The notes: a model not told the origin generated them from the letters alone. Shown: positions 1 to 64,000, numbered from the stretch's first letter. The stretch is DNA of 64,000 nt from an uncultured Acidobacteriota bacterium (GCA_963700145.1 OY969474.1:4384001-4448000); one strand, 5' to 3'. Made by a program: numbers and translations.

Positions 1-1785
1 GTCCAGGCCGACCCCCACCGCCTGGCGGCGGCGGCGCAGCTCTACCGCGGCGACTTCCTCTCCGGCTTCCACGTCAAGGAGGCGCTGGAGTTCGAGGAGT
101 GGCTCTTCCGCGAGCAGGAGCGGCTGCGCGAGGCGGCGGTGGGCGCGCTGCGCACGCTGGTCGAGAGCTACCGCCGGCGCGGCGAGGTGCGCTTCGCCAG
201 CCACTACGCGCGCCGCCTGCTGGCCATCGACCCGCTCTCCGAGCCCACCCACCGCGAGCTGATGCGCCTCGCCGCCGCGGGCGGCCACCGCAGCCGCGCC
301 TTGGCGCAGTACGACGAGCTGCACGAGCGGCTGCAGGCAGAGCTCGGCGTCGAGCCGATGGAGGAGACGCGGGCCCTCTACGAATCGATCCTCGCCGAGC
401 CGGAGACGGGCGCGGCGCCGGTGGTCGAGGGGGAGGCGGTGGGGCCGCTGGTGCCCCTGGTCGGGCGCGAGGGGCCGCTCGCGGCGCTCGCCGCCGCCTG
501 GCGCGAGGTGCAGGCGGGGGCCGCCCGCTGGACCCTGGTCGAGGGCGAGACCGGCGTCGGCAAGAGCCGCCTGATCAAGACCGCCCTCGACGCCGCGCTG
601 GCCCAGGGGAGCGCGTTCGTTCTCCAGGGGCGCGGCTGCGAGCTGCGGCCGCCGCCGCCGCTGCTGCCGATCGCCGAGGCGCTGCGCTCCGTCCTGGCCG
701 CGGACGGAGCGGAGCGGCTGGTGGAGCAGCCGCCGGCGGCGCTGGCGGAGCTCTGCGTCGCGCTGGCCCGCCAGAGCGGCAGGCCGCTCGTCGTCCTGCT
801 CGACGACCTCCACCTCGCCGACCCCGGCACCTTCGAGCTGCTGGCGCGGCTGGCGGGGGAGGGGGACTGGCCGGTCTGGATCCTCACCGCCTGGCGCCCG
901 GAGCAGGTGCCGGAGGGCGACCCGCGGCGGGCGCTGGTGCGGCGCGGGGCGGCGCGGCTCTGGCTCGACCGTCTGGCGCCGGCCTGCTTCGAGGAGATCG
1001 CCGCCGCGCTGGTGACCGAAGGGGAGGCCGCCGAGCTCGGTGCCTGGCTGGCCGCGGGCGCCGCCGGCCTGCCGCTCCTCGCCACCGAGCTGATCAATCT
1101 GCTGCGCGACGAAGGGGTGCTGGTGAACGGCAGCATGACGGGCTGGCGCCTGGCGCGGCCGCTGGCGGCGGTGGCGCCGGCGCCGGCCGACGTGCGCGAG
1201 GTGGTGCTACGCCGCCTCCGCGCCCTGCCGCAGTCGGCGCGCCGTCTCGCCACCCTGGCCAGCGTCATCGGCCGCGGCTTCGAGCTCGGCCTGCTGCAGG
1301 CGGCGGGCGGCGAGCACCCGACGGTCGTCGAGGTGGGTCTCGAGCTGCTGCTCCAGCGCTGGCTGGTGCGGCGGGCGAGCGGCCGCTGGACCGACGAGGG
1401 GCGGGCGGTGGGGGAGGCGCTGTGGGCCGCCGGCGCGCGGCGCGGCGACTTCGAGTTCGCCCACCGGCTGATCGGCGAGACCATCTTCGACGCGGTCGAC
1501 GCGGAGCGCCGGCGCGTCCTCCACGGCGTGGTCGCCGCGGCGCTCGAGGAGCGTTCCGGCGGCGACCCGCGGCGGGGGTGCGAGACGCTCGCCCACCACT
1601 GGCTCGCCGCCGGCCGCCTCGAGAAGGCGGCGCCCTGCCTGCGGCTGGCAGCCGAGCGGGCGTGCGCCCTGGGCGCGGCGGAGACCGCCGCGGCCTACGA
1701 GGCGCTGGCCGCCGAAGCGGCGTCGGCGATCTCCTCGAGCGCCCGCGCCACCCCCGCCGCGTCCCCCACCTCAACCCGCCGGTAG
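1..1785 (+). CDS. BTAD (SARP-type) + AAA ATPase transcriptional regulator, 5' partial
   Basis: Frame is open from base 1: LYRGDFLSGF..FEEWL..ERLRE..LLAIDPLSEPTHRELMRL (BTAD), Walker A GETGVGKS, Walker B VVLLDDLHLAD, GLPLL, FAHRLI. Confidence 0.85.
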   Translation, partial: VQADPHRLAAAAQLYRGDFLSGFHVKEALEFEEWLFREQERLREAAVGALRTLVESYRRRGEVRFASHYARRLLAIDPLSEPTHRELMRLAAAGGHRSRALAQYDELHERLQAELGVEPMEETRALYESILAEPETGAAPVVEGEAVGPLVPLVGREGPLAALAAAWREVQAGAARWTLVEGETGVGKSRLIKTALDAALAQGSAFVLQGRGCELRPPPPLLPIAEALRSVLAADGAERLVEQPPAALAELCVALARQSGRPLVVLLDDLHLADPGTFELLARLAGEGDWPVWILTAWRPEQVPEGDPRRALVRRGAARLWLDRLAPACFEEIAAALVTEGEAAELGAWLAAGAAGLPLLATELINLLRDEGVLVNGSMTGWRLARPLAAVAPAPADVREVVLRRLRALPQSARRLATLASVIGRGFELGLLQAAGGEHPTVVEVGLELLLQRWLVRRASGRWTDEGRAVGEALWAAGARRGDFEFAHRLIGETIFDAVDAERRRVLHGVVAAALEERSGGDPRRGCETLAHHWLAAGRLEKAAPCLRLAAERACALGAAETAAAYEALAAEAASAISSSARATPAASPTSTRR

Positions 1786-2807
1786 CGCTCCGCCGGCAGC
1801 GCCGCCGCGCACAGCCGGTGGACGTCGGAGCGCGCGCTGCCGACGAAGACGACCGTCTTCCCCGAGGCGATGCAGCCGTGCACCTTCGAGGGCAGCACGT
1901 AGCCCACGAACTCGTCGCGCAGAGTGATGAGGTGGGCGGTCGGCGTGACCAGGAGACGCGGCAGCAGCTCGAGCGGCAGCGGCCGGCCGCGGTGGAGCGG
2001 CAGGCCGAGGTCGAGCAGCGCCGCCTCCACCCGGTCGGCCTTGGCGCCCGTGGCGTTGAGCCAGAGCCCGACGCGGCCGGAGCCTTCGCGGTGGTGCCGG
2101 CGGTAGCCCTCGACGAACGTCTCGTGGTCGTGGGCGACGCCGAAGTTGCCCGAGTAGAGGAGCAGCGTCCGGCCGGCCAGCTCGGCCGGCGGCGGCAGCG
2201 GCGCGGTCCCCGGCGGCACCTCGACCGGCGACGGGTCGCGCTTCAAGACGATCCGCGCCGCCGGGATCCCCTGCTCCAGAAGGCGCTCGCGCTGGTCCTC
2301 CCCCAGCACCTCGAAGCGGTGGACGCGGCGGCGCAGCGCCACCGTCCAGCGGTGGAAAGCGGCGAGCCACCGCGGCACCCGCCCCAGCTCCGCCATCAGG
2401 CACTCGGGGTGGAAGTCGGTGATGCGGTAGGTGAGCCGCCGGCGCAGCAGGAGGTTGAGCGGCACGACGAGGTGGATCAGGAAGGGCGGGCTGCCGGTGA
2501 AAAGCACCTCGTCGGCGCGCCGCAGCTCGCGGCGCACCGCCCAGAGGAGGCGCAAGTTCGTCCGCGCCGTCCACCAGGCGCGGGTGCGGAAGTCGGCGCG
2601 GTCGTAGGGGCGCGCCGCGAGGCGCAGCACACGCAGCCGTCCGGAGCCGGCCGTCTCCTCCACCAGCGACCCACCGCCCGAGGCCAGCCCGGCGAGCAGC
2701 ACGTCTTCGCCGGCCGCCGCCCGCTCGCGCGCGAAGTGCAGGCTGTACTGCCCGACCGCCCCGAAGTCAGGGGGCAGCCAGTCGCAGAGATAGACGAGCT
2801 TGAACAT
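1695..2807 (-). CDS. GT4-type glycosyltransferase (WcaI-like)
   Basis: WLPPDFGAVGQY, TGSPPFL, ITDFHPE, LLYSGNFGVAHD, VLPSKVHG motifs. Confidence 0.8.
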   Translation of the reverse strand: MFKLVYLCDWLPPDFGAVGQYSLHFARERAAAGEDVLLAGLASGGGSLVEETAGSGRLRVLRLAARPYDRADFRTRAWWTARTNLRLLWAVRRELRRADEVLFTGSPPFLIHLVVPLNLLLRRRLTYRITDFHPECLMAELGRVPRWLAAFHRWTVALRRRVHRFEVLGEDQRERLLEQGIPAARIVLKRDPSPVEVPPGTAPLPPPAELAGRTLLLYSGNFGVAHDHETFVEGYRRHHREGSGRVGLWLNATGAKADRVEAALLDLGLPLHRGRPLPLELLPRLLVTPTAHLITLRDEFVGYVLPSKVHGCIASGKTVVFVGSARSDVHRLCAAALPAERYRRVEVGDAAGVARALEEIADAASAASAS

Positions 2808-2856
2808 CGGAGACCGCGGGCCCGCCGCCGTAGCGCCCGGCCTACGTGCCGGGCGT

Positions 2857-3876
2857 TTACCTCTCGGTGAGCATCTCCGCGAGGTACCCCCCGACCTTCT
2901 CCCGCTCCTTGCTGGCGAAGTACCAGTCGATGGTGCGGTGGAGGCCGTCCATGAACTTCATCCGCGGCTCCCAGCCCAGGAGCTCGCGCGCCAGCGTGTT
3001 CTTGGCCACCCGGTTGAGCGGGCCGGTCGGCATGTGCGGCAGGAACTTGATCTCGGCCGAGTGGCCGGTGTAGTGGAGGACCTCGCGCACCGCGTCGATG
3101 ACCCGCGTCCGCTCCTCGGTGCCCAGGTTGACGGCGGTGCCGTCGTCGATCTTCTCGGCGCACAGCACCATGCCGCGCACGATGTCGCCGACGTAGGTCC
3201 AGTTGCGCACCTGCGTGCCGTCCCCCCAGACCTCGAACGGGTCCTGGCGGACGAAGGCGCGAGCGATCATGGCGATCACCGCGTGGTTCTCCACCCCGCG
3301 CTCGCCGTAGACGGTGAAGAAGCGGCAGGAGGCGGCCTTCAGGCCGAAGTCGCGCGCGTAGGCGGCGAGGGTCATCTCGGTCATCAGCTTCGCCCAGCCG
3401 TACATGTTGTCGGCGTCGTAGGGCGGACCGACCATCTCCTCGGAGAGGTACAGCTCCTCGGTGACGTCCCCCTGCAGGTGGTTCGGGTAGACGCAGCCGG
3501 AGGAGGCGAAGACGAACTTCTCGACCCCGGCCTCGTGCGCCGCCTTGACCAGCATGCCGTCCATCGCCAGGTTCTGCGCGCAGGCCGCCTGGTGGAGATC
3601 GACGAAGCCGCGGCCGCCGTGGATGGCGGCGAGATGGAAGACGACGTCCACGCCCGCGACGGCGTCCTGCGCCACGCCCGGCGCCAAGAGGTCGTCGCGC
3701 CGGAAGTCCACCCGCCCGGCGTCGATGTGCCCCTGGACGTTGGCGAGCTTGCCGCTCGAGAGGTCGTCCACCACGCGGACGTCCCGCGCCCCCTTCTCGA
3801 CCAGCAGATCGATCAGGTGGGAGCTGATGAACGAGGCCCCGCCGGTGACGAGGATCTTCTTGGACGCCCAATCCAT
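2857..3876 (-). CDS. NAD-dependent nucleotide-sugar epimerase/dehydratase (GDP-mannose 3,5-epimerase-like SDR)
   Basis: ILVTGGASFI, VFHLAA, FASSGCVYP, catalytic YGWAK, VWGDGTQVRNWTYVGD; GGAGG upstream. Confidence 0.9.
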   Translation of the reverse strand: MDWASKKILVTGGASFISSHLIDLLVEKGARDVRVVDDLSSGKLANVQGHIDAGRVDFRRDDLLAPGVAQDAVAGVDVVFHLAAIHGGRGFVDLHQAACAQNLAMDGMLVKAAHEAGVEKFVFASSGCVYPNHLQGDVTEELYLSEEMVGPPYDADNMYGWAKLMTEMTLAAYARDFGLKAASCRFFTVYGERGVENHAVIAMIARAFVRQDPFEVWGDGTQVRNWTYVGDIVRGMVLCAEKIDDGTAVNLGTEERTRVIDAVREVLHYTGHSAEIKFLPHMPTGPLNRVAKNTLARELLGWEPRMKFMDGLHRTIDWYFASKEREKVGGYLAEMLTER

Positions 3877-3940
3877 TCGCTCAAGGCCTCCGTGCCAGGC
3901 TTCCGTCTGCCGAAGCGGCCGCTGCGAGCGCCGGATGGAA

Positions 3941-4173
3941 TGGGTCGAGCCGCTGATCCACTCGGTTCGGCCGCTGATCCATTCGGTTCCGGCGCAGAAC
4001 CATTGGGTTCGGCCGCTGATCCACTCGGTTCCGCCGCAGAACCATTGGGTTCGGCCGCTGATCCATTGGGTTCGGCCGCTGATCCACTCGGTTTAGCCGC
4101 TGATCCATTGGGTTCGGCCGCTGAACCACTGGGTTCCGGCGCTGAACCACTGGGTTCGGCCGCCGATCCCCTC
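3941..4173. repeat. Degenerate 21-bp tandem repeat, about 11 copies, consensus cggccgctgatcca(c/t)t(c/g)ggtt
   Basis: Contiguous 21-nt units visible between the methyltransferase and epimerase genes; no unique spacers. Confidence 0.9.
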
Positions 4174-4191
4174 GATTTCCGCCCCTGGAGC

Positions 4192-4947
4192 CTATCCTGG
4201 CCATCGTAACAGGCCGATGCCGTAGCCCGAGGGCCCGGTCTCGTCCACCAGCTCCTCGCCCGCGAATCGCGCGGCCAGGTCGGGCCAGACGCGGTGCACC
4301 TGCCCCGAGAAGTTCCGCTCGTCGGCGCGGATGTCGTGGAGCGCGATCAGGCCGCCCGGACGCAGGAACGGCGCGTAATCCGCGAAGTCCCGCCGGACGC
4401 CCGCCTCCGAATGGTCGCCGTCGATGAACAGAAAGTCCAGCGGCTCGCCGCGCAGCGCCGCGGCAAGCCGCCGCGGCGCCGCCCGCCCGTGCGAGTCCCC
4501 CCGCACCAGGACGACGCGCTGGCCGGGTCGGGCGAATGACCGGTAGAGCCGCGCGCGGAACGGATTGTACCCCCCGCCGAAGTGCCCTTCGGGCAGGTCG
4601 ATGCTCACCAGCAGGGCATCGGGCGCGGCGACCCGCGACAGCAGCAGGAGGGTGCCGCCGCCGGCGGTGCCGATCTCGAGCAGGCGGCGCGGCCGCAGCG
4701 GGGCCAGCCGCTCGAGCAGCGCCAGGATCTCCGCCTTCTTCTGCCAGGCGAAGACCGGCTGGTCCTCCCCCCACGTGCGGTCGACGACCATCTCGACGAG
4801 CTCCGCCAGCGGCAGGTCCGGAGGCAGGCCCTGGAGCCGGCGGCTGAAACGCCGGAAGCTGGAGAGCCGCGCGTGGCCGAACCGGACCAGCTCGCCGGGG
4901 CCCCCTTGGCGGAGGATGCGAAAGGCGTCGCGGACGCGGAAGGCCAT
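4192..4947 (-). CDS. Class I SAM-dependent methyltransferase (Methyltransf_24-like)
   Basis: LLEIGTAGGGT, GDSH, DFLFIDGDHS, LRPGGLIALHD. Confidence 0.85.
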   Translation of the reverse strand: MAFRVRDAFRILRQGGPGELVRFGHARLSSFRRFSRRLQGLPPDLPLAELVEMVVDRTWGEDQPVFAWQKKAEILALLERLAPLRPRRLLEIGTAGGGTLLLLSRVAAPDALLVSIDLPEGHFGGGYNPFRARLYRSFARPGQRVVLVRGDSHGRAAPRRLAAALRGEPLDFLFIDGDHSEAGVRRDFADYAPFLRPGGLIALHDIRADERNFSGQVHRVWPDLAARFAGEELVDETGPSGYGIGLLRWPG

Positions 4948-4956
4948 GCCGGCTCT

Positions 4957-5844
4957 CTACCGGAACTCCCGGCGCACGAGCCGCAGCAGCTCCCGCCGGC
5001 CGCTCGCCTTGGCGCGCGCCGTCTCCCGCCCGGGGCCCAGCGTGCGCAGGAGAGCCAGGGCCAGCCATTCGACCGCGATGCGCGCGAGCGTGGCGGCGCG
5101 CAGCAGGCGCGGGAAGCGGACCCTGCCGTGCTTGCGGAGTAGCCGGAAGCGGCTGCGATGGAACTCGCGGACCCGCCATTCCGTGGCGATCGGGGTGCCG
5201 CCCCCTTCATGGTAGGCGACGAGCGACGGGTCGCGGCGGACGAGCCAGCCGGCCTGCCGCACGCGCAGCGACAGATCGACGTCCACGTCCAGGAACCCCA
5301 GCTCCTCGTCAGCGCCGCCGACGGCCAGGAAGGCCGCGCGCCGCACCGCGAGCGCCCCGGTGTGGAGACAGAGGTCTTGCGGCTCCCGGGCGGGCAGCAG
5401 CCGGCGCAGCCAGCTGTCCACCCGCTGCCCGGCGACCAGCGCGAAGACGCCCGGCTGTGGGCTCCAGGAGGAGGTCTCGCGCCCCTCAGCGTCCACCGTG
5501 CGGAAGCCGAGGAGGCCAAGGCGCGGCTCGCGGGCGAAGGCGGCGAGGATCGCCTCCGAGACGTCGGCCAGGGGATAGGCATCGGCGTCGAACACCACGG
5601 CGACGTCGGTGCCGACCTCGTCGATTCCCCGGTTCAGGGAGGCGGCGAAGCCCCGGCGGTCGGGGTTGACCGCCACCGCGATGCGGGGGTCGGCCGGCGG
5701 CGGCCCCGGCGGCGTCGCGGAATGGTCGTCGATGACCAGGATGCGCTCCAGCGCCCCGCCCCACGCCGTCAGGGCCGCGAGGCAGCGCACGGCGAGCGGC
5801 CAGGACTCGAAGTGGGTGACCACGGCGCCGAGGGTGAGCGTCAC
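4957..5844 (-). CDS. GT2 glycosyltransferase
   Basis: ILVIDDHS, GFAASLNRG, FDADA, VGGADEE, DVDLSLR. Confidence 0.85.
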   Translation of the reverse strand: MTLTLGAVVTHFESWPLAVRCLAALTAWGGALERILVIDDHSATPPGPPPADPRIAVAVNPDRRGFAASLNRGIDEVGTDVAVVFDADAYPLADVSEAILAAFAREPRLGLLGFRTVDAEGRETSSWSPQPGVFALVAGQRVDSWLRRLLPAREPQDLCLHTGALAVRRAAFLAVGGADEELGFLDVDVDLSLRVRQAGWLVRRDPSLVAYHEGGGTPIATEWRVREFHRSRFRLLRKHGRVRFPRLLRAATLARIAVEWLALALLRTLGPGRETARAKASGRRELLRLVRREFR

Positions 5845-6740
5845 GACGAGCGTCCTCCGGCGCGCGGATGGAGCACGCGCCAGCCGCGCGCCGCGCAGCG
5901 CCGGACCGCGTCCGCGGGATCGCGGGTGGCGAGGTAGCTCGGGGCGTCGTAGGGCGGCAGCTGCGGTGGCCGGCCGGACGGTTCCAGCCGCAGCCCGAAG
6001 AAATCGCGCCCGAGCCCGAAGACGGTATAGCCGAAGGCTTGGAGGTCGTCCTCGATCGACCGAGCTTCGTCGCCATAGGCCTCGTAGATGATCGTCCGGA
6101 TGCGGCCGCCGGCGAGGGCGTCGCGGGCCCCGGCGAGCACCCTGCGCTCGTGGCCTTCGACGTCGATCTTCATCAGCCCCGGCGCCGCCCCTGCCAGCAC
6201 TTGATCGGCCGTCGTCGCCTGGACCCGCAGCGCGGCGCCGTCCCGGCTGGTCAGGCGCGCCACGCCGCGGTTCCTACCGAACTCCTCGCCCGCCTCGAGG
6301 TAGGCCTCACCGGCGGCGTCGCTGAGCGCGAGCGGCAGAACCTCGATGGGCGCGAGCCGCCCGCGCGGCGCGTAGAGCGCGGCGTTGTGGAGCAGCTCCT
6401 CGTAGAGGCCGGGATGGGGCTCGAACGCGAGCACCTTGCCGGCGGGCCCGCTGCGCAGCGCCATGATGCCGGTCATGTAGCCGATGTTGGCGCCCACGTC
6501 GAGCACGAGATCGCCGGGATCGACGAGCCGCCAGAGGGCCTCGCTGACGGCGAGGTCGTAGATCCCAAGTCGCAAGATGGCTTTTCCGATGTCCTCCTCG
6601 GTATTGATCTGGATCGGCAGCCCCCAAGGAAGCCTGATCTCGCGCACCTTCCGGCGGCGGCGCCGTGCCGTTTCCAGGAGTCGCCTCATCGCCTGCTGTG
6701 GCCGCAGGAAGTAGTGTGGCTTAATCAGCTCTTTGCTCAC
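5841..6740 (-). CDS. FkbM-family methyltransferase
   Basis: VLDVGANIGY, AFEPHP, MKIDVEGHE; GTG start overlaps the upstream TGA (GTGA). Confidence 0.85.
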   Translation of the reverse strand: MSKELIKPHYFLRPQQAMRRLLETARRRRRKVREIRLPWGLPIQINTEEDIGKAILRLGIYDLAVSEALWRLVDPGDLVLDVGANIGYMTGIMALRSGPAGKVLAFEPHPGLYEELLHNAALYAPRGRLAPIEVLPLALSDAAGEAYLEAGEEFGRNRGVARLTSRDGAALRVQATTADQVLAGAAPGLMKIDVEGHERRVLAGARDALAGGRIRTIIYEAYGDEARSIEDDLQAFGYTVFGLGRDFFGLRLEPSGRPPQLPPYDAPSYLATRDPADAVRRCAARGWRVLHPRAGGRSS

Positions 6741-7534
6741 CCGATCCCCACACTCGTCGAGGTTGCGGCATCGGGTATTCCAAGCGTGTTCCAGGGAGCA
6801 ATGGCAAGCGGCCTGCGCGCCTCGGGTGCGGCGGCGGCATCGAGGATCGCGTAGCAATGACGACGTAGAACTTCCGAGACTCCGGCGGCGTTCTCGGCGG
6901 TGACTTCGCAAAGGACCACCGGCCGGACTTCACTGAGCAGCCGGCTCGCGCCGCGCAGGCAATTGAGTTCGGCTCCTTCGGCGTCTATCTTGACCAAGTT
7001 CGGTGGTCGGGAGGTCTCGAGCAGAGTGTCGAGCATCACCGTGGCGACTTGCCGCGTCTCCCGAGCCCCGCCCGTCTGCGAGGACCCGGCGACACCCGCG
7101 AGGTGGTTCGAGGCTCGGCCGCGCCGCGCGATAAAGAACTCGGAGGTGCCTGCACGATCGGATACCGCGGCGGCGAGCACGACGACCGGTGCAGAGGCTG
7201 GAAGCGCCTCGGCAGCGGAGCGACGCAGAAGGCCCGCGAGCCACTCGTCTGGCTCGATCGCCAAGACCTCGCCCTCGCTGCCGGCGCGAAACGCCGCAGC
7301 GAAGGCGAAAAGCCCGACATTGGCGCCGACATCCCAAACCGTCGCGCGGGGGGACACCAACTCGGCTGCCAGGCGTAACAGGAGGGGGTCGGTCCTGGCA
7401 AGGCCCGGCAGCCAGAGTGAGAGCGCGGCGTCGGGAGTGACGAAGATCCTCCGGCCACCGAGCTCCGCCGGCAGGCGGCGCCGCAAGACCCGGCCACGGC
7501 TCGCCCGCTCCAGCAATGAGCGCATGAGCCGCAT
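6737..7534 (-). CDS. FkbM-family methyltransferase
   Basis: VWDVGANVGLF, AIEPD, VKIDAEGAE. Confidence 0.85.
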   Translation of the reverse strand: MRLMRSLLERASRGRVLRRRLPAELGGRRIFVTPDAALSLWLPGLARTDPLLLRLAAELVSPRATVWDVGANVGLFAFAAAFRAGSEGEVLAIEPDEWLAGLLRRSAAEALPASAPVVVLAAAVSDRAGTSEFFIARRGRASNHLAGVAGSSQTGGARETRQVATVMLDTLLETSRPPNLVKIDAEGAELNCLRGASRLLSEVRPVVLCEVTAENAAGVSEVLRRHCYAILDAAAAPEARRPLAIAPWNTLGIPDAATSTSVGIG

Positions 7535-7609
7535 CAGCTCCTCGCTTGCGGCGTCGGGTTGAGGACGATCACACTATGCTCGGCGCCCATCGAAATGGTG
7601 GACGCATGC

Positions 7610-9268
7610 TTACCGTGGACGCTGTGATGAATCGAGTTGGACCCAGCACACCGAGTCTGCCGCCAACTTGTGCCGCTCCTGCCAACGCCGAAGGTCCCTG
7701 CGAAGCTCTTGGGCTTCCTGCGGGTTAGAGAAAACATTTCTTCCCAGCAGGCCGTATTCAGCCGGCTCCCATCTCGTATAAGCGCCTCCATTGACCGTTG
7801 GAACGGCTGTGCGCAGTTGGGCGATCATGGCCTCTGCACCATAGACCCAATGCGGCGTTGCGTTCGATCCTTGAGCGATGACGGTATAGGAAGCTTGGCA
7901 GTCCGCTCGCACATCGCGGCTCAGCCACTCGACGACGGTCCGCGTCTTCCGCAAAGAGAAGGTATATTCGCTGTAACCCTGCTCTACAACTGCAAGCAGC
8001 GCGATACCTAACATGCCCGCTCCCCAACGAGTACGCGTCGACCATTCGGCCAGTCCGATCGCAAGCGGAAGTACCAGAAACACGCCGAAGCGCGAGACGA
8101 AACGAATACCACCTGCTCCAGGGATCGCGGAAGCGACGAGCTGCCAGGCTGAAAAGCCCCCAGGCAGTTCGGTGATCAGCAAGGGCAGGGAGATGCCCGC
8201 CAGCAGAGCGATGTGCGCTCTCGGCTGATCACGGCCCTTCCAGAGCCCGAAGGCGGCCAGCAAGGCCGTACAGAGACCGACCCCAAGTCGCTGTCCCATC
8301 TCGTGAGGAAGTCCAGCGAACAACCCACTGCGGCCGGCCCAGAAGTAGACCAATGAACGCCGACCTGTGTACACCCAGCTGCGCCACTCAGCGAGTGTCG
8401 GCTCCGACGCGTCGGATGACCAGCCGAGCTCACCAACGACTGCTAGGTAGTGACTGACCAGGGGATAGAGCGCTAAGGCTGCCAAGACTGTGCTGGCGAT
8501 CAACGCAGAGGCACTGCGGCGCAGCATCTGAGTCACTACCGCCCGATGAGGACCGAGAAGCGCAATGCATGCGACGACGAGAATACCGACGGCCCCGAAC
8601 CAGCCCAAATACAGGCAGGCGTACATCTGCGCGACGAGAGCGAGAGCGGTGAAGTAGACCCAGCCGGCGGCTTGGCCGCGAGCCCGCAGCAAACGGCAGA
8701 TGCCATACCACGCCAGGTAGGAGTAGAACAGCGTCAAAAGCTGCGGATTGTTGACCTGCGCAGCCAGCACGCCGGCATAGGCACAGAAGAAGCTGCCGAA
8801 GGCCGCGGGAAGCGCAGCGTAACCGAGTCCGCCGCGAAGTAATAGGTATGCGGCTGCATAGTTGAGGATCGGCAGCACGAACAACCAGGCTGAGTAGGCG
8901 TTATCGAGCGAAAGACCTGCACCACGGAAAAGCGAATAGATCGGCGCCACCCCCAAGAGAGTCTCCGAATACGCTAGGACATTGGGCGCGGGATAGTAGA
9001 CGGGGGGACTCCAGAGACGCGCATGATCGGCTCGACCGATCATCCAGAGGTAATCATGCTCGAGGATGAAGTTGACGAGCAGGTGCGTCATGTAATCGCC
9101 CGGAACCCGGTCAAACCCACTGAACAGGCTGTGGTGGTAGAAGAGAAGCTGGCCGATGCCAACCAGCAGCAGGATCGCCGTCCAATGTGGTCGCTGGCGC
9201 AAGAGGTTCACAACGACCGGACGAACCTCGGCGTCCGCCGAGCTTCCTTGCCAGCGTAAGCTCCTCAT
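7610..9268 (-). CDS. Polytopic membrane protein, YfhO/GT-C-like putative glycosyltransferase
   Basis: Many TM segments; GD..LVNFILEH..LWSPPVYYPAPNVLAYSETLLG; C-terminal PTVNGGAYT; ATG overlaps the carbamoyltransferase stop. Confidence 0.6.
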   Translation of the reverse strand: MRSLRWQGSSADAEVRPVVVNLLRQRPHWTAILLLVGIGQLLFYHHSLFSGFDRVPGDYMTHLLVNFILEHDYLWMIGRADHARLWSPPVYYPAPNVLAYSETLLGVAPIYSLFRGAGLSLDNAYSAWLFVLPILNYAAAYLLLRGGLGYAALPAAFGSFFCAYAGVLAAQVNNPQLLTLFYSYLAWYGICRLLRARGQAAGWVYFTALALVAQMYACLYLGWFGAVGILVVACIALLGPHRAVVTQMLRRSASALIASTVLAALALYPLVSHYLAVVGELGWSSDASEPTLAEWRSWVYTGRRSLVYFWAGRSGLFAGLPHEMGQRLGVGLCTALLAAFGLWKGRDQPRAHIALLAGISLPLLITELPGGFSAWQLVASAIPGAGGIRFVSRFGVFLVLPLAIGLAEWSTRTRWGAGMLGIALLAVVEQGYSEYTFSLRKTRTVVEWLSRDVRADCQASYTVIAQGSNATPHWVYGAEAMIAQLRTAVPTVNGGAYTRWEPAEYGLLGRNVFSNPQEAQELRRDLRRWQERHKLAADSVCWVQLDSSQRPR

Positions 9269-11046
9269 CCTTCGCAACGGCGGAGCACGACGTCCCCGAG
9301 CACCAGCCGGTCCATCCGCGTGCGCAGGAAGCAGTCGAGCGCCTCGGCCGGGGTGTTGACGATCGGCTCGTTCTCGTTGAACGAGGTGTTGAGCACCATC
9401 GGCACGCCGGTGCGCTCCTCGAAGGCGCGGATGAGCGCCCAGTAGCGCGGGTTGGCGCGGCGCGAGACGGTCTGCAGGCGCCCGGTACCGTCGACGTGAG
9501 TCACGGCCGGTACCGCGGCGCGCCGCTCCGGGCGGACGGGGTAGACCTTGAGCATGAAGGGGTCGGGCACGTCGATCGTGAACCAGTCGCCGGTCCGCTC
9601 CTCCAGCACCGACGGGGCGAACGGGCGGAAGGACTCGCGGCGCTTGATCTTGCGGTTGAGCAGGTCGCGCATGTCGCCGCGGCGCGGGTCGGCCAGGATC
9701 GAGCGGTTGCCGAGCGCCCGCGGCCCCCACTCCGAGCGCCCCTGGTACCAGCCGACGACCTCGCCCTCGGCGATCGCCGCCGCCGTCTCGGCGACGAGCG
9801 CCGCCTCGTCGCGCGCGGCCTCGACGCGCACCGGTCCCTCCTCGTACTCCCAGGTGCCGTCGGCGCCGTGCGAGCCCGCCAGGCGCTCGGCGACGGCGCG
9901 CCGCGCCTCGACCTCGCCGTAGGCCGGCCCCCAGTAGCTGTGCTCCATGACGAAGTCGCGCGGGCCGCCCAGCTCCTGGTGGTGCACCCAGAGAGCGGCG
10001 CCGAGGGCGGTGCCGGCGTCCCCCGCCGCGGCCTGGATGAAGACCTCCGCGACGTCGGTCTCGGCGAAGAGCTTGCCGTTGGCGACGGAGTTCAAGGCGC
10101 AGCCGCCGGCCAGGGCGAGACGGGAGAGGCCGGTCCGTTTCTGGAGCGCCCGCACCAGGGCGAAGAAGCGCTCCTCGTAGACCCGCTGCAGCGACGCGGC
10201 GAGATCGCGATGGCGGTCGGTCAACTCGTCGCCGGGCTGCCGGGCCGGTCCCAGCAGCTCTTCGAGCGCCGGCGTGTAGATCGGGCCGAGGGTCGGCGCG
10301 CCGTCCTCCCAGGTCATCTCCACTCCCTCGGAGAGGTGGCGGAAGTAGCGCAGGTCGAGGCGGAAGCCGCCGTCGCCGGTGGCCGGCACCAGGCGCGCGA
10401 CCTCGGCGGTGTGGCGCGGCTCGCCGTAGGCCGCCAGGCCCATCAGCTTGTACTCGTCGCCGAAGCCGGGGAAGCCGAGGTACTGGGTCACCGCGCTGTA
10501 GAGCAGCCCGAGCGAGTGCGGGAAGTGGACGCGGTCGAGCACCTCCAGCCGGTTGCCGCGCCCCACCGCCGACATCGTCGAGACGAAGTCGCCGAAGCCG
10601 TCGACCGAGAGGCACATCGCCTCCTCGAAGGGCGAGCAGAAGAACGCCGAGGCGATGTGGGCGAGGTGGTGCTCGACGGGATGGAGGGACGGCGCCTTCG
10701 CGACGCCGAAGGCGCGGGCGATGCGGCTCTCCAGTGTCCCCACCTGCGCCAGGTTGCGCGCCCGCGAGACGGCCCGCGGCAGGCTCTTCGGGTGGCTCAG
10801 CGCCAGCGCCGCCTTGCGCAGCAGGTAGGCGCGCGGCTGGCGCGAGACGGCGAGCGCGGTGACGCCTTCGAGGCCGCCGCCGTCAGCCTCTGCGGCGCAC
10901 CAGCGCAGGGCGTGCTCGGGGAAGCCGGCCCAATGCTTGACCCGGCGGAAGCGCTCCTCCTCGACGCCGGCCACGAAGCGGCCGTCCACCACGGCCGCCG
11001 CCGAGGCGTCGGCGTGGAAGGCGGAGAGGCCGAGGACGGTGCTCAC
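9265..11046 (-). CDS. Carbamoyltransferase (NodU/CmcH family)
   Basis: EEERFRRVKH, VEHHLAH, VDGFGD, EYKLMGLAAYG, GGCALNSVANG, EWGPRALGNRS, RESFRPFAP, LNTSFN. Confidence 0.95.
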   Translation of the reverse strand: MSTVLGLSAFHADASAAAVVDGRFVAGVEEERFRRVKHWAGFPEHALRWCAAEADGGGLEGVTALAVSRQPRAYLLRKAALALSHPKSLPRAVSRARNLAQVGTLESRIARAFGVAKAPSLHPVEHHLAHIASAFFCSPFEEAMCLSVDGFGDFVSTMSAVGRGNRLEVLDRVHFPHSLGLLYSAVTQYLGFPGFGDEYKLMGLAAYGEPRHTAEVARLVPATGDGGFRLDLRYFRHLSEGVEMTWEDGAPTLGPIYTPALEELLGPARQPGDELTDRHRDLAASLQRVYEERFFALVRALQKRTGLSRLALAGGCALNSVANGKLFAETDVAEVFIQAAAGDAGTALGAALWVHHQELGGPRDFVMEHSYWGPAYGEVEARRAVAERLAGSHGADGTWEYEEGPVRVEAARDEAALVAETAAAIAEGEVVGWYQGRSEWGPRALGNRSILADPRRGDMRDLLNRKIKRRESFRPFAPSVLEERTGDWFTIDVPDPFMLKVYPVRPERRAAVPAVTHVDGTGRLQTVSRRANPRYWALIRAFEERTGVPMVLNTSFNENEPIVNTPAEALDCFLRTRMDRLVLGDVVLRRCEG

Positions 11047-11921
11047 CGCGTCTCCCCCTCATGCAACAGCTCCTCGAGCCGCACGTCCACGACCAGCCGG
11101 AACCAGAAGGCCTGAAGGAAGTGGAAGACGAAGCCGTTCTTGCCGTCGAGGACACCCAGGAGCAGCACGTAGCGGTAGAAGAAGTAGAGGAACGGCCGCA
11201 GGTAGAGCGGCAGCCCGTACCAGCGCTCCTTGAGCCAGAGGACGCGCTCGTCGGCGTGCCCGAAGAGGCGCGGGCGCGTCTTCCAGGCGACCTCGCCGCG
11301 GCGCCGCGCCCGCTCCTCGCGCGCGAAGGCCTCGGCGTAGCGCAGGTGCTTCTGGAGGTAGAAGAGGATCGCGTCCTCCTTCTTGTTCCACTCCTCGAGC
11401 GGCGCGCGCAGGCGCCCCACCGGGCCGCGGACGTAGACGCGGGTGTCCTGCTCGTGCGGGTCGAGCTCGCCCTTGCCGCGGCGGAAGAGCTTGAGCATCG
11501 CCTTGCGGCCGTAGCCGCCGAAGCGGAGGGGCTTGCCGCGGAAGATCTGCCGCCGGCGGATGTAGAAGCCGTCCTCGCGCGGTCCGGGGCCGGCGAGGAG
11601 GGCGGCGATCTCGGCGCGCAGCGCCGGCGTCAGCGCCTGGTCGGCTTCGAGGATCAGCACCCAGTCGCTCGCGATCGGCAGGTGGTCGAGCCCCCACTGG
11701 AAGATCCAGGGGATGATCCGCGTGTCGTCGTAGGGGAGGCCCTCCACCCGGTCGGCGTAGCGGCGGGCGATCTCGACCGTGCGGTCGCCGCTCTCGGAGT
11801 CGAGGACGAAGACCTGCGCGGCGAAGCCGTGGACGCTCTGGAGGCAGCGCTCCAGGTTGGCCTCCTCGTTGCGCGTGGCGACGAGGACGGCGATTGGGAC
11901 GCGCGGCGTCGGCTCGCTCAC
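11043..11921 (-). CDS. GT2 glycosyltransferase
   Basis: VATRNEEANLERCL, VLDSESGDRT, WVLILEADQ, C-terminal LRPFLYFFYRY..GVLDGKNG. Confidence 0.85.
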   Translation of the reverse strand: MSEPTPRVPIAVLVATRNEEANLERCLQSVHGFAAQVFVLDSESGDRTVEIARRYADRVEGLPYDDTRIIPWIFQWGLDHLPIASDWVLILEADQALTPALRAEIAALLAGPGPREDGFYIRRRQIFRGKPLRFGGYGRKAMLKLFRRGKGELDPHEQDTRVYVRGPVGRLRAPLEEWNKKEDAILFYLQKHLRYAEAFAREERARRRGEVAWKTRPRLFGHADERVLWLKERWYGLPLYLRPFLYFFYRYVLLLGVLDGKNGFVFHFLQAFWFRLVVDVRLEELLHEGETR

Positions 11922-13054
11922 GCCGCGGCCCTCCGCTTGGTCACGCGCTCCGCCGCGTCCAGCAAGCCGCGCCAGGCGGCCGCGTAGTCCCACGCCGCCA
12001 GAACCCGCTCGTTTTCCGCGCGCACGCCGGCGGGATCGAGCGCCAGCGCTGCCGCGAGCCGGCAGGCGAGCCCTTCCCAGTCGCCGGCCTCGTAGACCTC
12101 GCCGTTGCGCCCCGGCAGGACCAGGTCGTGCGCCGCGCCGACGCGCGAGGAAGCGACGACCGGCAGCCCGCAGGCGAGCGCCTCCTGGACCGAGACCCCC
12201 CAGCGCTCCTCCCGCGCCGGGTGCACGAAGACGTCGGCGGCGGCGTAGAGATCCGGCAGCTCGGGGTAGGGGACGTAGCCGGGGAAACGGACGCGCCCCG
12301 GGGCCAGCTCGGCGGCCAGGCTCTCCAGCTCCGCGCGCTGCGGGCCGTCGCCGGCGAGGACGAGCGCGGCGCCCTGGGGCAGCCGGGGGAAGGCGTGCAC
12401 GAGGTCCCAGGGCGCCTCGCGCGGGTTGAACTTGGCGAGCGAGAGGACGAGCTTGGCGCCCGGAGACACGCCGAGCCGCTCGCGGGCGGCTTGCCGCGCC
12501 TCGGCGGTCAGCCGCGAGCCCGCGCGGAAGTGCTCGACGTCCACCGCGTAGGGGAACAGCGCCGTCCGCTCCGGCGGCACGCCGCAGGCGCGGAGATAGT
12601 CCAGGGTCAGCGTTCCCACCCCGAAAAACAGGTCGTAGGCCCGGGCCAGCAGCCCGGAGACCAGCAAGCGCTTCGCCCGCCGCCGCGTCGGCGAGGCGTC
12701 GAAGAGAACGGAGTCGAGGCGCAAGCCGGTCGGCACGCCGCCGCGGCGCGCGATCGCCGCGGCGAGCAGGTGGAGCCGCCGGGTGTAGCCGTTGGTGATC
12801 AGGAGGTCGCAGCCGCCGAGCCGCTCGCGCAGCCAGCGCGCTCGCCCGTCCGGCGGCAGCACCGCGTGCGGGTAGCCGCCAAGCAGGTCGATGCCCCATG
12901 GGATCTCCCGCCCCAGCTCGGGATCGAACGGCGGCGCCGCCGGCTCGGGCTCGGTGAAGAAAGGGACCAGCTCGCCGCCGCCGGCGCTGGCGGCGTAGCG
13001 GTAGAACGGGGCCTCGAACTGGGTCGGGCGCTCGACCAGGAAGACGATCTTCAA
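11918..13054 (-). CDS. GT4 glycosyltransferase
   Basis: PTQFEAPFYR, FPYAVD, LAGDGP, YAAADVFVHP..ERWGVSVQEALACGLPV; TTG start coupled to upstream stop. Confidence 0.85.
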   Translation of the reverse strand: MKIVFLVERPTQFEAPFYRYAASAGGGELVPFFTEPEPAAPPFDPELGREIPWGIDLLGGYPHAVLPPDGRARWLRERLGGCDLLITNGYTRRLHLLAAAIARRGGVPTGLRLDSVLFDASPTRRRAKRLLVSGLLARAYDLFFGVGTLTLDYLRACGVPPERTALFPYAVDVEHFRAGSRLTAEARQAARERLGVSPGAKLVLSLAKFNPREAPWDLVHAFPRLPQGAALVLAGDGPQRAELESLAAELAPGRVRFPGYVPYPELPDLYAAADVFVHPAREERWGVSVQEALACGLPVVASSRVGAAHDLVLPGRNGEVYEAGDWEGLACRLAAALALDPAGVRAENERVLAAWDYAAAWRGLLDAAERVTKRRAAA

Positions 13055-14241
13055 GCGCCCGTCCCCGCGGCGTGACGGGCCAGCGCCTCGCCGTAGACCC
13101 GCTCCATCTCGCGCGCCACCGCCGGCCAGGCGAAGCGCTCGGCGGCCGCCGCGGCGCCGCGCCGGCCCATCGCCCGCGCCGCCTCCGGGTCGGCGAGGAG
13201 CGCGCGCAATGCTTCTCCGAGCCGCTCGGGCGCGCCCTCGACGACCACGCCGCTGCCGCTCTCGCGTACCGCCTCCGCCAGCCCCACCTCGGGCGTGACG
13301 ACGACCGGGAGGCCGGCCGCCATCGCCTCGACCACGACGTTGCCGAAGTTCTCCGAGTAGGAGGTCAGGGCCAGCGCGGCGGCGCCGTGGAGGAGCGCGC
13401 TCTTCGTGCCGCCATGCACCTCGCCGAGGAAGACGACGCGGCCGGCGACCCCGTGCTCCGCGGCCAGCCGCTCGAGTGCCGGCCGGTACGCCTCCTCGTC
13501 GTTCCCCGCGACGGCGAGCACGGCCTCCGGCGCGTGCGCCAGCGCGGCGATCAGGCGGTCGAGCCCTTTCTTCCAGCTCACCCGCCCGAGGAAGAGGACG
13601 AACGGTAGGCCGGAGAGGAGGTCCCGCACCGCGGCAGGCAGCTCGCCCGCGGCCGCCGGCTCGCCCGTGCCGTTCAGCTCGACGCCGTTCGGCACCACCG
13701 CCAGCGGCGGCAGCGGCAGGCCCAGCCGCCGCGCTTCCTCGCCTTCGAGCGCACTGGTGACGTGGAGGGCCGCGGCCTCGGCCAGGGTGCGCCGCTCGAC
13801 GAGCCGGATCCAAACCCGCTTGCGCAGCCGGCCGCGCCGCTGGATGAGGTCCGGGACCAGCATGCCGCGCGGCGAGACGACGTACGGGACGCCGGCGCGG
13901 GCCGCGGCGCGCGCCGCCGCGCGCGTCGGCCAGAGGAAGACCGAGTGGAGGTGGACGAGGTCGAGCTCGGGCATGCGCGCCGCCAGCGCTTCCCCGAGCG
14001 CCGGCGCGCGGTAGAGCCGCCGCGGCGGCGCCGTCGGGAAGTACCAGACCTCGACGCCGTCGAGCGCCACCGGCTGCCCGAGCGGCACCTCCAGGCGGCC
14101 GTCGCCGTGGACGTCGGTGGTGAAGACGGTCACCTGATGGCCGCGCGCGACGAGGGCGCGCGCCAGCCCGTGCACGGCGCGGACCGGGCCGCCGTGCCGC
14201 CAGGCCGGCAGGTAGGTGGGGACGACGTGGAGCAGCTTCAC
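13051..14241 (-). CDS. GT4 glycosyltransferase
   Basis: LLHVVPTYLPAWRHGGP, SPRGML, VPNGV, FLGRVSWKKG, ENFGNVVVEAMAAGLPV. Confidence 0.9.
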   Translation of the reverse strand: MKLLHVVPTYLPAWRHGGPVRAVHGLARALVARGHQVTVFTTDVHGDGRLEVPLGQPVALDGVEVWYFPTAPPRRLYRAPALGEALAARMPELDLVHLHSVFLWPTRAAARAAARAGVPYVVSPRGMLVPDLIQRRGRLRKRVWIRLVERRTLAEAAALHVTSALEGEEARRLGLPLPPLAVVPNGVELNGTGEPAAAGELPAAVRDLLSGLPFVLFLGRVSWKKGLDRLIAALAHAPEAVLAVAGNDEEAYRPALERLAAEHGVAGRVVFLGEVHGGTKSALLHGAAALALTSYSENFGNVVVEAMAAGLPVVVTPEVGLAEAVRESGSGVVVEGAPERLGEALRALLADPEAARAMGRRGAAAAAERFAWPAVAREMERVYGEALARHAAGTGA

Positions 14242-15440
14242 GCGGCCTCCGCGCGCCGCAGCGACGCGAACAGGGCCGCGACGCGCTCGTGGTACGTGGA
14301 CCAGCCGGCCCCGGCGACCGAGGTCCGGCAGCCCGGGCGCATGGCGCGCAGCGCCGGCCGGTTGCGGACGCACCAGAGCATCCGCTCGGCGAGTGCGCCG
14401 GCGTCGCCCGCCCGCACGACCCAGCCGTTGCGTCCCTCGACGACCAGCTCCTTGGCGCCCACGCGGTCCGAGACCAGCGCCGGCAGTCCGCTCGCCAGCG
14501 ACTCGGCGACGACCATCCCGAACGACTCGTTGCGGGAAGGGAGCACCAAACAGTCGGCCGAGCGGAAGCGGGCGGCCAGCTCGGCTTGGGGCAGCGATCC
14601 GAGAACCGAGACCCCGGAGGGCAGAGGAGAGAGAAGAGACGTGGCGTCGCCCGGGGGGCCGATAATCAGCAGGCGCACGGCGGGCTCCGCCTTCCTGGTC
14701 AGGGCGAAGGCCTCGAGCAGGACGTCGGTTCCCTTGAGCCGGCTCGCCGCGCCCGCGAACAGGAACGTGAAGTCGCTCGCGGCGCCGCCGCCCGGCTCGG
14801 CGCCTGCGTCCTCGAACAGCTCGAGGTCCACGCCCAGGGGCACGCAGTGCACCCGCTCCGGGGGAACGCCCGCCTCGACGTAGCTCTCCCGGGCCTGCGC
14901 CGAGACCGTCAGCACGTGGTCGGCGAGCGCCACCTCCAGGTCCTTCACCTGGCGGATGCGGCGACCCAGAGAGCGCGGCGTGGACTCGCCGGCGAAGCGG
15001 TCCTGGGTGCGGTGGTGCGTCGCCGGCGCGTCCAGGATCGTCGTCAGCCCGAGCCGCCGCGCGCGCCGGAAGGTCGCCAGCGCCGAGATCTCGCACGCCA
15101 CCACAGCATCCACCGCCTGGGGCCGGAGCCGCGCGGCGGCCCAACGATCGAACCGCCGGCAGGCGAGAAAGTCCGTGTAGGCGGCGAGCGGTGGCGGCAG
15201 CAGGAGGTCCCCCAGCCGGCGGAGGGCGGGAGCCCAGGGCGCCCACCGCACCCGATCCTCGGGCAGCGCCACCGGCCGATAGCGCACGAAGCGTTCCCAG
15301 AGAGGCCGCGGCACGTACCGGCGGTGCCGGTCGAGGCTGGGCACTCCCGCCCAGTAGCCGGCCAGCATGCCGGCCTTCGCCAGCGACAGCGCGATCTGGT
15401 GCGAGTGCTGGCGGCCCGGATGGGTGACCAGCACCTTCAT
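14238..15440 (-). CDS. GT4 glycosyltransferase
   Basis: MKVLVTHPGRQHS, VPLGVD, VLPSRNESFGMVVAESLASGLP. Confidence 0.9.
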   Translation of the reverse strand: MKVLVTHPGRQHSHQIALSLAKAGMLAGYWAGVPSLDRHRRYVPRPLWERFVRYRPVALPEDRVRWAPWAPALRRLGDLLLPPPLAAYTDFLACRRFDRWAAARLRPQAVDAVVACEISALATFRRARRLGLTTILDAPATHHRTQDRFAGESTPRSLGRRIRQVKDLEVALADHVLTVSAQARESYVEAGVPPERVHCVPLGVDLELFEDAGAEPGGGAASDFTFLFAGAASRLKGTDVLLEAFALTRKAEPAVRLLIIGPPGDATSLLSPLPSGVSVLGSLPQAELAARFRSADCLVLPSRNESFGMVVAESLASGLPALVSDRVGAKELVVEGRNGWVVRAGDAGALAERMLWCVRNRPALRAMRPGCRTSVAGAGWSTYHERVAALFASLRRAEAA

Positions 15441-16864
15441 CCGCCGGTCCGCAGCCCGGCCCCCTGCGGCACCAGAGCCGCCCGTCGCGCCGCGGCGGCC
15501 GGCGCCGGTACCGGCGCCGGGACGAGAGCGGCCTGCCGGTCGAGCCGCACGGCCAGGAACACCAAACCCACGAGGAACCAGTAGTACACCCCGGCCGTCA
15601 CCTCGAAGATGATCCCGCCGGGGATCTGGATGAGGAAGAACAGCAAGGCCGAGATCGCGATGGCGCGATGGAAGGGCGTCCGTAGCCGCAGCGCCTGGCG
15701 CAGAGCGAAGAGCGCCACCGACAGGCGCACGAGATAGACGAAAAGGAAACCCAGTGGGCCGAGCTCCAGCATTACGCGGCCGCTCTCCGCCTCCGGCGCG
15801 ACGCCGCCGAGCCAACTGAAGGGCACGACGCCCCCGGTCAGCGCCGTCGCAGCCTGATGAGTCGCCCCGATGCCGTAGCCCAGGGCCCCGGCATAGGGGA
15901 GCATGTGGACCGGCGCCAGGAAGGGGGAGGCTACCCGGGAGGCGACGTCCTCGGATCCGGCGGCCCGCTGACTGAAGGCTGTGACTGCTTCTCCCCCCTT
16001 CCAACTGAGCACGGTCGCCAGCAGACCCATGCCGAGGAGCAATCGCACGAAAGTCCGAGCGCTCTGCCTCTCGCGTACCAGCGCGAGCCAACAGTAGATA
16101 GGGAAGATGAGGGAGAGCAGGAGGATCGGCCCACGCGAGCCGCTCATGAGCATCCCGAGCAACGTCATGCCGAGCGCGGCGTAGACGAGAAGATTCCCAC
16201 GGAATTGCCAGCGGGCGGTGGTGAGAATCGCGAGGATGAGGAACGTGCTGACGAGGAGGTAGGAAGTGTAGCCCGTGATGTAGGAAAAGGTCCCCGTGAC
16301 CCGGACGAACGCCGAGCTGCCGAAGGTCGAGATCACCGACACCTGCGGCGGTCGCGCGTAAGTGTTGAGGAGGCTGCCGGCCGGACTGAAGAACTGCGCG
16401 ATCGAGAGCAGCCCGATCGGCAGGGCGAGGAGCGCATAACGCTTGACGAAGCGGGCCAAGGACGCGTCGTCCGGGAACATCGCCGGTACGACGAAGAGAA
16501 GCGGCACGTACAGGAAATAGGCCTTGAACCCCAAGATCCCCACCCAGAGATTGGGCAACCGTGGGTTGAAGACCTGGAAGAGGCCGATGACCGCCGCGAG
16601 GATGAGGCCGGCGTAGAGGCTCGGCGCCTCCGGCAACCGCCACCGCAGGCGCCAGCGGTTCTGCAACCACCCGGCGTAGGCGCCGAGGAAGAAGACGTCC
16701 TTGGCGAAATAGACGATGTCTTGGGACCCGGGGAGGAGCCACTTCCGGATCGCCCCCTCGAGGATCACCAACAGCATCCCCACCTGGACGGCCTGCCGCC
16801 ACTGCCGCACCGACCAGAGGGCGGCGGCGACGCCGACCATCATCAGGAGCAGCCGCGTGTTCAC
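15437..16864 (-). CDS. Putative polysaccharide polymerase (Wzy-like) membrane protein
   Basis: About 12 TM helices; EGAIRKWL, RVTGTFSY, MSGSRG, GYGIGA, ELGPLG motifs; position among GT genes. Confidence 0.7.
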   Translation of the reverse strand: MNTRLLLMMVGVAAALWSVRQWRQAVQVGMLLVILEGAIRKWLLPGSQDIVYFAKDVFFLGAYAGWLQNRWRLRWRLPEAPSLYAGLILAAVIGLFQVFNPRLPNLWVGILGFKAYFLYVPLLFVVPAMFPDDASLARFVKRYALLALPIGLLSIAQFFSPAGSLLNTYARPPQVSVISTFGSSAFVRVTGTFSYITGYTSYLLVSTFLILAILTTARWQFRGNLLVYAALGMTLLGMLMSGSRGPILLLSLIFPIYCWLALVRERQSARTFVRLLLGMGLLATVLSWKGGEAVTAFSQRAAGSEDVASRVASPFLAPVHMLPYAGALGYGIGATHQAATALTGGVVPFSWLGGVAPEAESGRVMLELGPLGFLFVYLVRLSVALFALRQALRLRTPFHRAIAISALLFFLIQIPGGIIFEVTAGVYYWFLVGLVFLAVRLDRQAALVPAPVPAPAAAARRAALVPQGAGLRTGG

Positions 16865-17916
16865 GCCTCGGCCTCCCCTCGTCCGGCGAGCAGCTCCGTC
16901 CGCCGCCCCGCGACGGCCTGCTCCAGCACTTGCAGATAGGCGGCGACGACGCGACCACTGCCGTGGCGGGCGAGGTGGTCGGACACTACCTCGCGCGGGG
17001 CGGCGAAGCGGTCCGTGTCCGCTAACGCGGCCTCCAGCAGGCGGGCGAGCGCGTTCGCATCGCCGTTCGCGAAGGTCAGGCCGCAGCGGCCGATGGCCTC
17101 CTTGAGGCCCCCGCCGCGGGAGCCGATGACGAGGCAACCGCAAGCGATCCCCTCCAGCGCGACGATGCCGAAGGGCTCGTTATAGCGCGAAGGGATCACG
17201 AGGATCCGATGCTCGTTCAAGAGGCGGACGACCTCTTCGCCCTCGCGGTTGCCCAGGAACACGAGCTGCGCCGCGACGCCGAGCCGGCTGGCCTGCGATT
17301 CGAGCGCCGGCCTCTCCGGACCGTCTCCCACGATCGTGAGTGTCGGTCGAATCCCACGGGTGGCCAAGAGGCCGAGGGCATCGAGCAGGGTATCGACCCC
17401 CTTGTCCGAGACGAGCCGGCCGAGGAACATCAGCTCGCCGCTGCGCGTCACCCCGGGCAGCATACGGAAGAGGTGGTCCCGATAAGAGTTGGCGATCACG
17501 ACCGAAAAGGTTTCGAGGTCGTCGGCCACCGCCTGGCTGACCGCGATCGAGCTAGCCCAGCGCAGAAGGAAGCGCTTGAGGCGGTCTTGGGGTGCGCGGC
17601 TCCCGTCCTGGCGGCTGTACCAACCGTGATGAGAGACGACCCAGGGCCGCCGCACCAGCAGCAGAGGCCACAAGCCGCGCAAGCTCACGTTGGCCTGAAA
17701 GAAGACGTCGCACCAGCGGGCGAGAGCCAGGAGCTCACGCCGCGAAGGTCGCCGCACGACGCGGAACTCGAAGGGCTCGGACCCCGGGTTCTCCGTCTTG
17801 GCGACGACTGTGACTTCGTGGCCCGCACGGTTGATACCCGCGGCCAGGCGTTGGATGTTGATCTCGAGCCCGCCGACGCTGGGGTAGAAAACAGGACAAT
17901 AGAGGAGGACTTTCAT
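16861..17916 (-). CDS. GT4 glycosyltransferase
   Basis: FYPSVGGLE, FLGRLVSDKG, VGDGPE, PSRYNEPFGIVALEGIACG. Confidence 0.9.
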   Translation of the reverse strand: MKVLLYCPVFYPSVGGLEINIQRLAAGINRAGHEVTVVAKTENPGSEPFEFRVVRRPSRRELLALARWCDVFFQANVSLRGLWPLLLVRRPWVVSHHGWYSRQDGSRAPQDRLKRFLLRWASSIAVSQAVADDLETFSVVIANSYRDHLFRMLPGVTRSGELMFLGRLVSDKGVDTLLDALGLLATRGIRPTLTIVGDGPERPALESQASRLGVAAQLVFLGNREGEEVVRLLNEHRILVIPSRYNEPFGIVALEGIACGCLVIGSRGGGLKEAIGRCGLTFANGDANALARLLEAALADTDRFAAPREVVSDHLARHGSGRVVAAYLQVLEQAVAGRRTELLAGRGEAEA

Positions 17917-17923
17917 AGCGCGT

Positions 17924-18952
17924 CTAACGGGGACTCACTTGCGGGAAGAGCAGCTTCAGGTAGGCGGCTGCGTGACGATCTAGAGAATGGCCGCGATACC
18001 AAGCATGGGCCTGATCCGCGATCGTCTGGAGATAGTTCCAGCGCACGGCGGTGCCCGACCGAGGCTTCCAGAACGGCGGAGTCGGCTCGGTGTTCGGCTC
18101 CGGTCGAGTCGAGGCGCAGACGGGCAGCAGACCGTGGGCGCAGTAGGCGGCAAAAGCCGTTGACTTGCCCAGGAAGGCAGACGGATAGGCGGCGAAGCCA
18201 GCGCACCCGTCGAGCAACCGTGCGCTGACCTCTCCTGGTGGAATCACACCCAACTCCCGCACCGGCAAGCCGTCCAGCCGGACCGGTGCTCCGGCCGGCG
18301 GGCCTACATCCCAGATCTCTGCAAGCTGTAGCGCGCGGCAGGTGGCTAGAAGATCTGCCCGCCTCTCTGTCCAGGCGCGTCCGCGGGCGCCGGAGCCGCC
18401 GAAGACGATGAGACGCCGGGGACGCTCAGCGAGCGGCCACACAGCCGCGGGCTCTCCGACGGTGGAGAACACCGGGGCCACGTCGATGTGTGCGTCGGGA
18501 CGCCAACGGCGGAGGATGCGAGCTTGCAACTCGAGACTGGTGACGGCGGCGTCGGACAGAGTGAGGAGACGCGACGCGAGCCGCCGCTGCTGCGGCCCGA
18601 GCCAGAATGAGCTGCGCCAAGGTGGCCCGCTGGCATAAAGCTCGTGGTAGACGGTCACGAGCCGACGCTCGGGGGCACTGCGTTTCCATCTCGCCAGTCC
18701 CTCGATCAGCCAGCCCGGGCATCCGCGGCGCTCATAGCCGTAGTTCGCGTAGTGGAGGAGAACGGTGGTCTCGTTAGCGAGGGCGGCGGCGAGGGCGGCT
18801 TTACTCTGTAGAAGCGTCGAGGCATCGAGGACTCGGGCCTCGAGCCGGGCCTTCTGGAAAAGCGCTGCGCCCAGCGCCAGAGCAAAGCTCCCTACCCCCT
18901 CCTCCGGAGGAGGCAGGTGCGGCACCACCTGGAGAGCTCCGGTCGCCGTCAC
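17924..18952 (-). CDS. Glycosyltransferase-like (GT-B fold) protein
   Basis: VPHLPPPEEGVGSFA, LHYANYGY, TVYHEL, PVFSTVGEP, GKSTAFAAYCAHGL; GTG start coupled to upstream stop. Confidence 0.65.
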   Translation of the reverse strand: MTATGALQVVPHLPPPEEGVGSFALALGAALFQKARLEARVLDASTLLQSKAALAAALANETTVLLHYANYGYERRGCPGWLIEGLARWKRSAPERRLVTVYHELYASGPPWRSSFWLGPQQRRLASRLLTLSDAAVTSLELQARILRRWRPDAHIDVAPVFSTVGEPAAVWPLAERPRRLIVFGGSGARGRAWTERRADLLATCRALQLAEIWDVGPPAGAPVRLDGLPVRELGVIPPGEVSARLLDGCAGFAAYPSAFLGKSTAFAAYCAHGLLPVCASTRPEPNTEPTPPFWKPRSGTAVRWNYLQTIADQAHAWYRGHSLDRHAAAYLKLLFPQVSPR

Positions 18953-20112
18953 AGCCGGGCCTCCTGCAGCCATTCTAAAGGCGCCCCTCCACCCGCGGCG
19001 GCTCGCTCGATCAGCTCCGCCCAAGCGGGAGCCAGGCGCTCCCAGGCATGTCGCTCGGCAACCTCGCGGGCGCGTTCGCCAAGCGCAGCCGCGAGTGCGG
19101 GGTCAGCGAGCAGACGCTTGACGGCGCACGCCAGCGCCGTCGCGTCGCACGGTGGTACGAAGAGGACGCTCTCGCCATCGCGCAGCAGGTCCGGCGCCGC
19201 ACCGACCGGTGTCGTCACGATGGGCAGTGCAGCCGCCATCGCCTCGAGTAGCGCGACACTCGATCCCTCGGCAAGAGTTGGAAAAACGAAGAGGTCGGCC
19301 GCCCGCAGCTCCTCCACCACGCGCTCTCGTCCCACCGAGGCGACCACGGCCACGCGACTTCGGATCGCCTCGGGAAATGAGGCGAGCACTGCCTCGGGCT
19401 GCTTCTGCGTTCCGACGCAGACGAGCTCCAATTCCGGACACTCGGCTGCGAGTGCGGTGAAGGCCTCGACCAAGTACCGCACGCCCTTCCCGTCTAACCA
19501 CTGACCGAGAAAGAGCAGGCGCCGCAGTGAGAGGCGGCCGGACCGCTTCACAAACGCCTCGGAGGGCGCGGCGTTACGGACAACGACGACTTTCTCCGGG
19601 GATCCCCAGCCGCGCGCTAGAAGCGCCGCCCGCTCCCTCGTGTTCAGGCAGGCGATCAGCTCCGACCGGCGGCAGGCCAAGCGGAGGAGAAGCGGCATCA
19701 CGCTCTCTTGGAACAGCCGGAAGCGGAAGCGGAACGGCTGGCCGATGCGTGCCATTTCCGTTCGCATGGCCCGATAGTGGAGGGGCTCCAGCCCATGGAA
19801 CTGGGTAATTGCGCGCATACCGGCGAGGCGCGGGTCGAAGCGCCGCGCGAGAAGCGCCGCCCAGCCGGAGAAGGAGTGAAAGACGACTAGGTCCGGCCGC
19901 TCCCCGGCGCGCCTAAGGCTCCGCGCCACGGCGAGCGGGAAGAGGATCGGCCGCCAGCGGAACGCCTTTCCGGCGAGAGTAGGACAGTCCTCAGGTGCCA
20001 GCACCTCGGTTCGGTGGCCGCGCGATTCCAGGAATTCCGCGCGCTGGCGCGTCCAAGCGTAGACGGCTGTGCGTGGATCCTTGGATGTGTGAATCACGAA
20101 CAGGACTTTCAT
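18949..20112 (-). CDS. GT4 glycosyltransferase
   Basis: LFLGQWLDGKG, ADLFVFPTLAEGSSVALLEAMAAALPIV. Confidence 0.85.
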   Translation of the reverse strand: MKVLFVIHTSKDPRTAVYAWTRQRAEFLESRGHRTEVLAPEDCPTLAGKAFRWRPILFPLAVARSLRRAGERPDLVVFHSFSGWAALLARRFDPRLAGMRAITQFHGLEPLHYRAMRTEMARIGQPFRFRFRLFQESVMPLLLRLACRRSELIACLNTRERAALLARGWGSPEKVVVVRNAAPSEAFVKRSGRLSLRRLLFLGQWLDGKGVRYLVEAFTALAAECPELELVCVGTQKQPEAVLASFPEAIRSRVAVVASVGRERVVEELRAADLFVFPTLAEGSSVALLEAMAAALPIVTTPVGAAPDLLRDGESVLFVPPCDATALACAVKRLLADPALAAALGERAREVAERHAWERLAPAWAELIERAAAGGGAPLEWLQEARL

Positions 20113-21188
20113 CGCGCGCCCCTGATCGGGACTGCCGCCTCGTAGGCCTCCGCGATCCGCGCCCAATGGAAGCGCCGGTAATAACCGTTCAGGTCAGAAG
20201 CTGCTCGTGCAAGGTAAGGTTCTGCCGGGGGTGGAAAAGGACGCAGCGTGTCGGGGAATGCCGGCCGAAGGTCGGGGACACCCCCAGCCTCCGTTGCGAA
20301 GACCGTCATGCCCGACTCGAGCATTTCGTTGAGCGACAGACCCCAGCCCTCGACGTCGCTGGTGAAGACGCCGGCGTCGTGGCTGGCGAGAAGGGGCGAC
20401 AGTTGTTCGCGGCCGAAGGACTCGACGATGCGAATGCGGCCTGTGGCGAGGAGCTCGCGTGGTAGATCGTGCGCTGCGCCTACGCCGCAGCCGGCGACAG
20501 TGAACGTGTCGCGTGGCGCGAGCGCGGCGCGCTCTGTAATCCAGGCGACCAGGCGGCGAGTCCCCTTTTGTGGGACCCAACGGCCGATCCAAAGGAAACG
20601 AACGCTGGCACCGCCTGGCGTCGGGCGCCCCGCGCGCACGGCGGCAAGCGTCGCCTGCTCCTCCTGGGCGAGAGCATTGACGTAGAGATCGAGCCGCGAG
20701 CGTGTCCAAGGAAAGTTGGCGCGCATCCACTCCAGCTCGAGAGTGCCGAGGCAGAGAATCAGGCGAGCGCGCCGCCAACCGGCGAGGATCGCCCCGCACA
20801 CCGCGAGGTCGGCTGCGGTGTGAGCGGCGCCTCTGAGTGCGCCCCGCGGTAGATGGCGAACCTGTTCTGCCACTGCGTGGCCGAAGTAGCGAAGATCCGG
20901 CTGCACGCTACGAGCGATTGCCGGCGCAGCGGCCGCCACTCGGCGAGAGAGCGAAACGGCCGGCAAATCGATGGCGTCGAAGCGCGAGGCAGCGGCCAGA
21001 TATTCCTCCAAGCGCCTCCTCTGCCAGCGCCAGCGGTTCCACCATCGGGTTTCCCGGGGAAGGGGCTCGGGACTCCAGGTCACCACGTCGTGGCCGCGGG
21101 CGCGAAGCGCCGCGGCGAGGTTCAAGGCCATCTGCGCTGCACCGTACTCCGGAGAGAGGGGCGGGTGGGTGACGACGAGGAGCCTCAC
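20109..21188 (-). CDS. GT4 glycosyltransferase
   Basis: FLWIGRWVPQKG, FTSDVEGWGLSLNEMLESG. Confidence 0.85.
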   Translation of the reverse strand: MRLLVVTHPPLSPEYGAAQMALNLAAALRARGHDVVTWSPEPLPRETRWWNRWRWQRRRLEEYLAAASRFDAIDLPAVSLSRRVAAAAPAIARSVQPDLRYFGHAVAEQVRHLPRGALRGAAHTAADLAVCGAILAGWRRARLILCLGTLELEWMRANFPWTRSRLDLYVNALAQEEQATLAAVRAGRPTPGGASVRFLWIGRWVPQKGTRRLVAWITERAALAPRDTFTVAGCGVGAAHDLPRELLATGRIRIVESFGREQLSPLLASHDAGVFTSDVEGWGLSLNEMLESGMTVFATEAGGVPDLRPAFPDTLRPFPPPAEPYLARAASDLNGYYRRFHWARIAEAYEAAVPIRGAR

Positions 21189-22261
21189 GTCGTCTCCTTG
21201 CCGTTGGCGTTGAAGCTCTCGTAGGCGTCGAAGCAGCGTTCAACAACCCGGTTCCAGGTGAATTCGTCTTCTACGCGCATGCGCGCGCCCTGCGCGAGGC
21301 GGCGCCAGAGGTTTGCGTCGGAAGCAAGGCGGGAGAGCGCAGCGGAGATGGCCGCTGGGGCGTTCGGCGGCACCAGCAAGCCGCTCGTTTCGTGCTCGAC
21401 GATCTCAGGAAGCGAGGCGACGTTGGACACTACCGCCGGGCAGCCGCAAGCCATTGCCTCGACAAGGGCGAGGCCGAAAAGCTCGTGAGACCCGGCGTCA
21501 CCGTTGGAGGTGGTTGGTGTGGGATGGACGAGGGCCATCGCTCGCTGGAGATACGACAGCACCTCCCCGTCGGCGAGGCCGAGGTGGAAGCGAACATCTT
21601 TGCCCTCGGCGAGGGTTTTCAGGCGTGTCAGGTAGGCCGCGTCGGGTGCCGAGCCGAGGAGGTGGAGCGTCACACCCGCGGGCAAAGCCTCGATCAGCAG
21701 GTGCACGCCCTTGTGGGCCAGGAGGCGGCCCAGAAACAGCAGCGACCCATCGTGCGCGAGCTCAGACCGCATCGGATAGCGCTTCAGGTCGACGCCGCCG
21801 TAGATCACCCGGTGGCGCCGGTGGCGTCCTGGGAGGGCACGAGCCGCGTAGCGCGAGATCGGCAGATGCGCCGCGATCCAACGCGATTGGTCGATCTGAT
21901 AGCCGGGAGTCCAGCTGCCGCCGCCGAGGTCGGAGACGAAGACGCGGCTGCCGCGCAGCCTGCCGGCGAGGGCGGCGAGGAAGGTGGGGAGGACGAAGTA
22001 CTGATGGCAATGGATGACGTCGGCACCGGCCAGCTCGCGGAAGAGCGCGGCCGAGATCGGCGCGCGCGACCAGCTCTTCAGGATCACCCGCTCGTAGTGC
22101 GGCGCCGGGCGTTCGCGGAAAGCGCGCCGGCCGAAGCTCACGAGCTTGACCTCGGCGCGCGCAGCCATTGCGCGCGACAGCTCCTCGGCGAAGCGCTCGC
22201 CGCCGCCGAGGATCGACTCCGGGGCGAAATAGGTCGGGCTCACGTGGCAGACGCGGAGCAC
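21185..22261 (-). CDS. GT4 glycosyltransferase
   Basis: GGGERFAEEL, IYGGVD, FLGRLLAHKG, ELFGLALVEAMACGCP. Confidence 0.85.
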   Translation of the reverse strand: MLRVCHVSPTYFAPESILGGGERFAEELSRAMAARAEVKLVSFGRRAFRERPAPHYERVILKSWSRAPISAALFRELAGADVIHCHQYFVLPTFLAALAGRLRGSRVFVSDLGGGSWTPGYQIDQSRWIAAHLPISRYAARALPGRHRRHRVIYGGVDLKRYPMRSELAHDGSLLFLGRLLAHKGVHLLIEALPAGVTLHLLGSAPDAAYLTRLKTLAEGKDVRFHLGLADGEVLSYLQRAMALVHPTPTTSNGDAGSHELFGLALVEAMACGCPAVVSNVASLPEIVEHETSGLLVPPNAPAAISAALSRLASDANLWRRLAQGARMRVEDEFTWNRVVERCFDAYESFNANGKETT

Positions 22262-22266
22262 GCCGG

Positions 22267-22863
22267 CTAACCTTCCCGGCCGACCTTGACGGCCCGCAGC
22301 TTGAAGATCAGGAACCACGCGGGATAGAGCCAGGCGAAGCGTTGCTCGTAGCGGGCCGGTTGCCGATTCGCCCAGCGCGCGACCAGCCGATCGAGCACGC
22401 CGTTGTGAAAGGCGATCAGGCGCTCCTCGATCGTGAATCGCGCGGGCGAGTAGAAGCTCCACGGCGAGGCGTCGTCGGCGAAGTAGTCGAACGAGAAGTA
22501 GCCGAAGTGGTGCTTGTGGGTGGGGTCGGTGAAGGCGTTGGGGCTCGAGAAGTGGGGCGTGGTGATCTCGAGGACCCCTCCCGGAGCGAGCAGCGCGTGG
22601 ATCTCTTCCATGAAGGCCGGGATGTCGTCGAGGTGCTCGACGACGTCGCCGGCGTAGACCCGTTCGAAGTGGTACCGCGGCAGCGGGTAGGGGTGGACGT
22701 TCAGGTCCCACACCAGGTCCGGCGCGACCGCCGGCCGGAGGTCCACGTTGAGGCAGTGCGCACGCTTCTGCCGCCCGCACCCGAGGTTGAGCTCGGGCGG
22801 GACGTCGCGCTCGCCCACCGCGGCCGGCGCCGGCCGCTCGGCCGGCTCGACGCTCAGGCCCAT
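22267..22863 (-). CDS. Class I SAM-dependent methyltransferase (type 11-like)
   Basis: LNLGCG, VVEHL, LLAPGGVLEITTPH, DPTH. Confidence 0.8.
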   Translation of the reverse strand: MGLSVEPAERPAPAAVGERDVPPELNLGCGRQKRAHCLNVDLRPAVAPDLVWDLNVHPYPLPRYHFERVYAGDVVEHLDDIPAFMEEIHALLAPGGVLEITTPHFSSPNAFTDPTHKHHFGYFSFDYFADDASPWSFYSPARFTIEERLIAFHNGVLDRLVARWANRQPARYEQRFAWLYPAWFLIFKLRAVKVGREG

Positions 22864-24161
22864 CGCACCCACTCCGGCCGCAGCAGGCCGGTGCCGGTGA
22901 CCGCGAGCTGGAGCGCCAGCCCCATCGCGGCGCTCGCGGTGCCGAAGAGGAGCACTCCGGCCGTGGTGCCGAGCGGCAGGAGCGCCACCAGGAGCGCCTG
23001 GAAAGCGACGAGCACGACGACGGCCAGGCCGTGCAGCCGCGTCCAGGAGCGCTGGAGGTTCACGCCGACGGCATAGCCGCCGAGGAGCGTCAGTCCCGCT
23101 GCCGCCACGACCAGCAGCAGCTCGCGGTCGAGGTCGGCGTAGCGTCCGCCCAGGAGCCAGAGGAAGGGGCGGGGCGCCGCCCAGGCGGTGGCGAACAGCG
23201 CCAGCGCCACCGCCGCGAGGAGACTCCCGAACTGGAGGTAGCGCCGGAAATAGAGCCGCTCGTCGGCGATCCGCGCCAGCCGCGGCAGGAAGACGATGCC
23301 AGTCAGCCCGGAGAAGAGTCCGACGATCAGGCCTAGCCGCCCGAGCGCGCCGACCTCGGCGATCGTGCGCGCCTGGCCGAAGGCGGCGGCGAGCCAGACC
23401 ACGAGCGGTGCCTGGAAGGCGAAGTAGAAGGCGCTCGGCAGGGTCGGGAGGAGGAAGCGGAGGACGCGCTTGCGGTAAGGGGCGAGAGGCCCAGCGGGCG
23501 CAGCCTGCGCTTCCCGGGGCTTGGCTCCGGCGGCCAGCCGCACGACCAGGGCGGTGCCGGCGGCGGTGGCGAGGATCGCGAGCCAGGCCTCGAGCCAGGC
23601 GAGGACCACGAGGAGAGCGGTCACCCCGAGCCGCAGCAGGGCGCCGGCCAGCTCCGCGCGATAAGAGCGGCCGTAGCGGTCCTCCAAGCGCAGCATGAGG
23701 AGGCGCAGCGAGGAGTCGATCTGGAACCAGACGCAGAGCAGGATGCCGGCGACGACCGGCAGCGACTCACGCGCACCGAACCCCTCGGCCGCCGCCGCCG
23801 CGGGAAAGACGGCGACGACCGCCAGTGCGCCGAGCAGGAAGGCGCCGCGGCGCAGCGACAGGACCGCATGGCGGTAGGGCTCGAACGCCGCGCCCCCCTG
23901 CTCGCGGTGGAAGAAGTGGAGGAGCGACCCGGTGCTCCCCAGGTCGGTGAGGAAGGTGAACATCCCGACGACCGAGACCGCCAGGGTGTAGAGCGCGAAC
24001 TCGCGCACCGGCAGCGCCCGCACCAGCAGGAGCCCGGCGGCGATTCCCGCCAGCTGAGTCACCGTTTGCGTCGAGAAGTACGCCGCGAAGATGCCGCTCC
24101 AGCGCTTGGCGCGTGCGAAGCGACTGGCCGGGACGACGGCGACCGTGGCGGCGTCCATCAC
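22854..24161 (-). CDS. Oligosaccharide flippase (Wzx-like)
   Basis: Highly hydrophobic; LLVRAL..EFALYTLA..F..LTDLG N-terminal flippase pattern; context. Confidence 0.7.
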   Translation of the reverse strand: MMDAATVAVVPASRFARAKRWSGIFAAYFSTQTVTQLAGIAAGLLLVRALPVREFALYTLAVSVVGMFTFLTDLGSTGSLLHFFHREQGGAAFEPYRHAVLSLRRGAFLLGALAVVAVFPAAAAAEGFGARESLPVVAGILLCVWFQIDSSLRLLMLRLEDRYGRSYRAELAGALLRLGVTALLVVLAWLEAWLAILATAAGTALVVRLAAGAKPREAQAAPAGPLAPYRKRVLRFLLPTLPSAFYFAFQAPLVVWLAAAFGQARTIAEVGALGRLGLIVGLFSGLTGIVFLPRLARIADERLYFRRYLQFGSLLAAVALALFATAWAAPRPFLWLLGGRYADLDRELLLVVAAAGLTLLGGYAVGVNLQRSWTRLHGLAVVVLVAFQALLVALLPLGTTAGVLLFGTASAAMGLALQLAVTGTGLLRPEWVRWA

Positions 24162-25987
24162 GCCGCCCTTCCCGCGCCGGCCGCCAGCTCGACCCCGTGC
24201 TCCGCCAGCACCCGCAGCGCCACCTGGCGCGACTGCGCGCCCAGGCCCTGCGGCGCCGCCGGCCCCTCGCCGCCGGCGGCCAGCCAGGGGACGACCGGCA
24301 CGTAGAAGCCGGTCTTGGCGCGGTCGAAGACCGCCTCCGGCAGCTCTGGTGCGGCGTGCCGCACCAGCTCCCGCTTGCCCGACGAGCGCGCCGGCTCGAA
24401 GCCAAGCGCGGCGAAGCGTGCGAGGAGCCAGGCGTCCACCAGCGGCACCCGCAGCTCCAGCGAGTGGGCCATCGCCGCCCAGTCGGCGTCGCGCAGGAGC
24501 TGGTTGCGCAGGTAGTGCCTGGTTTCCAGGCGCTGCACCGCGAGCCAGGCTTCCGCGCCGCCGGGAAAGTGGCCATTTCCCGCGGCGAGGTTGCGCGCCG
24601 CGTCGGCGACCGGGTCGTAGGCCGCGAGCCCTTCGGCCGCCGCGTCGGCGCCGAGCAGCGCCGGCAGCTCCTCGGGGAGGAAGAGGCCGCGGCGGAGGAA
24701 GTAGGCGCCGGGCAGCGTGCCGCCGTGGCGGAGCGCGCCCGCGAGCTTCGGCCGCTCGGCGAAGGCGCGCCGCGCGACGGCGGGCCAGAGCGACGGAAGG
24801 CCCGGCACGCGGCGGGCGCGTCGCGCCTGCCGCTGGAGGCGCGGCACGTCGGCGAACGACGGGTAGCCGCCGAAGAGCTCGTCGCCGCCGAGGCCGGAGA
24901 GGGCCACCTTGATCCCCGCCTCGTGCGCCGCCTTGCTCACCAGGAAGACGTTGAAGCCGTCGATCGCCGGCTGGTCCATGGCGTCGAGCGCCGCCGGCCA
25001 GAGGTCGAGGAAGTCCTCCCGCCGCACGGTGCGCTCGACGTGGTGGGTGCCGAGCCGGCGCGCCACCGCGGCGGCCAGCGGCCCCTCGTCGCGCTCCGTG
25101 CCGGCCAGGACGTCGAAGCGGAGGGTGAAGGTGGTCGGCGGCTCGGGCGCGGCGCGGGATGCGAGGGCCGCGACGAGCGTCGAGTCGAGCCCGGCCGAGA
25201 GGAAGACGGCGACCGGCACGTCCGAGACGAGATGGGCGCGGACGGAATCGGCGAGCGCCGCGGCGGCGTCGCCCGCTCCGTCCGCCTCGGGCTGCGGAGC
25301 CGGCTCGACGGCGAAGGGCGCCGGCGCCTCGATCCGCCCGTCGCGCACCAGCAGGCGGTGGCCGGCCGGCAGCGCGCGCACGCCGCGGCGGATCGTCCAG
25401 GGCTCCGGCACCGAGCCCCAGAGCAGGAACCCGGCGAGCCCCGCCGGCTCGACGGCGCGCGACACCGCGCCGCCGGCCTCGAGCGCCTTGACCTGCGAGG
25501 CGAAGCGCAGGACGCCGTCCTCGACGGCGTAGTAGAGGGGCTTCACCCCCAGCGGGTCGCGGGCGAGGAGGAGGGTCTGCTCCGCCTCGTCCCAGAGGGC
25601 CAGCCCGAACATGCCGCGCAGGCGGCGCAGCATCGCCGCCCCCTCGCGGGCGTAGAGCGTGAGCAGCACCTCGGTGTCGCTGTGCGAGCGGAAGCGCCGG
25701 CCCTCACGCTCGAGCGCCGCGCGCAGCTCGCGGAAGTTGTAGATCTCGCCGTTCAGGACCGCGTGCAGGCGGCCGTCGGCCGAGGCCATGGGCTGATCGC
25801 CGGCGGCCGAGAGGTCGAGGATGGCGAGGCGCCGGCTGGCCAGGGCGGCGCGGCCGTCGGGTGAGACCCAGTCGCCGGCGCCGTCCGGCCCGCGCGCCGC
25901 CATCCGCTCGCGCGTGCGCAGCAGCTCGTCACGGTCGAGCGGCGGCGCCGCGGGGGAGAGGCGGAGGAGGCCGTTGATGCCGCACAC
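24158..25987 (-). CDS. asnB: Asparagine synthase (glutamine-hydrolysing)-family amidotransferase
   Basis: MCGING (Ntn Cys1), RGPD, RRLAILDLS, NGEIYNF, RDPLGVKPLYY, LSAGLDS, SGLGGDE, MAHSLELRVP. Confidence 0.9.
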   Translation of the reverse strand: MCGINGLLRLSPAAPPLDRDELLRTRERMAARGPDGAGDWVSPDGRAALASRRLAILDLSAAGDQPMASADGRLHAVLNGEIYNFRELRAALEREGRRFRSHSDTEVLLTLYAREGAAMLRRLRGMFGLALWDEAEQTLLLARDPLGVKPLYYAVEDGVLRFASQVKALEAGGAVSRAVEPAGLAGFLLWGSVPEPWTIRRGVRALPAGHRLLVRDGRIEAPAPFAVEPAPQPEADGAGDAAAALADSVRAHLVSDVPVAVFLSAGLDSTLVAALASRAAPEPPTTFTLRFDVLAGTERDEGPLAAAVARRLGTHHVERTVRREDFLDLWPAALDAMDQPAIDGFNVFLVSKAAHEAGIKVALSGLGGDELFGGYPSFADVPRLQRQARRARRVPGLPSLWPAVARRAFAERPKLAGALRHGGTLPGAYFLRRGLFLPEELPALLGADAAAEGLAAYDPVADAARNLAAGNGHFPGGAEAWLAVQRLETRHYLRNQLLRDADWAAMAHSLELRVPLVDAWLLARFAALGFEPARSSGKRELVRHAAPELPEAVFDRAKTGFYVPVVPWLAAGGEGPAAPQGLGAQSRQVALRVLAEHGVELAAGAGRAA

Positions 25988-25989
25988 GG

Positions 25990-27144
25990 TCAGGCGGCCC
26001 CGGTGAGGAGTTCGAGGTGCGGCGCCAGGCGCTCGCGGAAGCGCTCGGCGGTGAAGTCGCGGAGGAAGCGGCGCCGGCCGGCCTCGCCGAGTCGCTGCGC
26101 CAGGTCCGGCTCGGCGAGGAGGCGCGCCAGCGCCGCGGCCAGCTCCGCCGTGTCGTCCGCGGCGACGAGGAAGCCGGTCTCGCCGTCGACGACCACCTCT
26201 TCAGCGGCGCCGCCGCGCGCCGCGACGCAGGGCTTGCCGGCGCGCATCGCTTCCAGGTAGACGAGCCCGAACCCCTCGCCGCGGCTGGGCATGGCGAAGA
26301 CCGCGCAGCGGCGGTACAGCTCGGCGAGCGTCGCCTCGCCGACGAAGCCGGTGAAGGTCACCCGCTCGCCCAGCCCCAGCGCCGCGGCGCGCGCCTCGAG
26401 TCGCGGCCGGTCCGCGCCCTCGCCGGCGACGACGAGGCGGGCGCCGGGGACCGCGGCGAGGGCGGCCAGCAACTCGTCGTGCCCCTTGTAGCGCTCGCGC
26501 GGGTCCATCCGCCCGACGATCAGGACGTACCCCTCGCCGAGCCGTGCCGCAAGCGCGCGGTCGACGGGTCCGGCCGGCGCGCGGTCGGAAAGCGCCAGCG
26601 GCACGACCCGCGCCCGCTCGAGGCCGGGGCAGAAGGGGCGGGCGCGCTCGAGGGTGTGGCGCGAGATGGCCAGCACGGCCGTGGCGCCGCGGACGGCGCG
26701 GGCGCGGTCCCAGGAGAGACGGCGCCAGGCCTCGATGCCGAGGAGGACGAGGAGGTAGGGGGCGCGCAGCGGTGCCGGCAGGACCGCCTGGAGGCGGGCC
26801 GGGCCGAGGAGGTCGAAGACGTAGGCCTCGTGGCGGCGGCGGAGCTGGCCGCGCCAGGCGGCGCCGGCCAGCGCCAGGGGGCGGCCGGCGAAGCCGCGGG
26901 AGGGCGTCCCGGGGGGCCCTTCGCCGCGTAGCGCCAGCACCCGGAAGCCGGTGCCTTGCTGCCGCGCGAAGGCGGCGCAGGCGTCGGCCAGGAGGCGCCC
27001 GGCCGCGGCCCGCCCGCCGCCGTCGGGCTCGAGGCCGGCCGAGACCAAGACCAGGTCGCGGCGGCGGGGCGCGGAGACGGACCAGGGCACCGTCGATGCG
27101 GGTTCGGGATGCGGCACGATGCGGGACGTCGAAGCCGTGGTCAA
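25990..27144 (-). CDS. GT4 glycosyltransferase
   Basis: VGRMDPRERYKGHD, FAMPSRGEGFGLVYLEAMRAGKP. Confidence 0.9.
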   Translation of the reverse strand: MTTASTSRIVPHPEPASTVPWSVSAPRRRDLVLVSAGLEPDGGGRAAAGRLLADACAAFARQQGTGFRVLALRGEGPPGTPSRGFAGRPLALAGAAWRGQLRRRHEAYVFDLLGPARLQAVLPAPLRAPYLLVLLGIEAWRRLSWDRARAVRGATAVLAISRHTLERARPFCPGLERARVVPLALSDRAPAGPVDRALAARLGEGYVLIVGRMDPRERYKGHDELLAALAAVPGARLVVAGEGADRPRLEARAAALGLGERVTFTGFVGEATLAELYRRCAVFAMPSRGEGFGLVYLEAMRAGKPCVAARGGAAEEVVVDGETGFLVAADDTAELAAALARLLAEPDLAQRLGEAGRRRFLRDFTAERFRERLAPHLELLTGAA

Positions 27145-27179
27145 CTTCTAGGCGGACAAGGAGTTCGGGGACGCGGCGG

Positions 27180-27208
27180 ATTCTCGCAGAAGTGGCGCGA
27201 GGAAGCAA
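27180..27208 (-). promoter_or_regulatory. Candidate sigma70 promoter for the glycosyltransferase operon
   Basis: Minus strand TTGCTT-17 bp-GAGAAT, with TG just upstream of the -10. Confidence 0.35.
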
Positions 27209-27237
27209 TCCGGCGAGCGGCCTGGCGGCCGCGCGCG

Positions 27238-28587
27238 TCAGTCCTGCGCGACGAAGGCGGGGGTCGCGGCCTCGGGGCCGGCGGCGGCACGGCGGGAAGC
27301 CTCGCGCAGCAGCTCCAGGGCGGCGTGGCCGTCGTGCGCGATGCGGGCGAGCTGGGAGAGCGAAGCGAGCAGCTCGCGGCCCCAACCGAGGGACTGGAAG
27401 ATGGGGATCGCCTCGCTCACCAGGCGCACCGCGCCGGCGACGCTGCCCAGGCCCAGGCAGACGGTCGCCAGGTCGAGCGAGATCACGGCCGATTCCATGG
27501 CCAGGCCGCGCGCCAGGAAACCTTCGCGGACCGCCTGCAGGTGCGCCTCGGCCGCGGCGAGCTCGCCCAGCTCGCGGTCGATCAGGCCGCGCGTCCAGCG
27601 CCAGCGCAGGAGGGCCAGCGCGTCGTCGGAGGCGGCGAAGAGCGGCGCCCCCTCGCGCCACAGGGCGTCGGCCCGCTCGGGCTGCCCGAGGTCGGTGTAG
27701 CAGCGGACCAGGTTGATGGTCGCCGCCTGCATCAGGTCCAGGTGCTGCGCGGGGTCGAGCACTTCGAGGCAGGGGCGGAGGGAGCGGACCGCCCCTTCCG
27801 GGTCGCCGGCGGCGATCTGGATGATGCTCTGCGTGATCAGCGTCGCCGCCTCTTCGACCGGGTCCCCGAGGTCGCGGTAGATGGCGGCGGCCCGCTGCAG
27901 CAGCTCGAACGCCTCCTGGAACTGGCGCCGGAGGCGGCGCAACGAGGCGAGCTGGCGGTAGAGCCTGGCCCGCAGGACCTGGTCGCCGCTCCCTTCGTCG
28001 AGGTGATGGCAGGCGACCGCGAAGGCGTCCTCGGCCTCGAGCGGCTCGCTGCGCACCCGGTGCGCGGTCCCGAGCTGCGACCAGGCGCGGGCGAGGTAGT
28101 CGTTGAGCTGCGCCTGCCGCTCGCGGCCGATGCCGCCCGCCCGGGCTGCGGCGGCCTCCGCGGCGGCGACCGCGAGGCGGGCGTAGGCCAGCATCTCGTC
28201 CGCGTCGCGCCAGCGGGCCTGGTGGCTGCGCTCGACGAACGCCGCCGAAAGGTCGGTCGAGGCGAAGGCCGGATCGTTGCGCACCTGCTCCTCCCGCTCG
28301 GCGGCCGGCAGCGCGTCCACCCGCTCGACGAGGGCACGGTGCTCACCGTGCCGGCGGGCCAGCTCGCGCAGCGCCGCGGCTTCGGCGCGCGCGAAAGCGC
28401 GGTCGTACGCGTTCTCCGCGGGGGCCTCCGCGCCGAAGCCCCAGACGTGCCGCCGGAACCAGGTGCGGCAGACCTCGCACTCGTCGACCAGGTGGCGCAG
28501 GACGTCGCGCCGTTCCTCGGGGGTCGTGCGGCCGGCGGCGAAGCGCCTGAGGACCGTCGGGGGGAGCACGTGCGGCTGGTCCGGCAT
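27238..28587 (-). CDS. TPR-repeat protein with N-terminal putative zinc-finger (ZAS/zf-HC2-like)
   Basis: N-terminal RHLVDECEVCR; helical repeats ARAWSQLGTAHR, EAFELLQRAAAIYRDLGD, RWRWTRGLI, SLDLA. Confidence 0.75.
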   Translation of the reverse strand: MPDQPHVLPPTVLRRFAAGRTTPEERRDVLRHLVDECEVCRTWFRRHVWGFGAEAPAENAYDRAFARAEAAALRELARRHGEHRALVERVDALPAAEREEQVRNDPAFASTDLSAAFVERSHQARWRDADEMLAYARLAVAAAEAAAARAGGIGRERQAQLNDYLARAWSQLGTAHRVRSEPLEAEDAFAVACHHLDEGSGDQVLRARLYRQLASLRRLRRQFQEAFELLQRAAAIYRDLGDPVEEAATLITQSIIQIAAGDPEGAVRSLRPCLEVLDPAQHLDLMQAATINLVRCYTDLGQPERADALWREGAPLFAASDDALALLRWRWTRGLIDRELGELAAAEAHLQAVREGFLARGLAMESAVISLDLATVCLGLGSVAGAVRLVSEAIPIFQSLGWGRELLASLSQLARIAHDGHAALELLREASRRAAAGPEAATPAFVAQD

Positions 28588-28602
28588 GACGGCGGGCGCT
28601 TC

Positions 28603-28857
28603 CTACGTCACGCAGCGCACGGGGTTGCCGAACGGATCGAGACAGTTGCCTTCCGTCGGGCGCGGCGGCGGCGACCCCAGGCCGTCGCGGCCGAACCAGG
28701 CCGTCACCCGGCTCAGCCAGCCGGAGAGCCGCTCGATCGTCGCGAGCGAGAAGGGATCGACGCGCGGGTGGAGGGGCAGGGCGGCGAGAGGGGGAGCGAC
28801 GGCCAGGGCGACGGTCAGGGTGAATGCTGCCAGGAGGAGGCCGCGGCGAGCTCGCAT
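28603..28857 (-). CDS. Small secreted protein/peptide precursor (84 aa) ending EGNCLDPFGNPVRCVT
   Basis: Sec signal peptide (RARR, hydrophobic core, PLAA); GAAGGA RBS; sigma54-like promoter upstream; fills the gap before the TPR gene. Confidence 0.7.
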   Translation of the reverse strand: MRARRGLLLAAFTLTVALAVAPPLAALPLHPRVDPFSLATIERLSGWLSRVTAWFGRDGLGSPPPRPTEGNCLDPFGNPVRCVT

Positions 28858-28927
28858 CGGAGTTCCTTCTTCCGGCCGCGAGACTCGACGTCATGTCGGG
28901 GTCTTGCCGGAACTGCACAGGGAACGA

Positions 28928-28944
28928 TGCAGAAAGCGCGCCAG
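28928..28944 (-). promoter_or_regulatory. Sigma54 (-24/-12) promoter candidate
   Basis: Minus strand cTGGCGCGCTTTCTGCA = GG-N10-GC, about 70 nt upstream of the small ORF. Confidence 0.6.
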
Positions 28945-28947
28945 CGA

Positions 28948-30669
28948 TTAAGGCAGGGCGCCGACGAAGCCGGCCCGCTCGAGGTAGAGCAGGATCTCCT
29001 GCGCCGCCTCCTCCGGGGTGGCCTCGGAGGCGTCGATCGACAGCTCGGCGTCGAGGGGCGGCTCGTAGGGGTCGGAGATGCCGGTGAACTCGGGGATGAG
29101 CCCGGCCCGCGCCTTGGCGTAGAGGCCCTTGCGGTCGCGCTCCTCGCAGACGGCGAGGGGCGTCGCCACGTGCACCAGCACGAACCCGCCGCCCGGCTCG
29201 ACCATCCGCCGCACCTCCTTGCGCACCGCATCGTAGGGGGCGATCGGGGCGCAGAGCGCGATGCCGCCGTTCTTGGTGATCTCGGAGGCGACGAAGCCGA
29301 TGCGGCGGATGTTGATGTCGCGGTGGGCCTTCGAGAAGGTGAGCTCGGAGGAGAGGTGCTTGCGCACGATGTCGCCGTCGAGGAGGGTGACCGGCCGGCC
29401 GCCCATCTCCAGGAGCTTGACCAGCAGCACGCCGGCGATCGTCGACTTGCCGGCGCCCGAGAGGCCGGTCAGGAAGACGGTGAAGCCCTGCCGGTGGCGC
29501 GGCGGGTGGGTGCGGCGCAGCTCGGCCGCCACCTCGGGGTAGGTGAACCAGGCCGGGATCTCCCGCCCTTCGGCGAGGCGCGAGCGGAGGTCGGTGCCGG
29601 AAATTGTCAGGGTGCGGGCACCCTGCGGCACTTGGTCCTCCGGCAGGTAGGAGTCCGAGTCCTCGACGTAGACCAGGTTCTGGAAGGGCACCATCTCGAC
29701 CCCCAGCTCGGCCTCGTGCGCGCGCAGCATCTGCTGTGCGTCGTAGGGGCCGTAGAAGGGGCGCCCGCGCGAGTCGTTGCCGGGGCCGGCGTGGTCACGG
29801 CCGACGATGAAGTGGGTGCAGCCGAAGTTCTTGCGCACGATGGCGTGGAAGAGGGCCTCGCGCGGCCCGGCCATGCGCATCGACAGCGGCAGCAGGGCGA
29901 GCATCGCCGTCTGCCGCGGGAAGCGCTCGAGCACCGCCTGGTAGCAGCGCACGCGGGTGTAATGGTCGAGGTCGCCCGGCTTGGTCATGCCGACGACCGG
30001 ATGGATGAGGAGGTTGGCCTGCGCCTGCTTGGCGGCGGCGAGCGCCAGCTCGCAGTGCGCGCGGTGCATCGGGTTGCGGGTCTGGAAGGCGACCACCCGG
30101 CGCCAACCGCGGCGGGTGAGCTCCTCGCGCACCTCGGCCGGGGTGAGGCGCAGGGAGCGGAAGTCGTAGTGGGCGGGGAGCTGGATGCCTTCGAGCCGGC
30201 CGGCGACGGCCAGCCACCCCTCGCGCTCGTAGAGGTCGGCGACGCCGGGATGCTTGCGGTCGGTGGTGCCGAAGACCGCCTCGGCGACGGGCTCGCGCTC
30301 GCGCTCCCAGGTCTCCTCGACGGTGAGCGCCGCGAGCATGACGCCTTCGGCGTCGCGCAGCGCCAGCGCCGCGCCGGGGCGGAGCCGCGCCCCCAGCTCC
30401 GGCGGCACTTCCAGCGCCACCGGCAAGGGCCAGAGCGTGCCGTCCGCCAAGCGCATTCGCTCGCAGACCGCGTCGTGGTCGGCGCGCCCGAGGAAGCCGG
30501 TGAGCGGCGAGAAGGCGCCGGAGAGGAGCAGCTCGAGGTCGCACTGTTGGCGCGCCGTCAGGTCCCAGGAGGGCCAGTCGCGCGAGGCGGCCTTGAGCTC
30601 CGCCGCCCGTTCGGGCGCGGCGAGCAGGTCGAGCAGACGACCGCCGTGCGGCTCGATCAGGTGGTCGAT
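28948..30669 (-). CDS. sat: Bifunctional sulfate adenylyltransferase / adenylylsulfate kinase (PAPS synthesis)
   Basis: LIEPHGG, DLELLLSGAFSPLTGF, AFQTRNPMHRAH, GRDHAG, TGLSGAGKST, LDGD, KGLYAKARAG, FTGISDPYE; family-like sequence extends 71 codons above the first ATG, up to an ATC codon. Confidence 0.92.
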   Translation of the reverse strand: MDHLIEPHGGRLLDLLAAPERAAELKAASRDWPSWDLTARQQCDLELLLSGAFSPLTGFLGRADHDAVCERMRLADGTLWPLPVALEVPPELGARLRPGAALALRDAEGVMLAALTVEETWEREREPVAEAVFGTTDRKHPGVADLYEREGWLAVAGRLEGIQLPAHYDFRSLRLTPAEVREELTRRGWRRVVAFQTRNPMHRAHCELALAAAKQAQANLLIHPVVGMTKPGDLDHYTRVRCYQAVLERFPRQTAMLALLPLSMRMAGPREALFHAIVRKNFGCTHFIVGRDHAGPGNDSRGRPFYGPYDAQQMLRAHEAELGVEMVPFQNLVYVEDSDSYLPEDQVPQGARTLTISGTDLRSRLAEGREIPAWFTYPEVAAELRRTHPPRHRQGFTVFLTGLSGAGKSTIAGVLLVKLLEMGGRPVTLLDGDIVRKHLSSELTFSKAHRDINIRRIGFVASEITKNGGIALCAPIAPYDAVRKEVRRMVEPGGGFVLVHVATPLAVCEERDRKGLYAKARAGLIPEFTGISDPYEPPLDAELSIDASEATPEEAAQEILLYLERAGFVGALP

Positions 30670-30697
30670 GGACGTGGGCGGTGCGGCGAGCCGGCGC

Positions 30698-31321
30698 TTA
30701 CGGTCGGGAAGGCGACGGCTCGTCGTCGATGATCAGGATGCCGGTGATCGGCACGGCCGCCAGTGCGGTCGGCAGCTTCCACCAGGCGACCACGCAGGCG
30801 CGGCAGAACTCGTCGGCGCGCCGGATCCCCTGAAAGTTGACGCGCGTGACGATGCCGTCGCAGAGGAAGCCCAGCACCGGCTTGTGGCCCTGCTGCTGCG
30901 CGATGGTCTCGCCGACCGTCAGGTTGCTGGCCACGCCCTCTTCCCGCTCCGCCAGGCGCACCGGACAGTTGCCGTTGACTTTCGCCCTGCGCACGGCGCT
31001 CTTCGCCACCTCCGTGCCCGCGGCGTCGACGAGGGCGGCGTAGTACTCCACCTCCTCGTTGCGCCGTTCCGGCCGCGGGAAGACGCCCCAGTAGCGGCCG
31101 CCTCCCGCGGGCTCCAGCTCCACCCAGTAGGTCTCGCCGTGGTCGCGCCATTTGAAGTAGAGGCGCGGGGACTCGCCGGCGGGCTCGTTGGTGGCGGTCG
31201 CCTTGACGAGAGCGTTGTCGCCCACGGGGATGCACTGCAGCTGCTCGATCTCGATCGTCTGGGCGTGGATGGCGGTCGCTGCGAGGAGCGCCGCGCCGGC
31301 TGCGATGAGGATCCGCTTCAT
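30698..31321 (-). CDS. Secreted hypothetical protein (beta-sandwich-like, Cys-containing, C-terminal hydrophobic segment plus SPSRP)
   Basis: Signal peptide MKRILIAAGAALLAATAIHA; GGGAG RBS; VEYYAALVDAAG. Confidence 0.7.
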   Translation of the reverse strand: MKRILIAAGAALLAATAIHAQTIEIEQLQCIPVGDNALVKATATNEPAGESPRLYFKWRDHGETYWVELEPAGGGRYWGVFPRPERRNEEVEYYAALVDAAGTEVAKSAVRRAKVNGNCPVRLAEREEGVASNLTVGETIAQQQGHKPVLGFLCDGIVTRVNFQGIRRADEFCRACVVAWWKLPTALAAVPITGILIIDDEPSPSRP

Positions 31322-31349
31322 GGCCACAATCTCCCGAAAGGGTGCTTCC

Positions 31350-31378
31350 ACATTAGGCGGAAGCCGTTCTCCTGTCAA
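31350..31378 (-). promoter_or_regulatory. Sigma70 promoter candidate
   Basis: Minus strand TTGACA-17 bp-TAATGT upstream of 31321. Confidence 0.65.
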
Positions 31379-32772
31379 CGTCCGCCGGTGCCGCCGCTGG
31401 TCCGCGAGCGCAGGATGCGCTTCGCGTACGCGTCGACGTACGGCGTGCGTTCGAGGTTGGGAAGCGAACGTTCGAGGGCGCTGGCGGCGGCCTCCCTCTC
31501 CCCTGATTCGTAGAGCGCCACCGCGAGGTAGAAGAGCAGCTCGGGGCGCGCGTCGCCGGGGTCGCCGCCGCGCTTGAAGTACGAAGCGGCATCCTGCCAG
31601 CGGGCGGAGCGGTAGGCGGCCTCGGCGGCCAAGTGCTGCGCCTCGCGCGAGCCCGGATTGGCGTCGGCCAGCTCGCGGGCGAGGGTGAGCCCCTGGCGCA
31701 ATTCGTCCTGGACGCCGGTCGCGAGGAGGCGCCGCACCCGGTCGAGGCCCTCGGCGAGGGGGACCTGCGGCGCCGGCGCGGCGGTCGGCTTCGCGGGGGC
31801 GGCGGTCGTCTCGCGCGGGTTGACCGGCGGCTGCCTGGCGCCGGCCGGGGTCCGCGCCGCGGCAGCCGGCGGCCGCCCCGCCGGCGGTGTCGCCGCCGTC
31901 GCCTGCGCCGCGGCGAGGCCCTTCTGAACCCGCTGCGCGAGCCCCGCGATCTGGCGTTCGCGCGCCACCTCCGGGGGTAGAGCGCGCACCAGCTCGTCGG
32001 CCTTCAGCCATTCCCCCGCGCCGGCCCAGCAGCCGAGGAGCGCCGCGGCGTAGGCCGTCTCGCGGCGGGAGCGGGCGCAGGGCTGGAGGTCCGCCACCGC
32101 CTCGGGGCAGCGCTCGGCGCGCGCCAGGGCGAGCCCGCGCACGCAGAGCGCCCGCGGGTCCTCCGGCGCCAGCGTCGCCGCCCGCCGCGCGCGCTCGAGC
32201 CCCGGCGCGGCCTGCCCCTCGGCCAGGTCCAGCTCGGCGAGGAGAACGTGCCAGAGCGCCGTCTGGGGTTCCTTCTGCACTCGCGCCTCCAGCTCCTTGC
32301 GCCGCTGCTTGGCGGGCAGCGCTGTCAGCTGCGCCTCGGCCTTGCGCAGCGCGAGGCCGGCGAAGACCGGCACCTGCGCCAACGTGGCGGGGGGCATGGC
32401 GGCCACGGTGCGCTCCTCGAACGCCGCGCGCACCTCGGCCGGCACCTCGGCCTGCCGGTAGCCGCCGAACCGCTCCTCGAGCTCGACCACCCGGCGGAAG
32501 GTCTCGGCGAAGCCGTCGCCGTCCGCCGCCTTGGCCTGCGCCGCGCCGAGGCGGGTCAGGCAGCCGGTGAGAAGGACCGGCTGCTCGAGGTAGCCGAAGC
32601 AGGCGAGGCGCAGATCGCGCGCCGCGGCGGCGAACTCGCCCCGGTCGTAGGCGTAGGCGCCGTCGCGCAGCAGGGCGCTGTAGAAGGGATCGATCTCCTG
32701 CGCCGCGGCCGGCACGGACGCGCAGAGGATCGACGTGAAAACGAGGGAGGATCGAAGGCTGCGAAACACCAC
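31375..32772 (-). CDS. Secreted TPR-repeat protein
   Basis: GAGGAG RBS; signal peptide ending PAAA-QE; TPR-like helices; Pro/Ala linker; ELLFYLAVALYESG. Confidence 0.7.
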   Translation of the reverse strand: MVFRSLRSSLVFTSILCASVPAAAQEIDPFYSALLRDGAYAYDRGEFAAAARDLRLACFGYLEQPVLLTGCLTRLGAAQAKAADGDGFAETFRRVVELEERFGGYRQAEVPAEVRAAFEERTVAAMPPATLAQVPVFAGLALRKAEAQLTALPAKQRRKELEARVQKEPQTALWHVLLAELDLAEGQAAPGLERARRAATLAPEDPRALCVRGLALARAERCPEAVADLQPCARSRRETAYAAALLGCWAGAGEWLKADELVRALPPEVARERQIAGLAQRVQKGLAAAQATAATPPAGRPPAAAARTPAGARQPPVNPRETTAAPAKPTAAPAPQVPLAEGLDRVRRLLATGVQDELRQGLTLARELADANPGSREAQHLAAEAAYRSARWQDAASYFKRGGDPGDARPELLFYLAVALYESGEREAAASALERSLPNLERTPYVDAYAKRILRSRTSGGTGGR

Positions 32773-32783
32773 CAAAAGACTCC

Positions 32784-33536
32784 TCAGACCCGGCTCTCGG
32801 TCTGCTGGTGCGCCGCGGCGAGCGGGAGGTCCGCCACCACGGCGCGGGGGTTGTCTTCGGTCAACTGCTGCGCCACCTCCTCGCCCCAGCGCGCGGCGAC
32901 CTCGGCACGGGCGCGGCGCAGCCCGGGCGGGCGGCGGTAAGGGTCGTGCGCGTCGCTGGCCAGGAAGTGCGCCAGCCCGGCGTCGATCAGGCGGTGCGCG
33001 GCGGCCTCCGGACGGTGCCCGAAGTCGCCGGTGACGCTCATCGCCGTCACCTGCATCGCCGCCCCCAGCTCGACCAGCCGTTCGACGAGCGGCGTGTCCT
33101 CGGCCAGCCAGGAGATCAGCTCCGGGTGGGCGAGGACCGGCCGCCACCCCGCGATTACCAGCTCGTGCACCAGCTCGATCGCCTGCCGCGCGCGGCAGGC
33201 GCCGTCGAACTCGACGAGCAGGTAGCGCGAGCCGGCGAGCGGCTGGAGACCGCTCTCTGGCAACCGCGCCAGCTCGGCGAGGAGCTGCGAATCGATGCGG
33301 ATCTCGCCTCCCGGCAGGATGCGCGGCCGTGTCCCCACCGCCGCCTGCAGCTCCTCGCGCAACCCGTCGAGCGCGGCGGCGTCGCAGTTCCACCAGACGC
33401 CGCGCCGCTGGTGCGGTGTCGCGACCATCGCCTCGCACCCTTCGGCCGCCGCCAGCCGGCACATCGCGACCGCCATCTCCAGGTCGCGGGCGCCGTCGTC
33501 GATGCCGGGCAAGACGTGGCAGTGCAGGTCGATCAT
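32784..33536 (-). CDS. PHP-family tyrosine-protein phosphatase (CpsB/CapC/YwqE)
   Basis: MIDLHCHVLPGIDDGA, ATPH, LAHPE, ASDAH. Confidence 0.92.
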   Translation of the reverse strand: MIDLHCHVLPGIDDGARDLEMAVAMCRLAAAEGCEAMVATPHQRRGVWWNCDAAALDGLREELQAAVGTRPRILPGGEIRIDSQLLAELARLPESGLQPLAGSRYLLVEFDGACRARQAIELVHELVIAGWRPVLAHPELISWLAEDTPLVERLVELGAAMQVTAMSVTGDFGHRPEAAAHRLIDAGLAHFLASDAHDPYRRPPGLRRARAEVAARWGEEVAQQLTEDNPRAVVADLPLAAAHQQTESRV

Positions 33537-33558
33537 GTGCCGCGGCCCCTGACGGATC

Positions 33559-35883
33559 CTACGCCGCCGAGCCGGCCGAGCCGGCCTGGGGCTCGCTCTC
33601 GTAGGCGCTGTAGGACTCGTAGTAGCGGTAGCGCTTGCCGGCGGCCCCCTGCGCGCTGCGGAAGCGGTTGAGCACCGCCCCCAGCACCTTGACCTCTGCC
33701 TGGCGCAGCCGGTCGCGGCAGGCCCGCGCGTCCTCGCGCGTCACCTTGCCGGCGCGCAGCGTCAGCACCACGCCGTCGGCCCAGGCGCCGGCGACGATGG
33801 CGTCGGTCACCGGCAGCACCGGCGGCGTGTCGACGACCACGAAATCGAAGCGCGCGCGCACCTGACGCAGCCATTCGCGCATGCGGTCCGAGGCCAGCAG
33901 CTCCGAGGGGTTCGGCGGGATCGGCCCGCACGGCGTGATCCACAGGTTTGGCACCTCGGTGCGCAGGATCACCGCCTCCGCGTCGGCGCCCGCGGTCAGG
34001 TGGTTCACCAGGCCGAGCCGGTTCGAGACCTTGAAGATCTGGTGCAGGCGCGGCTTGCGCAGGTCGCTGTCGACGATCAGCACCTGCCGCCCGAGCTGCG
34101 CCAGGACGACGGCCAGGTTGGTGGCGGTCGCGGTCTTCCCCTCCGAGGCGCCGGCCGAGGTGACGGCCACCACCTTGAGCTCGTCGGCCGAGGAGAGCAG
34201 CAGCGCGGTGCGGAGCGAGCGGTAGGCCTCCGAGATCGGCGTCCGCGGCCGCTCGTGCGGCACGAGCTCGATCTGCGCCGGCTCGGCCTTCTTCTTCTCC
34301 AGCCAGGCCACCGGCGCCCCGCCCGCCGCGCGGGCGCGCGTCGCGGCGTCCCCTTCGGCGCCGTAGGCGTGGCCGTAGCCGTAGCCGTAGCCGCCGCCGT
34401 ACTTCTTCCCCACCTCGGTCAGGTCGGGGATGACCGCCAGGACCGGCATCTCCAGGCGCCGCTCGATCTGCTCCGGGGTCTTTACCGAGCGGTCCAGGAA
34501 CTCGATCAGGAACGCGCAGCCGATCCCCAGGAGCAGGCCGATGAACAGGCCGTAGGTCAGGTCCTGGCGCAGCGAGGGGCGGAACGGCCCTCCCGGCACC
34601 AGGGCCCGGTCGATGATGCGGATGTTCGAGTCGCGGGTGTCTTGCAGGCGCGCCGCGACGTCGGTCTCCGACTGCTTCCGCATCAACTGGTCGAGCATCT
34701 CGCGGCGGCTCTCCACCTCCACCTTGAGGTTGGTGAACTCCACCGCCGCCGAGTTCTGATCGATCGCCTGCGACTTCACGTTGTTCAGCTCGTTGACCAG
34801 CGCCTGCTCCTGGCGCAGCGCCGTCTGATATTCGGCGTAGGCGCTGCCGCGCGCGATGGAGACGCGTTCGTCGATGACGCGGTTGAGGTCCTGGCGCCCC
34901 TTGTCGATCTTGGCCTTGAGCTCCACCATCGACGGCCATTCGGGCTTGAAGGTCTTGAGCTTCATCTCGTACTCGCGCTCCATCCGGATCTGCTCGGCGC
35001 GCTGGTCGCTCACCAGACCGGGGGAGTGACTGTCGGCCACCGCCTCCTTGGGAGCGCTCAGCACCTCCTGGTGCTGCGCCTGCTTCTCCATCCGCCGCCG
35101 CATCGCGTCCATGTAGTCCTTGTTGAGCGTCTCGAGGCGCTGCAGCACGACGTTAGAGCCGGGATCGATGGCGACGATGTCGCTGCGCCGGCTGAAGGCC
35201 TGGAGCCGGGTCTCGCGGTCCTGGATCTCCTGCTTGAGGCCCTCGACCTGCGCCCCCAGGAAGGTGGAGGCCTTGCCGGCGGTGGTGGAGCGGCTCTCGA
35301 TGCCGAGGTCGATGAACTCCTCGGCGAAGGCGTTGGCGGCGCGCGCGGCAAACTCCGGATCGGCCGAGCGGTAGGAAATGTTCACGAGCTGGGTGTTGGC
35401 GATCGGCTGCACCGCGAGGCCGCCGCGCAGCCCTTCCGCAAGCTGCCCGAGCACCGCCTCGTCGTCGGCGGCCGAAGGCGCGGCGCCCTTGGCCGGCTGC
35501 CGCCCGGCCTCGCGATTCGTGCGCGGGTCGCTCATCAGGTCGAGATGGTGGACCACGCGCTCGGCCAAGCCGCGGCTCTCGAGCAGCTTGTACTGGGTCG
35601 GGTAGAACTCCATGTTGTAGTAGTTCTCGAGCCAGGGGTTCTGGTTGCTGCCGACTAGCGGCGTGAGGCTCCGGCGCTCGATCTGCAGTTGCGCGCGCGC
35701 CTCGTACTCCTTCGGTGTGATCAGGAAGTGGATCACCCCCGCGGTCAGGCTGGTGGCGCAGAGCACCGCCACGAGCCGCCAGTGGCGGCGCACCATTCCG
35801 AGGTACTCGGCGATGTTGAACTCCGACTCCGCCGCCGGCGCGGCCGCCGGCGCTTCCTCGAACGGGTTGTTGAGCGCGCTCAA
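33559..35883 (-). CDS. wzc: Polysaccharide co-polymerase / tyrosine autokinase
   Basis: Two TM segments around a periplasmic coiled coil; EAYRSLRT, Walker A SEGKT, DSDLRKP, PPNPSELL, VVDTPP, Tyr-rich tail; TTG start overlaps the wza stop. Confidence 0.92.
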   Translation of the reverse strand: MSALNNPFEEAPAAAPAAESEFNIAEYLGMVRRHWRLVAVLCATSLTAGVIHFLITPKEYEARAQLQIERRSLTPLVGSNQNPWLENYYNMEFYPTQYKLLESRGLAERVVHHLDLMSDPRTNREAGRQPAKGAAPSAADDEAVLGQLAEGLRGGLAVQPIANTQLVNISYRSADPEFAARAANAFAEEFIDLGIESRSTTAGKASTFLGAQVEGLKQEIQDRETRLQAFSRRSDIVAIDPGSNVVLQRLETLNKDYMDAMRRRMEKQAQHQEVLSAPKEAVADSHSPGLVSDQRAEQIRMEREYEMKLKTFKPEWPSMVELKAKIDKGRQDLNRVIDERVSIARGSAYAEYQTALRQEQALVNELNNVKSQAIDQNSAAVEFTNLKVEVESRREMLDQLMRKQSETDVAARLQDTRDSNIRIIDRALVPGGPFRPSLRQDLTYGLFIGLLLGIGCAFLIEFLDRSVKTPEQIERRLEMPVLAVIPDLTEVGKKYGGGYGYGYGHAYGAEGDAATRARAAGGAPVAWLEKKKAEPAQIELVPHERPRTPISEAYRSLRTALLLSSADELKVVAVTSAGASEGKTATATNLAVVLAQLGRQVLIVDSDLRKPRLHQIFKVSNRLGLVNHLTAGADAEAVILRTEVPNLWITPCGPIPPNPSELLASDRMREWLRQVRARFDFVVVDTPPVLPVTDAIVAGAWADGVVLTLRAGKVTREDARACRDRLRQAEVKVLGAVLNRFRSAQGAAGKRYRYYESYSAYESEPQAGSAGSAA

Positions 35884-36746
35884 AAGAAGGACTCCTTGAC
35901 GACGACGACGTCGCCATTGTGCAGCTCGAGGTCCGGCTCCTTGCCGGCGAGGATGCGCTTGTAGTCGACCGTCAGATCGCCGCCCGCCGCCGCGGCACCG
36001 GGAGCGGCGGCCGCCGCGGCGGCGCGCCGGACGACGATGCGGCTCGCCGCGCGGTCGGTCAGCCCGCCGGCGCGCGCGATCGCCGCCAGCAGCGTCACCC
36101 GGTCGGTGCTCTTGAAAGCGATGGCGCCCGGCGTGGCGACCTCGCCCAGGCAATAGATGGTGACCTCCGAAGTCCCCGGGACGTTGATCAGGTCGTTGGC
36201 GATGATCGGCAGATTGACCTTGGGATCGGCCCGCACCAGCAGGTCGTGAGCGTTGACCACGACCTGATCGGAGAGGCCGTTGTCGGCGTGCCGCAGGATG
36301 TAGATCTTGCCGCCGTGTCCCTCGCTCAGGCCGCCGGCGGCGGTGATCGCCTCGAGCAGCGTCCAGCGGCCGGAGAAGGCGAGGGGCCCGGCTTGCCGCA
36401 CCGCGCCGATGACGGTGATCGGCTTGGAGCGGAACTCGAGCACGTCGACGTTGACGGTGGCGCGCTGCACGTAGCGCGAGAGCAGCTCGCGGAGGCGCGC
36501 CTCCAGCTCCTCGGCGGTCAGGCCGACGGCGGCGACGTCCCCGAGCTGCGGCAGGTTGATCATGCCGTTCTCGCCGACCCGCCGCTCGCCATTGAGCTCC
36601 GGCACCTCGTAGACCTGGATCGCCACCAGGTCCTTGGGACCGATGCGATAGCCGGGCGCGCTCGCCGGCGCCTGCGCGAAGGCAGGCGGCAGGAGGGCTA
36701 GAGAAACGGAGGCCAACAGACTGAGGACGGCAGTTCTCGACTTCAT
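35880..36746 (-). CDS. wza: Polysaccharide biosynthesis/export protein (Wza-like, SLBB domains)
   Basis: YRIGPKD, G.INLPQLG, VIGAV, LLEAITAAGGL, GEV, GDVVVV. Confidence 0.85.
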   Translation of the reverse strand: MKSRTAVLSLLASVSLALLPPAFAQAPASAPGYRIGPKDLVAIQVYEVPELNGERRVGENGMINLPQLGDVAAVGLTAEELEARLRELLSRYVQRATVNVDVLEFRSKPITVIGAVRQAGPLAFSGRWTLLEAITAAGGLSEGHGGKIYILRHADNGLSDQVVVNAHDLLVRADPKVNLPIIANDLINVPGTSEVTIYCLGEVATPGAIAFKSTDRVTLLAAIARAGGLTDRAASRIVVRRAAAAAAAPGAAAAGGDLTVDYKRILAGKEPDLELHNGDVVVVKESFF

Positions 36747-36768
36747 AGGCTACTCGCTGTGACGCAAC

Positions 36769-36797
36769 AGTTTACGACGAGAGGGACGGGAGTGCAA
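36769..36797 (-). promoter_or_regulatory. Sigma70 promoter candidate for wza-wzc
   Basis: Minus strand TTGCAC-17 bp-TAAACT. Confidence 0.55.
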
Positions 36798-36823
36798 AAG
36801 AGCTATCGCAATGCGCGCCTAGG

Positions 36824-38140
36824 CTACCACTCACCGCGTCTCCCACCCAGCGTCACGCCGATGCCGAGGAAGGTGACGCTGCGGTCGAGGAGCGGCAGGT
36901 TCGAGTCGAGCTCGAGGCGGCGCGCGGCGACGGTCAGCCGCGCCGAGCGGCCGAGCCCGAAGCCGAGCCCGGCGCCGTAGGCCGAGGTGTCGTCGCGGCG
37001 GTCTGGAACGCCGGGTGCGGCGGCCGTGTAGTCGTGCCGGCCGATCTCGCCGAAGACGGTGAAGTCGGTGCGCCAGCCGAGCCGCACCTGCCCCCCGATC
37101 CCCAGCCGGTCGTCAGTGAAGTACGGGTAGTCGCCGGCCAGCGAGTAGACGAGGCCGCGCCCGCCGTACACCCAGATCGGCAGGCGGCTGTCGCTGTTGA
37201 AGCCGGCCTCGATCGACGCCGTGGTCTCGTCGAAGGGGACGAAGCTCGAGCCCTGCCGCGGCTCGAGCGAGCGCTGCGCCGCCTCGAAGCGCAGGTAGTG
37301 CTCCTCGCGGTCCCACCGTACCTCCAAGACCGGTGAAGTGCCGGCGTTCGAGAGGTCCAACCCATCCTGCTCGAACTCGGCCTGCGAGCGCTCGGCACCG
37401 AGCCCGACGGACCAGCCGCGCGGCATGTGCCAGCGCAGGCCGGCGCGCAGGTAGCTGGCGTCGCGATCGAGCAGGTCGAGCGGCGCCTGGGCGGGGTCCT
37501 TCACCACGTTGCGCGTCCGCGCGACCTCGCCGGAGGCGAAGACCGAGATGCGGCCGGTCGCCTTGAGGTCCAGGGAGAGCCGCCCGCGCTCGCGCCGCAA
37601 GTGGACCTGCTCGGGCACCTCCAGCGAGGCCAGCCGCTGCTGCTGGTCGCGCTCGGCCAGCGCCTCCACGGTCAAGCGGTTGAAGAAGCCGAAGCCGAGG
37701 ACGCCATAGCGGCCGTTGACGCTGCGCCGCTCCTCGAGCTCCTGCCAGGCGACGTATTCCGGCAGCACGTGGGCCGCCCAGATGACCTTCGGTCCGGTGC
37801 GGAGGTAGGCGCGGAGGCCGGCACCGACGGTGCCGGTGAGGTCGGAGGTCTTCTCGTCCTCGCCGGGGGTGCCGAAGGCGTTGTCGACGTACTGCACGTC
37901 GTAGACGCCGATCCAGGGAGTGACGCGCACGACGCCGAGCCGCAGCGGCGCCGCGTCCATCTTGCCTTCCAGCTCCTCCTGGCGCGAGACCGGCCGCCCG
38001 GCGGGGCCGCCGGGCTCCGTATACTGATCGAATTGAGCCAGGGCGGAGCGGGCCTCGACGAGGAGGAGGGCGAGCGCCAGCAGGCGCGCCGTGCGCAAGC
38101 CGTTCGGGTGTCGCGCCAAAGCGCGCGCATGATACGTCAT
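36824..38140 (-). CDS. Outer-membrane beta-barrel protein associated with polysaccharide export
   Basis: Signal peptide ending ALA-QF; YDVQYVDNAF; alternating amphipathic strands; adjacent to wza; start codon uncertain. Confidence 0.7.
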   Translation of the reverse strand: MTYHARALARHPNGLRTARLLALALLLVEARSALAQFDQYTEPGGPAGRPVSRQEELEGKMDAAPLRLGVVRVTPWIGVYDVQYVDNAFGTPGEDEKTSDLTGTVGAGLRAYLRTGPKVIWAAHVLPEYVAWQELEERRSVNGRYGVLGFGFFNRLTVEALAERDQQQRLASLEVPEQVHLRRERGRLSLDLKATGRISVFASGEVARTRNVVKDPAQAPLDLLDRDASYLRAGLRWHMPRGWSVGLGAERSQAEFEQDGLDLSNAGTSPVLEVRWDREEHYLRFEAAQRSLEPRQGSSFVPFDETTASIEAGFNSDSRLPIWVYGGRGLVYSLAGDYPYFTDDRLGIGGQVRLGWRTDFTVFGEIGRHDYTAAAPGVPDRRDDTSAYGAGLGFGLGRSARLTVAARRLELDSNLPLLDRSVTFLGIGVTLGGRRGEW

Positions 38141-39538
38141 CGCGTCCTGGTCCCCGCGGCGGCGCTCGGCCTCCTGCTGCTCTGGGCGCCCCTTCCCTTC
38201 GGCAGCGTGACACCGGGGGCCGTCGCCGCGCTGGAGGCCGCGTGCTTCGTCGCGTTCGCGCTCGCCGCCGCCACCGCCGCGGACCTGCGGCCGCTGCGCC
38301 GCGCCTGGCCGGTCGCCGCCCCGCTGCTCGGTCTGGCGCTCTGGGGGCTGGTGCAGTCGGCGCCCTGGCCGGTCAGGGTCGTCGAGGCGGTGGCGCCGGA
38401 GCAGGCGTGGCTGGCGCGCGGCGCGACGGAGGCCCTGGCCGCGGGGGCCCACGGCGGCGAGGCGCTGGCGCTCGGCTCCGGCGCGCCGCGGCCGGCGCTC
38501 TCGCTCGCCCCGTCGGCGTCGCGCGCCGCGGCCCTCGCCTGGGCGTCGATCGCCGCGGCGCTCGGCGCGGCGGCCCTCGCCGGCGCCGAGCGGCAGGGGC
38601 GGCGCCTCCTCGCCGCGGCACTCGGCGCGGGGGCGCTCGCCCAGGTCGTGTTTGGCGCCCAGGCCTGGTTCGCGCGCTCGGAGACGATCTGGGGTGTGGA
38701 CGTGCCGGGCGCCGCCACGCGGCTGCGCGGCACCTTCGTCAACCCCGACCACGCCGCCACCTATCTCGGCATCGCCCTGCCGGCCGCCTTCGCCTGGGGG
38801 TGGTGGGCGGCGCGGCGGGCGCGCGAGGAGCCGCACCTCGAGCGCCGGGTGCTCTGGCTGGCGCCGCCGGCGCTCGTCTGGCTCACGCTCTTCGCGGGCC
38901 TCGCCTTCACCGGCTCGCGCGGCGGCCTGGTGGCGGCGGTGACCGGCGCGGCGGTGCAGGGGCTGCTTCTCGCCGTGCGCGGGCGGCTGGCCGGCCGCGG
39001 GGGCTGGCGCTTCGCACCGGTCGGCGTCGTGGCGGCGGCGGTGGGGGTGGGCGTGGTGGCCGTGATCGGCTTGCAGGAAGGGCTCGGGCGAATCCTCGCC
39101 ACCACGCAGTACGACGTCTCCTGGGGCGCGCGCCGGGCGGCCTACGGCGCCACGCTCGACCTCTGGCGCCGCTTCCCCTGGACCGGCAGCGGCCTCGGCA
39201 CCTTCCGCGAGGCCTTCCCGCTCGTCCAGCCGCCCGGGCTCGCCGGCACCTGGCGCCACGCCCACAGCGACCCCGTCGAGCTGCTCGCGACGGCGGGGGT
39301 CGTCGGGGCGCTCCTCCTCGCCGCGGCGCTCGTCCCGCTCCTGCTGCGCCTGGCGCAGGTCCTCCAGCGCGGGCACCGCTCCGAGGACCGCGCCGCCGCT
39401 CTCGCCGCGCTCGGCGCCCTCGCCGCCCTGGCCGTCCACGAGGCGGTCGACTTCGGCCTCACGATCCCCGCCAACGCGCTCACTCTCGCGGTCGTCGTCG
39501 GCGCTGCGCTCGGGGCGCGGACCGAGCACGCCCGCTGA
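38129..39538 (+). CDS. O-antigen ligase (Wzy_C/WaaL) family protein
   Basis: APLPFGSV, GTFVNPDH, FTGSRGG, PWTGSGLGTF, HAHSD, IPANA. Confidence 0.88.
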   Translation: MIRHRVLVPAAALGLLLLWAPLPFGSVTPGAVAALEAACFVAFALAAATAADLRPLRRAWPVAAPLLGLALWGLVQSAPWPVRVVEAVAPEQAWLARGATEALAAGAHGGEALALGSGAPRPALSLAPSASRAAALAWASIAAALGAAALAGAERQGRRLLAAALGAGALAQVVFGAQAWFARSETIWGVDVPGAATRLRGTFVNPDHAATYLGIALPAAFAWGWWAARRAREEPHLERRVLWLAPPALVWLTLFAGLAFTGSRGGLVAAVTGAAVQGLLLAVRGRLAGRGGWRFAPVGVVAAAVGVGVVAVIGLQEGLGRILATTQYDVSWGARRAAYGATLDLWRRFPWTGSGLGTFREAFPLVQPPGLAGTWRHAHSDPVELLATAGVVGALLLAAALVPLLLRLAQVLQRGHRSEDRAAALAALGALAALAVHEAVDFGLTIPANALTLAVVVGAALGARTEHAR

Positions 39539-39542
39539 CGGT

Positions 39543-41159
39543 TCAGCGCGGCGGCTGCAGCAGCCGGACCGTTCCCGGCAGGACCTGACCGCCGGCGACG
39601 GGGTAGAGGTCGAGGAGGTGGAGGCCGGCGGCGAGCGGCGCGCGCAGCGCGATGATCTCGCCGCGCCGCGCCGGGAAGCGGCCGGCCACGCCGCCGTCCA
39701 CGCGGAGCTCGACCCAGGCCCCCTCGGCGGGGGCTTCGTCGATCCGGATCTCGAGCCCGCGCGCCGGCTCGCCGGTCAGGAACGCGAGCCGCGCGCGGCC
39801 GCGCTCCCAGGTCCAGGCGGAGGCCGGCCAAGCACCGGCGGCGAGATGGGCGAGCGCTTCCCGCGCCGCCGCCGCGGCCGTCGGATCGCCGGCGGCGCGC
39901 GCCAGCTCGGCCCGCGCCCGCCAGGTGAAGGGGCTGCGGTCCCAGGTGATGTGGACCAGCGCCAGCGCCGTGGCCGCCTCCTCCAGCCGCCCGCGCCGCG
40001 CCAGGGCCCGCGCCTTCTCGATCAGGTAGGGCGCCCAGGCCTCGGTCCACTCCGGCGCCCGCCGCTCGATCCGCTCGGCGCGCTCGAGGTCGCCGCCGGC
40101 GAGCGTCGCGAGCGCCGCCTGCTCGAGCGGCAGGTCGCGGCAGAAGCCGGCGAGCCGCCGCACCGCGGTCGCGCTGAGCGGACAGCCGTCGAGGCGGCAG
40201 CGGTCGAGCACCCAGCCGAGCTGCTCGCGCAGCGGTCCGGCGACGGAGCCTCCGGCCGGGCCCGGCGGGCAGAGCGCGAGCACGCGCGCCAGCAGGTCGG
40301 CGCCGCGCGGACCCTGCTCCGCCCGCGCCGCGACCGTCAGGAAGAGGTTGCGCGCCCCGACCGGGTCGCCGCCGCGCAGCCGCTCCTCGGCCTCGGCCAG
40401 GTCGGCCTCGAGGCGCTCCCGCAGCGACCGCCGCCAGCGGGCGTGCGCGGCGGTCGCTCCCTCCCAGTCGCGGCGCGCGGCGAGGACCCCCTGCAGCTCG
40501 CCCCAGGCTTCCGGCCGCGGCGGCACCAGGGCGAGGGCCGCCGCGCGGCTCGGCGCCACCTCCATCCAGGGTCCGATCAGGGCGCGGAAGGTCTCCTGAT
40601 CGCGAAAGGCGCGCTGCAGGAGCCGGTGCGCGAAGGCGCGTTTCTCCGGCGCCAGGGCGGGCCAGAGCTCGAGGTAGGCGGCGGCGAGGAAGCGCCGCGG
40701 CTCGCGCTTGCCCGGCCCGCGCGCGAGCGCGGCGAGGAGCGGCTCCTCCCACGAGGAGTACGAGGTGAGGAGACGAGGATCGCGCGCCCGCGCCCAGCCC
40801 AGATAGGTCGAGGCCCCGAGCACCGTCGCGGCGTCCCAGGCCGCCGGCCGTGCCGCCAGGACGCGGGAGGCGAGCGCGCGTGCCGCCGCCAGCCGCTCGG
40901 CACCGCCCGGGCCGGCGGCGGTGCGGGGGTCGAGCTCGGCGGCGAGGAGCGCCGTGGCCGCCACCGCCTCGGCGCGGCGCGGGTCGGGCTCGCGGCGGAC
41001 GTCCGCGGCGACGCGGGCGGGCAGCTCGCCGCCCGCCGTGCGCAGGATGCCGGCCAGCTTCTCCTGGTCGGCGCGCCACGCGCTCCAGGGCAGGAGGGGA
41101 AGCGGCGCGGCGAGGAGCGCGATCGCCGCGAGCAGCGCGCGGGCCGGCAGGCGGGGCAC
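39543..41159 (-). CDS. Membrane-anchored alpha-helical (TPR-like) hypothetical protein
   Basis: N-terminal hydrophobic segment; helical repeats; C-terminal beta-rich domain; GC3-biased frame. Confidence 0.6.
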   Translation of the reverse strand: MPRLPARALLAAIALLAAPLPLLPWSAWRADQEKLAGILRTAGGELPARVAADVRREPDPRRAEAVAATALLAAELDPRTAAGPGGAERLAAARALASRVLAARPAAWDAATVLGASTYLGWARARDPRLLTSYSSWEEPLLAALARGPGKREPRRFLAAAYLELWPALAPEKRAFAHRLLQRAFRDQETFRALIGPWMEVAPSRAAALALVPPRPEAWGELQGVLAARRDWEGATAAHARWRRSLRERLEADLAEAEERLRGGDPVGARNLFLTVAARAEQGPRGADLLARVLALCPPGPAGGSVAGPLREQLGWVLDRCRLDGCPLSATAVRRLAGFCRDLPLEQAALATLAGGDLERAERIERRAPEWTEAWAPYLIEKARALARRGRLEEAATALALVHITWDRSPFTWRARAELARAAGDPTAAAAAREALAHLAAGAWPASAWTWERGRARLAFLTGEPARGLEIRIDEAPAEGAWVELRVDGGVAGRFPARRGEIIALRAPLAAGLHLLDLYPVAGGQVLPGTVRLLQPPR

Positions 41160-41188
41160 GCCGGTAGTCTAGTGTTCACCTGCGCCTC

Positions 41189-42385
41189 ATGCCCGAAGGC
41201 TTCCGCTTCCACCCGCCGCCGGTCGAGCTCACCGCCGAGCTCCGCTGGCTGCTGCTGCGCGCCTTCGGTCCCGCCGGCGCGCCGCCGCCCGGCCCCGTGG
41301 ACGGCCCGCGCTGCCACGAGCTGGCGCGCCGCTTCGAGCTGGCGGCGCGGGTGGCGCACCGCACGGGGCGCGAGGCGCTGGCGGCCGAGGTCGGCGCGGA
41401 GGCCGCCGCCCGCTTCCAGCGCGACCGCCTCGCCGCCGCCGCCAACGCCCTGAGCCTGGAGGGCGTGGCGCGCGAGCTGGCGGCGACGGCGGCGCGGCTC
41501 GGGATGCCGCTCGTGCTGCTCAAGTTCGCGGCCTTGCATCGGACCGGCGCGGCGCCGCCGGGGAGCCGCTCGGCGGTGGACCTCGACGTCCTCGCTCCCG
41601 CCGCCGGCGCCGGCGAGCTCCAGGCCGCGCTCGTCGCCGCCGGCTACCGCCAGGCGGCGCTCCCCGAGCACGAGCACCACCTCCCGGCCCTCGGCCACCC
41701 CGTGTGCGGAATGGTCGAGGTCCATCGCGCCCTGCCCGGCGTCCGCCTCGCCGCGGCGGGCCGCTCCGCCACCTTCGAAGACCTGGCGGCCCACGCGCTC
41801 CTCGTCCCTTGCCGCGACCTTCCGGGTGACTGCGCCGTGCCGCCGCCGGGGGTGCTGGCCGCTCACGCCCTGGCGCACGGCCTCGCCCAGCACGGGAGCC
41901 AGCCCGCGGCCTACCCGCTGCTCAAGATGGTGGCCGACCTGATCGACCTCGGCTGGGCCGGGCCGGAGGCCGACAGGCTGGCAGCGGCGGCGCGGCCGCT
42001 CGTGGCCGGCGACGTCGCCGGCGAGGAGGTCGCGGCGGCGCGCGGCCTCGCCGCCGCGCTCGCCGCCGGCGACCTGCCGCCCGCCGAGAGCGGCGCGGCG
42101 CTGCTCCTGGCGCACGCCCTGGCCGGCCGGCTCGACCCCGACTACGCCGCGGCGCAGCGCCTCGATCTCTTCGCGGCGCAGCCGAGCGACCGGCCGCGCG
42201 CGACGCGCTGGGCCGGCACTCTCTGGCGCACGCTCGTCCTCACGCGCGGCCAGATCGACGCGGTCTACGGACCGCCGCGCCACCCCGGCGGCTACCTGCT
42301 GCGGCGCCTGGCTCGTCCTTTCGACCTCCTCGTCCGCTTTCTGCGCTACCGCGCCAGCCGCCGCCGCCTCGCCCGCCGCGGCTGA
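41189..42385 (+). CDS. Nucleotidyltransferase family protein (NTP_transf_5-like)
   Basis: LVLLKFAAL..RSAVDLDVL..GY..HHLP..VEVH..HALAHG..DL signature. Confidence 0.8.
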   Translation: MPEGFRFHPPPVELTAELRWLLLRAFGPAGAPPPGPVDGPRCHELARRFELAARVAHRTGREALAAEVGAEAAARFQRDRLAAAANALSLEGVARELAATAARLGMPLVLLKFAALHRTGAAPPGSRSAVDLDVLAPAAGAGELQAALVAAGYRQAALPEHEHHLPALGHPVCGMVEVHRALPGVRLAAAGRSATFEDLAAHALLVPCRDLPGDCAVPPPGVLAAHALAHGLAQHGSQPAAYPLLKMVADLIDLGWAGPEADRLAAAARPLVAGDVAGEEVAAARGLAAALAAGDLPPAESGAALLLAHALAGRLDPDYAAAQRLDLFAAQPSDRPRATRWAGTLWRTLVLTRGQIDAVYGPPRHPGGYLLRRLARPFDLLVRFLRYRASRRRLARRG

Positions 42386-42412
42386 AGCCCGCGGGCGGTA
42401 CGATCTGCGCGC

Positions 42413-43750
42413 ATGCCCAAGCGCCCACCGCCGCGACCGCAACGCAAGGCCGAGCGCGCGCGGCGGCCCGCCGCACCGCCGCCGCGCCGCCGCGCGCTCC
42501 AGGCCGCCGAGGTCCTGCTCTGGCTCGTCGTGCTGCTGCCGCCCCTCGTGCTGGTGCCGAGCGCGAAGGAGGTCTTCCGCCTCCCCAAGCTGATGCTCGC
42601 GGAGTGGCTGGCTCTGGCCTCCCTCCTGCCGCTCTGCTGGGAGCTGGCGCGGCGGGCGGAGGTGGGTTGGCGGGAGCTCCTGGACCTGCCGGCGCTCCGC
42701 GCCGTCCTCCCCCTCCTGCTCGTCGCCACGCTCGGGCTCGCCTCGACCGACCATCCGCTCCAGGTCCGCCAGGCGCTGCCCGATCTCTGGATCGGCGCCG
42801 CCTGCCTGGTGGGGTGGAGTGCCGGCTTGCCGGCGCGGCGGCTGGAGCGGCCGCTCGCGGGACTCTTGGTGCCCGGGGCCGTGCTGGCCCTGCTCGGCAT
42901 CTTCCAGTTCCACGGCGTCTACCGTCCCTTCGAGCTCCTCGGTGTGGTCGGGTCCGAGCGGCTGGAGGTGACGTCGCTCGCCGGCAACCCGGGAGAGCTC
43001 GGCGCCTTCCTCGTGTTGGCTACTCTCTGCGGCGGCTGGTGGCTCTCCCGCGCCGCGCCCGGGCCGCTGCGCTGGGCCGGGGCGGCGGCCCTCGCCCTCT
43101 GTCTCTACGGCCTGGCGGTGACCCTGACGCTGGCGGCTCTGGGGGCGCTGGCCGCCGCCGGGCTGGTCTTCGCTGCGCTCGCGCTGCCACCGCGGCGCGC
43201 CGCCGTCCTGCTCGGCGGCGGGCTGGTGGCCGCGGCGCTCCTCGCCGTCGCTCTGCCGCCGTTGCGCGTCCGGCTGGCGGAGAAGTCGGCACAGGTGGTG
43301 GCCGGAGACTGGAACGAGCTGCTGACCGGACGGGTGGACGGCTGGCGCGCCGCACTCTGGATGGTCGAACGGCATCCGCTGACCGGCGTCGGCCACGGCG
43401 CGTTCGCCGCCGAGTTCGTGCCGGCGAAGGAGGCGCTGCTGGCGCGCGGGGTGGGCTTCTACGAGCGGGAGCGGCGGGTCTTCGCCAACGCCCACAGCGA
43501 GCCGCTCGAGGTGGCGGCCACGCTCGGGCTCCCCGGCGTCGCGGCGCTCCTCTGGGGGGTCTGGGTGCTGGCGGCGGCGGCGCGGCGGGTCCGCGAGCCC
43601 CGCCTCGACCGCGCCTTCGTCTGGACGGGGTTGGCGGCGCTCGCCATCCTCTCTCTCGCCCACTTCCCCTTCCGCACCGCGCTGGTGGGCTACCCCGCCA
43701 CCCTCTTCTTCGCCTGGGTGCTGCGCCGCTCCGTGGAGGCCGGCGAATGA
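42413..43750 (+). CDS. O-antigen ligase (Wzy_C/WaaL) family protein
   Basis: FRLPK, SLAGNPG, R..W..M..HPLTGVGHGAF, NAHSE. Confidence 0.85.
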   Translation: MPKRPPPRPQRKAERARRPAAPPPRRRALQAAEVLLWLVVLLPPLVLVPSAKEVFRLPKLMLAEWLALASLLPLCWELARRAEVGWRELLDLPALRAVLPLLLVATLGLASTDHPLQVRQALPDLWIGAACLVGWSAGLPARRLERPLAGLLVPGAVLALLGIFQFHGVYRPFELLGVVGSERLEVTSLAGNPGELGAFLVLATLCGGWWLSRAAPGPLRWAGAAALALCLYGLAVTLTLAALGALAAAGLVFAALALPPRRAAVLLGGGLVAAALLAVALPPLRVRLAEKSAQVVAGDWNELLTGRVDGWRAALWMVERHPLTGVGHGAFAAEFVPAKEALLARGVGFYERERRVFANAHSEPLEVAATLGLPGVAALLWGVWVLAAAARRVREPRLDRAFVWTGLAALAILSLAHFPFRTALVGYPATLFFAWVLRRSVEAGE

Positions 43751-43751
43751 A

Positions 43752-44201
43752 ATGAGAGGCCGCACTCTCGCCGCGCTCCTCGGGCTGGTCCTGCTCTTCG
43801 GCCTCGCCGCTCACACCACGCGGGCGCGCGACCGCCTCCTCGCCAATCGGATCGTGCGCCAGGTGGAGCTGGTGACGATGGCCGCCGTGCGCTCCGGCAA
43901 CCTCTCGCCGCGCCTGGTCGCGATCAACCTCGCGGCGTTGCGGCGGGCGGCGGCGCTGGATCCCGCGGAGGTGGCGATCCCGATGGCGCGCGGCGGCCAA
44001 TTCATCCTTCTCCGGCGGCCTCACGCGGCGATCGAGGCGTACGGCGAGGCGCTGGCCCTCGAGCCCCGGCCCGAGATCTACTTGAACCTCGCGCGGGCCT
44101 ACCGGGCGGCCGGCGACGCGGCACGCGCGCAGCAGGCTCTCGAGCGGATCTCTCGGCTCGATCCCTACCTCGCCGACACGCCCGACCCGTTGCGGCCCTA
44201 G
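43752..44201 (+). CDS. Membrane-anchored TPR protein
   Basis: N-terminal TM; AIEAYGEALALEPRPEIYLNLARAY; starts 1 nt after the ligase stop. Confidence 0.75.
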   Translation: MRGRTLAALLGLVLLFGLAAHTTRARDRLLANRIVRQVELVTMAAVRSGNLSPRLVAINLAALRRAAALDPAEVAIPMARGGQFILLRRPHAAIEAYGEALALEPRPEIYLNLARAYRAAGDAARAQQALERISRLDPYLADTPDPLRP

Positions 44202-44827
44202 TCCGTCAGCTTCTCTTCCACCGCGTAGCGCACCAGATCGGCGTTGGTCTTCATGTTCATCTTCTCGAGGATGCGCGCGCGGTAGGTGCTGACCGTCTTG
44301 ACCGAGAGGTGGAGCGTCTCGGCGATCTCGCCCACCGTCTGCCCTTGGCCCATGCGCCGCAGGACCTCGAACTCGCGGTTCGAGAGGGTCTCGTGCGGCG
44401 CCTGGCCGAAGCCGGCGCCGAGGCTCTCGGCGAGCCGCTCGGCGAGAGCGGGGCTGACGTACTTGCCGCCGTTGTGGACCTTGCGGATCGCCTCGACGAG
44501 CTGGCCCGGGGCGACGTCTTTGGTCAGATAGCCGTCGGCGCCCCCTTTGAGGCAGCGGACGGCGTAGTGGTCCTCGGGGTGGACGGTGAGCATGAGGACG
44601 CGCAGCCGGGGGTCGCGTGCCTTGAGCTCCTGCGCCGTCTCGAGCCCCCCCTTGCCGGGCATCGACACGTCGAGGAGGACGACCTCCGGCCTGGTCTCGC
44701 GCGCCCGCTCGAGCGCCTCGTGGCCGGTGCCGGCTTCGGCGACGACGGTCAGCCCGTGGGTCTCGACGATCTTCCGGAGGCCCTCGCGGACGATCTGGTG
44801 GTCGTCGGCGATGAGGATCTTGATCAC
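44198..44827 (-). CDS. NarL/LuxR-family response regulator (UvrY/GacA-like), orphan
   Basis: ILIADDH, LLDVSMPG, GADGYLTK, LSNREFEVL, LSVKTVSTYRARILEK. Confidence 0.92.
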   Translation of the reverse strand: MIKILIADDHQIVREGLRKIVETHGLTVVAEAGTGHEALERARETRPEVVLLDVSMPGKGGLETAQELKARDPRLRVLMLTVHPEDHYAVRCLKGGADGYLTKDVAPGQLVEAIRKVHNGGKYVSPALAERLAESLGAGFGQAPHETLSNREFEVLRRMGQGQTVGEIAETLHLSVKTVSTYRARILEKMNMKTNADLVRYAVEEKLTD

Positions 44828-44911
44828 GTGATCGAGCGTTCCATCAGCTGCGCGAAGCTTAGCCCAACCCTGGCCTGGCGCTTGGACCGGCGTGAAAAAG
44901 GCTTGCACGGG

Positions 44912-44945
44912 GTCGGGGAAAGCCGGGAAAGCCGGGAAAGCCGAC
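44912..44945. repeat. 9-bp tandem repeat (gggaaagcc x3) bracketed by GTCGG...CCGAC inverted arms
   Basis: gtcggggaaagccgggaaagccgggaaagccgac read directly. Confidence 0.8.
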
Positions 44946-44963
44946 ATGGCAGTTTTCTCGAAC

Positions 44964-45875
44964 CTACCGAGCCGCCGCGCTGGACGTGCGATAGCCGCGC
45001 GCGCCAAGCTCCTCGCGAACGATCACCGGCGCCGGCGACTCCTCGGCGAGGATGCGACGGTAGAGCTGCGTCGTCTCGGGCATCGGCGGGACGTCGAGCT
45101 CCGCCGCCAGGAGGCGCCGCAGCGACTCGTAGACCGCGACCGCTCGGCCGCGGCGTCCGGACAGCGCGTACAGGCGCATGAGCTGGCGATGAGGCTCTTC
45201 CGCCAGCGGCTCCATCGCCTGCAGCCGGCGGGCGTAATCGATCCCCGCGCCGTAGCCGCCGTGGCGCAGATGGTGCTCGACGAGGTCGGTGAGCGCCGCC
45301 ACCGCCGCCTCGCGCCAGCGCTCCTGCTCGGCCAGCAGCCACGCCTCGAAGTCGGTGCCGCCGGGGAACCAGAAACCGGCCAGGAAGTCGCCGCCGTAGA
45401 CCTCGACGGCCCGGGCCAGCGCGCCCGGGTCGATCCCGTCCCGGAGATCGCGAGCGCGGCGCAGCGCGCCGGTGAAGATCGTGAGATCGATCCAGGCGCC
45501 GGGCGGGGGAGTGAATGCCAGGCTGTCGTGGCGTGTCGTGAGCGGCGACTGGTTGCCGGCCGGCGGCGTCAGGGTCTGGCGGAGGTTGTAGAAGGCCTGG
45601 CGCAGGTTGTGCCGCGAGGTCGCGGCGTCGGCCTCCGGCCAGAGCAGGGCGCCGAGGCTTTCGCGCGGCAGCGCGCGATCCGGATGGCAGACGAGATAGG
45701 CGAGGAGCGCCCTTGTGCGCCGCGACTCGAAGCACAGCGGCGGCCGCCCGCGGTAGCCTACCTCGAAGCTGCCGAGGAGCCGGACCTCCAGCCGCGCGGC
45801 GCTCTCCCGATCCCGACGCTGGACCGCGGCGCGCCCGTTCATCGCTTTCCCCGCCGCCTTCCCTGCCGTTCCCAT
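44964..45875 (-). CDS. SARP-family (OmpR-type HTH + BTAD) transcriptional regulator
   Basis: LEVRLLGSFEV, ALLAYL, LLWPEAD, NLRQ, YGGDFLAGF, FEAWL, EPLAEEPHRQLMRLY; start may be 45843. Confidence 0.88.
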   Translation of the reverse strand: MGTAGKAAGKAMNGRAAVQRRDRESAARLEVRLLGSFEVGYRGRPPLCFESRRTRALLAYLVCHPDRALPRESLGALLWPEADAATSRHNLRQAFYNLRQTLTPPAGNQSPLTTRHDSLAFTPPPGAWIDLTIFTGALRRARDLRDGIDPGALARAVEVYGGDFLAGFWFPGGTDFEAWLLAEQERWREAAVAALTDLVEHHLRHGGYGAGIDYARRLQAMEPLAEEPHRQLMRLYALSGRRGRAVAVYESLRRLLAAELDVPPMPETTQLYRRILAEESPAPVIVREELGARGYRTSSAAAR

Positions 45876-46024
45876 GTAGGCAGACTAGACACCGCGGCGG
45901 CGGGGCTCTGCCGGCCGGACGCTTCACCTCGTGTCGGCCTCCCGCGAGGACGCGCTGTCGGCGCCCGTCCTACGGCGCGTCGGACATCTGACGGCGTCCT
46001 GACGCCGGTATGCCACGATGCGCT

Positions 46025-46066
46025 CACGAAACGGCCAGAGGTGCCCACGAAACGGCCAGAGGTGCC
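46025..46066. repeat. Perfect 21-bp tandem duplication (cacgaaacggccagaggtgcc x2) in a divergent promoter region
   Basis: Read directly from the sequence. Confidence 0.9.
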
Positions 46067-46133
46067 AATGCTCGACGCGGGATGTGAAGTGTGCGAGAAT
46101 TCACCCTCAACAGCCGGGAAGGGATGACGTGCA

Positions 46134-49100
46134 ATGAATACTCATAAGTCTATTCTTGTCGGAGTTTGCGCGTTGGCACTGTGGGCGCTCGCCGCGCCGG
46201 TGCAGGCAGTGATCCAGTGCAGCTCGCCGACCCAGTGCTGCCTCGACGACCTCAACGACGCGGGCGCGGTGTGCACGGCCAACGACGTGACGTTCGTCCT
46301 CGTCGGTCTCGGCACCCAAAACGACGGCTGCACCGACACCAGCGACACGGTGAGCATCTTCCTGGGTGCGATCGTCAAGAACACCACCGCCGGCACGCGC
46401 TACGACATCGGTATGTGGATCTCCACCGACGGCGATCCCAACGGCGACGGGGCGCTCACCGGTCAGTGCGCCCGCGAGATGCTCACTCCCGCTTCGCCGA
46501 CGACTTACGTCGACAACGGCATCGCGCCCACCTGCCTGGGGAGCGACGGGAACCTCCTGGACCTCGGGCGCGCGATCGCCGGTCCGAACGGCACGGAGGC
46601 CAACGGCTACTACCTCACGGCGGAGAGCGCCGGCGTCCAGGACGCCTGCGGCGACCTCGCCAAGGGGAGCTCGACCGGCTGCGACACCAACGGTGATGGG
46701 ATTTGGGACGACTCCGTCATGAACTTCACCACGGCGGTCACCGTCCCCTGCGACGACATCGACAACAGCGGTGGGGGTACCTCCGGCGACGGCTTCGTCA
46801 ACCTCCCGACCTGCGCCTCCTGGGGGCAACAGGAAGACGAGGTCGACGACGACGGCGATGACCTGTGCGAGTCGGCGAACGAGATCGAGAACGGCACCCC
46901 CTCCAAGTGCAACTGTGAGGACTCCAACTCGACGATCCCGGTCCCGCGCCTGGCCTGCAACGTCCCCCAGACGGTTTGCAGCCCGGCCAGTATCCAGGTC
47001 GGTCAGTCGACGACCTGCACGGTACGGATGCAGAACAATTCGACCTGCACCCCGGTGATCGTCACTACACCCTCGAACGAGCGCGAGCGCTGCGGCACGG
47101 GGAGCTTCGTCCGCTTCCGCACCGACTTCCCGGAGGCGCTCGGCACGGTCTCGAACGTGTTGATCAATGGTGTCGCGCCGACCGTCCCCGGCGACGGCGT
47201 CGTGACCACCGGCGACGACCACATCCTGTGGACTCCCCGCAGCGGCCCGATCTACTCCGAAAACTCGGCCGGCGTCATGGGCCCGGGCGACGTCGAGACC
47301 CTGACCTACACTTTCACCGCCACCGCGCCGTCGACCGGGACAACCACAATGTCGACGCAGGGCTGGTGGTCCAACAACTCCCTGTTCACCCCGGAGGTGG
47401 CGCAGGCCGCGCTCACCTGCAGCGCGCTGCTGACCACCCCGGTGACCGTGGCCTCCTTCCGCGCCGACCGCACGGGCGGCGTCACCAACTTCGAGTGGAC
47501 GACCGCCACCGAGGTCGGCAACGTCGGCTTCAACCTGCTGGCGCAGACGGCGAAGGGCTGGGAGCGGATCAACCGCGAGCCGATCGCCTCCAAGGTCGTC
47601 GACTCGACACTGCCGCAGAGCTACCGCTACGAGGCCTCCGGTCTCAAGGCCACGGCCTTCCGGCTGGAGGAGATCGACCTCGCGGGCACCGTCGTACCGC
47701 GCGGCGAGTTCACGCTCGGCCAGCCGTACGGCGTGCGGCCGCGGCCGCAGGCGATCGACTGGCAGACGCCGGCGGTACAGGGCGGCAAGAAGTTCGCCGC
47801 GGCGGCCGCCAAGGGCGGCGGCAGCGTCGGCGGCGCCGTCGACAGCGTGAACCTGCTGGTCGGCCAGACCGGAATCCAGCGCGTCAGCTACGAAGCGCTG
47901 GCCGGCGCCGGCCTCGACCTCGCCAGCGTCAACGCCAACCACATCGCGCTGCTCAACCGCGGCGCGGCAGTGCCGCTGCGCCTGGCCGCGCCGGCCGGAA
48001 ACGGCAAGAAGCCCTCCTCCTTCGGTCCCGGGGGCCACGTCGAGTTCTGGGGCGAGGCCCTCGACACCCTGTACACCGGCACCAACGTCTACACCCTGCG
48101 GCGCGAGCCCAGCAGCTCGCGCTCCATCGGCACCGATGCCCGCACGCCGAGCGGCACGCCGCCCGCCTTCTACATGGAGACGACGCGGGTCGAGCGCAAC
48201 GCGCAGTACAGCTTCGGCTCGCCGATCGCCGACCCCTGGTACGACACGCGGATGCTCGCCTTCTCGGCGCCCGCCAGCTTCTCCTTCACGGTCAACGCCG
48301 ACGACTACGTCGCCGGCGCGGCGCCGGCGACCCTGACGGTCGAGCTGTGGGGCTCGTCGGTGTGGCCGGCCGCTCCCGATCACCACTTGCGCGTGGCGCT
48401 CAACGGCGTCCAGGTGGCCGACGCCACCTTCGACGGGCGCGCGGCGCACACCGTCACCGTGCCGGTGCCGGCGGGCGTCCTCCAGGCCGGGGCCAACAGC
48501 TTGACGCTGACGGTGCCGGGCGACCTCGGCACCCAGTTCGACCTGCAGAGCCTTGAGAGCTACTCGCTGAGCTATCCACGGGCCTTCGCGGCCCGCGGCG
48601 GCCGGCTGGAGTTCACTTCCGCCGGTCCCGCCTTCCGCGTGACCGGGCTGGGCAGCTCCGCGGTCGTGGCCTACCGCCTCGACGCCGGCGGGCCGGTGCA
48701 GCTCACCGGCGTGCAGGTGCAGGCGAGCGGCGGCGGCTACGCGGCCACCTTCCCCGGCGGCGCCGCGGCGGCCCGTTACGCCGTCGCCGATGCCTCGGGA
48801 GTCTCCGCCCCGGGCCTGCAGGCGGGCCGCCCGCAGACCGACATCACGAGCGGCAACGCCGACTACCTCGTCATTGCCCACCCGTCCTTCACTGGCGGGT
48901 TGGGATCGCTGGTCAACCTGCACCAGTCGGCGGGGCGCTCGGTCAAGGTGGTGAACGTCGAGGACGTCTACGCGCAGTTCGGGCACGGCATCTTCGACCC
49001 GCAGCCGATCCGCGACTACATCGCCCACGCGGTGAACCGGATGGGCACCGAATACGTGCTGCTGGTCGGCGGCGACAGCTACGACTACCGCAACTACCTG

Positions 49101-49898
49101 GGCGCCGGCTCGGTCAGCTTCCTGCCGACGCTCTACGTCGCCACCGGCAACCAGATCTTCTTCGCGCCGGCCGACCCGCTGTTGGCTGACGCCGACGGCG
49201 ACCGGGTGCCGGACGTGGCCATCGGACGGTTCCCGGTGCGGACGGCGGCGGAGCTGGACGCGATGATCGCCAAGACCTGGGACTACGCCGGCAAGGACTA
49301 CAACGGTACGGCAATCATGGCGGCGGACCTCTTCGACCAGCGCGCCAAGATGTCGTTCAAGTTCCACAGCGACCAGATCCTGGAGAAGCTCGGCGGCGAC
49401 TGGACGGCGCAGAAGGCCTACCTCGACGACATCAGCCTGGCCGACGCCCGGTCGCGGCTGCTGGCCTCGCTCAACCAGGGGACGGCGCTGACTTCCTACG
49501 TCGGGCACTCCGGGCCGACGGCGTGGACCTTCTCGGGCCTCTTCTCGAGCGGCGACGCGACCGGTCTGAACAACGCGGGCCGGCCGACGGTCGTCGTGCA
49601 GTGGGGGTGCTGGAACGCCTACCACGTCGAGCCGCTCTACAACACCTTGGGGCACAGCTTCCTGCTCTTCGGCGACCGCGGCGCGGCGGCGGTCCTGGGC
49701 TCGGCGACCCTGATGGAGACGGCGTCGGCGCAGCGCCTCAGCGACAAGCTGGCGCCGCTGATCGGTGCCCCGGGCCGGAGCCTCGGCAGTGCGGTGACGG
49801 CGGCCAAGCAGGAGCTGGCGCGCGAAGCGCCGGAGCTGGCCGACGCGATTCTCGGTTGGACGATCCTCGGCGACCCGGCGCTGGTGATCGAGCCGTAA
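46134..49898 (+). CDS. Secreted C25-family (gingipain-like) cysteine peptidase with Cys-rich N-terminal domain
   Basis: Signal peptide; ADYLVIAH, VEDVYAQFGHG, YVLLVGGDSYD, PDVAIGRFP, YVGHS (His), QWGCWN (Cys), C-terminal LGDPAL. Confidence 0.88.
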   Translation: MNTHKSILVGVCALALWALAAPVQAVIQCSSPTQCCLDDLNDAGAVCTANDVTFVLVGLGTQNDGCTDTSDTVSIFLGAIVKNTTAGTRYDIGMWISTDGDPNGDGALTGQCAREMLTPASPTTYVDNGIAPTCLGSDGNLLDLGRAIAGPNGTEANGYYLTAESAGVQDACGDLAKGSSTGCDTNGDGIWDDSVMNFTTAVTVPCDDIDNSGGGTSGDGFVNLPTCASWGQQEDEVDDDGDDLCESANEIENGTPSKCNCEDSNSTIPVPRLACNVPQTVCSPASIQVGQSTTCTVRMQNNSTCTPVIVTTPSNERERCGTGSFVRFRTDFPEALGTVSNVLINGVAPTVPGDGVVTTGDDHILWTPRSGPIYSENSAGVMGPGDVETLTYTFTATAPSTGTTTMSTQGWWSNNSLFTPEVAQAALTCSALLTTPVTVASFRADRTGGVTNFEWTTATEVGNVGFNLLAQTAKGWERINREPIASKVVDSTLPQSYRYEASGLKATAFRLEEIDLAGTVVPRGEFTLGQPYGVRPRPQAIDWQTPAVQGGKKFAAAAAKGGGSVGGAVDSVNLLVGQTGIQRVSYEALAGAGLDLASVNANHIALLNRGAAVPLRLAAPAGNGKKPSSFGPGGHVEFWGEALDTLYTGTNVYTLRREPSSSRSIGTDARTPSGTPPAFYMETTRVERNAQYSFGSPIADPWYDTRMLAFSAPASFSFTVNADDYVAGAAPATLTVELWGSSVWPAAPDHHLRVALNGVQVADATFDGRAAHTVTVPVPAGVLQAGANSLTLTVPGDLGTQFDLQSLESYSLSYPRAFAARGGRLEFTSAGPAFRVTGLGSSAVVAYRLDAGGPVQLTGVQVQASGGGYAATFPGGAAAARYAVADASGVSAPGLQAGRPQTDITSGNADYLVIAHPSFTGGLGSLVNLHQSAGRSVKVVNVEDVYAQFGHGIFDPQPIRDYIAHAVNRMGTEYVLLVGGDSYDYRNYLGAGSVSFLPTLYVATGNQIFFAPADPLLADADGDRVPDVAIGRFPVRTAAELDAMIAKTWDYAGKDYNGTAIMAADLFDQRAKMSFKFHSDQILEKLGGDWTAQKAYLDDISLADARSRLLASLNQGTALTSYVGHSGPTAWTFSGLFSSGDATGLNNAGRPTVVVQWGCWNAYHVEPLYNTLGHSFLLFGDRGAAAVLGSATLMETASAQRLSDKLAPLIGAPGRSLGSAVTAAKQELAREAPELADAILGWTILGDPALVIEP

Positions 49899-49934
49899 CC
49901 TTCAAGGGCACGGCGCTTCCTATGACGTCCTGCG

Positions 49935-49971
49935 ACGCCCGACGGCCCGGTCCGTCGGGCGTTTTCATTTT
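49935..49971 (+). terminator. Intrinsic terminator after the C25 peptidase gene
   Basis: Stem acgcccgacgg / ccgtcgggcgt, 6-nt loop, followed by tttcatttt. Confidence 0.75.
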
Positions 49972-49974
49972 CAT

Positions 49975-51858
49975 ATGTCCGGCCTGCTGCTGATCCATCA
50001 CCGCGACGGGCGGCCGGTCGAACGGCCGCTCGCGGCGCGGCTCCTGGCGGCCCTCGACCACCGCGGCCCGGACAGCCGCGACATCTGCTGGGTCTCCGGC
50101 GCCGCCCTCGGCCACCAGCATTTCTGGACCACCCCCGAGGAGATCGGCGAGCGCCAGCCGCTCGGCGACGCGGCACGCGGCGTCCACCTGGCGCTCGACG
50201 GCCGGCTCGACAACCGCGAGGAGCTGATCGCGGCCCTGCCGGACGATCCCGGCACGGAGCTCTCCGACGCCGCGCTCGTGCTGCGCGCCTATCTCACCTG
50301 GGGCGAGGAGCTCTTCACCCGCCTGCTCGGGCCGCTCGCCGTCGTCGTGCTCGACCTCCAGCGGCGGCGGGTGGTCTGCGGCCGCGACGCCCTCGGCGAC
50401 CGCACGCTCTTCTATTACCTCGACCGGCAGGTGCTCGCCGTGGCCTCCGAAGCGCACGCGCTGCTCGGCCATCCGAGCGTGTCGTCGCGGCTCGACGAGG
50501 CGACCGTGGCGCGCTTCTACGCTCTCCGGGCGCCGGCCCACGGCGCTTCGTTCTTCGCCGACGTGCACGAGCTGCCGCCGGCCCACGGCCTCTCCGTCGG
50601 CCCCGAAGGCGCCCGGCAGTGGCGCCATTGGAGCCCGCGCGTCGAGGCGTCGCCGCACCGCCGGAGCGACGCCGACCACGTCGCGGAGTTCCGCGCGGTG
50701 CTGCGCGAGAGCGTGCGCTGCCGGCTGCGTGCCGACGGGCCCTCTGCGGTGCTGATGAGCGGCGGCCTCGACTCGACCTCGGTCGCGGCGCTCGCCGCGC
50801 GCGAGACGGCCGACGCGGACCCGAGACGGCGGCCCCTCGCGGTCTCCTGGGTCTTCAACGAGCTGACGTCGATCGACGAGCGCTCCTACATGGATCCGGT
50901 GGTCGAGGCGGCCGGCCTCGCAACCCTGCGCTTCGCCGGCGACGACGCCTGGCCGCTCGCCGATCCCGAGACCTGGCCGCACCACCCCGACGCGCCGCTC
51001 GAAGGGCTGTTTCGCCGCTTGCGCCAGCGCGCCTACGCCGCCGCGGCCGGCGCGGGCCGCCGGGTGCTGCTCACCGGGGAGTACGGCGACAACCTCTACA
51101 CCGGCCACGTCGACTGGCTGAGCGACTTGGTCCGCGAGGGCCGCTGGCTGGCCGCCGGGCGTGGTCTCCTCTCGGGTCTGCGGCCGGAGAACCGGCGGGC
51201 GCCCGGCGCGACGGTCGGCGACGCAGTCGTCCGTGCCCTGGGCGGGCGGCGGTACGAGCCGCAGGCACCCGACTGGCTGACGGTCGAGGCCCTCGCTCAT
51301 CTCGATGGCGAGGACGAGTCCGCCCCGCTCGGCCTCACCGCCGGGCGCCGCGAGCGCTGGGACGCCCTGCTCGACGGCCGCAGCTCGCAGGCCGTCGCAC
51401 TCGAGACTGCCAACGCCGCCCGCGCCGGCATCGAGCTGCGCCGTCCGTACCGCGACCGCCGCCTGGTCGAGCTCTGTCTGGGGCTCCCGGCGCACCTCGT
51501 CTTCCGCCCGGGCTGGTTGAAATGGATCTTGCGGCAGGCCATGGCGGGGATCCTTCCCGAGGCGGTCCGCCGGCGCCGCCACGGCAGCTCGCTCTTCCCG
51601 CTCTGCCGCCGCGGGCTCGTCGAGCGCGAGGCGGCGACGGCGGACGCGCTGCTGCAATCGCCCATAGCGATATGGCCGCGATACGTCCGCGCCGATTGGC
51701 TGGCGGCGGCCTATCCCCGCGCTCTCGCCGAGCAGCGCCAAGGCGTCGCGGCTGTGATAGCGTGGCGCTGTATCTGCATGGAGTTGTGGAGCCAACGCCG
51801 TCGCGGCGAGGCGTTCGTCGCCTCTGCCGTGCCGGCGGAACTTTTCATGGTGGGATGA
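49975..51858 (+). CDS. Lasso peptide cyclase (asparagine synthase-like, C protein)
   Basis: Begins MSG (no Ntn Cys); RGPD, GRLDNREEL, RDALGDR, MSGGLDS, TGEYGD, PYRDRRLVE, KWILRQAM; directly upstream of the precursor. Confidence 0.88.
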   Translation: MSGLLLIHHRDGRPVERPLAARLLAALDHRGPDSRDICWVSGAALGHQHFWTTPEEIGERQPLGDAARGVHLALDGRLDNREELIAALPDDPGTELSDAALVLRAYLTWGEELFTRLLGPLAVVVLDLQRRRVVCGRDALGDRTLFYYLDRQVLAVASEAHALLGHPSVSSRLDEATVARFYALRAPAHGASFFADVHELPPAHGLSVGPEGARQWRHWSPRVEASPHRRSDADHVAEFRAVLRESVRCRLRADGPSAVLMSGGLDSTSVAALAARETADADPRRRPLAVSWVFNELTSIDERSYMDPVVEAAGLATLRFAGDDAWPLADPETWPHHPDAPLEGLFRRLRQRAYAAAAGAGRRVLLTGEYGDNLYTGHVDWLSDLVREGRWLAAGRGLLSGLRPENRRAPGATVGDAVVRALGGRRYEPQAPDWLTVEALAHLDGEDESAPLGLTAGRRERWDALLDGRSSQAVALETANAARAGIELRRPYRDRRLVELCLGLPAHLVFRPGWLKWILRQAMAGILPEAVRRRRHGSSLFPLCRRGLVEREAATADALLQSPIAIWPRYVRADWLAAAYPRALAEQRQGVAAVIAWRCICMELWSQRRRGEAFVASAVPAELFMVG

Positions 51859-52067
51859 CGATGAAGCCCGAGGAAACGTCGATGAAGCCAGAGACCGCGA
51901 GGACCTTGCTGCAGCCAGAGACCGCAGGGATGCCGGCGCCGAGCCGGCGTGCCTACACGCGCCCGCGGCTCGAGGTTCTGGGCGACATCCGGGACCTCAC
52001 TCTGGGCGGTACTCCGGGCGTCGGCGACAGCGGCGATCCGGTGAACTTCGATCCCCCTCAGCCCTAG
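51855..52067 (+). CDS. Lasso peptide precursor (A); predicted core GGTPGVGDSGDPVNFDPPQP at 52005-52064
   Basis: Leader YTRPRL (YxxPxL), G-D, Thr at -2; core Gly1 with Asp8; ATG overlaps the cyclase TGA; alternative ATGs at 51861 and 51882; not called separately in the ORF track. Confidence 0.9.
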   Translation: MTMKPEETSMKPETARTLLQPETAGMPAPSRRAYTRPRLEVLGDIRDLTLGGTPGVGDSGDPVNFDPPQP

Positions 52068-52074
52068 CAGGCCC

Positions 52075-52878
52075 GTGACCGGGCTCACAGACGTCCCTCC
52101 TCTGACCCGACGAGGCTCGGGCGGCGAGAGCGCCGTGCTGTTCGACGGCGAGGCGCCGGTTGCCGGGCAGACGCGCCGCGTGCGCTGCGTCCTCCAGCCT
52201 GACGTCTACCGCATCGAGATTGAAGGCGCCGGCACCTTCGCCGTGGCGCGCACCGGCGGCGCCGTCACGGTGCTCGGCGGCGCCGCGGCCGGCACGGCTG
52301 CCGGCGACACGGCCCTCGCGGCGGCGCTCGCCGGTCCGCCGCTCGCGCTCGGCTTCGCCCTCCGCGGCACGTTCTGTCTCCACGCCAGCGCCGTCGAACG
52401 GGAGGGGCGCGCGATCGCTTTCCTCGGCGAATCGGGGGCGGGCAAGTCGACTCTGGCCCGGCTGTTGGCGGGCTTGCCGGACGGCGGCTGGCGGCGGCTC
52501 GCCGACGACCTGCTGCCGGTAGCGCTTTCGCCAGGCGGGCCGGAGGCGCGGCCGCGCTTCCCCCAGCCGGGGATCGGCGGCGCCGCCGCCGCGGCGCTCC
52601 CGGAGCGCCTGCCGCTCGCCGCGGTCTACGTGCTCGCCGGGCCCGCCGGCGAGGTTGCGATCACCCCTCTGGCCGGCCGCGCCGGAGCGCTGGCGCTGGT
52701 CCGGCACACGGTGGCCGCCCGCCTCTTCGCCGCCGACCTCCTCGCCCGCCACCTGGAGCACGCCGCTGCGGTCGCCGCCGCCGCGCCGGTGCGGGTCCTG
52801 ACCTACCCGTGGACGGCGGACGCTCTCGCCGCGGTCGCGGCGGCGCTGGCGGCGGCGCTGGAGCGGCGCGATGGCTGA
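52075..52878 (+). CDS. HPr kinase-like lasso peptide kinase (K)
   Basis: LHASAV, GESGAGKSTLA, LADD motifs; lies between precursor and RRE. Confidence 0.85.
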   Translation: MTGLTDVPPLTRRGSGGESAVLFDGEAPVAGQTRRVRCVLQPDVYRIEIEGAGTFAVARTGGAVTVLGGAAAGTAAGDTALAAALAGPPLALGFALRGTFCLHASAVEREGRAIAFLGESGAGKSTLARLLAGLPDGGWRRLADDLLPVALSPGGPEARPRFPQPGIGGAAAAALPERLPLAAVYVLAGPAGEVAITPLAGRAGALALVRHTVAARLFAADLLARHLEHAAAVAAAAPVRVLTYPWTADALAAVAAALAAALERRDG

Positions 52879-53164
52879 GACGGAGCTGGCCGCCGGCACC
52901 CGCCTCCGCCCGCGCGACGGCGTCCTCTTCCGCGACCTCGACGGCGAGGCGGTCCTCCTCGACTCGACGCGCGGCACCTACTTCGGCCTCAACGAGGTGG
53001 GGACCCGCGCCTGGGCCCTGCTCGCCGGCGGCGCCACGCTGGCGGAGGCCCTCGCCGTCCTCCTCGCCGACTTCGAGGCGCCGCGCGAGCAGGTCTGGCC
53101 CGACCTGCAGGCGCTGGTGCGCGAGCTCGCCCGCCATGAGCTGGTGGAAGTCGTCGCGCCGTAA
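52871..53164 (+). CDS. PqqD-family RiPP recognition element (lasso B1)
   Basis: DLDGEAVLLD..GTYFGLNEVGTRAWALL; DLQALVRELA..LV. Confidence 0.9.
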   Translation: MAETELAAGTRLRPRDGVLFRDLDGEAVLLDSTRGTYFGLNEVGTRAWALLAGGATLAEALAVLLADFEAPREQVWPDLQALVRELARHELVEVVAP

Positions 53165-53594
53165 GCTGGCGCGCTTCGCGGCGCTCTCCTGGCGCGACCG
53201 CGCCACCCTGCTCGCCGTCTTCGGCTCCCTCCTCGCCGTCGAGGCGGCGCTCCGCCTCCTCGGGCTGGCGCGGACGCGGCGGCTCTTCGCCCCGCGCCGC
53301 GGCCGCGTGCCGCCGCCCGCCGCTGCCGAGGTCGAGCGCCTCGCCGCTCTCGCGGTGGCCGCCTGTCGCGCCGTCTATCCCGCCGCCTGCCTGCCGCGCG
53401 CGCTCGCCCTGCAGCGCCTCCTCGCCGGCCGCGGCGCCCCGGCCGCGCTCAAGATCGGCGTTCGCCGCGACGGCGAGGAGCTGGCGGCCCACGCCTGGGT
53501 CGAGGTCGACGGGCGGCCGGTGGGGGAGCCGGCGGGGATCGAGGAGCGGTTCGCGGAGCTGCGGGACGCGCGAGGGTCGTCACACCCCGCGTGA
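53136..53594 (+). CDS. Lasso peptide leader peptidase (B2, transglutaminase-like)
   Basis: CLPRALAL, LKIGV, AHAWVE catalytic motifs; ATG at 53136. Confidence 0.9.
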   Translation: MSWWKSSRRKLARFAALSWRDRATLLAVFGSLLAVEAALRLLGLARTRRLFAPRRGRVPPPAAAEVERLAALAVAACRAVYPAACLPRALALQRLLAGRGAPAALKIGVRRDGEELAAHAWVEVDGRPVGEPAGIEERFAELRDARGSSHPA

Positions 53595-54974
53595 GGTGAG
53601 CACGATCTTCAAGGTCCGCAGCAGGATCGAGAGGTCCAGCCAGAAGCTCCAATTGGCCATGTAGGCGAGGTCGTAGCGCAGCTTGTTCTGTGCGCTCGAG
53701 TGGTAGTCGCCGTTGACCTGCGCCAAGCCGGTCAATCCCGGCGAGAGAGTGAAGCGCTCGGCGTATCCCGGCACCTCGCGCAGGTAACGCTGCACGAACC
53801 CCGGCCGCTCGGGGCGCGGCCCCACCAGGCTCATCTCGCCGACCAGGACGTTCCACAGCTGGGGAAACTCGTCGAGGCGGTAGCGGCGGAGGAAGCCGCC
53901 GATCGACGTCAGCCGCGGGTCGTCCAGCGTCGCCATCACCTCGCCGCTCGCGGTCTCGGCGTCCGCGCGCATGGTGCGGAGCTTGTGCAGCGTGAAGAGG
54001 CGCTGCCCGCGGCCCACCCGCGTCTGGCGGTAGAGGACGGGGCCCGGGGAGGTGAGGTGCACCGCCAGCGCGCAGAGCGCCATGACCGGCAGGGCGGCGG
54101 CGAAGAGGAGCGATCCCCCGGCGAGGTCGAGCAGCCGCTTGAGCGGCCGGTTCAGGAGCCACTCCGACTCGCGCACCACCTCGATGAGCGGCAGGTCGTG
54201 CACCCAGCGATAGCGCATGCGCCCGATCAGGCTTTCGAAGGGACCCGGCAGCAGCAGGATGTTGGTGTGGTCGGGGCGGGTGCCGGCGAGGCGGTCCACC
54301 AGCAGGGTCTGCCAGCCGGTGCCGGCGGGGGCGAGGATCAGGTCGTCGATGAGGCCGGCGGCGAGGAGCGCCGCCAGGTCGTCGTGCGCTCCCAGGCGCG
54401 GTCCCAGCGCCGGCTCGTCGGCGGGCGGCCGGCCGGCGGCCTCCTCGTCCGGCGTCGGCACGAACCCGACCACCTGCACGCCGAGGCCCTGGCCCGCGAT
54501 GGCGCGCGCGAGCTCCGCCGCCGCCTCGCCGGCGCCGACGATCGCCACCCGCCGCTCACGCAGCGGCACGAGGCGGAGCAGCGCCAGCCGCCAGACGAGG
54601 AGGAGGAGCCAGTCGATGAGGATGTAGAGCAACAGGATCGAACGCGGGAACTCGCGGTTGGTGAAGAAGAAGTAGCCGATCAGCACCGCGATCTGGATCG
54701 CCAGCGCGGCGGCCAGCGCGCGCGCCAGCTCGGGGCGGTTGCGCCGCCGCGGCTCGTCGTAGAGACCGAGGGCGTAGAGACAGCCGAGCTGCGCGAGAAG
54801 CACGGCCGGCCACTCGCGAAAGAGGAAGGCGAGGCGGTCGCGCGGCAGGAGCGCTTCGGTGAACGGAAGCGGCAGATGGATGCGGAGCTGGAAAGCGAGC
54901 CAGAGTGCCGCCAGCGCCAGCGCCGCGTCGCCGGCCAGGCGCAGCGCGCGCAGGCCCAGAGGGGCACGGGTCAC
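53580..54974 (-). CDS. Undecaprenyl-phosphate sugar phosphotransferase (WcaJ/WbaP-like priming transferase)
   Basis: KRLLDL, SPGPVLYRQTRVG, KLRTM, DPRLT, RLDEFPQL, GEMSLVGPRPERP, PGLTGLAQV. Confidence 0.92.
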   Translation of the reverse strand: MTRAPLGLRALRLAGDAALALAALWLAFQLRIHLPLPFTEALLPRDRLAFLFREWPAVLLAQLGCLYALGLYDEPRRRNRPELARALAAALAIQIAVLIGYFFFTNREFPRSILLLYILIDWLLLLVWRLALLRLVPLRERRVAIVGAGEAAAELARAIAGQGLGVQVVGFVPTPDEEAAGRPPADEPALGPRLGAHDDLAALLAAGLIDDLILAPAGTGWQTLLVDRLAGTRPDHTNILLLPGPFESLIGRMRYRWVHDLPLIEVVRESEWLLNRPLKRLLDLAGGSLLFAAALPVMALCALAVHLTSPGPVLYRQTRVGRGQRLFTLHKLRTMRADAETASGEVMATLDDPRLTSIGGFLRRYRLDEFPQLWNVLVGEMSLVGPRPERPGFVQRYLREVPGYAERFTLSPGLTGLAQVNGDYHSSAQNKLRYDLAYMANWSFWLDLSILLRTLKIVLTSRGV

Positions 54975-55019
54975 GCGACGACTTTACATGACGCGCGTCG
55001 CCCGCTAGGCTGATCGATC

Positions 55020-55496
55020 ATGCGCCAGAACGTCTCGTCCGCCTGTGCGGTGCTCGCGGTCCTCCTCTGCGCCGGCGCCGTCGCGGCGCAGGAGCGCAGC
55101 CTTCGTTTCGAGAAGACCGTCGACTGGCAGCTCGGCAAGCCGATCGCGCTGAACGCCACGGTCGGCCCGGTGCGAGTCGCGAGCGTCGAGTTCCGGAAAG
55201 GGGAGGCGGGGGGCGGCGGGCCGGGCGGCGCGATCCTCGGCAGGCTGCGCGGCGCCTCCGAGACGGAGGCCACCGTGACCGCCGCCTTCGACACCGAGAA
55301 CCCCTCCGCCGACGAGTGGGTGGTGACGTACACCCTCGACTTCCTCGACGCCAAGGGGAAGCTCATCGACCGGGCGAGCGGCAAGGAGCAGTTCGAGGGG
55401 GAAGCCGACGTCTACCGCCTCGACCACGCCATCCTCGAGTACGTCCTCCCCTTCGTCGACCGGGTGAAGGTGCGGCTCGAGGCCAAGTACGACTAG
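55020..55496 (+). CDS. Secreted hypothetical protein
   Basis: Signal peptide ending AVAA-QE; strong coding bias; abuts metF. Confidence 0.7.
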   Translation: MRQNVSSACAVLAVLLCAGAVAAQERSLRFEKTVDWQLGKPIALNATVGPVRVASVEFRKGEAGGGGPGGAILGRLRGASETEATVTAAFDTENPSADEWVVTYTLDFLDAKGKLIDRASGKEQFEGEADVYRLDHAILEYVLPFVDRVKVRLEAKYD

Positions 55497-56471
55497 GTGA
55501 AAGTCACCGAGCACCTGGCCCGCGCCAGCGGCCCGCTGATCAGCTTCGAGATCATCCCGCCGCTGCGCGGCGGCAACGTGCAGGGCCTGCTGGCGCTGAT
55601 CGACGACCTCGTCCGCTTCCGCCCCCCGTTCATCGACATCACCAGCCACGCCGCCGAGGCGGTGGTGGACGAGACCCCGCTCGGCCTGCAGCGCCGGGTC
55701 AAGCGCAAGCGCCCGGGCACCCTGGGCGTCTGCGCGCTGATCCAGAACAAGTACCAGATCGACGCCGTGCCGCACATCCTCTGCCGGGGCTTCACCCGCG
55801 AGGAGACCGAGGACTTCCTGATCGAGCTCAAGTACCTGGGCATCGACAACGTGCTCGCGGTGCGCGGCGACGACAGCGGCTATCAGAAGCCGCTCCAGTA
55901 CGGGCGCAGCGCCAACCTCTACGCCGTCGACCTGGTGCGGCAGATCTGCGCCATGAACTGCGGCAAGTACCTGGAGGAGGAGTTGCTCGACGCCGAGCCT
56001 TCGAGCTTCTGCATCGGCGTCGGCGGCTACCCGGAGAAGCACTTCGAGGCCCCCAACCTGCAGCTCGACGTCCGCCACGCCAAGGAGAAAGTGGACGCCG
56101 GCGCGCACTACATCGTGACCCAGATGTTCTTCGACAACCGGCACTACTTCCGCTTCGTCGAGCTGTGCCGGGCGGCGGGCATCGAGGTGCCGATCATCCC
56201 CGGGCTCAAGATCCTCTCCTCGCGCAACCAGCTCGCCTCGATCCCGCGCAACTTCTACGTCGAGATCCCCGCGGACCTCGCCGACGCGGTGCTCGACGCC
56301 GACCCCGAGCACGCCCTCGACGTCGGCGTCGAATGGGCGCTCGGACAGGTCGAGGACCTCCTCGCCCACGGCGTGCCGTCGGTCCACTTCTACATCATGC
56401 AGAGCGCCAAGGCGGTCAGCCGCCTCCTCTCCCGCCTCGAGCTCGGCGTCCGCGCCGGGCGCGAGGTGTAG
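55497..56471 (+). CDS. metF: 5,10-methylenetetrahydrofolate reductase
   Basis: SFEIIPP, VPHILCRGF, LAVRGD, GYPEKH, KVDAGA, VTQMFFDN, IIPG, HFY. Confidence 0.93.
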   Translation: MKVTEHLARASGPLISFEIIPPLRGGNVQGLLALIDDLVRFRPPFIDITSHAAEAVVDETPLGLQRRVKRKRPGTLGVCALIQNKYQIDAVPHILCRGFTREETEDFLIELKYLGIDNVLAVRGDDSGYQKPLQYGRSANLYAVDLVRQICAMNCGKYLEEELLDAEPSSFCIGVGGYPEKHFEAPNLQLDVRHAKEKVDAGAHYIVTQMFFDNRHYFRFVELCRAAGIEVPIIPGLKILSSRNQLASIPRNFYVEIPADLADAVLDADPEHALDVGVEWALGQVEDLLAHGVPSVHFYIMQSAKAVSRLLSRLELGVRAGREV

Positions 56472-56544
56472 CGGCGGGACGCCTCGAGCGGGCGCCGCCG
56501 GCATCGAACCCGCGCTAGCGACCGAAAACCAAGGAGCGTCACCC

Positions 56545-57507
56545 ATGAAACCGCGTTCACCAGAACCCCGCCCGACGGCCCGAGCGCTGCTTCTCGCCCT
56601 CGGCCTGATCGTCGCCGCGACCGCCTGCGCCAGCGTCGATCCGGTGCCCTTCACCCAGTTCGCGTCGTCGCTCCAGCCGCTGCGCGCCGGCAGCGACACC
56701 CAGGCAGGGGCGGCAGCCGACGCCAGCCGCGAGGAGCTCATCCAAAAAGTAGCCGCCGGGGAAGTCAGCCCGGCCGACCTCCAGCTCGAGTTCGGCGAGG
56801 CCGATCCTTTCAGCACGACCTACGGTTTTGCCGAGAGGGAGCCCAACTTCGCCAAGCTCATGCGGTTTCGCCAAGGGCTCTCGGCGCTCAACGACGCCAT
56901 GACCGCCTACGCCCAGTCCCTCGCGGTGCTGGCGGGCGGAGGCGAAGGGGGCGACATCCTGCCCACGACCGCCCAGTTCGATCAGTTGGCCCGGGACCTC
57001 AACGCCAATGCCGGCACGGCCGCTGCCGCGCTCGGCGTGCGGCTCGACCCCGGCAGGCAGGCGCTCTTGAGCACCGCCGCGATCGAGCTTTTCAAGGGCT
57101 ACATCGAGAGCAAGCGGCGCAAGGATCTCGCCAAGGCGATCGCGGAGGTTCAGCCGCAGGTGGACGAGTTTTCGAGCGCGGCCCAGGAAGCAGTCCGCTT
57201 TCTCGCGTTGATGGTCGGGACTGACTACACCAAGGAGGTCTTGCCCCTCGCGACGGCGTCGCCGCCCAACGCGACGCCCATCCTGACGTTGAACGACTCG
57301 ACCCAGGCGACCCTCGCGGCCCTCGAATCGTTGTCGCGGAGCTATGGGGCGCTACCGGCGGCGCACCGCGACCTCGCGGCGGCCGCCGCGAAGAGAAAGA
57401 CCGGCCTCGCCGGCCTCGTCGCCCTGGGAGACGAGGCGATCCGGCTGCAAGGTCTCCTGACCGAGCTCAAGGCGGCAAACGCCGCAGCCGCAGGTCCGAC
57501 CCAGTAA
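56545..57507 (+). CDS. Alpha-helical lipoprotein, unknown function
   Basis: AAGGAG RBS; lipobox-like ATAC; long amphipathic helices. Confidence 0.7.
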   Translation: MKPRSPEPRPTARALLLALGLIVAATACASVDPVPFTQFASSLQPLRAGSDTQAGAAADASREELIQKVAAGEVSPADLQLEFGEADPFSTTYGFAEREPNFAKLMRFRQGLSALNDAMTAYAQSLAVLAGGGEGGDILPTTAQFDQLARDLNANAGTAAAALGVRLDPGRQALLSTAAIELFKGYIESKRRKDLAKAIAEVQPQVDEFSSAAQEAVRFLALMVGTDYTKEVLPLATASPPNATPILTLNDSTQATLAALESLSRSYGALPAAHRDLAAAAAKRKTGLAGLVALGDEAIRLQGLLTELKAANAAAAGPTQ

Positions 57508-57520
57508 CAAGGAGAATCCG

Positions 57521-57877
57521 ATGAACCAGGAAATCGAAGCCAAGCTCGACGTCCTCGCGGGCATGAACTCGTCGGTGGGGAAGCTCACCAACGTCCAGAT
57601 CCGCTTGACCCTCGCCGGAGAAGCCGCCCTCGCCCAGCAGATCGACGCCAAGCGCAAGGCGCTGCTCGATCAGATCGAAGTCCTTCAGGGTCAGGTCGCC
57701 GACCAATGGACGGTCCAGGCCGCGACGCTCGCCGATGGGCTGCGCGAGGCCAACACCAAGGTCCAGGCGCGAATCCGCAACATCCAGAACAAAGTCGACA
57801 TCGCCAAGAACGCGGTCCAGATCATCGGCCAGATCGACGGCGCCCTGGGGTTCTTGAAGAGCGTGGTGCCAGATTGA
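57521..57877 (+). CDS. Small coiled-coil hypothetical protein
   Basis: AAGGAG RBS; heptad-like Q/K/A/I-rich sequence. Confidence 0.7.
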   Translation: MNQEIEAKLDVLAGMNSSVGKLTNVQIRLTLAGEAALAQQIDAKRKALLDQIEVLQGQVADQWTVQAATLADGLREANTKVQARIRNIQNKVDIAKNAVQIIGQIDGALGFLKSVVPD

Positions 57878-57888
57878 CGCCTGGAACT

Positions 57889-57917
57889 TTGACAACCCTC
57901 GGCGCCTGAGCTACGCT
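57889..57917 (+). promoter_or_regulatory. Sigma70 promoter for riboswitch-metH
   Basis: TTGACA-17 bp-TACGCT, 6 nt before the aptamer P1. Confidence 0.7.
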
Positions 57918-57923
57918 GCCTCT

Positions 57924-58061
57924 CGCATTGCGAGCGGCCCGGCGCCTCCGCTGACGAGCGCCGGGCTCGGCAACCTGGGACGGACACCCAAGGTGCCCTC
58001 CCGCTTCTAGCTGGAACGAAGCGGGGATGCGGCCGGGATTCTCCGGCAACCAACTGTCCGG
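57924..58061 (+). ncRNA. SAM-I/IV-type riboswitch aptamer
   Basis: P1 CGCAU/AUGCG; simple P2 hairpin; P3 GGCAACC..AGGUGCC; P4 CCCGCUUC/GAAGCGGG; P5 GCCGG/CCGGC; L3 CGGACA complementary to 3' UGUCCG (PK-2); upstream of metH. Confidence 0.85.
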
Positions 58062-58066
58062 CGGCC

Positions 58067-58107
58067 AAGCCCGTCTCGCGATGCAGCGCGAGGCGGGTTT
58101 TCGTTTT
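58067..58107 (+). terminator. Intrinsic terminator (riboswitch expression platform)
   Basis: gcccgtctcgcg / cgcgaggcgggt stem followed by tttcgtttt. Confidence 0.8.
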
Positions 58108-58130
58108 GTGGCCCGCACGAGGAGCCGAGC

Positions 58131-61100
58131 ATGGACGTCCCGATCCCTTCCCGCCCCGACGACCTCGAGGAGCGCGCCGCGCGTCTCCACGCCGCCCTCG
58201 CCGAGCGCGTCCTGGTGCTCGACGGCGCCACCGGCACGGCGCTCCAGGCGGAGTCGCTCAGCGCCGAGGACTTCGGCGGGCCCGACCTCGAAGGGTGCAA
58301 CGAGAACCTCTGCGCCACCCGACCGGACGTCGTGGACCGCGTCCACGAGGGCTACCTCGCGGCCGGCGCCGACGTCGTCGAGACCAACACCTTCGGCGGC
58401 ACGCCGCTGGTGCTCGCAGAGTACGGCCTGGCCGACCAGGCTTTCGCGCTCAACCGCGCCGCCGCCGCCATCGCCCGCGCCGCCTGCGCCCGCTGGGAGA
58501 GCCCGGAGAAGCCGCGCTTCGTCTGCGGCTCGATGGGCCCGACGACCAAGGCCATCTCGGTCACCGGCGGCGTCACCTTCGAGGAGCTGCAGGAGCACTT
58601 CCGCGTCCAGGCGCTGGGGCTGATGGCCGGCGGCGCCGACTACCTGCTGCTCGAAACCCAGCAGGACACCCGCAACGTCAAGGCCGGTCTCCTGGGGATC
58701 GAGACGGCGTTCGCGCAGGCCGGGTGGCAGCTGCCGGTGGCGGTGTCGGCGACGATCGAGGCGACCGGCACGATGCTCGGCGGCCAGGACGCCGAGGCGC
58801 TCGCCGTCTCGCTCCTCCACGCCGACCTCCTCTACGTCGGCCTCAACTGCGCCACCGGCCCGGAGCGGATGACCGACCACATCCGCACGCTCGCCGAGCT
58901 GTCGCGCACCCGCGTCGCCTGCGTGCCCAACGCCGGCCTGCCGGACGAGGAGGGCCGCTACAACGAGGGGCCGGAGGAGATCGCGCGCGTCCTCGGCCGC
59001 TTTCTCGACGCCGGCTGGCTCAATCTGGTCGGCGGTTGCTGCGGCACGACGGCGGCGCACGTCGCGGCGCTCGCCGCGATTGCGCGCGGACGGCGGCCGC
59101 GGCCGGTGCCCGACCACCAGCGCGCCCTTATCGCCGGCCTCGAGGCGGTCGAGCTCACCGCCGACAACCGGCCGCTCCTGGTCGGCGAGCGCACGAACGT
59201 CCTCGGCAGCCGGCAGTTCAAGCGGCTGATCGCGGCCGGCGACTGGGAGGGGGCGGCGGAGGTGGCGCGCGCGCAGGTGCGTGCCGGCGGGCAGGTGCTG
59301 GACGTCTGCCTGCAGGACCCCGACCGCGACGAGCGCGCCGACGCCGAGGCCTTCCTCGACCGCCTGGTGCGCGTCGTCAAGGCGCCGATCATGATCGACA
59401 CCACCGACGCCGCGGTCATGGAGCGGTCCCTCACCTACTGCCAGGGGAAGGCGGTGCTCAACTCCATCAACCTGGAGGACGGCCTCGCGCGCTTCGAGCG
59501 CGTGGTGCCGCTGGCGCGGCGCTACGGCGCGGCGGTCGTCGTCGGCACGATCGACGAGCAGGGGATGGCGGTCACCGTCGAGCGCAAGCTGGAGGTGGCG
59601 CGCCGCAGCTTCCGTCTCCTGACCGAGGACTTCGGTCTGCGCGCCGAAGACATCTGGTGGGACGCGCTGGTCTTCCCCTGCGGCACCGGCGACGCGAGCT
59701 ACCTCGGCTCCGCCGGCCAGACGATCGAGGGCGTGCGGCGGCTCAAGGAGGAGTTCCCGGAGACGCGCACCGTCCTCGGCGTCTCGAACGTCAGCTTCGG
59801 CCTGCCGCCGGCCGGCCGCGAAGTGCTCAACTCGGTCTTCCTCTACCACTGCACCAAAGCCGGGCTCGACGCCGCGATCGTCAACTCCGAGCGCCTCGCC
59901 CGCTACGCCGACGTCCCGGAGGAGGAGCGCGCGCTCGCCGAGGCGCTGATCTTCCTGCCGGTCGGGGACGTGGCCGCCGGGGACCGGGCGGTCGAGACCT
60001 TCACCGCCCACTTCCGCGGCCGCACCGCGGCGCCGGCCAAGCCGCGGGCCGAGCTGCCGCTCGCCGAGCGCCTGGCGCGCGCCGTCGTCGAGGGGAGCAA
60101 GGTGGGGCTCGAGGACGACCTGGCGCAGGCGCTGGTCGACCCGCGCTGGCCGACGCCGCTCGAGGTCATCAACGGCCCGCTGATGGCGGGGATGAGCGAG
60201 GTGGGGCGCCTGTTCAACGCCAACCAGCTCATCGTCGCCGAGGTGCTGCAGAGCGCCGAAGTGATGAAGGCGGCGGTCTCCTACCTCGAGCCGCACATGG
60301 AGAAGGCCGGCAGCTCGACGCGCGGCAAGATCCTCCTCGCCACCGTCAAGGGGGACGTCCACGACATCGGCAAGAACCTGGTGGACATCGTGCTCACCAA
60401 CAACGGCTTCACGGTGGTGAACCTGGGGATCAAGGTGCCGTCGGAGCGCTTGATCGAGGCGGCGCGCGAGCACCGGCCGGACGTCATCGGCCTCTCGGGG
60501 CTGCTGGTCAAGAGCGCGCAGCAGATGGTGCTCACCGCCGGCGACCTCTCGGCGGTGGGGATCGACACGCCGCTCCTGGTCGGCGGCGCCGCCCTCACCC
60601 GCCGCTTCACCCACCGCAAGATCGCGCAGGCCTACGGCGGCCTCTGCACCTACGCCAAGGACGCAATGCACGGCCTGAAGCTCGTCGAGCGCCTGCTCGA
60701 CGGCGCGGCGCGGCCGGAGCTCGAGCAGGAGGTGGCGGAGCTGATCGCCGCCGACGCCGAGCCGGCGGCGGCGGTCGCGGAGGGGGCGGTTGCGGAGGGG
60801 GAGGCGGCGGCCGGCGCGCCAGCGGTGCGGCGGGACCTCGCGGCCCCTCCGCCCCCCGATTTGGAGCGCCACGCGGAGGAGCTCGACCTCGACGCGGTCT
60901 GGGAGTACCTGAACCCGCAAATGGTCTACGGCAAGCACCTGGGTCTCAAGGGTGTCGTCGCGAAGCTCGAAGCCGAAGGCGACCCCAAGCTCGCCAAGCT
61001 CCAGGCGGTCGTCGCCGAGCTGCAGCAGCTGGCGCGCGAAGGGGCGATGCGGGCGCGGGCCGTCTGGCGGTTCCTCCCCGCCGCGGCGGAGGGCGACCGC

Positions 61101-61613
61101 CTCAGCCTCTTCGACCCCGCGACCGGCCGGTTGGCGGCGGCCTGGGAGCTGCCGCGCCAGACGCGCAACGGCGGCCTGTGCCTCACCGACTACGTCCTGC
61201 CCGGCGATCACGTCGCCCTCTTCGTCACCACCGCCGGGCACGGCGTGCGGGAGCGGGTCGAGCGCTGGAAGGCCGCCGGCGAGTACCTGAAGAGCCACGC
61301 CTTCGCGGCGCTGGCGCTCGAGACCGCCGAGGCCGCGGCCGAGTGGCTGCACGCGCGGCTGCGGAAGGAGTGGGGCTTCCCCGACCCGCCCGACCTGTCG
61401 CTCCAGCAGAAGCTCGCCGCCCGCTACCGCGGCAAGCGCTACAGCTTCGGCTACCCGGCCTGCCCCGACCTCGCCTTCCAGCGCCAGCTCTTCGCCGCCC
61501 TCGGCCCCGAGGAGATCGGCGTCGAGCTCACCGAAGGCGACATGATGGATCCGGAAGCGAGCGTCTCCGCGCTCGTGTTCCAGCATCCAGATGCAAGATA
61601 TTTTGGAGTTTGA
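58131..61613 (+). CDS. metH: Cobalamin-dependent methionine synthase
   Basis: LDGATGT, ETNTFG, GLNCATG, PNAGLP, GGCCGTT, VGERTNV, KGDVHDIGKNLV, RYSFGYPACPDL. Confidence 0.96.
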   Translation: MDVPIPSRPDDLEERAARLHAALAERVLVLDGATGTALQAESLSAEDFGGPDLEGCNENLCATRPDVVDRVHEGYLAAGADVVETNTFGGTPLVLAEYGLADQAFALNRAAAAIARAACARWESPEKPRFVCGSMGPTTKAISVTGGVTFEELQEHFRVQALGLMAGGADYLLLETQQDTRNVKAGLLGIETAFAQAGWQLPVAVSATIEATGTMLGGQDAEALAVSLLHADLLYVGLNCATGPERMTDHIRTLAELSRTRVACVPNAGLPDEEGRYNEGPEEIARVLGRFLDAGWLNLVGGCCGTTAAHVAALAAIARGRRPRPVPDHQRALIAGLEAVELTADNRPLLVGERTNVLGSRQFKRLIAAGDWEGAAEVARAQVRAGGQVLDVCLQDPDRDERADAEAFLDRLVRVVKAPIMIDTTDAAVMERSLTYCQGKAVLNSINLEDGLARFERVVPLARRYGAAVVVGTIDEQGMAVTVERKLEVARRSFRLLTEDFGLRAEDIWWDALVFPCGTGDASYLGSAGQTIEGVRRLKEEFPETRTVLGVSNVSFGLPPAGREVLNSVFLYHCTKAGLDAAIVNSERLARYADVPEEERALAEALIFLPVGDVAAGDRAVETFTAHFRGRTAAPAKPRAELPLAERLARAVVEGSKVGLEDDLAQALVDPRWPTPLEVINGPLMAGMSEVGRLFNANQLIVAEVLQSAEVMKAAVSYLEPHMEKAGSSTRGKILLATVKGDVHDIGKNLVDIVLTNNGFTVVNLGIKVPSERLIEAAREHRPDVIGLSGLLVKSAQQMVLTAGDLSAVGIDTPLLVGGAALTRRFTHRKIAQAYGGLCTYAKDAMHGLKLVERLLDGAARPELEQEVAELIAADAEPAAAVAEGAVAEGEAAAGAPAVRRDLAAPPPPDLERHAEELDLDAVWEYLNPQMVYGKHLGLKGVVAKLEAEGDPKLAKLQAVVAELQQLAREGAMRARAVWRFLPAAAEGDRLSLFDPATGRLAAAWELPRQTRNGGLCLTDYVLPGDHVALFVTTAGHGVRERVERWKAAGEYLKSHAFAALALETAEAAAEWLHARLRKEWGFPDPPDLSLQQKLAARYRGKRYSFGYPACPDLAFQRQLFAALGPEEIGVELTEGDMMDPEASVSALVFQHPDARYFGV

Positions 61614-61658
61614 GTTTGCGTGTGCTCCAAAGGGAAGTCCGCCCGCTGCTTAATCGGC

Positions 61659-62546
61659 TTACTCTGACTTCGGCGCGATCGAGATCGGCTGGTAGTCGCC
61701 AGGAATGAGACTGCCGGGCTGGTGGGGGAGGCGGCTCGAGCGGCCGTCGCGCGGGGGGAAGCGCGGGTCGGGGCGGGGGAGGAGCACCGGGCCGCCGTCG
61801 CCGGGGTCGGGCCGGCCGTCGCCGTGCGGCGGCGGGAAGACGCCGGGCAGGACCAGGATCGGCCAGCCGACGGCGACCGGCAGCGCCACCACCACCGGCC
61901 GCGGCTCCAGCAGATCGCGCGCGAGCTGCACCTCGGCGAGGTCCAGCAGCCGGTCGGTGCGGGCGGCGCGCGCGGCCTCCCTCGCCTCCGCGCGCCGGCT
62001 GTGGCGCTCCTGCTCCTCGCGCTCGCGCGCCCGCAGCCGCTCGTCGTGCTCGGCGCGGGTGATCCAGGCGCCGCCGTGCTCGACGAAACCGCGCCGCCGC
62101 ATCGACTCGGCGTAGGGGATCCACCGCGCCAGCTCGCGGTCGTAGACGTAGCCCAGCCCGCGCAGCAGCGGCTCCAGCGCGGCGAGCTGCGGGTCCAGCC
62201 GGGCCGCCTGCAGGGCCGCCTCGCGCGTCGCCGTCGCCAGCCCCTGCGCCTTCGCCCAGCGCGCCAGCTCGACCCAGTCGGCCGCGGTCGCGTCGGGATC
62301 GCGGCGCAGCGCCTTCTCCCGTGCCAGGAACTCCGCGAACGGCGCCTCGCCCTTCTCGACCCGCGCCACGGCGCTCCGCGGCAGGCTGAGCTCGCCGCCC
62401 GGCATGCGGATGCGCACCTGCGTCGCGGTGACCTCGGCGATCACCCCTTCGAAGGAGTTGCCGTTGTTGAGGAAGACATCGTCGGCGGCGGCGGGGAGCG
62501 CGGCGGCGGACCCGAAGAGGAGGAGGGGAAGGAGCCGTAGGCGCAT
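61659..62546 (-). CDS. Secreted hypothetical protein with Pro-rich C-terminus
   Basis: GAAAGGA RBS; signal peptide ending AAA-DDVFLNNG; beta-rich N-terminal domain followed by helices. Confidence 0.65.
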   Translation of the reverse strand: MRLRLLPLLLFGSAAALPAAADDVFLNNGNSFEGVIAEVTATQVRIRMPGGELSLPRSAVARVEKGEAPFAEFLAREKALRRDPDATAADWVELARWAKAQGLATATREAALQAARLDPQLAALEPLLRGLGYVYDRELARWIPYAESMRRRGFVEHGGAWITRAEHDERLRAREREEQERHSRRAEAREAARAARTDRLLDLAEVQLARDLLEPRPVVVALPVAVGWPILVLPGVFPPPHGDGRPDPGDGGPVLLPRPDPRFPPRDGRSSRLPHQPGSLIPGDYQPISIAPKSE

Positions 62547-62582
62547 CGACGTCCTTTCTACGCTTGGGCGAGCGCCAGTATC

Positions 62583-63998
62583 CTACACCCTCCCGCCCCC
62601 CGGCCGCCGGCGCGTCGCGTAGACGGCGGCGCCCGCCGCGACGGCGGCGAAGACGGCCGCCGCGATCCACCGCTCCGCCGGCCGCGGCCGCGCCGGCACC
62701 AGCTCGCCGTCGCCGAGCACCACCAGCCCCGCCCAAGCCGCGGCGGGGGCGCCGGCGCGGATTCGCTCGGTCTGCGCCGCGCGCAGCGCCGCGGCCAGGC
62801 TCTCACCCCTCCCCAGGTGGCGGTAGAAGCTCGAGAAGAGCGCCTCGGCCTCGTCGTCGCGCAGCGGCCAGAGGCTCGCCACCACGGCGTGCGCCCCGGC
62901 CTGGAAGAAGGCGCGCGCCAGGCCCATCACCCCTTCGCCGCGCAGCAGGCGCCCGGAAGCGCTGCGGCAGGAGGCGAGCACGACGGTGTCGCCCGCGAGG
63001 TCTAGCTCGACGATCTCGCGCGCCTGCAGCAGGCCGTCCTCGCCGCGCGCTCCCGGCGCCAGCAGCACGCCCGAGCTCTCCGGCTGCTCGTCGTCGAGGA
63101 GCGCGTGCACCGCGAAGTGGAGGAGGCCGAAACCGCCGCCGCCGCGCTTCAAGAACGCTTCCGAGGCCTCCTCGCCGACGCGCAGCACGCTCCCCCGGCC
63201 GAGGTGCCGGACCACGGCCCGCCCTTCGTCGCGCGCGTAGGGCAGCGGCGGCAGGGCCTGCATGGCGGCGAAGACGGCGGCGCGCTCGGCGGGCGCGCCG
63301 CGGCGGCCTGCGGCCACGCTCGCGGAAGCCGCCTTCCCGGCGCCGGGGGCCGGCGGGTCTGCGAGCGCCAGCGCGGGCCGCGCGCCCGGCAGCGGCCGGC
63401 TCGCCCGCCAGCGCAGCCAGAGCGTGGCGGAGGGGACGACGGTGAGCTGGTAGCGCGTCGCCAGCGGCGCGCCGTCCGCGCCGCGCAGCGCCGCGAACGG
63501 CAGGCGGTGGAGGTCGTCGTCCGGGACCAGGACCAGGCGCTGGACGCCGGCCGGCAGGTCGCCCAGCGCCCGCGCCAGGAGGCGGTCGTGGAGCGCGCGG
63601 GCGGCGGTCGCCTCGCGATCCGGTGCCCGGGCCGCGAAGAGCCCGTCGAACATCGCCAGCGTCGGACGCAGCTCGACGCGTCCGGGGAGGCGGTAGGCGC
63701 GGGCGCCGTGGCGCGTGACGGCGAGCAGCCAGGCGCCGCCGGCGAACTGTCCCGCCGTGTCGCCCCAGGGAGCGATCTGGAAGGAGAGCAGGGCCTCGTC
63801 GGTGCCGAGCGCCCCCTGCACGCGCGCCAGCGATGCGAAGTCCGGCCGGCGGTGGGCGGCGAGGTCCCCGGCTCCCTCGGCGAGCCGCTCGCGCAGCTCC
63901 GCCTCCGCGAGCTCCAGCCGCTGCTGCTCGCGGCGGGCCGCTTCGCGTGGCGCCGCCGGTAGACCGGGCTCGAGCAGCCGTCGCTGTACCCGCGCCAG
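62583..63998 (-). CDS. CHAT-domain (caspase-like) protein with C-terminal TM helix, 5' partial
   Basis: VLVPDDDLHRLPFAAL, LPPLPYARDE, LHFAVH, DGLLQARE, VVLASCRS, GEGVMGLARAFFQAGA, SLWP, WAGLVVLGD; frame is open to the window edge. Confidence 0.88.
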   Translation of the reverse strand: MARVQRRLLEPGLPAAPREAARREQQRLELAEAELRERLAEGAGDLAAHRRPDFASLARVQGALGTDEALLSFQIAPWGDTAGQFAGGAWLLAVTRHGARAYRLPGRVELRPTLAMFDGLFAARAPDREATAARALHDRLLARALGDLPAGVQRLVLVPDDDLHRLPFAALRGADGAPLATRYQLTVVPSATLWLRWRASRPLPGARPALALADPPAPGAGKAASASVAAGRRGAPAERAAVFAAMQALPPLPYARDEGRAVVRHLGRGSVLRVGEEASEAFLKRGGGGFGLLHFAVHALLDDEQPESSGVLLAPGARGEDGLLQAREIVELDLAGDTVVLASCRSASGRLLRGEGVMGLARAFFQAGAHAVVASLWPLRDDEAEALFSSFYRHLGRGESLAAALRAAQTERIRAGAPAAAWAGLVVLGDGELVPARPRPAERWIAAAVFAAVAAGAAVYATRRRPGGGRV

Positions 63999-64000
63999 CT

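Follow-up and report, generated by a model that had tools for sequence, protein, structure and literature searches.

The stretch of DNA analysed here (the window, 64 kb from an uncultured acidobacterium) harbours a genuine class-II lasso peptide operon at positions 49975-53594, with the gene order C-A-K-B1-B2. All five genes were found by profile matches, in overlapping or near-abutting frames, in agreement with the first-pass annotation, which had described a tightly coupled C-A-K-B1-B2 set at this place. The operon is located at the edge of a Wzx/Wzy polysaccharide locus, between the gene of a C25 peptidase and that of a priming transferase, and metF and metH come next.

49975..51858, + strand: lasC, lasso macrolactam synthetase, 627 aa (Asn_synthase, PF00733, E 2e-36; NF033535, E 1e-111)
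51855..52067, + strand: lasA, precursor, 70 aa (NF033521), its ATG lying within an ATGA that overlaps the lasC stop
52075..52878, + strand: lasK, HprK-like peptide kinase, 267 aa from GTG 52075
52871..53164, + strand: lasB1, PqqD-type RiPP recognition element (RRE), 97 aa (PF05402, E 6e-15)
53136..53594, + strand: lasB2, transglutaminase-like leader peptidase, 152 aa (PF13471, Transglut_core3, E 6e-25; NF033537, E 9e-22)
53580..54974, - strand: WcaJ-like polyprenyl-phosphate glycosylphosphotransferase (Bac_transf, E 3e-62; TIGR03025, 378 bits for a cut-off of 295.6)

The first-pass annotation had also noted a cyclase devoid of the Ntn cysteine, a small precursor overlooked in the ORF track and a B2 stop codon overlapping the convergent WcaJ-like gene, and we found each of these features. 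LasC begins with MSGLL, without Cys2, while the AsnB protein of the same locus begins with (M)CGI. LasC harbours the SGGLDS ATP-binding motif, and its score with the NF033535 lasso cyclase model, 374.5 bits, is under the NCBI cut-off of 525 bits. The lasA gene, absent from an ORF listing made at 150 aa, was recovered with the lasso_leader_L3 model (NF033521; 20.9 bits, over the 19-bit cut-off); alternative starts are found at 51861, 51882 and 51930. The overlap of lasB2 with the WcaJ-like gene is 15 nt.

Within the operon, the C/A, K/B1 and B1/B2 overlaps are 4, 8 and 29 nt. The database copy of lasK begins at GTG 52135, giving 247 aa, and the gap between lasA and lasK is accordingly 67 nt, or 7 nt with the GTG at 52075. 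LasB1 scores under the cut-offs of NF033530 and NF033536. LasB2 reaches 77.9 bits with NF033537 (cut-off, 33 bits) and is the sole confident B2 protein of the genome, as both the genome-wide PF13471 search (one strong match) and tblastn (one copy) indicated.

Precursor, kinase and predicted peptide

The LasA leader contains YTRPRL, a YxxPxL motif, at positions -17 to -12, and Thr(-2). The predicted core, encoded at 52005-52064, is GGTPGVGDSGDPVNFDPPQP, with Gly1, Thr3, Asp8 and a C-terminal Pro (it ends with PPQP). The features of class-II lasso systems are found both in the precursor (leader motif, penultimate Thr, small first core residue, Asp or Glu at positions 7-9) and in the enzymes (Asn-synthetase-like macrolactam synthetase, leader peptidase B split into B1 and B2). 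Over 20 precursors, Pro(-14), Leu(-12), Gly(-8) and Thr(-2) are invariant, and Y(-17)xxP(-14)xL(-12), T(-2), G1, S/T3, G5 and S9 are common to all, position 3 being Ser or Thr in 20/20. An acidic residue is present at core position 8 in 18 of them and one residue further on in the other two (G057 and L001). The paeninodin-type phosphate acceptor, a C-terminal Ser, is absent from the core of the window and occurs in only one of the 20 precursors (L002). None has the Ile or Val at leader position -2 that is a trait of Bsf, Thr(-2) being found in all 20.

The Pfam matches of LasK reach the P-loop level only. Its match with TIGR04352 (HprK_rel_A) is weak (E 3e-8), and it scores 33 bits with curated HprK models, for a cut-off of 200 bits; LasK homologues carry PF27840/PF07475. 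The kinase motif H..G..G.GKS..DD is invariant across 22 homologues. The invariant residues (H83, G98, G101, G103, K104, S105, D124 and D125 in LasK) are those of the motif stated for BsfK, and mutated in it, in the available text of PMC10368454. According to the same text, BsfK phosphorylates Ser3, tolerates Thr3 and works on a precursor without a C-terminal Ser. The Ser or Thr at core position 3 and the predicted Gly1-Asp8 ring are those of the Bsf subfamily. Judging from these sequence features, the lasso peptide is probably phosphorylated and appears to resemble the Bsf type more than paeninodin.

We propose that B1 binds the leader motif YTRPRL and that K phosphorylates the linear precursor, the likeliest site being Thr3, the position modified by BsfK. 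B2 would then cleave after Leu(-1), and C would link Gly1 to Asp8 to yield the putative 20-residue lasso.

The C25 peptidase and the genomic neighbourhood

Upstream of the operon are the C25 peptidase gene, two divergent regulatory genes and a putative terminator:

44198-45007, - strand: LuxR-type response regulator, divergent from the C25 gene
44964-45875, - strand: BTAD/SARP-like regulator, divergent from the C25 gene
46134..49898, + strand: secreted PorU-like C25 cysteine peptidase, 1254 aa (Peptidase_C25, E 1e-61)
49934..49973, + strand: terminator-like hairpin of 12 bp with 9 G-C pairs and a T-rich tail, stopping 2 nt before the lasC ATG

The C25 protein carries a signal-like sequence at its N-terminus, and its catalytic domain is C-terminal (residues 911-1251), behind a long variable region. 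Its score with the PorU sortase model NF033707, 144 bits, is under the 420-bit cut-off; an alignment to PorU (6za2_A) spans the GH and C motifs, with 25.9 bits. His1125 and Cys1159 are invariant in 22/22 homologues. The BTAD gene adjoins the C25 gene in G004 and G046 as well. The hairpin search in the region yielded three sites, for 0.8 expected, and the one listed above may represent an attenuator between the C25 and lasso genes. As it is a strong terminator-like hairpin, co-transcription of the C25 gene with the lasso operon is uncertain.

Orthologues of K (E <= 1.1e-15) are present in 21 of 61 genomes of the order, G000 included. The clade with the module comprises Thermoanaerobaculia-like Acidobacteriota and at least one Chloroflexota MAG. 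We counted the C25 linkage in the module loci of 20 relatives, in which genes were defined by our own composition-based calls, errors included. On that basis, the C25 gene adjoins the module in 17 loci, co-directionally in 15 and divergently in two. In the other three, it is 8.7 kb away, the contig is too short, or it is missing (L107 has C-A-K but no C25 gene at the locus). At least five gene orders occur, namely C25-C-A-K, C25-A-C-K, C-A-C25-K, C-A-K-C25 and K-A-C25-C. The C25 gene and module are also found together in G245 (another order) and in a Promineifilum MAG (L001), and they are present but spread out in a Thermoanaerobaculia MAG (L002). The conserved partner of the module is the upstream secreted C25 peptidase, not the polysaccharide genes. 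The relatives are kin, however, and common neighbourhoods may therefore be inherited rather than selected.

The B1 and B2 genes adjoin the module only in G000, G004, G002 and G046, and they are 11.6 kb off in G020. In most relatives the pathway would thus have B proteins supplied in trans or dispense with them. There is precedent for C-A-K clusters without B genes, and pseudomycoidin forms without B1 and B2, according to the available text of PMC6993621.

As the first-pass annotation had stated, genes for Wza, Wzc, O-antigen ligases (Wzy_C proteins) and many glycosyltransferases lie on the other side of the operon from the WcaJ-like gene. This upstream region also codes for CpsB and Wzx, and it includes the following block:

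37427-39538, + strand: Wzy_C protein
39543-41159, - strand: unnamed periplasmic all-alpha protein
41189-42385, + strand: PF14907 nucleotidyltransferase, with a DLD motif at residues 131-133
42413-43750, + strand: Wzy_C protein
43752-44201, + strand: TPR protein

The PF14907 gene, 7.6 kb upstream of the module, is thus flanked by the two Wzy_C genes. The block 37427..44201 (Wzy_C/PF14907/Wzy_C/TPR) is syntenic with peptide cassettes across the family, and the genome of the window has a second lasso module at the opposite flank of the polysaccharide locus. In the seven fetched sister genomes of the family and in G020, the WcaJ...TPR-Wzy_C interval is occupied by another kinase/RRE peptide cassette, and G020 has both cassettes. 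The Wzy_C orthologue is near that cassette or its precursor in 7/7 sister loci; a C25 gene is present in 5/7, as is a two-Cys precursor, and the sister locus annotated in detail (L123) also carries a radical-SAM/SPASM gene. Thus, the genus of the window fills the WcaJ-to-Wzy_C slot with a lasso operon, and sister genera fill it with a kinase/RRE/B2/radical-SAM peptide, mostly with its own C25 gene.

The first-pass annotation had tied the operon to surface-glycan genes. This holds within the family, in which the peptide-cassette slot is kept, but not outside, since WcaJ or Wzy_C is found within the fetched stretch at only 4 of the 20 related module loci. Among the 61 relatives, 52 have a single copy of the Wzy_C orthologue, whether or not they carry the module. 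A count of the neighbours of homologous operons had been set beforehand as a test, to which a lack of polysaccharide linkage or the regular presence of an ABC exporter would be adverse; it went against the glycan proposal in part, with the linkage mostly absent outside the family and no exporters.

The operon had also been described as exporter-less, in a window containing neither an ABC transporter nor an isopeptidase. Indeed, no ABC ATPase was detected in the 64 kb by Pfam searches of 66 ORFs or by tblastn with three ABC queries. When the whole genome was searched with PF00005 in six frames, 52 matches were obtained, none of them within 4384001-4448000; the closest precedes the window start by 31.5 kb, and there is none within about 80 kb of the operon. 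Among the scanned ORFs of the window, none matched Peptidase_S9 (isopeptidase-type). However, this operon is not exceptional in lacking an exporter, as no McjD-like exporter was found in the 20 related module loci.

Possible roles of the peptide

We consider it likely that the locus is a phosphorylated class-II lasso cluster of Bsf-like logic, whose product would have an envelope or matrix role alongside the C25 peptidase. The modified peptide most likely works there with this enzyme rather than as a classical exported antibiotic, because of the C25 companionship, the absence of a dedicated ABC exporter and the WcaJ-to-Wzy_C slot with its swapped peptide cassettes. Instead, it may be a free lasso peptide of the ordinary kind, with an antimicrobial or signalling function and an unlinked transporter, in which case its placement near polysaccharide and C25 genes would reflect inherited synteny. 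Kinship of the relatives fits this explanation, as do the mostly housekeeping or unrelated genes around the module outside the family and the 52 ABC ATPase matches elsewhere in the genome; moreover, the available text of PMC10368454 ascribes an ABC transporter gene to 'many' lasso clusters rather than to all. Nevertheless, the C25 adjacency survives at least five gene-order rearrangements and two phyla, the same interval in the family holds a second, unrelated cassette likewise with a C25 gene and a kinase, and the related loci also lack McjD-like exporters, so that a free peptide appears possible but not probable. The missing exporter and the lack of a recognisable sigma-70 promoter might also suggest a decaying remnant without product. 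This is very improbable, as every frame is intact and the catalytic motifs are retained; in addition, dN/dS values relative to the same-genus G004 are 0.17-0.28 over C, A, K, B1 and B2 (lasC, 0.24), with 0.21 for WcaJ and 0.16 for MTHFR, and an independent metagenome contig carries the same operon at 88-98% protein identity.

Some lasso peptides inhibit proteases, and the peptide might be a dedicated inhibitor, regulator or substrate mimic of the C25 peptidase, holding it latent or tuning its activity. The close and lasting adjacency of the genes and the intact C25 active site are consistent with this, but the C25 protein has a signal-like N-terminus and the peptide is made in the cytoplasm without an exporter; we regard this role as quite unlikely. 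PorU attaches type IX secretion cargo to anionic LPS, and the C25 protein might similarly be a transpeptidase for a glycosylated phosphopeptide that is joined to, or primes, a surface polysaccharide; the sugar would be added to the phosphate by the PF14907 enzyme, or to Ser/Thr by a Wzy_C-type ligase. This would be a specific form of the surface-glycan role, for example as acceptor, primer or anchor, that the first-pass annotation had suggested for the peptide. The position of the PF14907 gene with its DLD motif between two Wzy_C genes and the synteny of this block with peptide cassettes across the family point in that direction. In the available text of PMC6993621, PsmN, an uncharacterised NTP transferase, is required for hexose addition to the pseudomycoidin phosphate, and Popov et al. 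(2026; PMC13381572), in the text available, also consider peptide modification by neighbouring polysaccharide genes. Against this, polysaccharide genes are absent within 10 kb of most module loci, the PF14907 gene is outside the operon, there is no evident route across the inner membrane, and nearly all genomes of the order have the Wzy_C orthologue in single copy, module or not. Although a glycan role for the lasso peptide is plausible, glycosylation of this kind seems unlikely. A broader scheme, also unlikely in our view, is that kinase-tailored peptides and the PorU-like C25 transpeptidase form one envelope system, in which a phosphopeptide, possibly phospho-glycosylated, would be processed or attached at the surface. 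In the family of the window, it would be wired to the Wzy-dependent polysaccharide pathway via WcaJ, the two Wzy_C-type ligases and PF14907, to yield a peptide-tagged or peptide-primed surface glycan.

For the favoured envelope or matrix role, the locus supplies a concrete partner, a secreted PorU-like cysteine peptidase that stays with the cyclase, precursor and kinase despite several rearrangements and is also found with an unrelated peptide cassette at this same position. It is also a second, phylogenetically distant instance of such clusters within a polysaccharide locus. PMC13381572, in the text available, closes by stating that it is unknown what phosphorylated lasso peptides do in nature. 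If the C25 enzyme acts on the peptide, these clusters would make envelope or matrix components and not antibiotics, and mining and assays would change. If the link is inherited synteny only, the locus simply adds one new lasso cluster of the Bsf-like kind, from an uncultured acidobacterium.

Comparison with known systems

The comparisons with published clusters rest on the available parts of the cited texts. The bsf cluster of Bradymonas sediminis (BsfA/K/B1/B2/C/N/D; PMC10368454) has, as here, split B1 and B2 proteins, an HprK-like kinase with the same catalytic motif, YxxPxL at -17 to -12, a Gly1-Asp8 ring (predicted here), a hydroxyl residue at core position 3, which is the BsfK site, and no C-terminal Ser. 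In contrast, Thr(-2) replaces the Ile(-2) of Bsf, and the operon has neither a D transporter nor an N gene. The C25 partner, the polysaccharide-locus setting and the phylum also differ.

The C-A-K-B1-B2 order is that of the paeninodin and pseudomycoidin clusters (padeCAKB1B2D and psmCAKB1B2ND; PMC6993621), as the first-pass annotation had recognised, and kinase tailoring and a nearby PF14907-type enzyme are common to them as well. However, paeninodin and pseudomycoidin are phosphorylated on a C-terminal Ser and their operons end in an ABC exporter, whereas the core here ends in Pro and there is no exporter. Paeninodin-type leaders have WxxP according to Popov et al. (2026; PMC13381572), in contrast with YxxP here.

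In Bacilli, capsular polysaccharide loci harbour clusters of paeninodin-like lasso peptides and LPPs (Popov et al., Nat Commun 2026, PMC13381572). As here, two kinase/RRE peptide systems with common leader motifs are found in one polysaccharide locus. The authors consider LPPs and paeninodins Bacillota-restricted, and they leave the role of the clusters open, suggesting biofilm. In Bacilli, the systems include an SpI-like peptidase together with an MsbA-like transporter, and the available text makes no mention of C25, the peptidase found here; the second cassette of the sister genera is of the radical-SAM/SPASM type, unlike the LPPs of Bacilli.

The C25 protein shares with PorU, the type IX secretion sortase (PDB 6za2), the C25 fold region, the GH(S)G and C motifs and its secretion. 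Nevertheless, it scores only 25.9 bits with PorU and, far under the NCBIfam cut-off, does not match the full-length PorU model, its catalytic domain is C-terminal behind a long variable region, and it has homologues in Chloroflexota. Co-location with capsule loci has already been published for Bacilli (2026), whereas we found no published description of a lasso-C25 peptidase pairing.

The lasso operon and its precursor

The source genome (G000) is a single 5.46-Mb contig with a G+C content of ~73%. The first-pass annotation had described a C-A-K-B1-B2 lasso operon, without an exporter, nested in a Wzx/Wzy polysaccharide locus. Profile matches at 49975-53594 bear out this reading, including the small precursor gene missed initially, the kinase, the RRE and the B2 peptidase. 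The five genes lie in one direction, with reading frames that overlap or nearly abut, and a secreted PorU-like cysteine peptidase (C25) is encoded upstream of lasC.

Features of the lasso module
46134-49898: C25 peptidase, 1254 aa, secreted
49975-51858: lasC, Asn-synthetase-like lasso cyclase (PF00733, E 2e-36; NF033535, E 1e-111, with 374.5 bits, under the curated 525-bit cut-off)
51855-52067: lasA, precursor, starting in an ATGA that overlaps the lasC stop (NF033521, lasso leader model, above the curated cut-off)
52075 or 52135-52878: lasK, HprK-like kinase (P-loop-only matches in our local copy of Pfam and a weak HprK_rel_A match)
52871-53164: lasB1, PqqD-type RRE
53136-53594: lasB2, transglutaminase-like leader peptidase (NF033537, above cut-off)

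The cyclase was rightly described as devoid of the Ntn Cys: it begins with MSGLL, and the genuine AsnB encoded in this locus with (M)CGI. The gap between the lasA stop and lasK is 7 nt from the GTG at 52075, or 67 nt from the GTG at 52135 used in the database copy. Database searches found 63 lasK homologues with PF27840 and, distantly, PF07475. In an alignment of 22 lasK sequences, residues H83, G98, G101, G103, K104, S105, D124 and D125 are invariant; they correspond to the H-G-G-G-K-S-D-D motif mutated in BsfK by Duan et al. (PMC10368454). The lasB2 stop overlaps that of the convergent gene for a WcaJ-like priming transferase, as first noted, by 15 nt.

Between G000 and G004, a genome of the same genus, dN/dS values are 0.17-0.28 for the five lasso genes, 0.37 for C25, 0.21 for WcaJ and 0.16 for MTHFR, estimates from one genome pair that are limited by the genome's strong codon bias. 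The search of metagenome contigs yielded one related locus, on an independent contig with the order A-K-B1-B2-WcaJ-MTHFR, whose enzymes are 88-98% identical and whose precursor is 66% identical to those of the window. A strong terminator-like hairpin (49934-49973; 12 bp, 9 G-C pairs, T-rich tail) stops 2 nt short of the lasC ATG, and no sigma-70-like promoter was found in 49500-55100. The lasso genes may be transcribed from the C25 gene, with the terminator as an attenuator. The sequencing runs listed include no RNA run; in those of soil and sediment metagenomes the share of this DNA is small.

Placing Tyr at position -17, after Duan et al. (PMC10368454), gives a leader ending in YTRPRLEVLGDIRDLTL and the core GGTPGVGDSGDPVNFDPPQP. 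This numbering yields Thr(-2), Gly1 and Asp8, and hence an eight-residue ring is predicted. We aligned 20 precursors from related loci; those of L101, L109 and L114, missed by the regular-expression search, are left out, with tblastn hints of precursors in L101 and L114. P(-14), L(-12), G(-8) and T(-2) are invariant, and Y(-17), G1, G5 and S9 nearly so. Every one of the 20 sequences has Ser or Thr at core position 3. Asp or Glu occupies position 8 in 18 and the following position in two (G057 and L001), and the C-terminal residue is not Ser, with the exception of L002.

Conserved neighbours in related genomes

Among 61 genomes of the order to which G000 belongs, 21 encode a lasK orthologue (E <= 1.1e-15), G000 itself included. 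Source names of the closest homologues place the lineage in Thermoanaerobaculia, Acidobacteriota. In an even, phylum-wide sample the kinase was found in 3/251 genomes at E <= 1e-15, possibly an undercount as 10 candidates were scored per genome. Searching genome contigs with the kinase alignment, using the P-loop as pattern, returned 75 loci, mostly ABC or other P-loop proteins, with only about L001-L020 as kinase relatives. We fetched ~20 kb around the matches of 20 relatives and mapped these loci by tblastn, our own composition-based gene calls and Pfam.

A C25 gene adjoins the C-A-K set in 17 of these 20 loci (15 co-directional, two divergent). It lies 8.7 kb off in another, a short contig prevents a call in one, and L107 has no C25 gene. 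The four genes are arranged in at least five ways (C25-C-A-K, C25-A-C-K, C-A-C25-K, C-A-K-C25 and K-A-C25-C). The set recurs in G245, a genome from another taxonomic order, in a Chloroflexota MAG (Promineifilum, L001) and, in dispersed form, in a MAG of Thermoanaerobaculia (L002). Both catalytic residues, His1125 and Cys1159, are invariant across 22 homologues and align with those of PorU, the sole PDB match (25.9 bits). Proteins with a C25 domain are numerous (839 at E <= 1e-20 among 8000 candidates scored) and have variable, adhesin-like N-terminal parts. We found no paper tying C25 peptidases to lasso peptides or RiPPs, the listed papers on lasso peptides and C25 being judged by title, and the available text of Popov et al. 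(PMC13381572) has 0 occurrences of 'C25' and does not mention these peptidases.

We considered C25 as a substitute for B2 in leader removal. This was rejected because its N-terminus is signal-like and leader removal must precede the cytoplasmic, ATP-dependent cyclization. Complex prediction for the C25 domain (residues 880-1254) and the precursor gave a score close to zero, too low to inform in either direction.

B1 and B2 adjoin the module only in G000, G004, G002 and G046, and are 11.6 kb off in G020. In the other genomes, B2 is encoded on a different contig, usually next to a second kinase that is more distant. Pseudomycoidin can form without B1 and B2, and a C-A-K cluster devoid of B genes has also been pointed to (PMC6993621).

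The reported lack of an ABC transporter in the 64 kb holds. ABC_tran is absent from 66 ORFs of the window by Pfam, apart from the kinase P-loop; tblastn with three ABC proteins gave no match in the window, the 20 kb before or the 12 kb after; and none of the 52 PF00005 matches of the genome falls inside the window, the nearest being 31.5 kb before its start. An McjD-like exporter was found in 0/20 related loci by tblastn, our gene calls and Pfam. In these loci, ABC genes of any kind are confined to L108 (an ABC-2 permease and an acyltransferase-ABC_tran fusion). The additional loci include L002, which has an ABC-2/Wzt-like pair, and L018, a non-C25 locus with a D-like ABC gene.

The first-pass annotation had also proposed that the peptide may be part of the surface-glycan system, which is plausible. 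Linkage to polysaccharide genes stands within the family of the window and is mostly absent outside it. WcaJ or Wzy_C is present in the fetched stretches of 4/20 loci (G004, G002, G020 and G033). G021 has a Wzy_C gene 15 kb away, and a GT4-family priming transferase, a PF14907 gene and a GT1 fragment are found at the ends of the G046 stretch. The remaining loci have neighbours such as genes for tRNA synthetases, transketolase, GGDEF proteins and FG-GAP giants. Polysaccharide linkage is thus family-specific, and linkage to C25 is the more general and more novel feature.

Two further observations concern individual loci. In L120 (G245:C1:2167500-2187400), from a more distant genome, there is a TGA in frame within the kinase match, and the match to the cyclase falls into two overlapping pieces; this module may be frameshifted or decaying. 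CHAT-domain proteins are encoded near the module in the window (62586-63998) and in G012 (L113:2-1873).

The WcaJ-to-Wzy_C interval and the surrounding locus

Of 61 relatives, 52 have one orthologue, in single copy, of the Wzy_C gene at 42413-43747, which is therefore a core gene of the order. Setting Wzy_C positions against the kinase and B2 search matches revealed ~18 further genomes of the window's family with a weaker kinase match, often with B2, 2-7 kb from the Wzy_C orthologue. TPR and Wzy_C genes are present in all seven such sister loci that we fetched, along with window-like genes for PF14907 (five loci), an unnamed all-alpha protein (five), a second Wzy_C (three) and WcaJ (four). Between WcaJ and TPR, these loci harbour a cassette differing from the lasso genes of the window, with a C25 protein ~31% identical to that of the window in 5/7 and a two-Cys precursor, YE(P/R)PRIL...C...C..GPISS, in 5/7. 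This precursor is nearly invariant and ends in ...GPISS.

Sister cassette
L123:1616-13700 (G031): C25, PF14907 fusion, kinase-like gene, B2, PqqD, DUF3344 protein, radical SAM/SPASM, PqqD-domain protein, two-Cys precursor

Sister-genus cassettes likewise occupy the interval in L121, L125, L126, L127 and L118:10918. The kinase-like gene, B2, B1 and the PF14907 fusion were found together only in L123, the sole locus annotated in detail. The radical-SAM/SPASM gene is present in L123 and G020, and G020 carries both cassettes. The G000 genome has no copy of the two-Cys precursor and a single C25 gene.

That B1 and B2 of the window are the resident pair of the sister-genus cassette is not supported, as identities are only 33-37% and gene order differs; G046, with a C25-C-A-K-B1-B2 set outside the WcaJ context, also opposes this origin. 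The WcaJ-to-TPR/Wzy_C interval forms a conserved slot that holds a kinase/RRE peptide cassette, usually accompanied by C25, and the content of this slot has been exchanged between genera. Such a slot with exchanged cassettes argues, from one family only, for some functional tie between the cassettes and the polysaccharide locus.

Another lasso-type module is encoded just before window position 1:

Second module
G000:C1:4376797-4383524 (L116:12797-19524), minus strand: SdrD_B-domain protein, cyclase-like gene (NF033535, E 1e-52), precursor, second cyclase-like gene (NF033535, E 2e-63), second HprK-like kinase

Its precursor has a leader ending in YLPPELVIYGSLRELTL (YLPPEL...) and the core SGANDPPADSIVGGSTQTG, and no B1 or B2 was found in this module. 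It adjoins a Trans_reg_C/BTAD/AAA_16 regulator gene running into the window (1-1785). Two lasso modules thus flank the polysaccharide region, with its sulfatases, PAPS synthase, Wza, Wzc and Wzx, and they may share a single B1/B2 pair.

A fused ATP sulfurylase/APS kinase inside the locus (28951-30456) and two sulfatase-family genes upstream (L116:3-1853 and 5324-8200) suggest that the polysaccharide is sulfated. At 9268-11046, 5844-7534 and 4195-4947, the glycosyltransferase block encodes a carbamoyltransferase and three methyltransferases, two of them of the FkbM type; heavy decoration of the polymer is probable. Between WcaJ and metF lies a gene (55020-55496) for a small protein that has a signal-like N-terminus and matches no family; it is conserved only in G004 and G002.

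Comparison with known phosphorylated lasso peptides

The NTP transferase of the pseudomycoidin cluster, PsmN, presumably belongs to PF14907, the family of the gene at 41189-42385, whose product carries a DLD motif (residues 131-133). Because hexose addition needs PsmN (PMC6993621), this gene is by analogy a candidate for a tailoring enzyme.

Paeninodin and pseudomycoidin are phosphorylated at their C-terminal Ser (PMC6993621, PMC10368454), which is impossible for the window peptide, devoid of such a residue. BsfK phosphorylates Ser3, helped by B1, and accepts Thr3 (PMC10368454); Thr3 would therefore be the likely phosphorylation site here. Popov et al. (PMC13381572) describe clusters for paeninodin-like lasso peptides and LPPs within capsular polysaccharide loci of Bacilli; in their view, the roles of these peptides are unknown and the families are restricted to Bacillota. 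Gene order and kinase tailoring are those of the paeninodin and pseudomycoidin clusters, and the precursor logic is that of the Bsf subfamily: the cluster is a new, Bsf-like variant, without exporter, of phosphorylated lasso peptide clusters.
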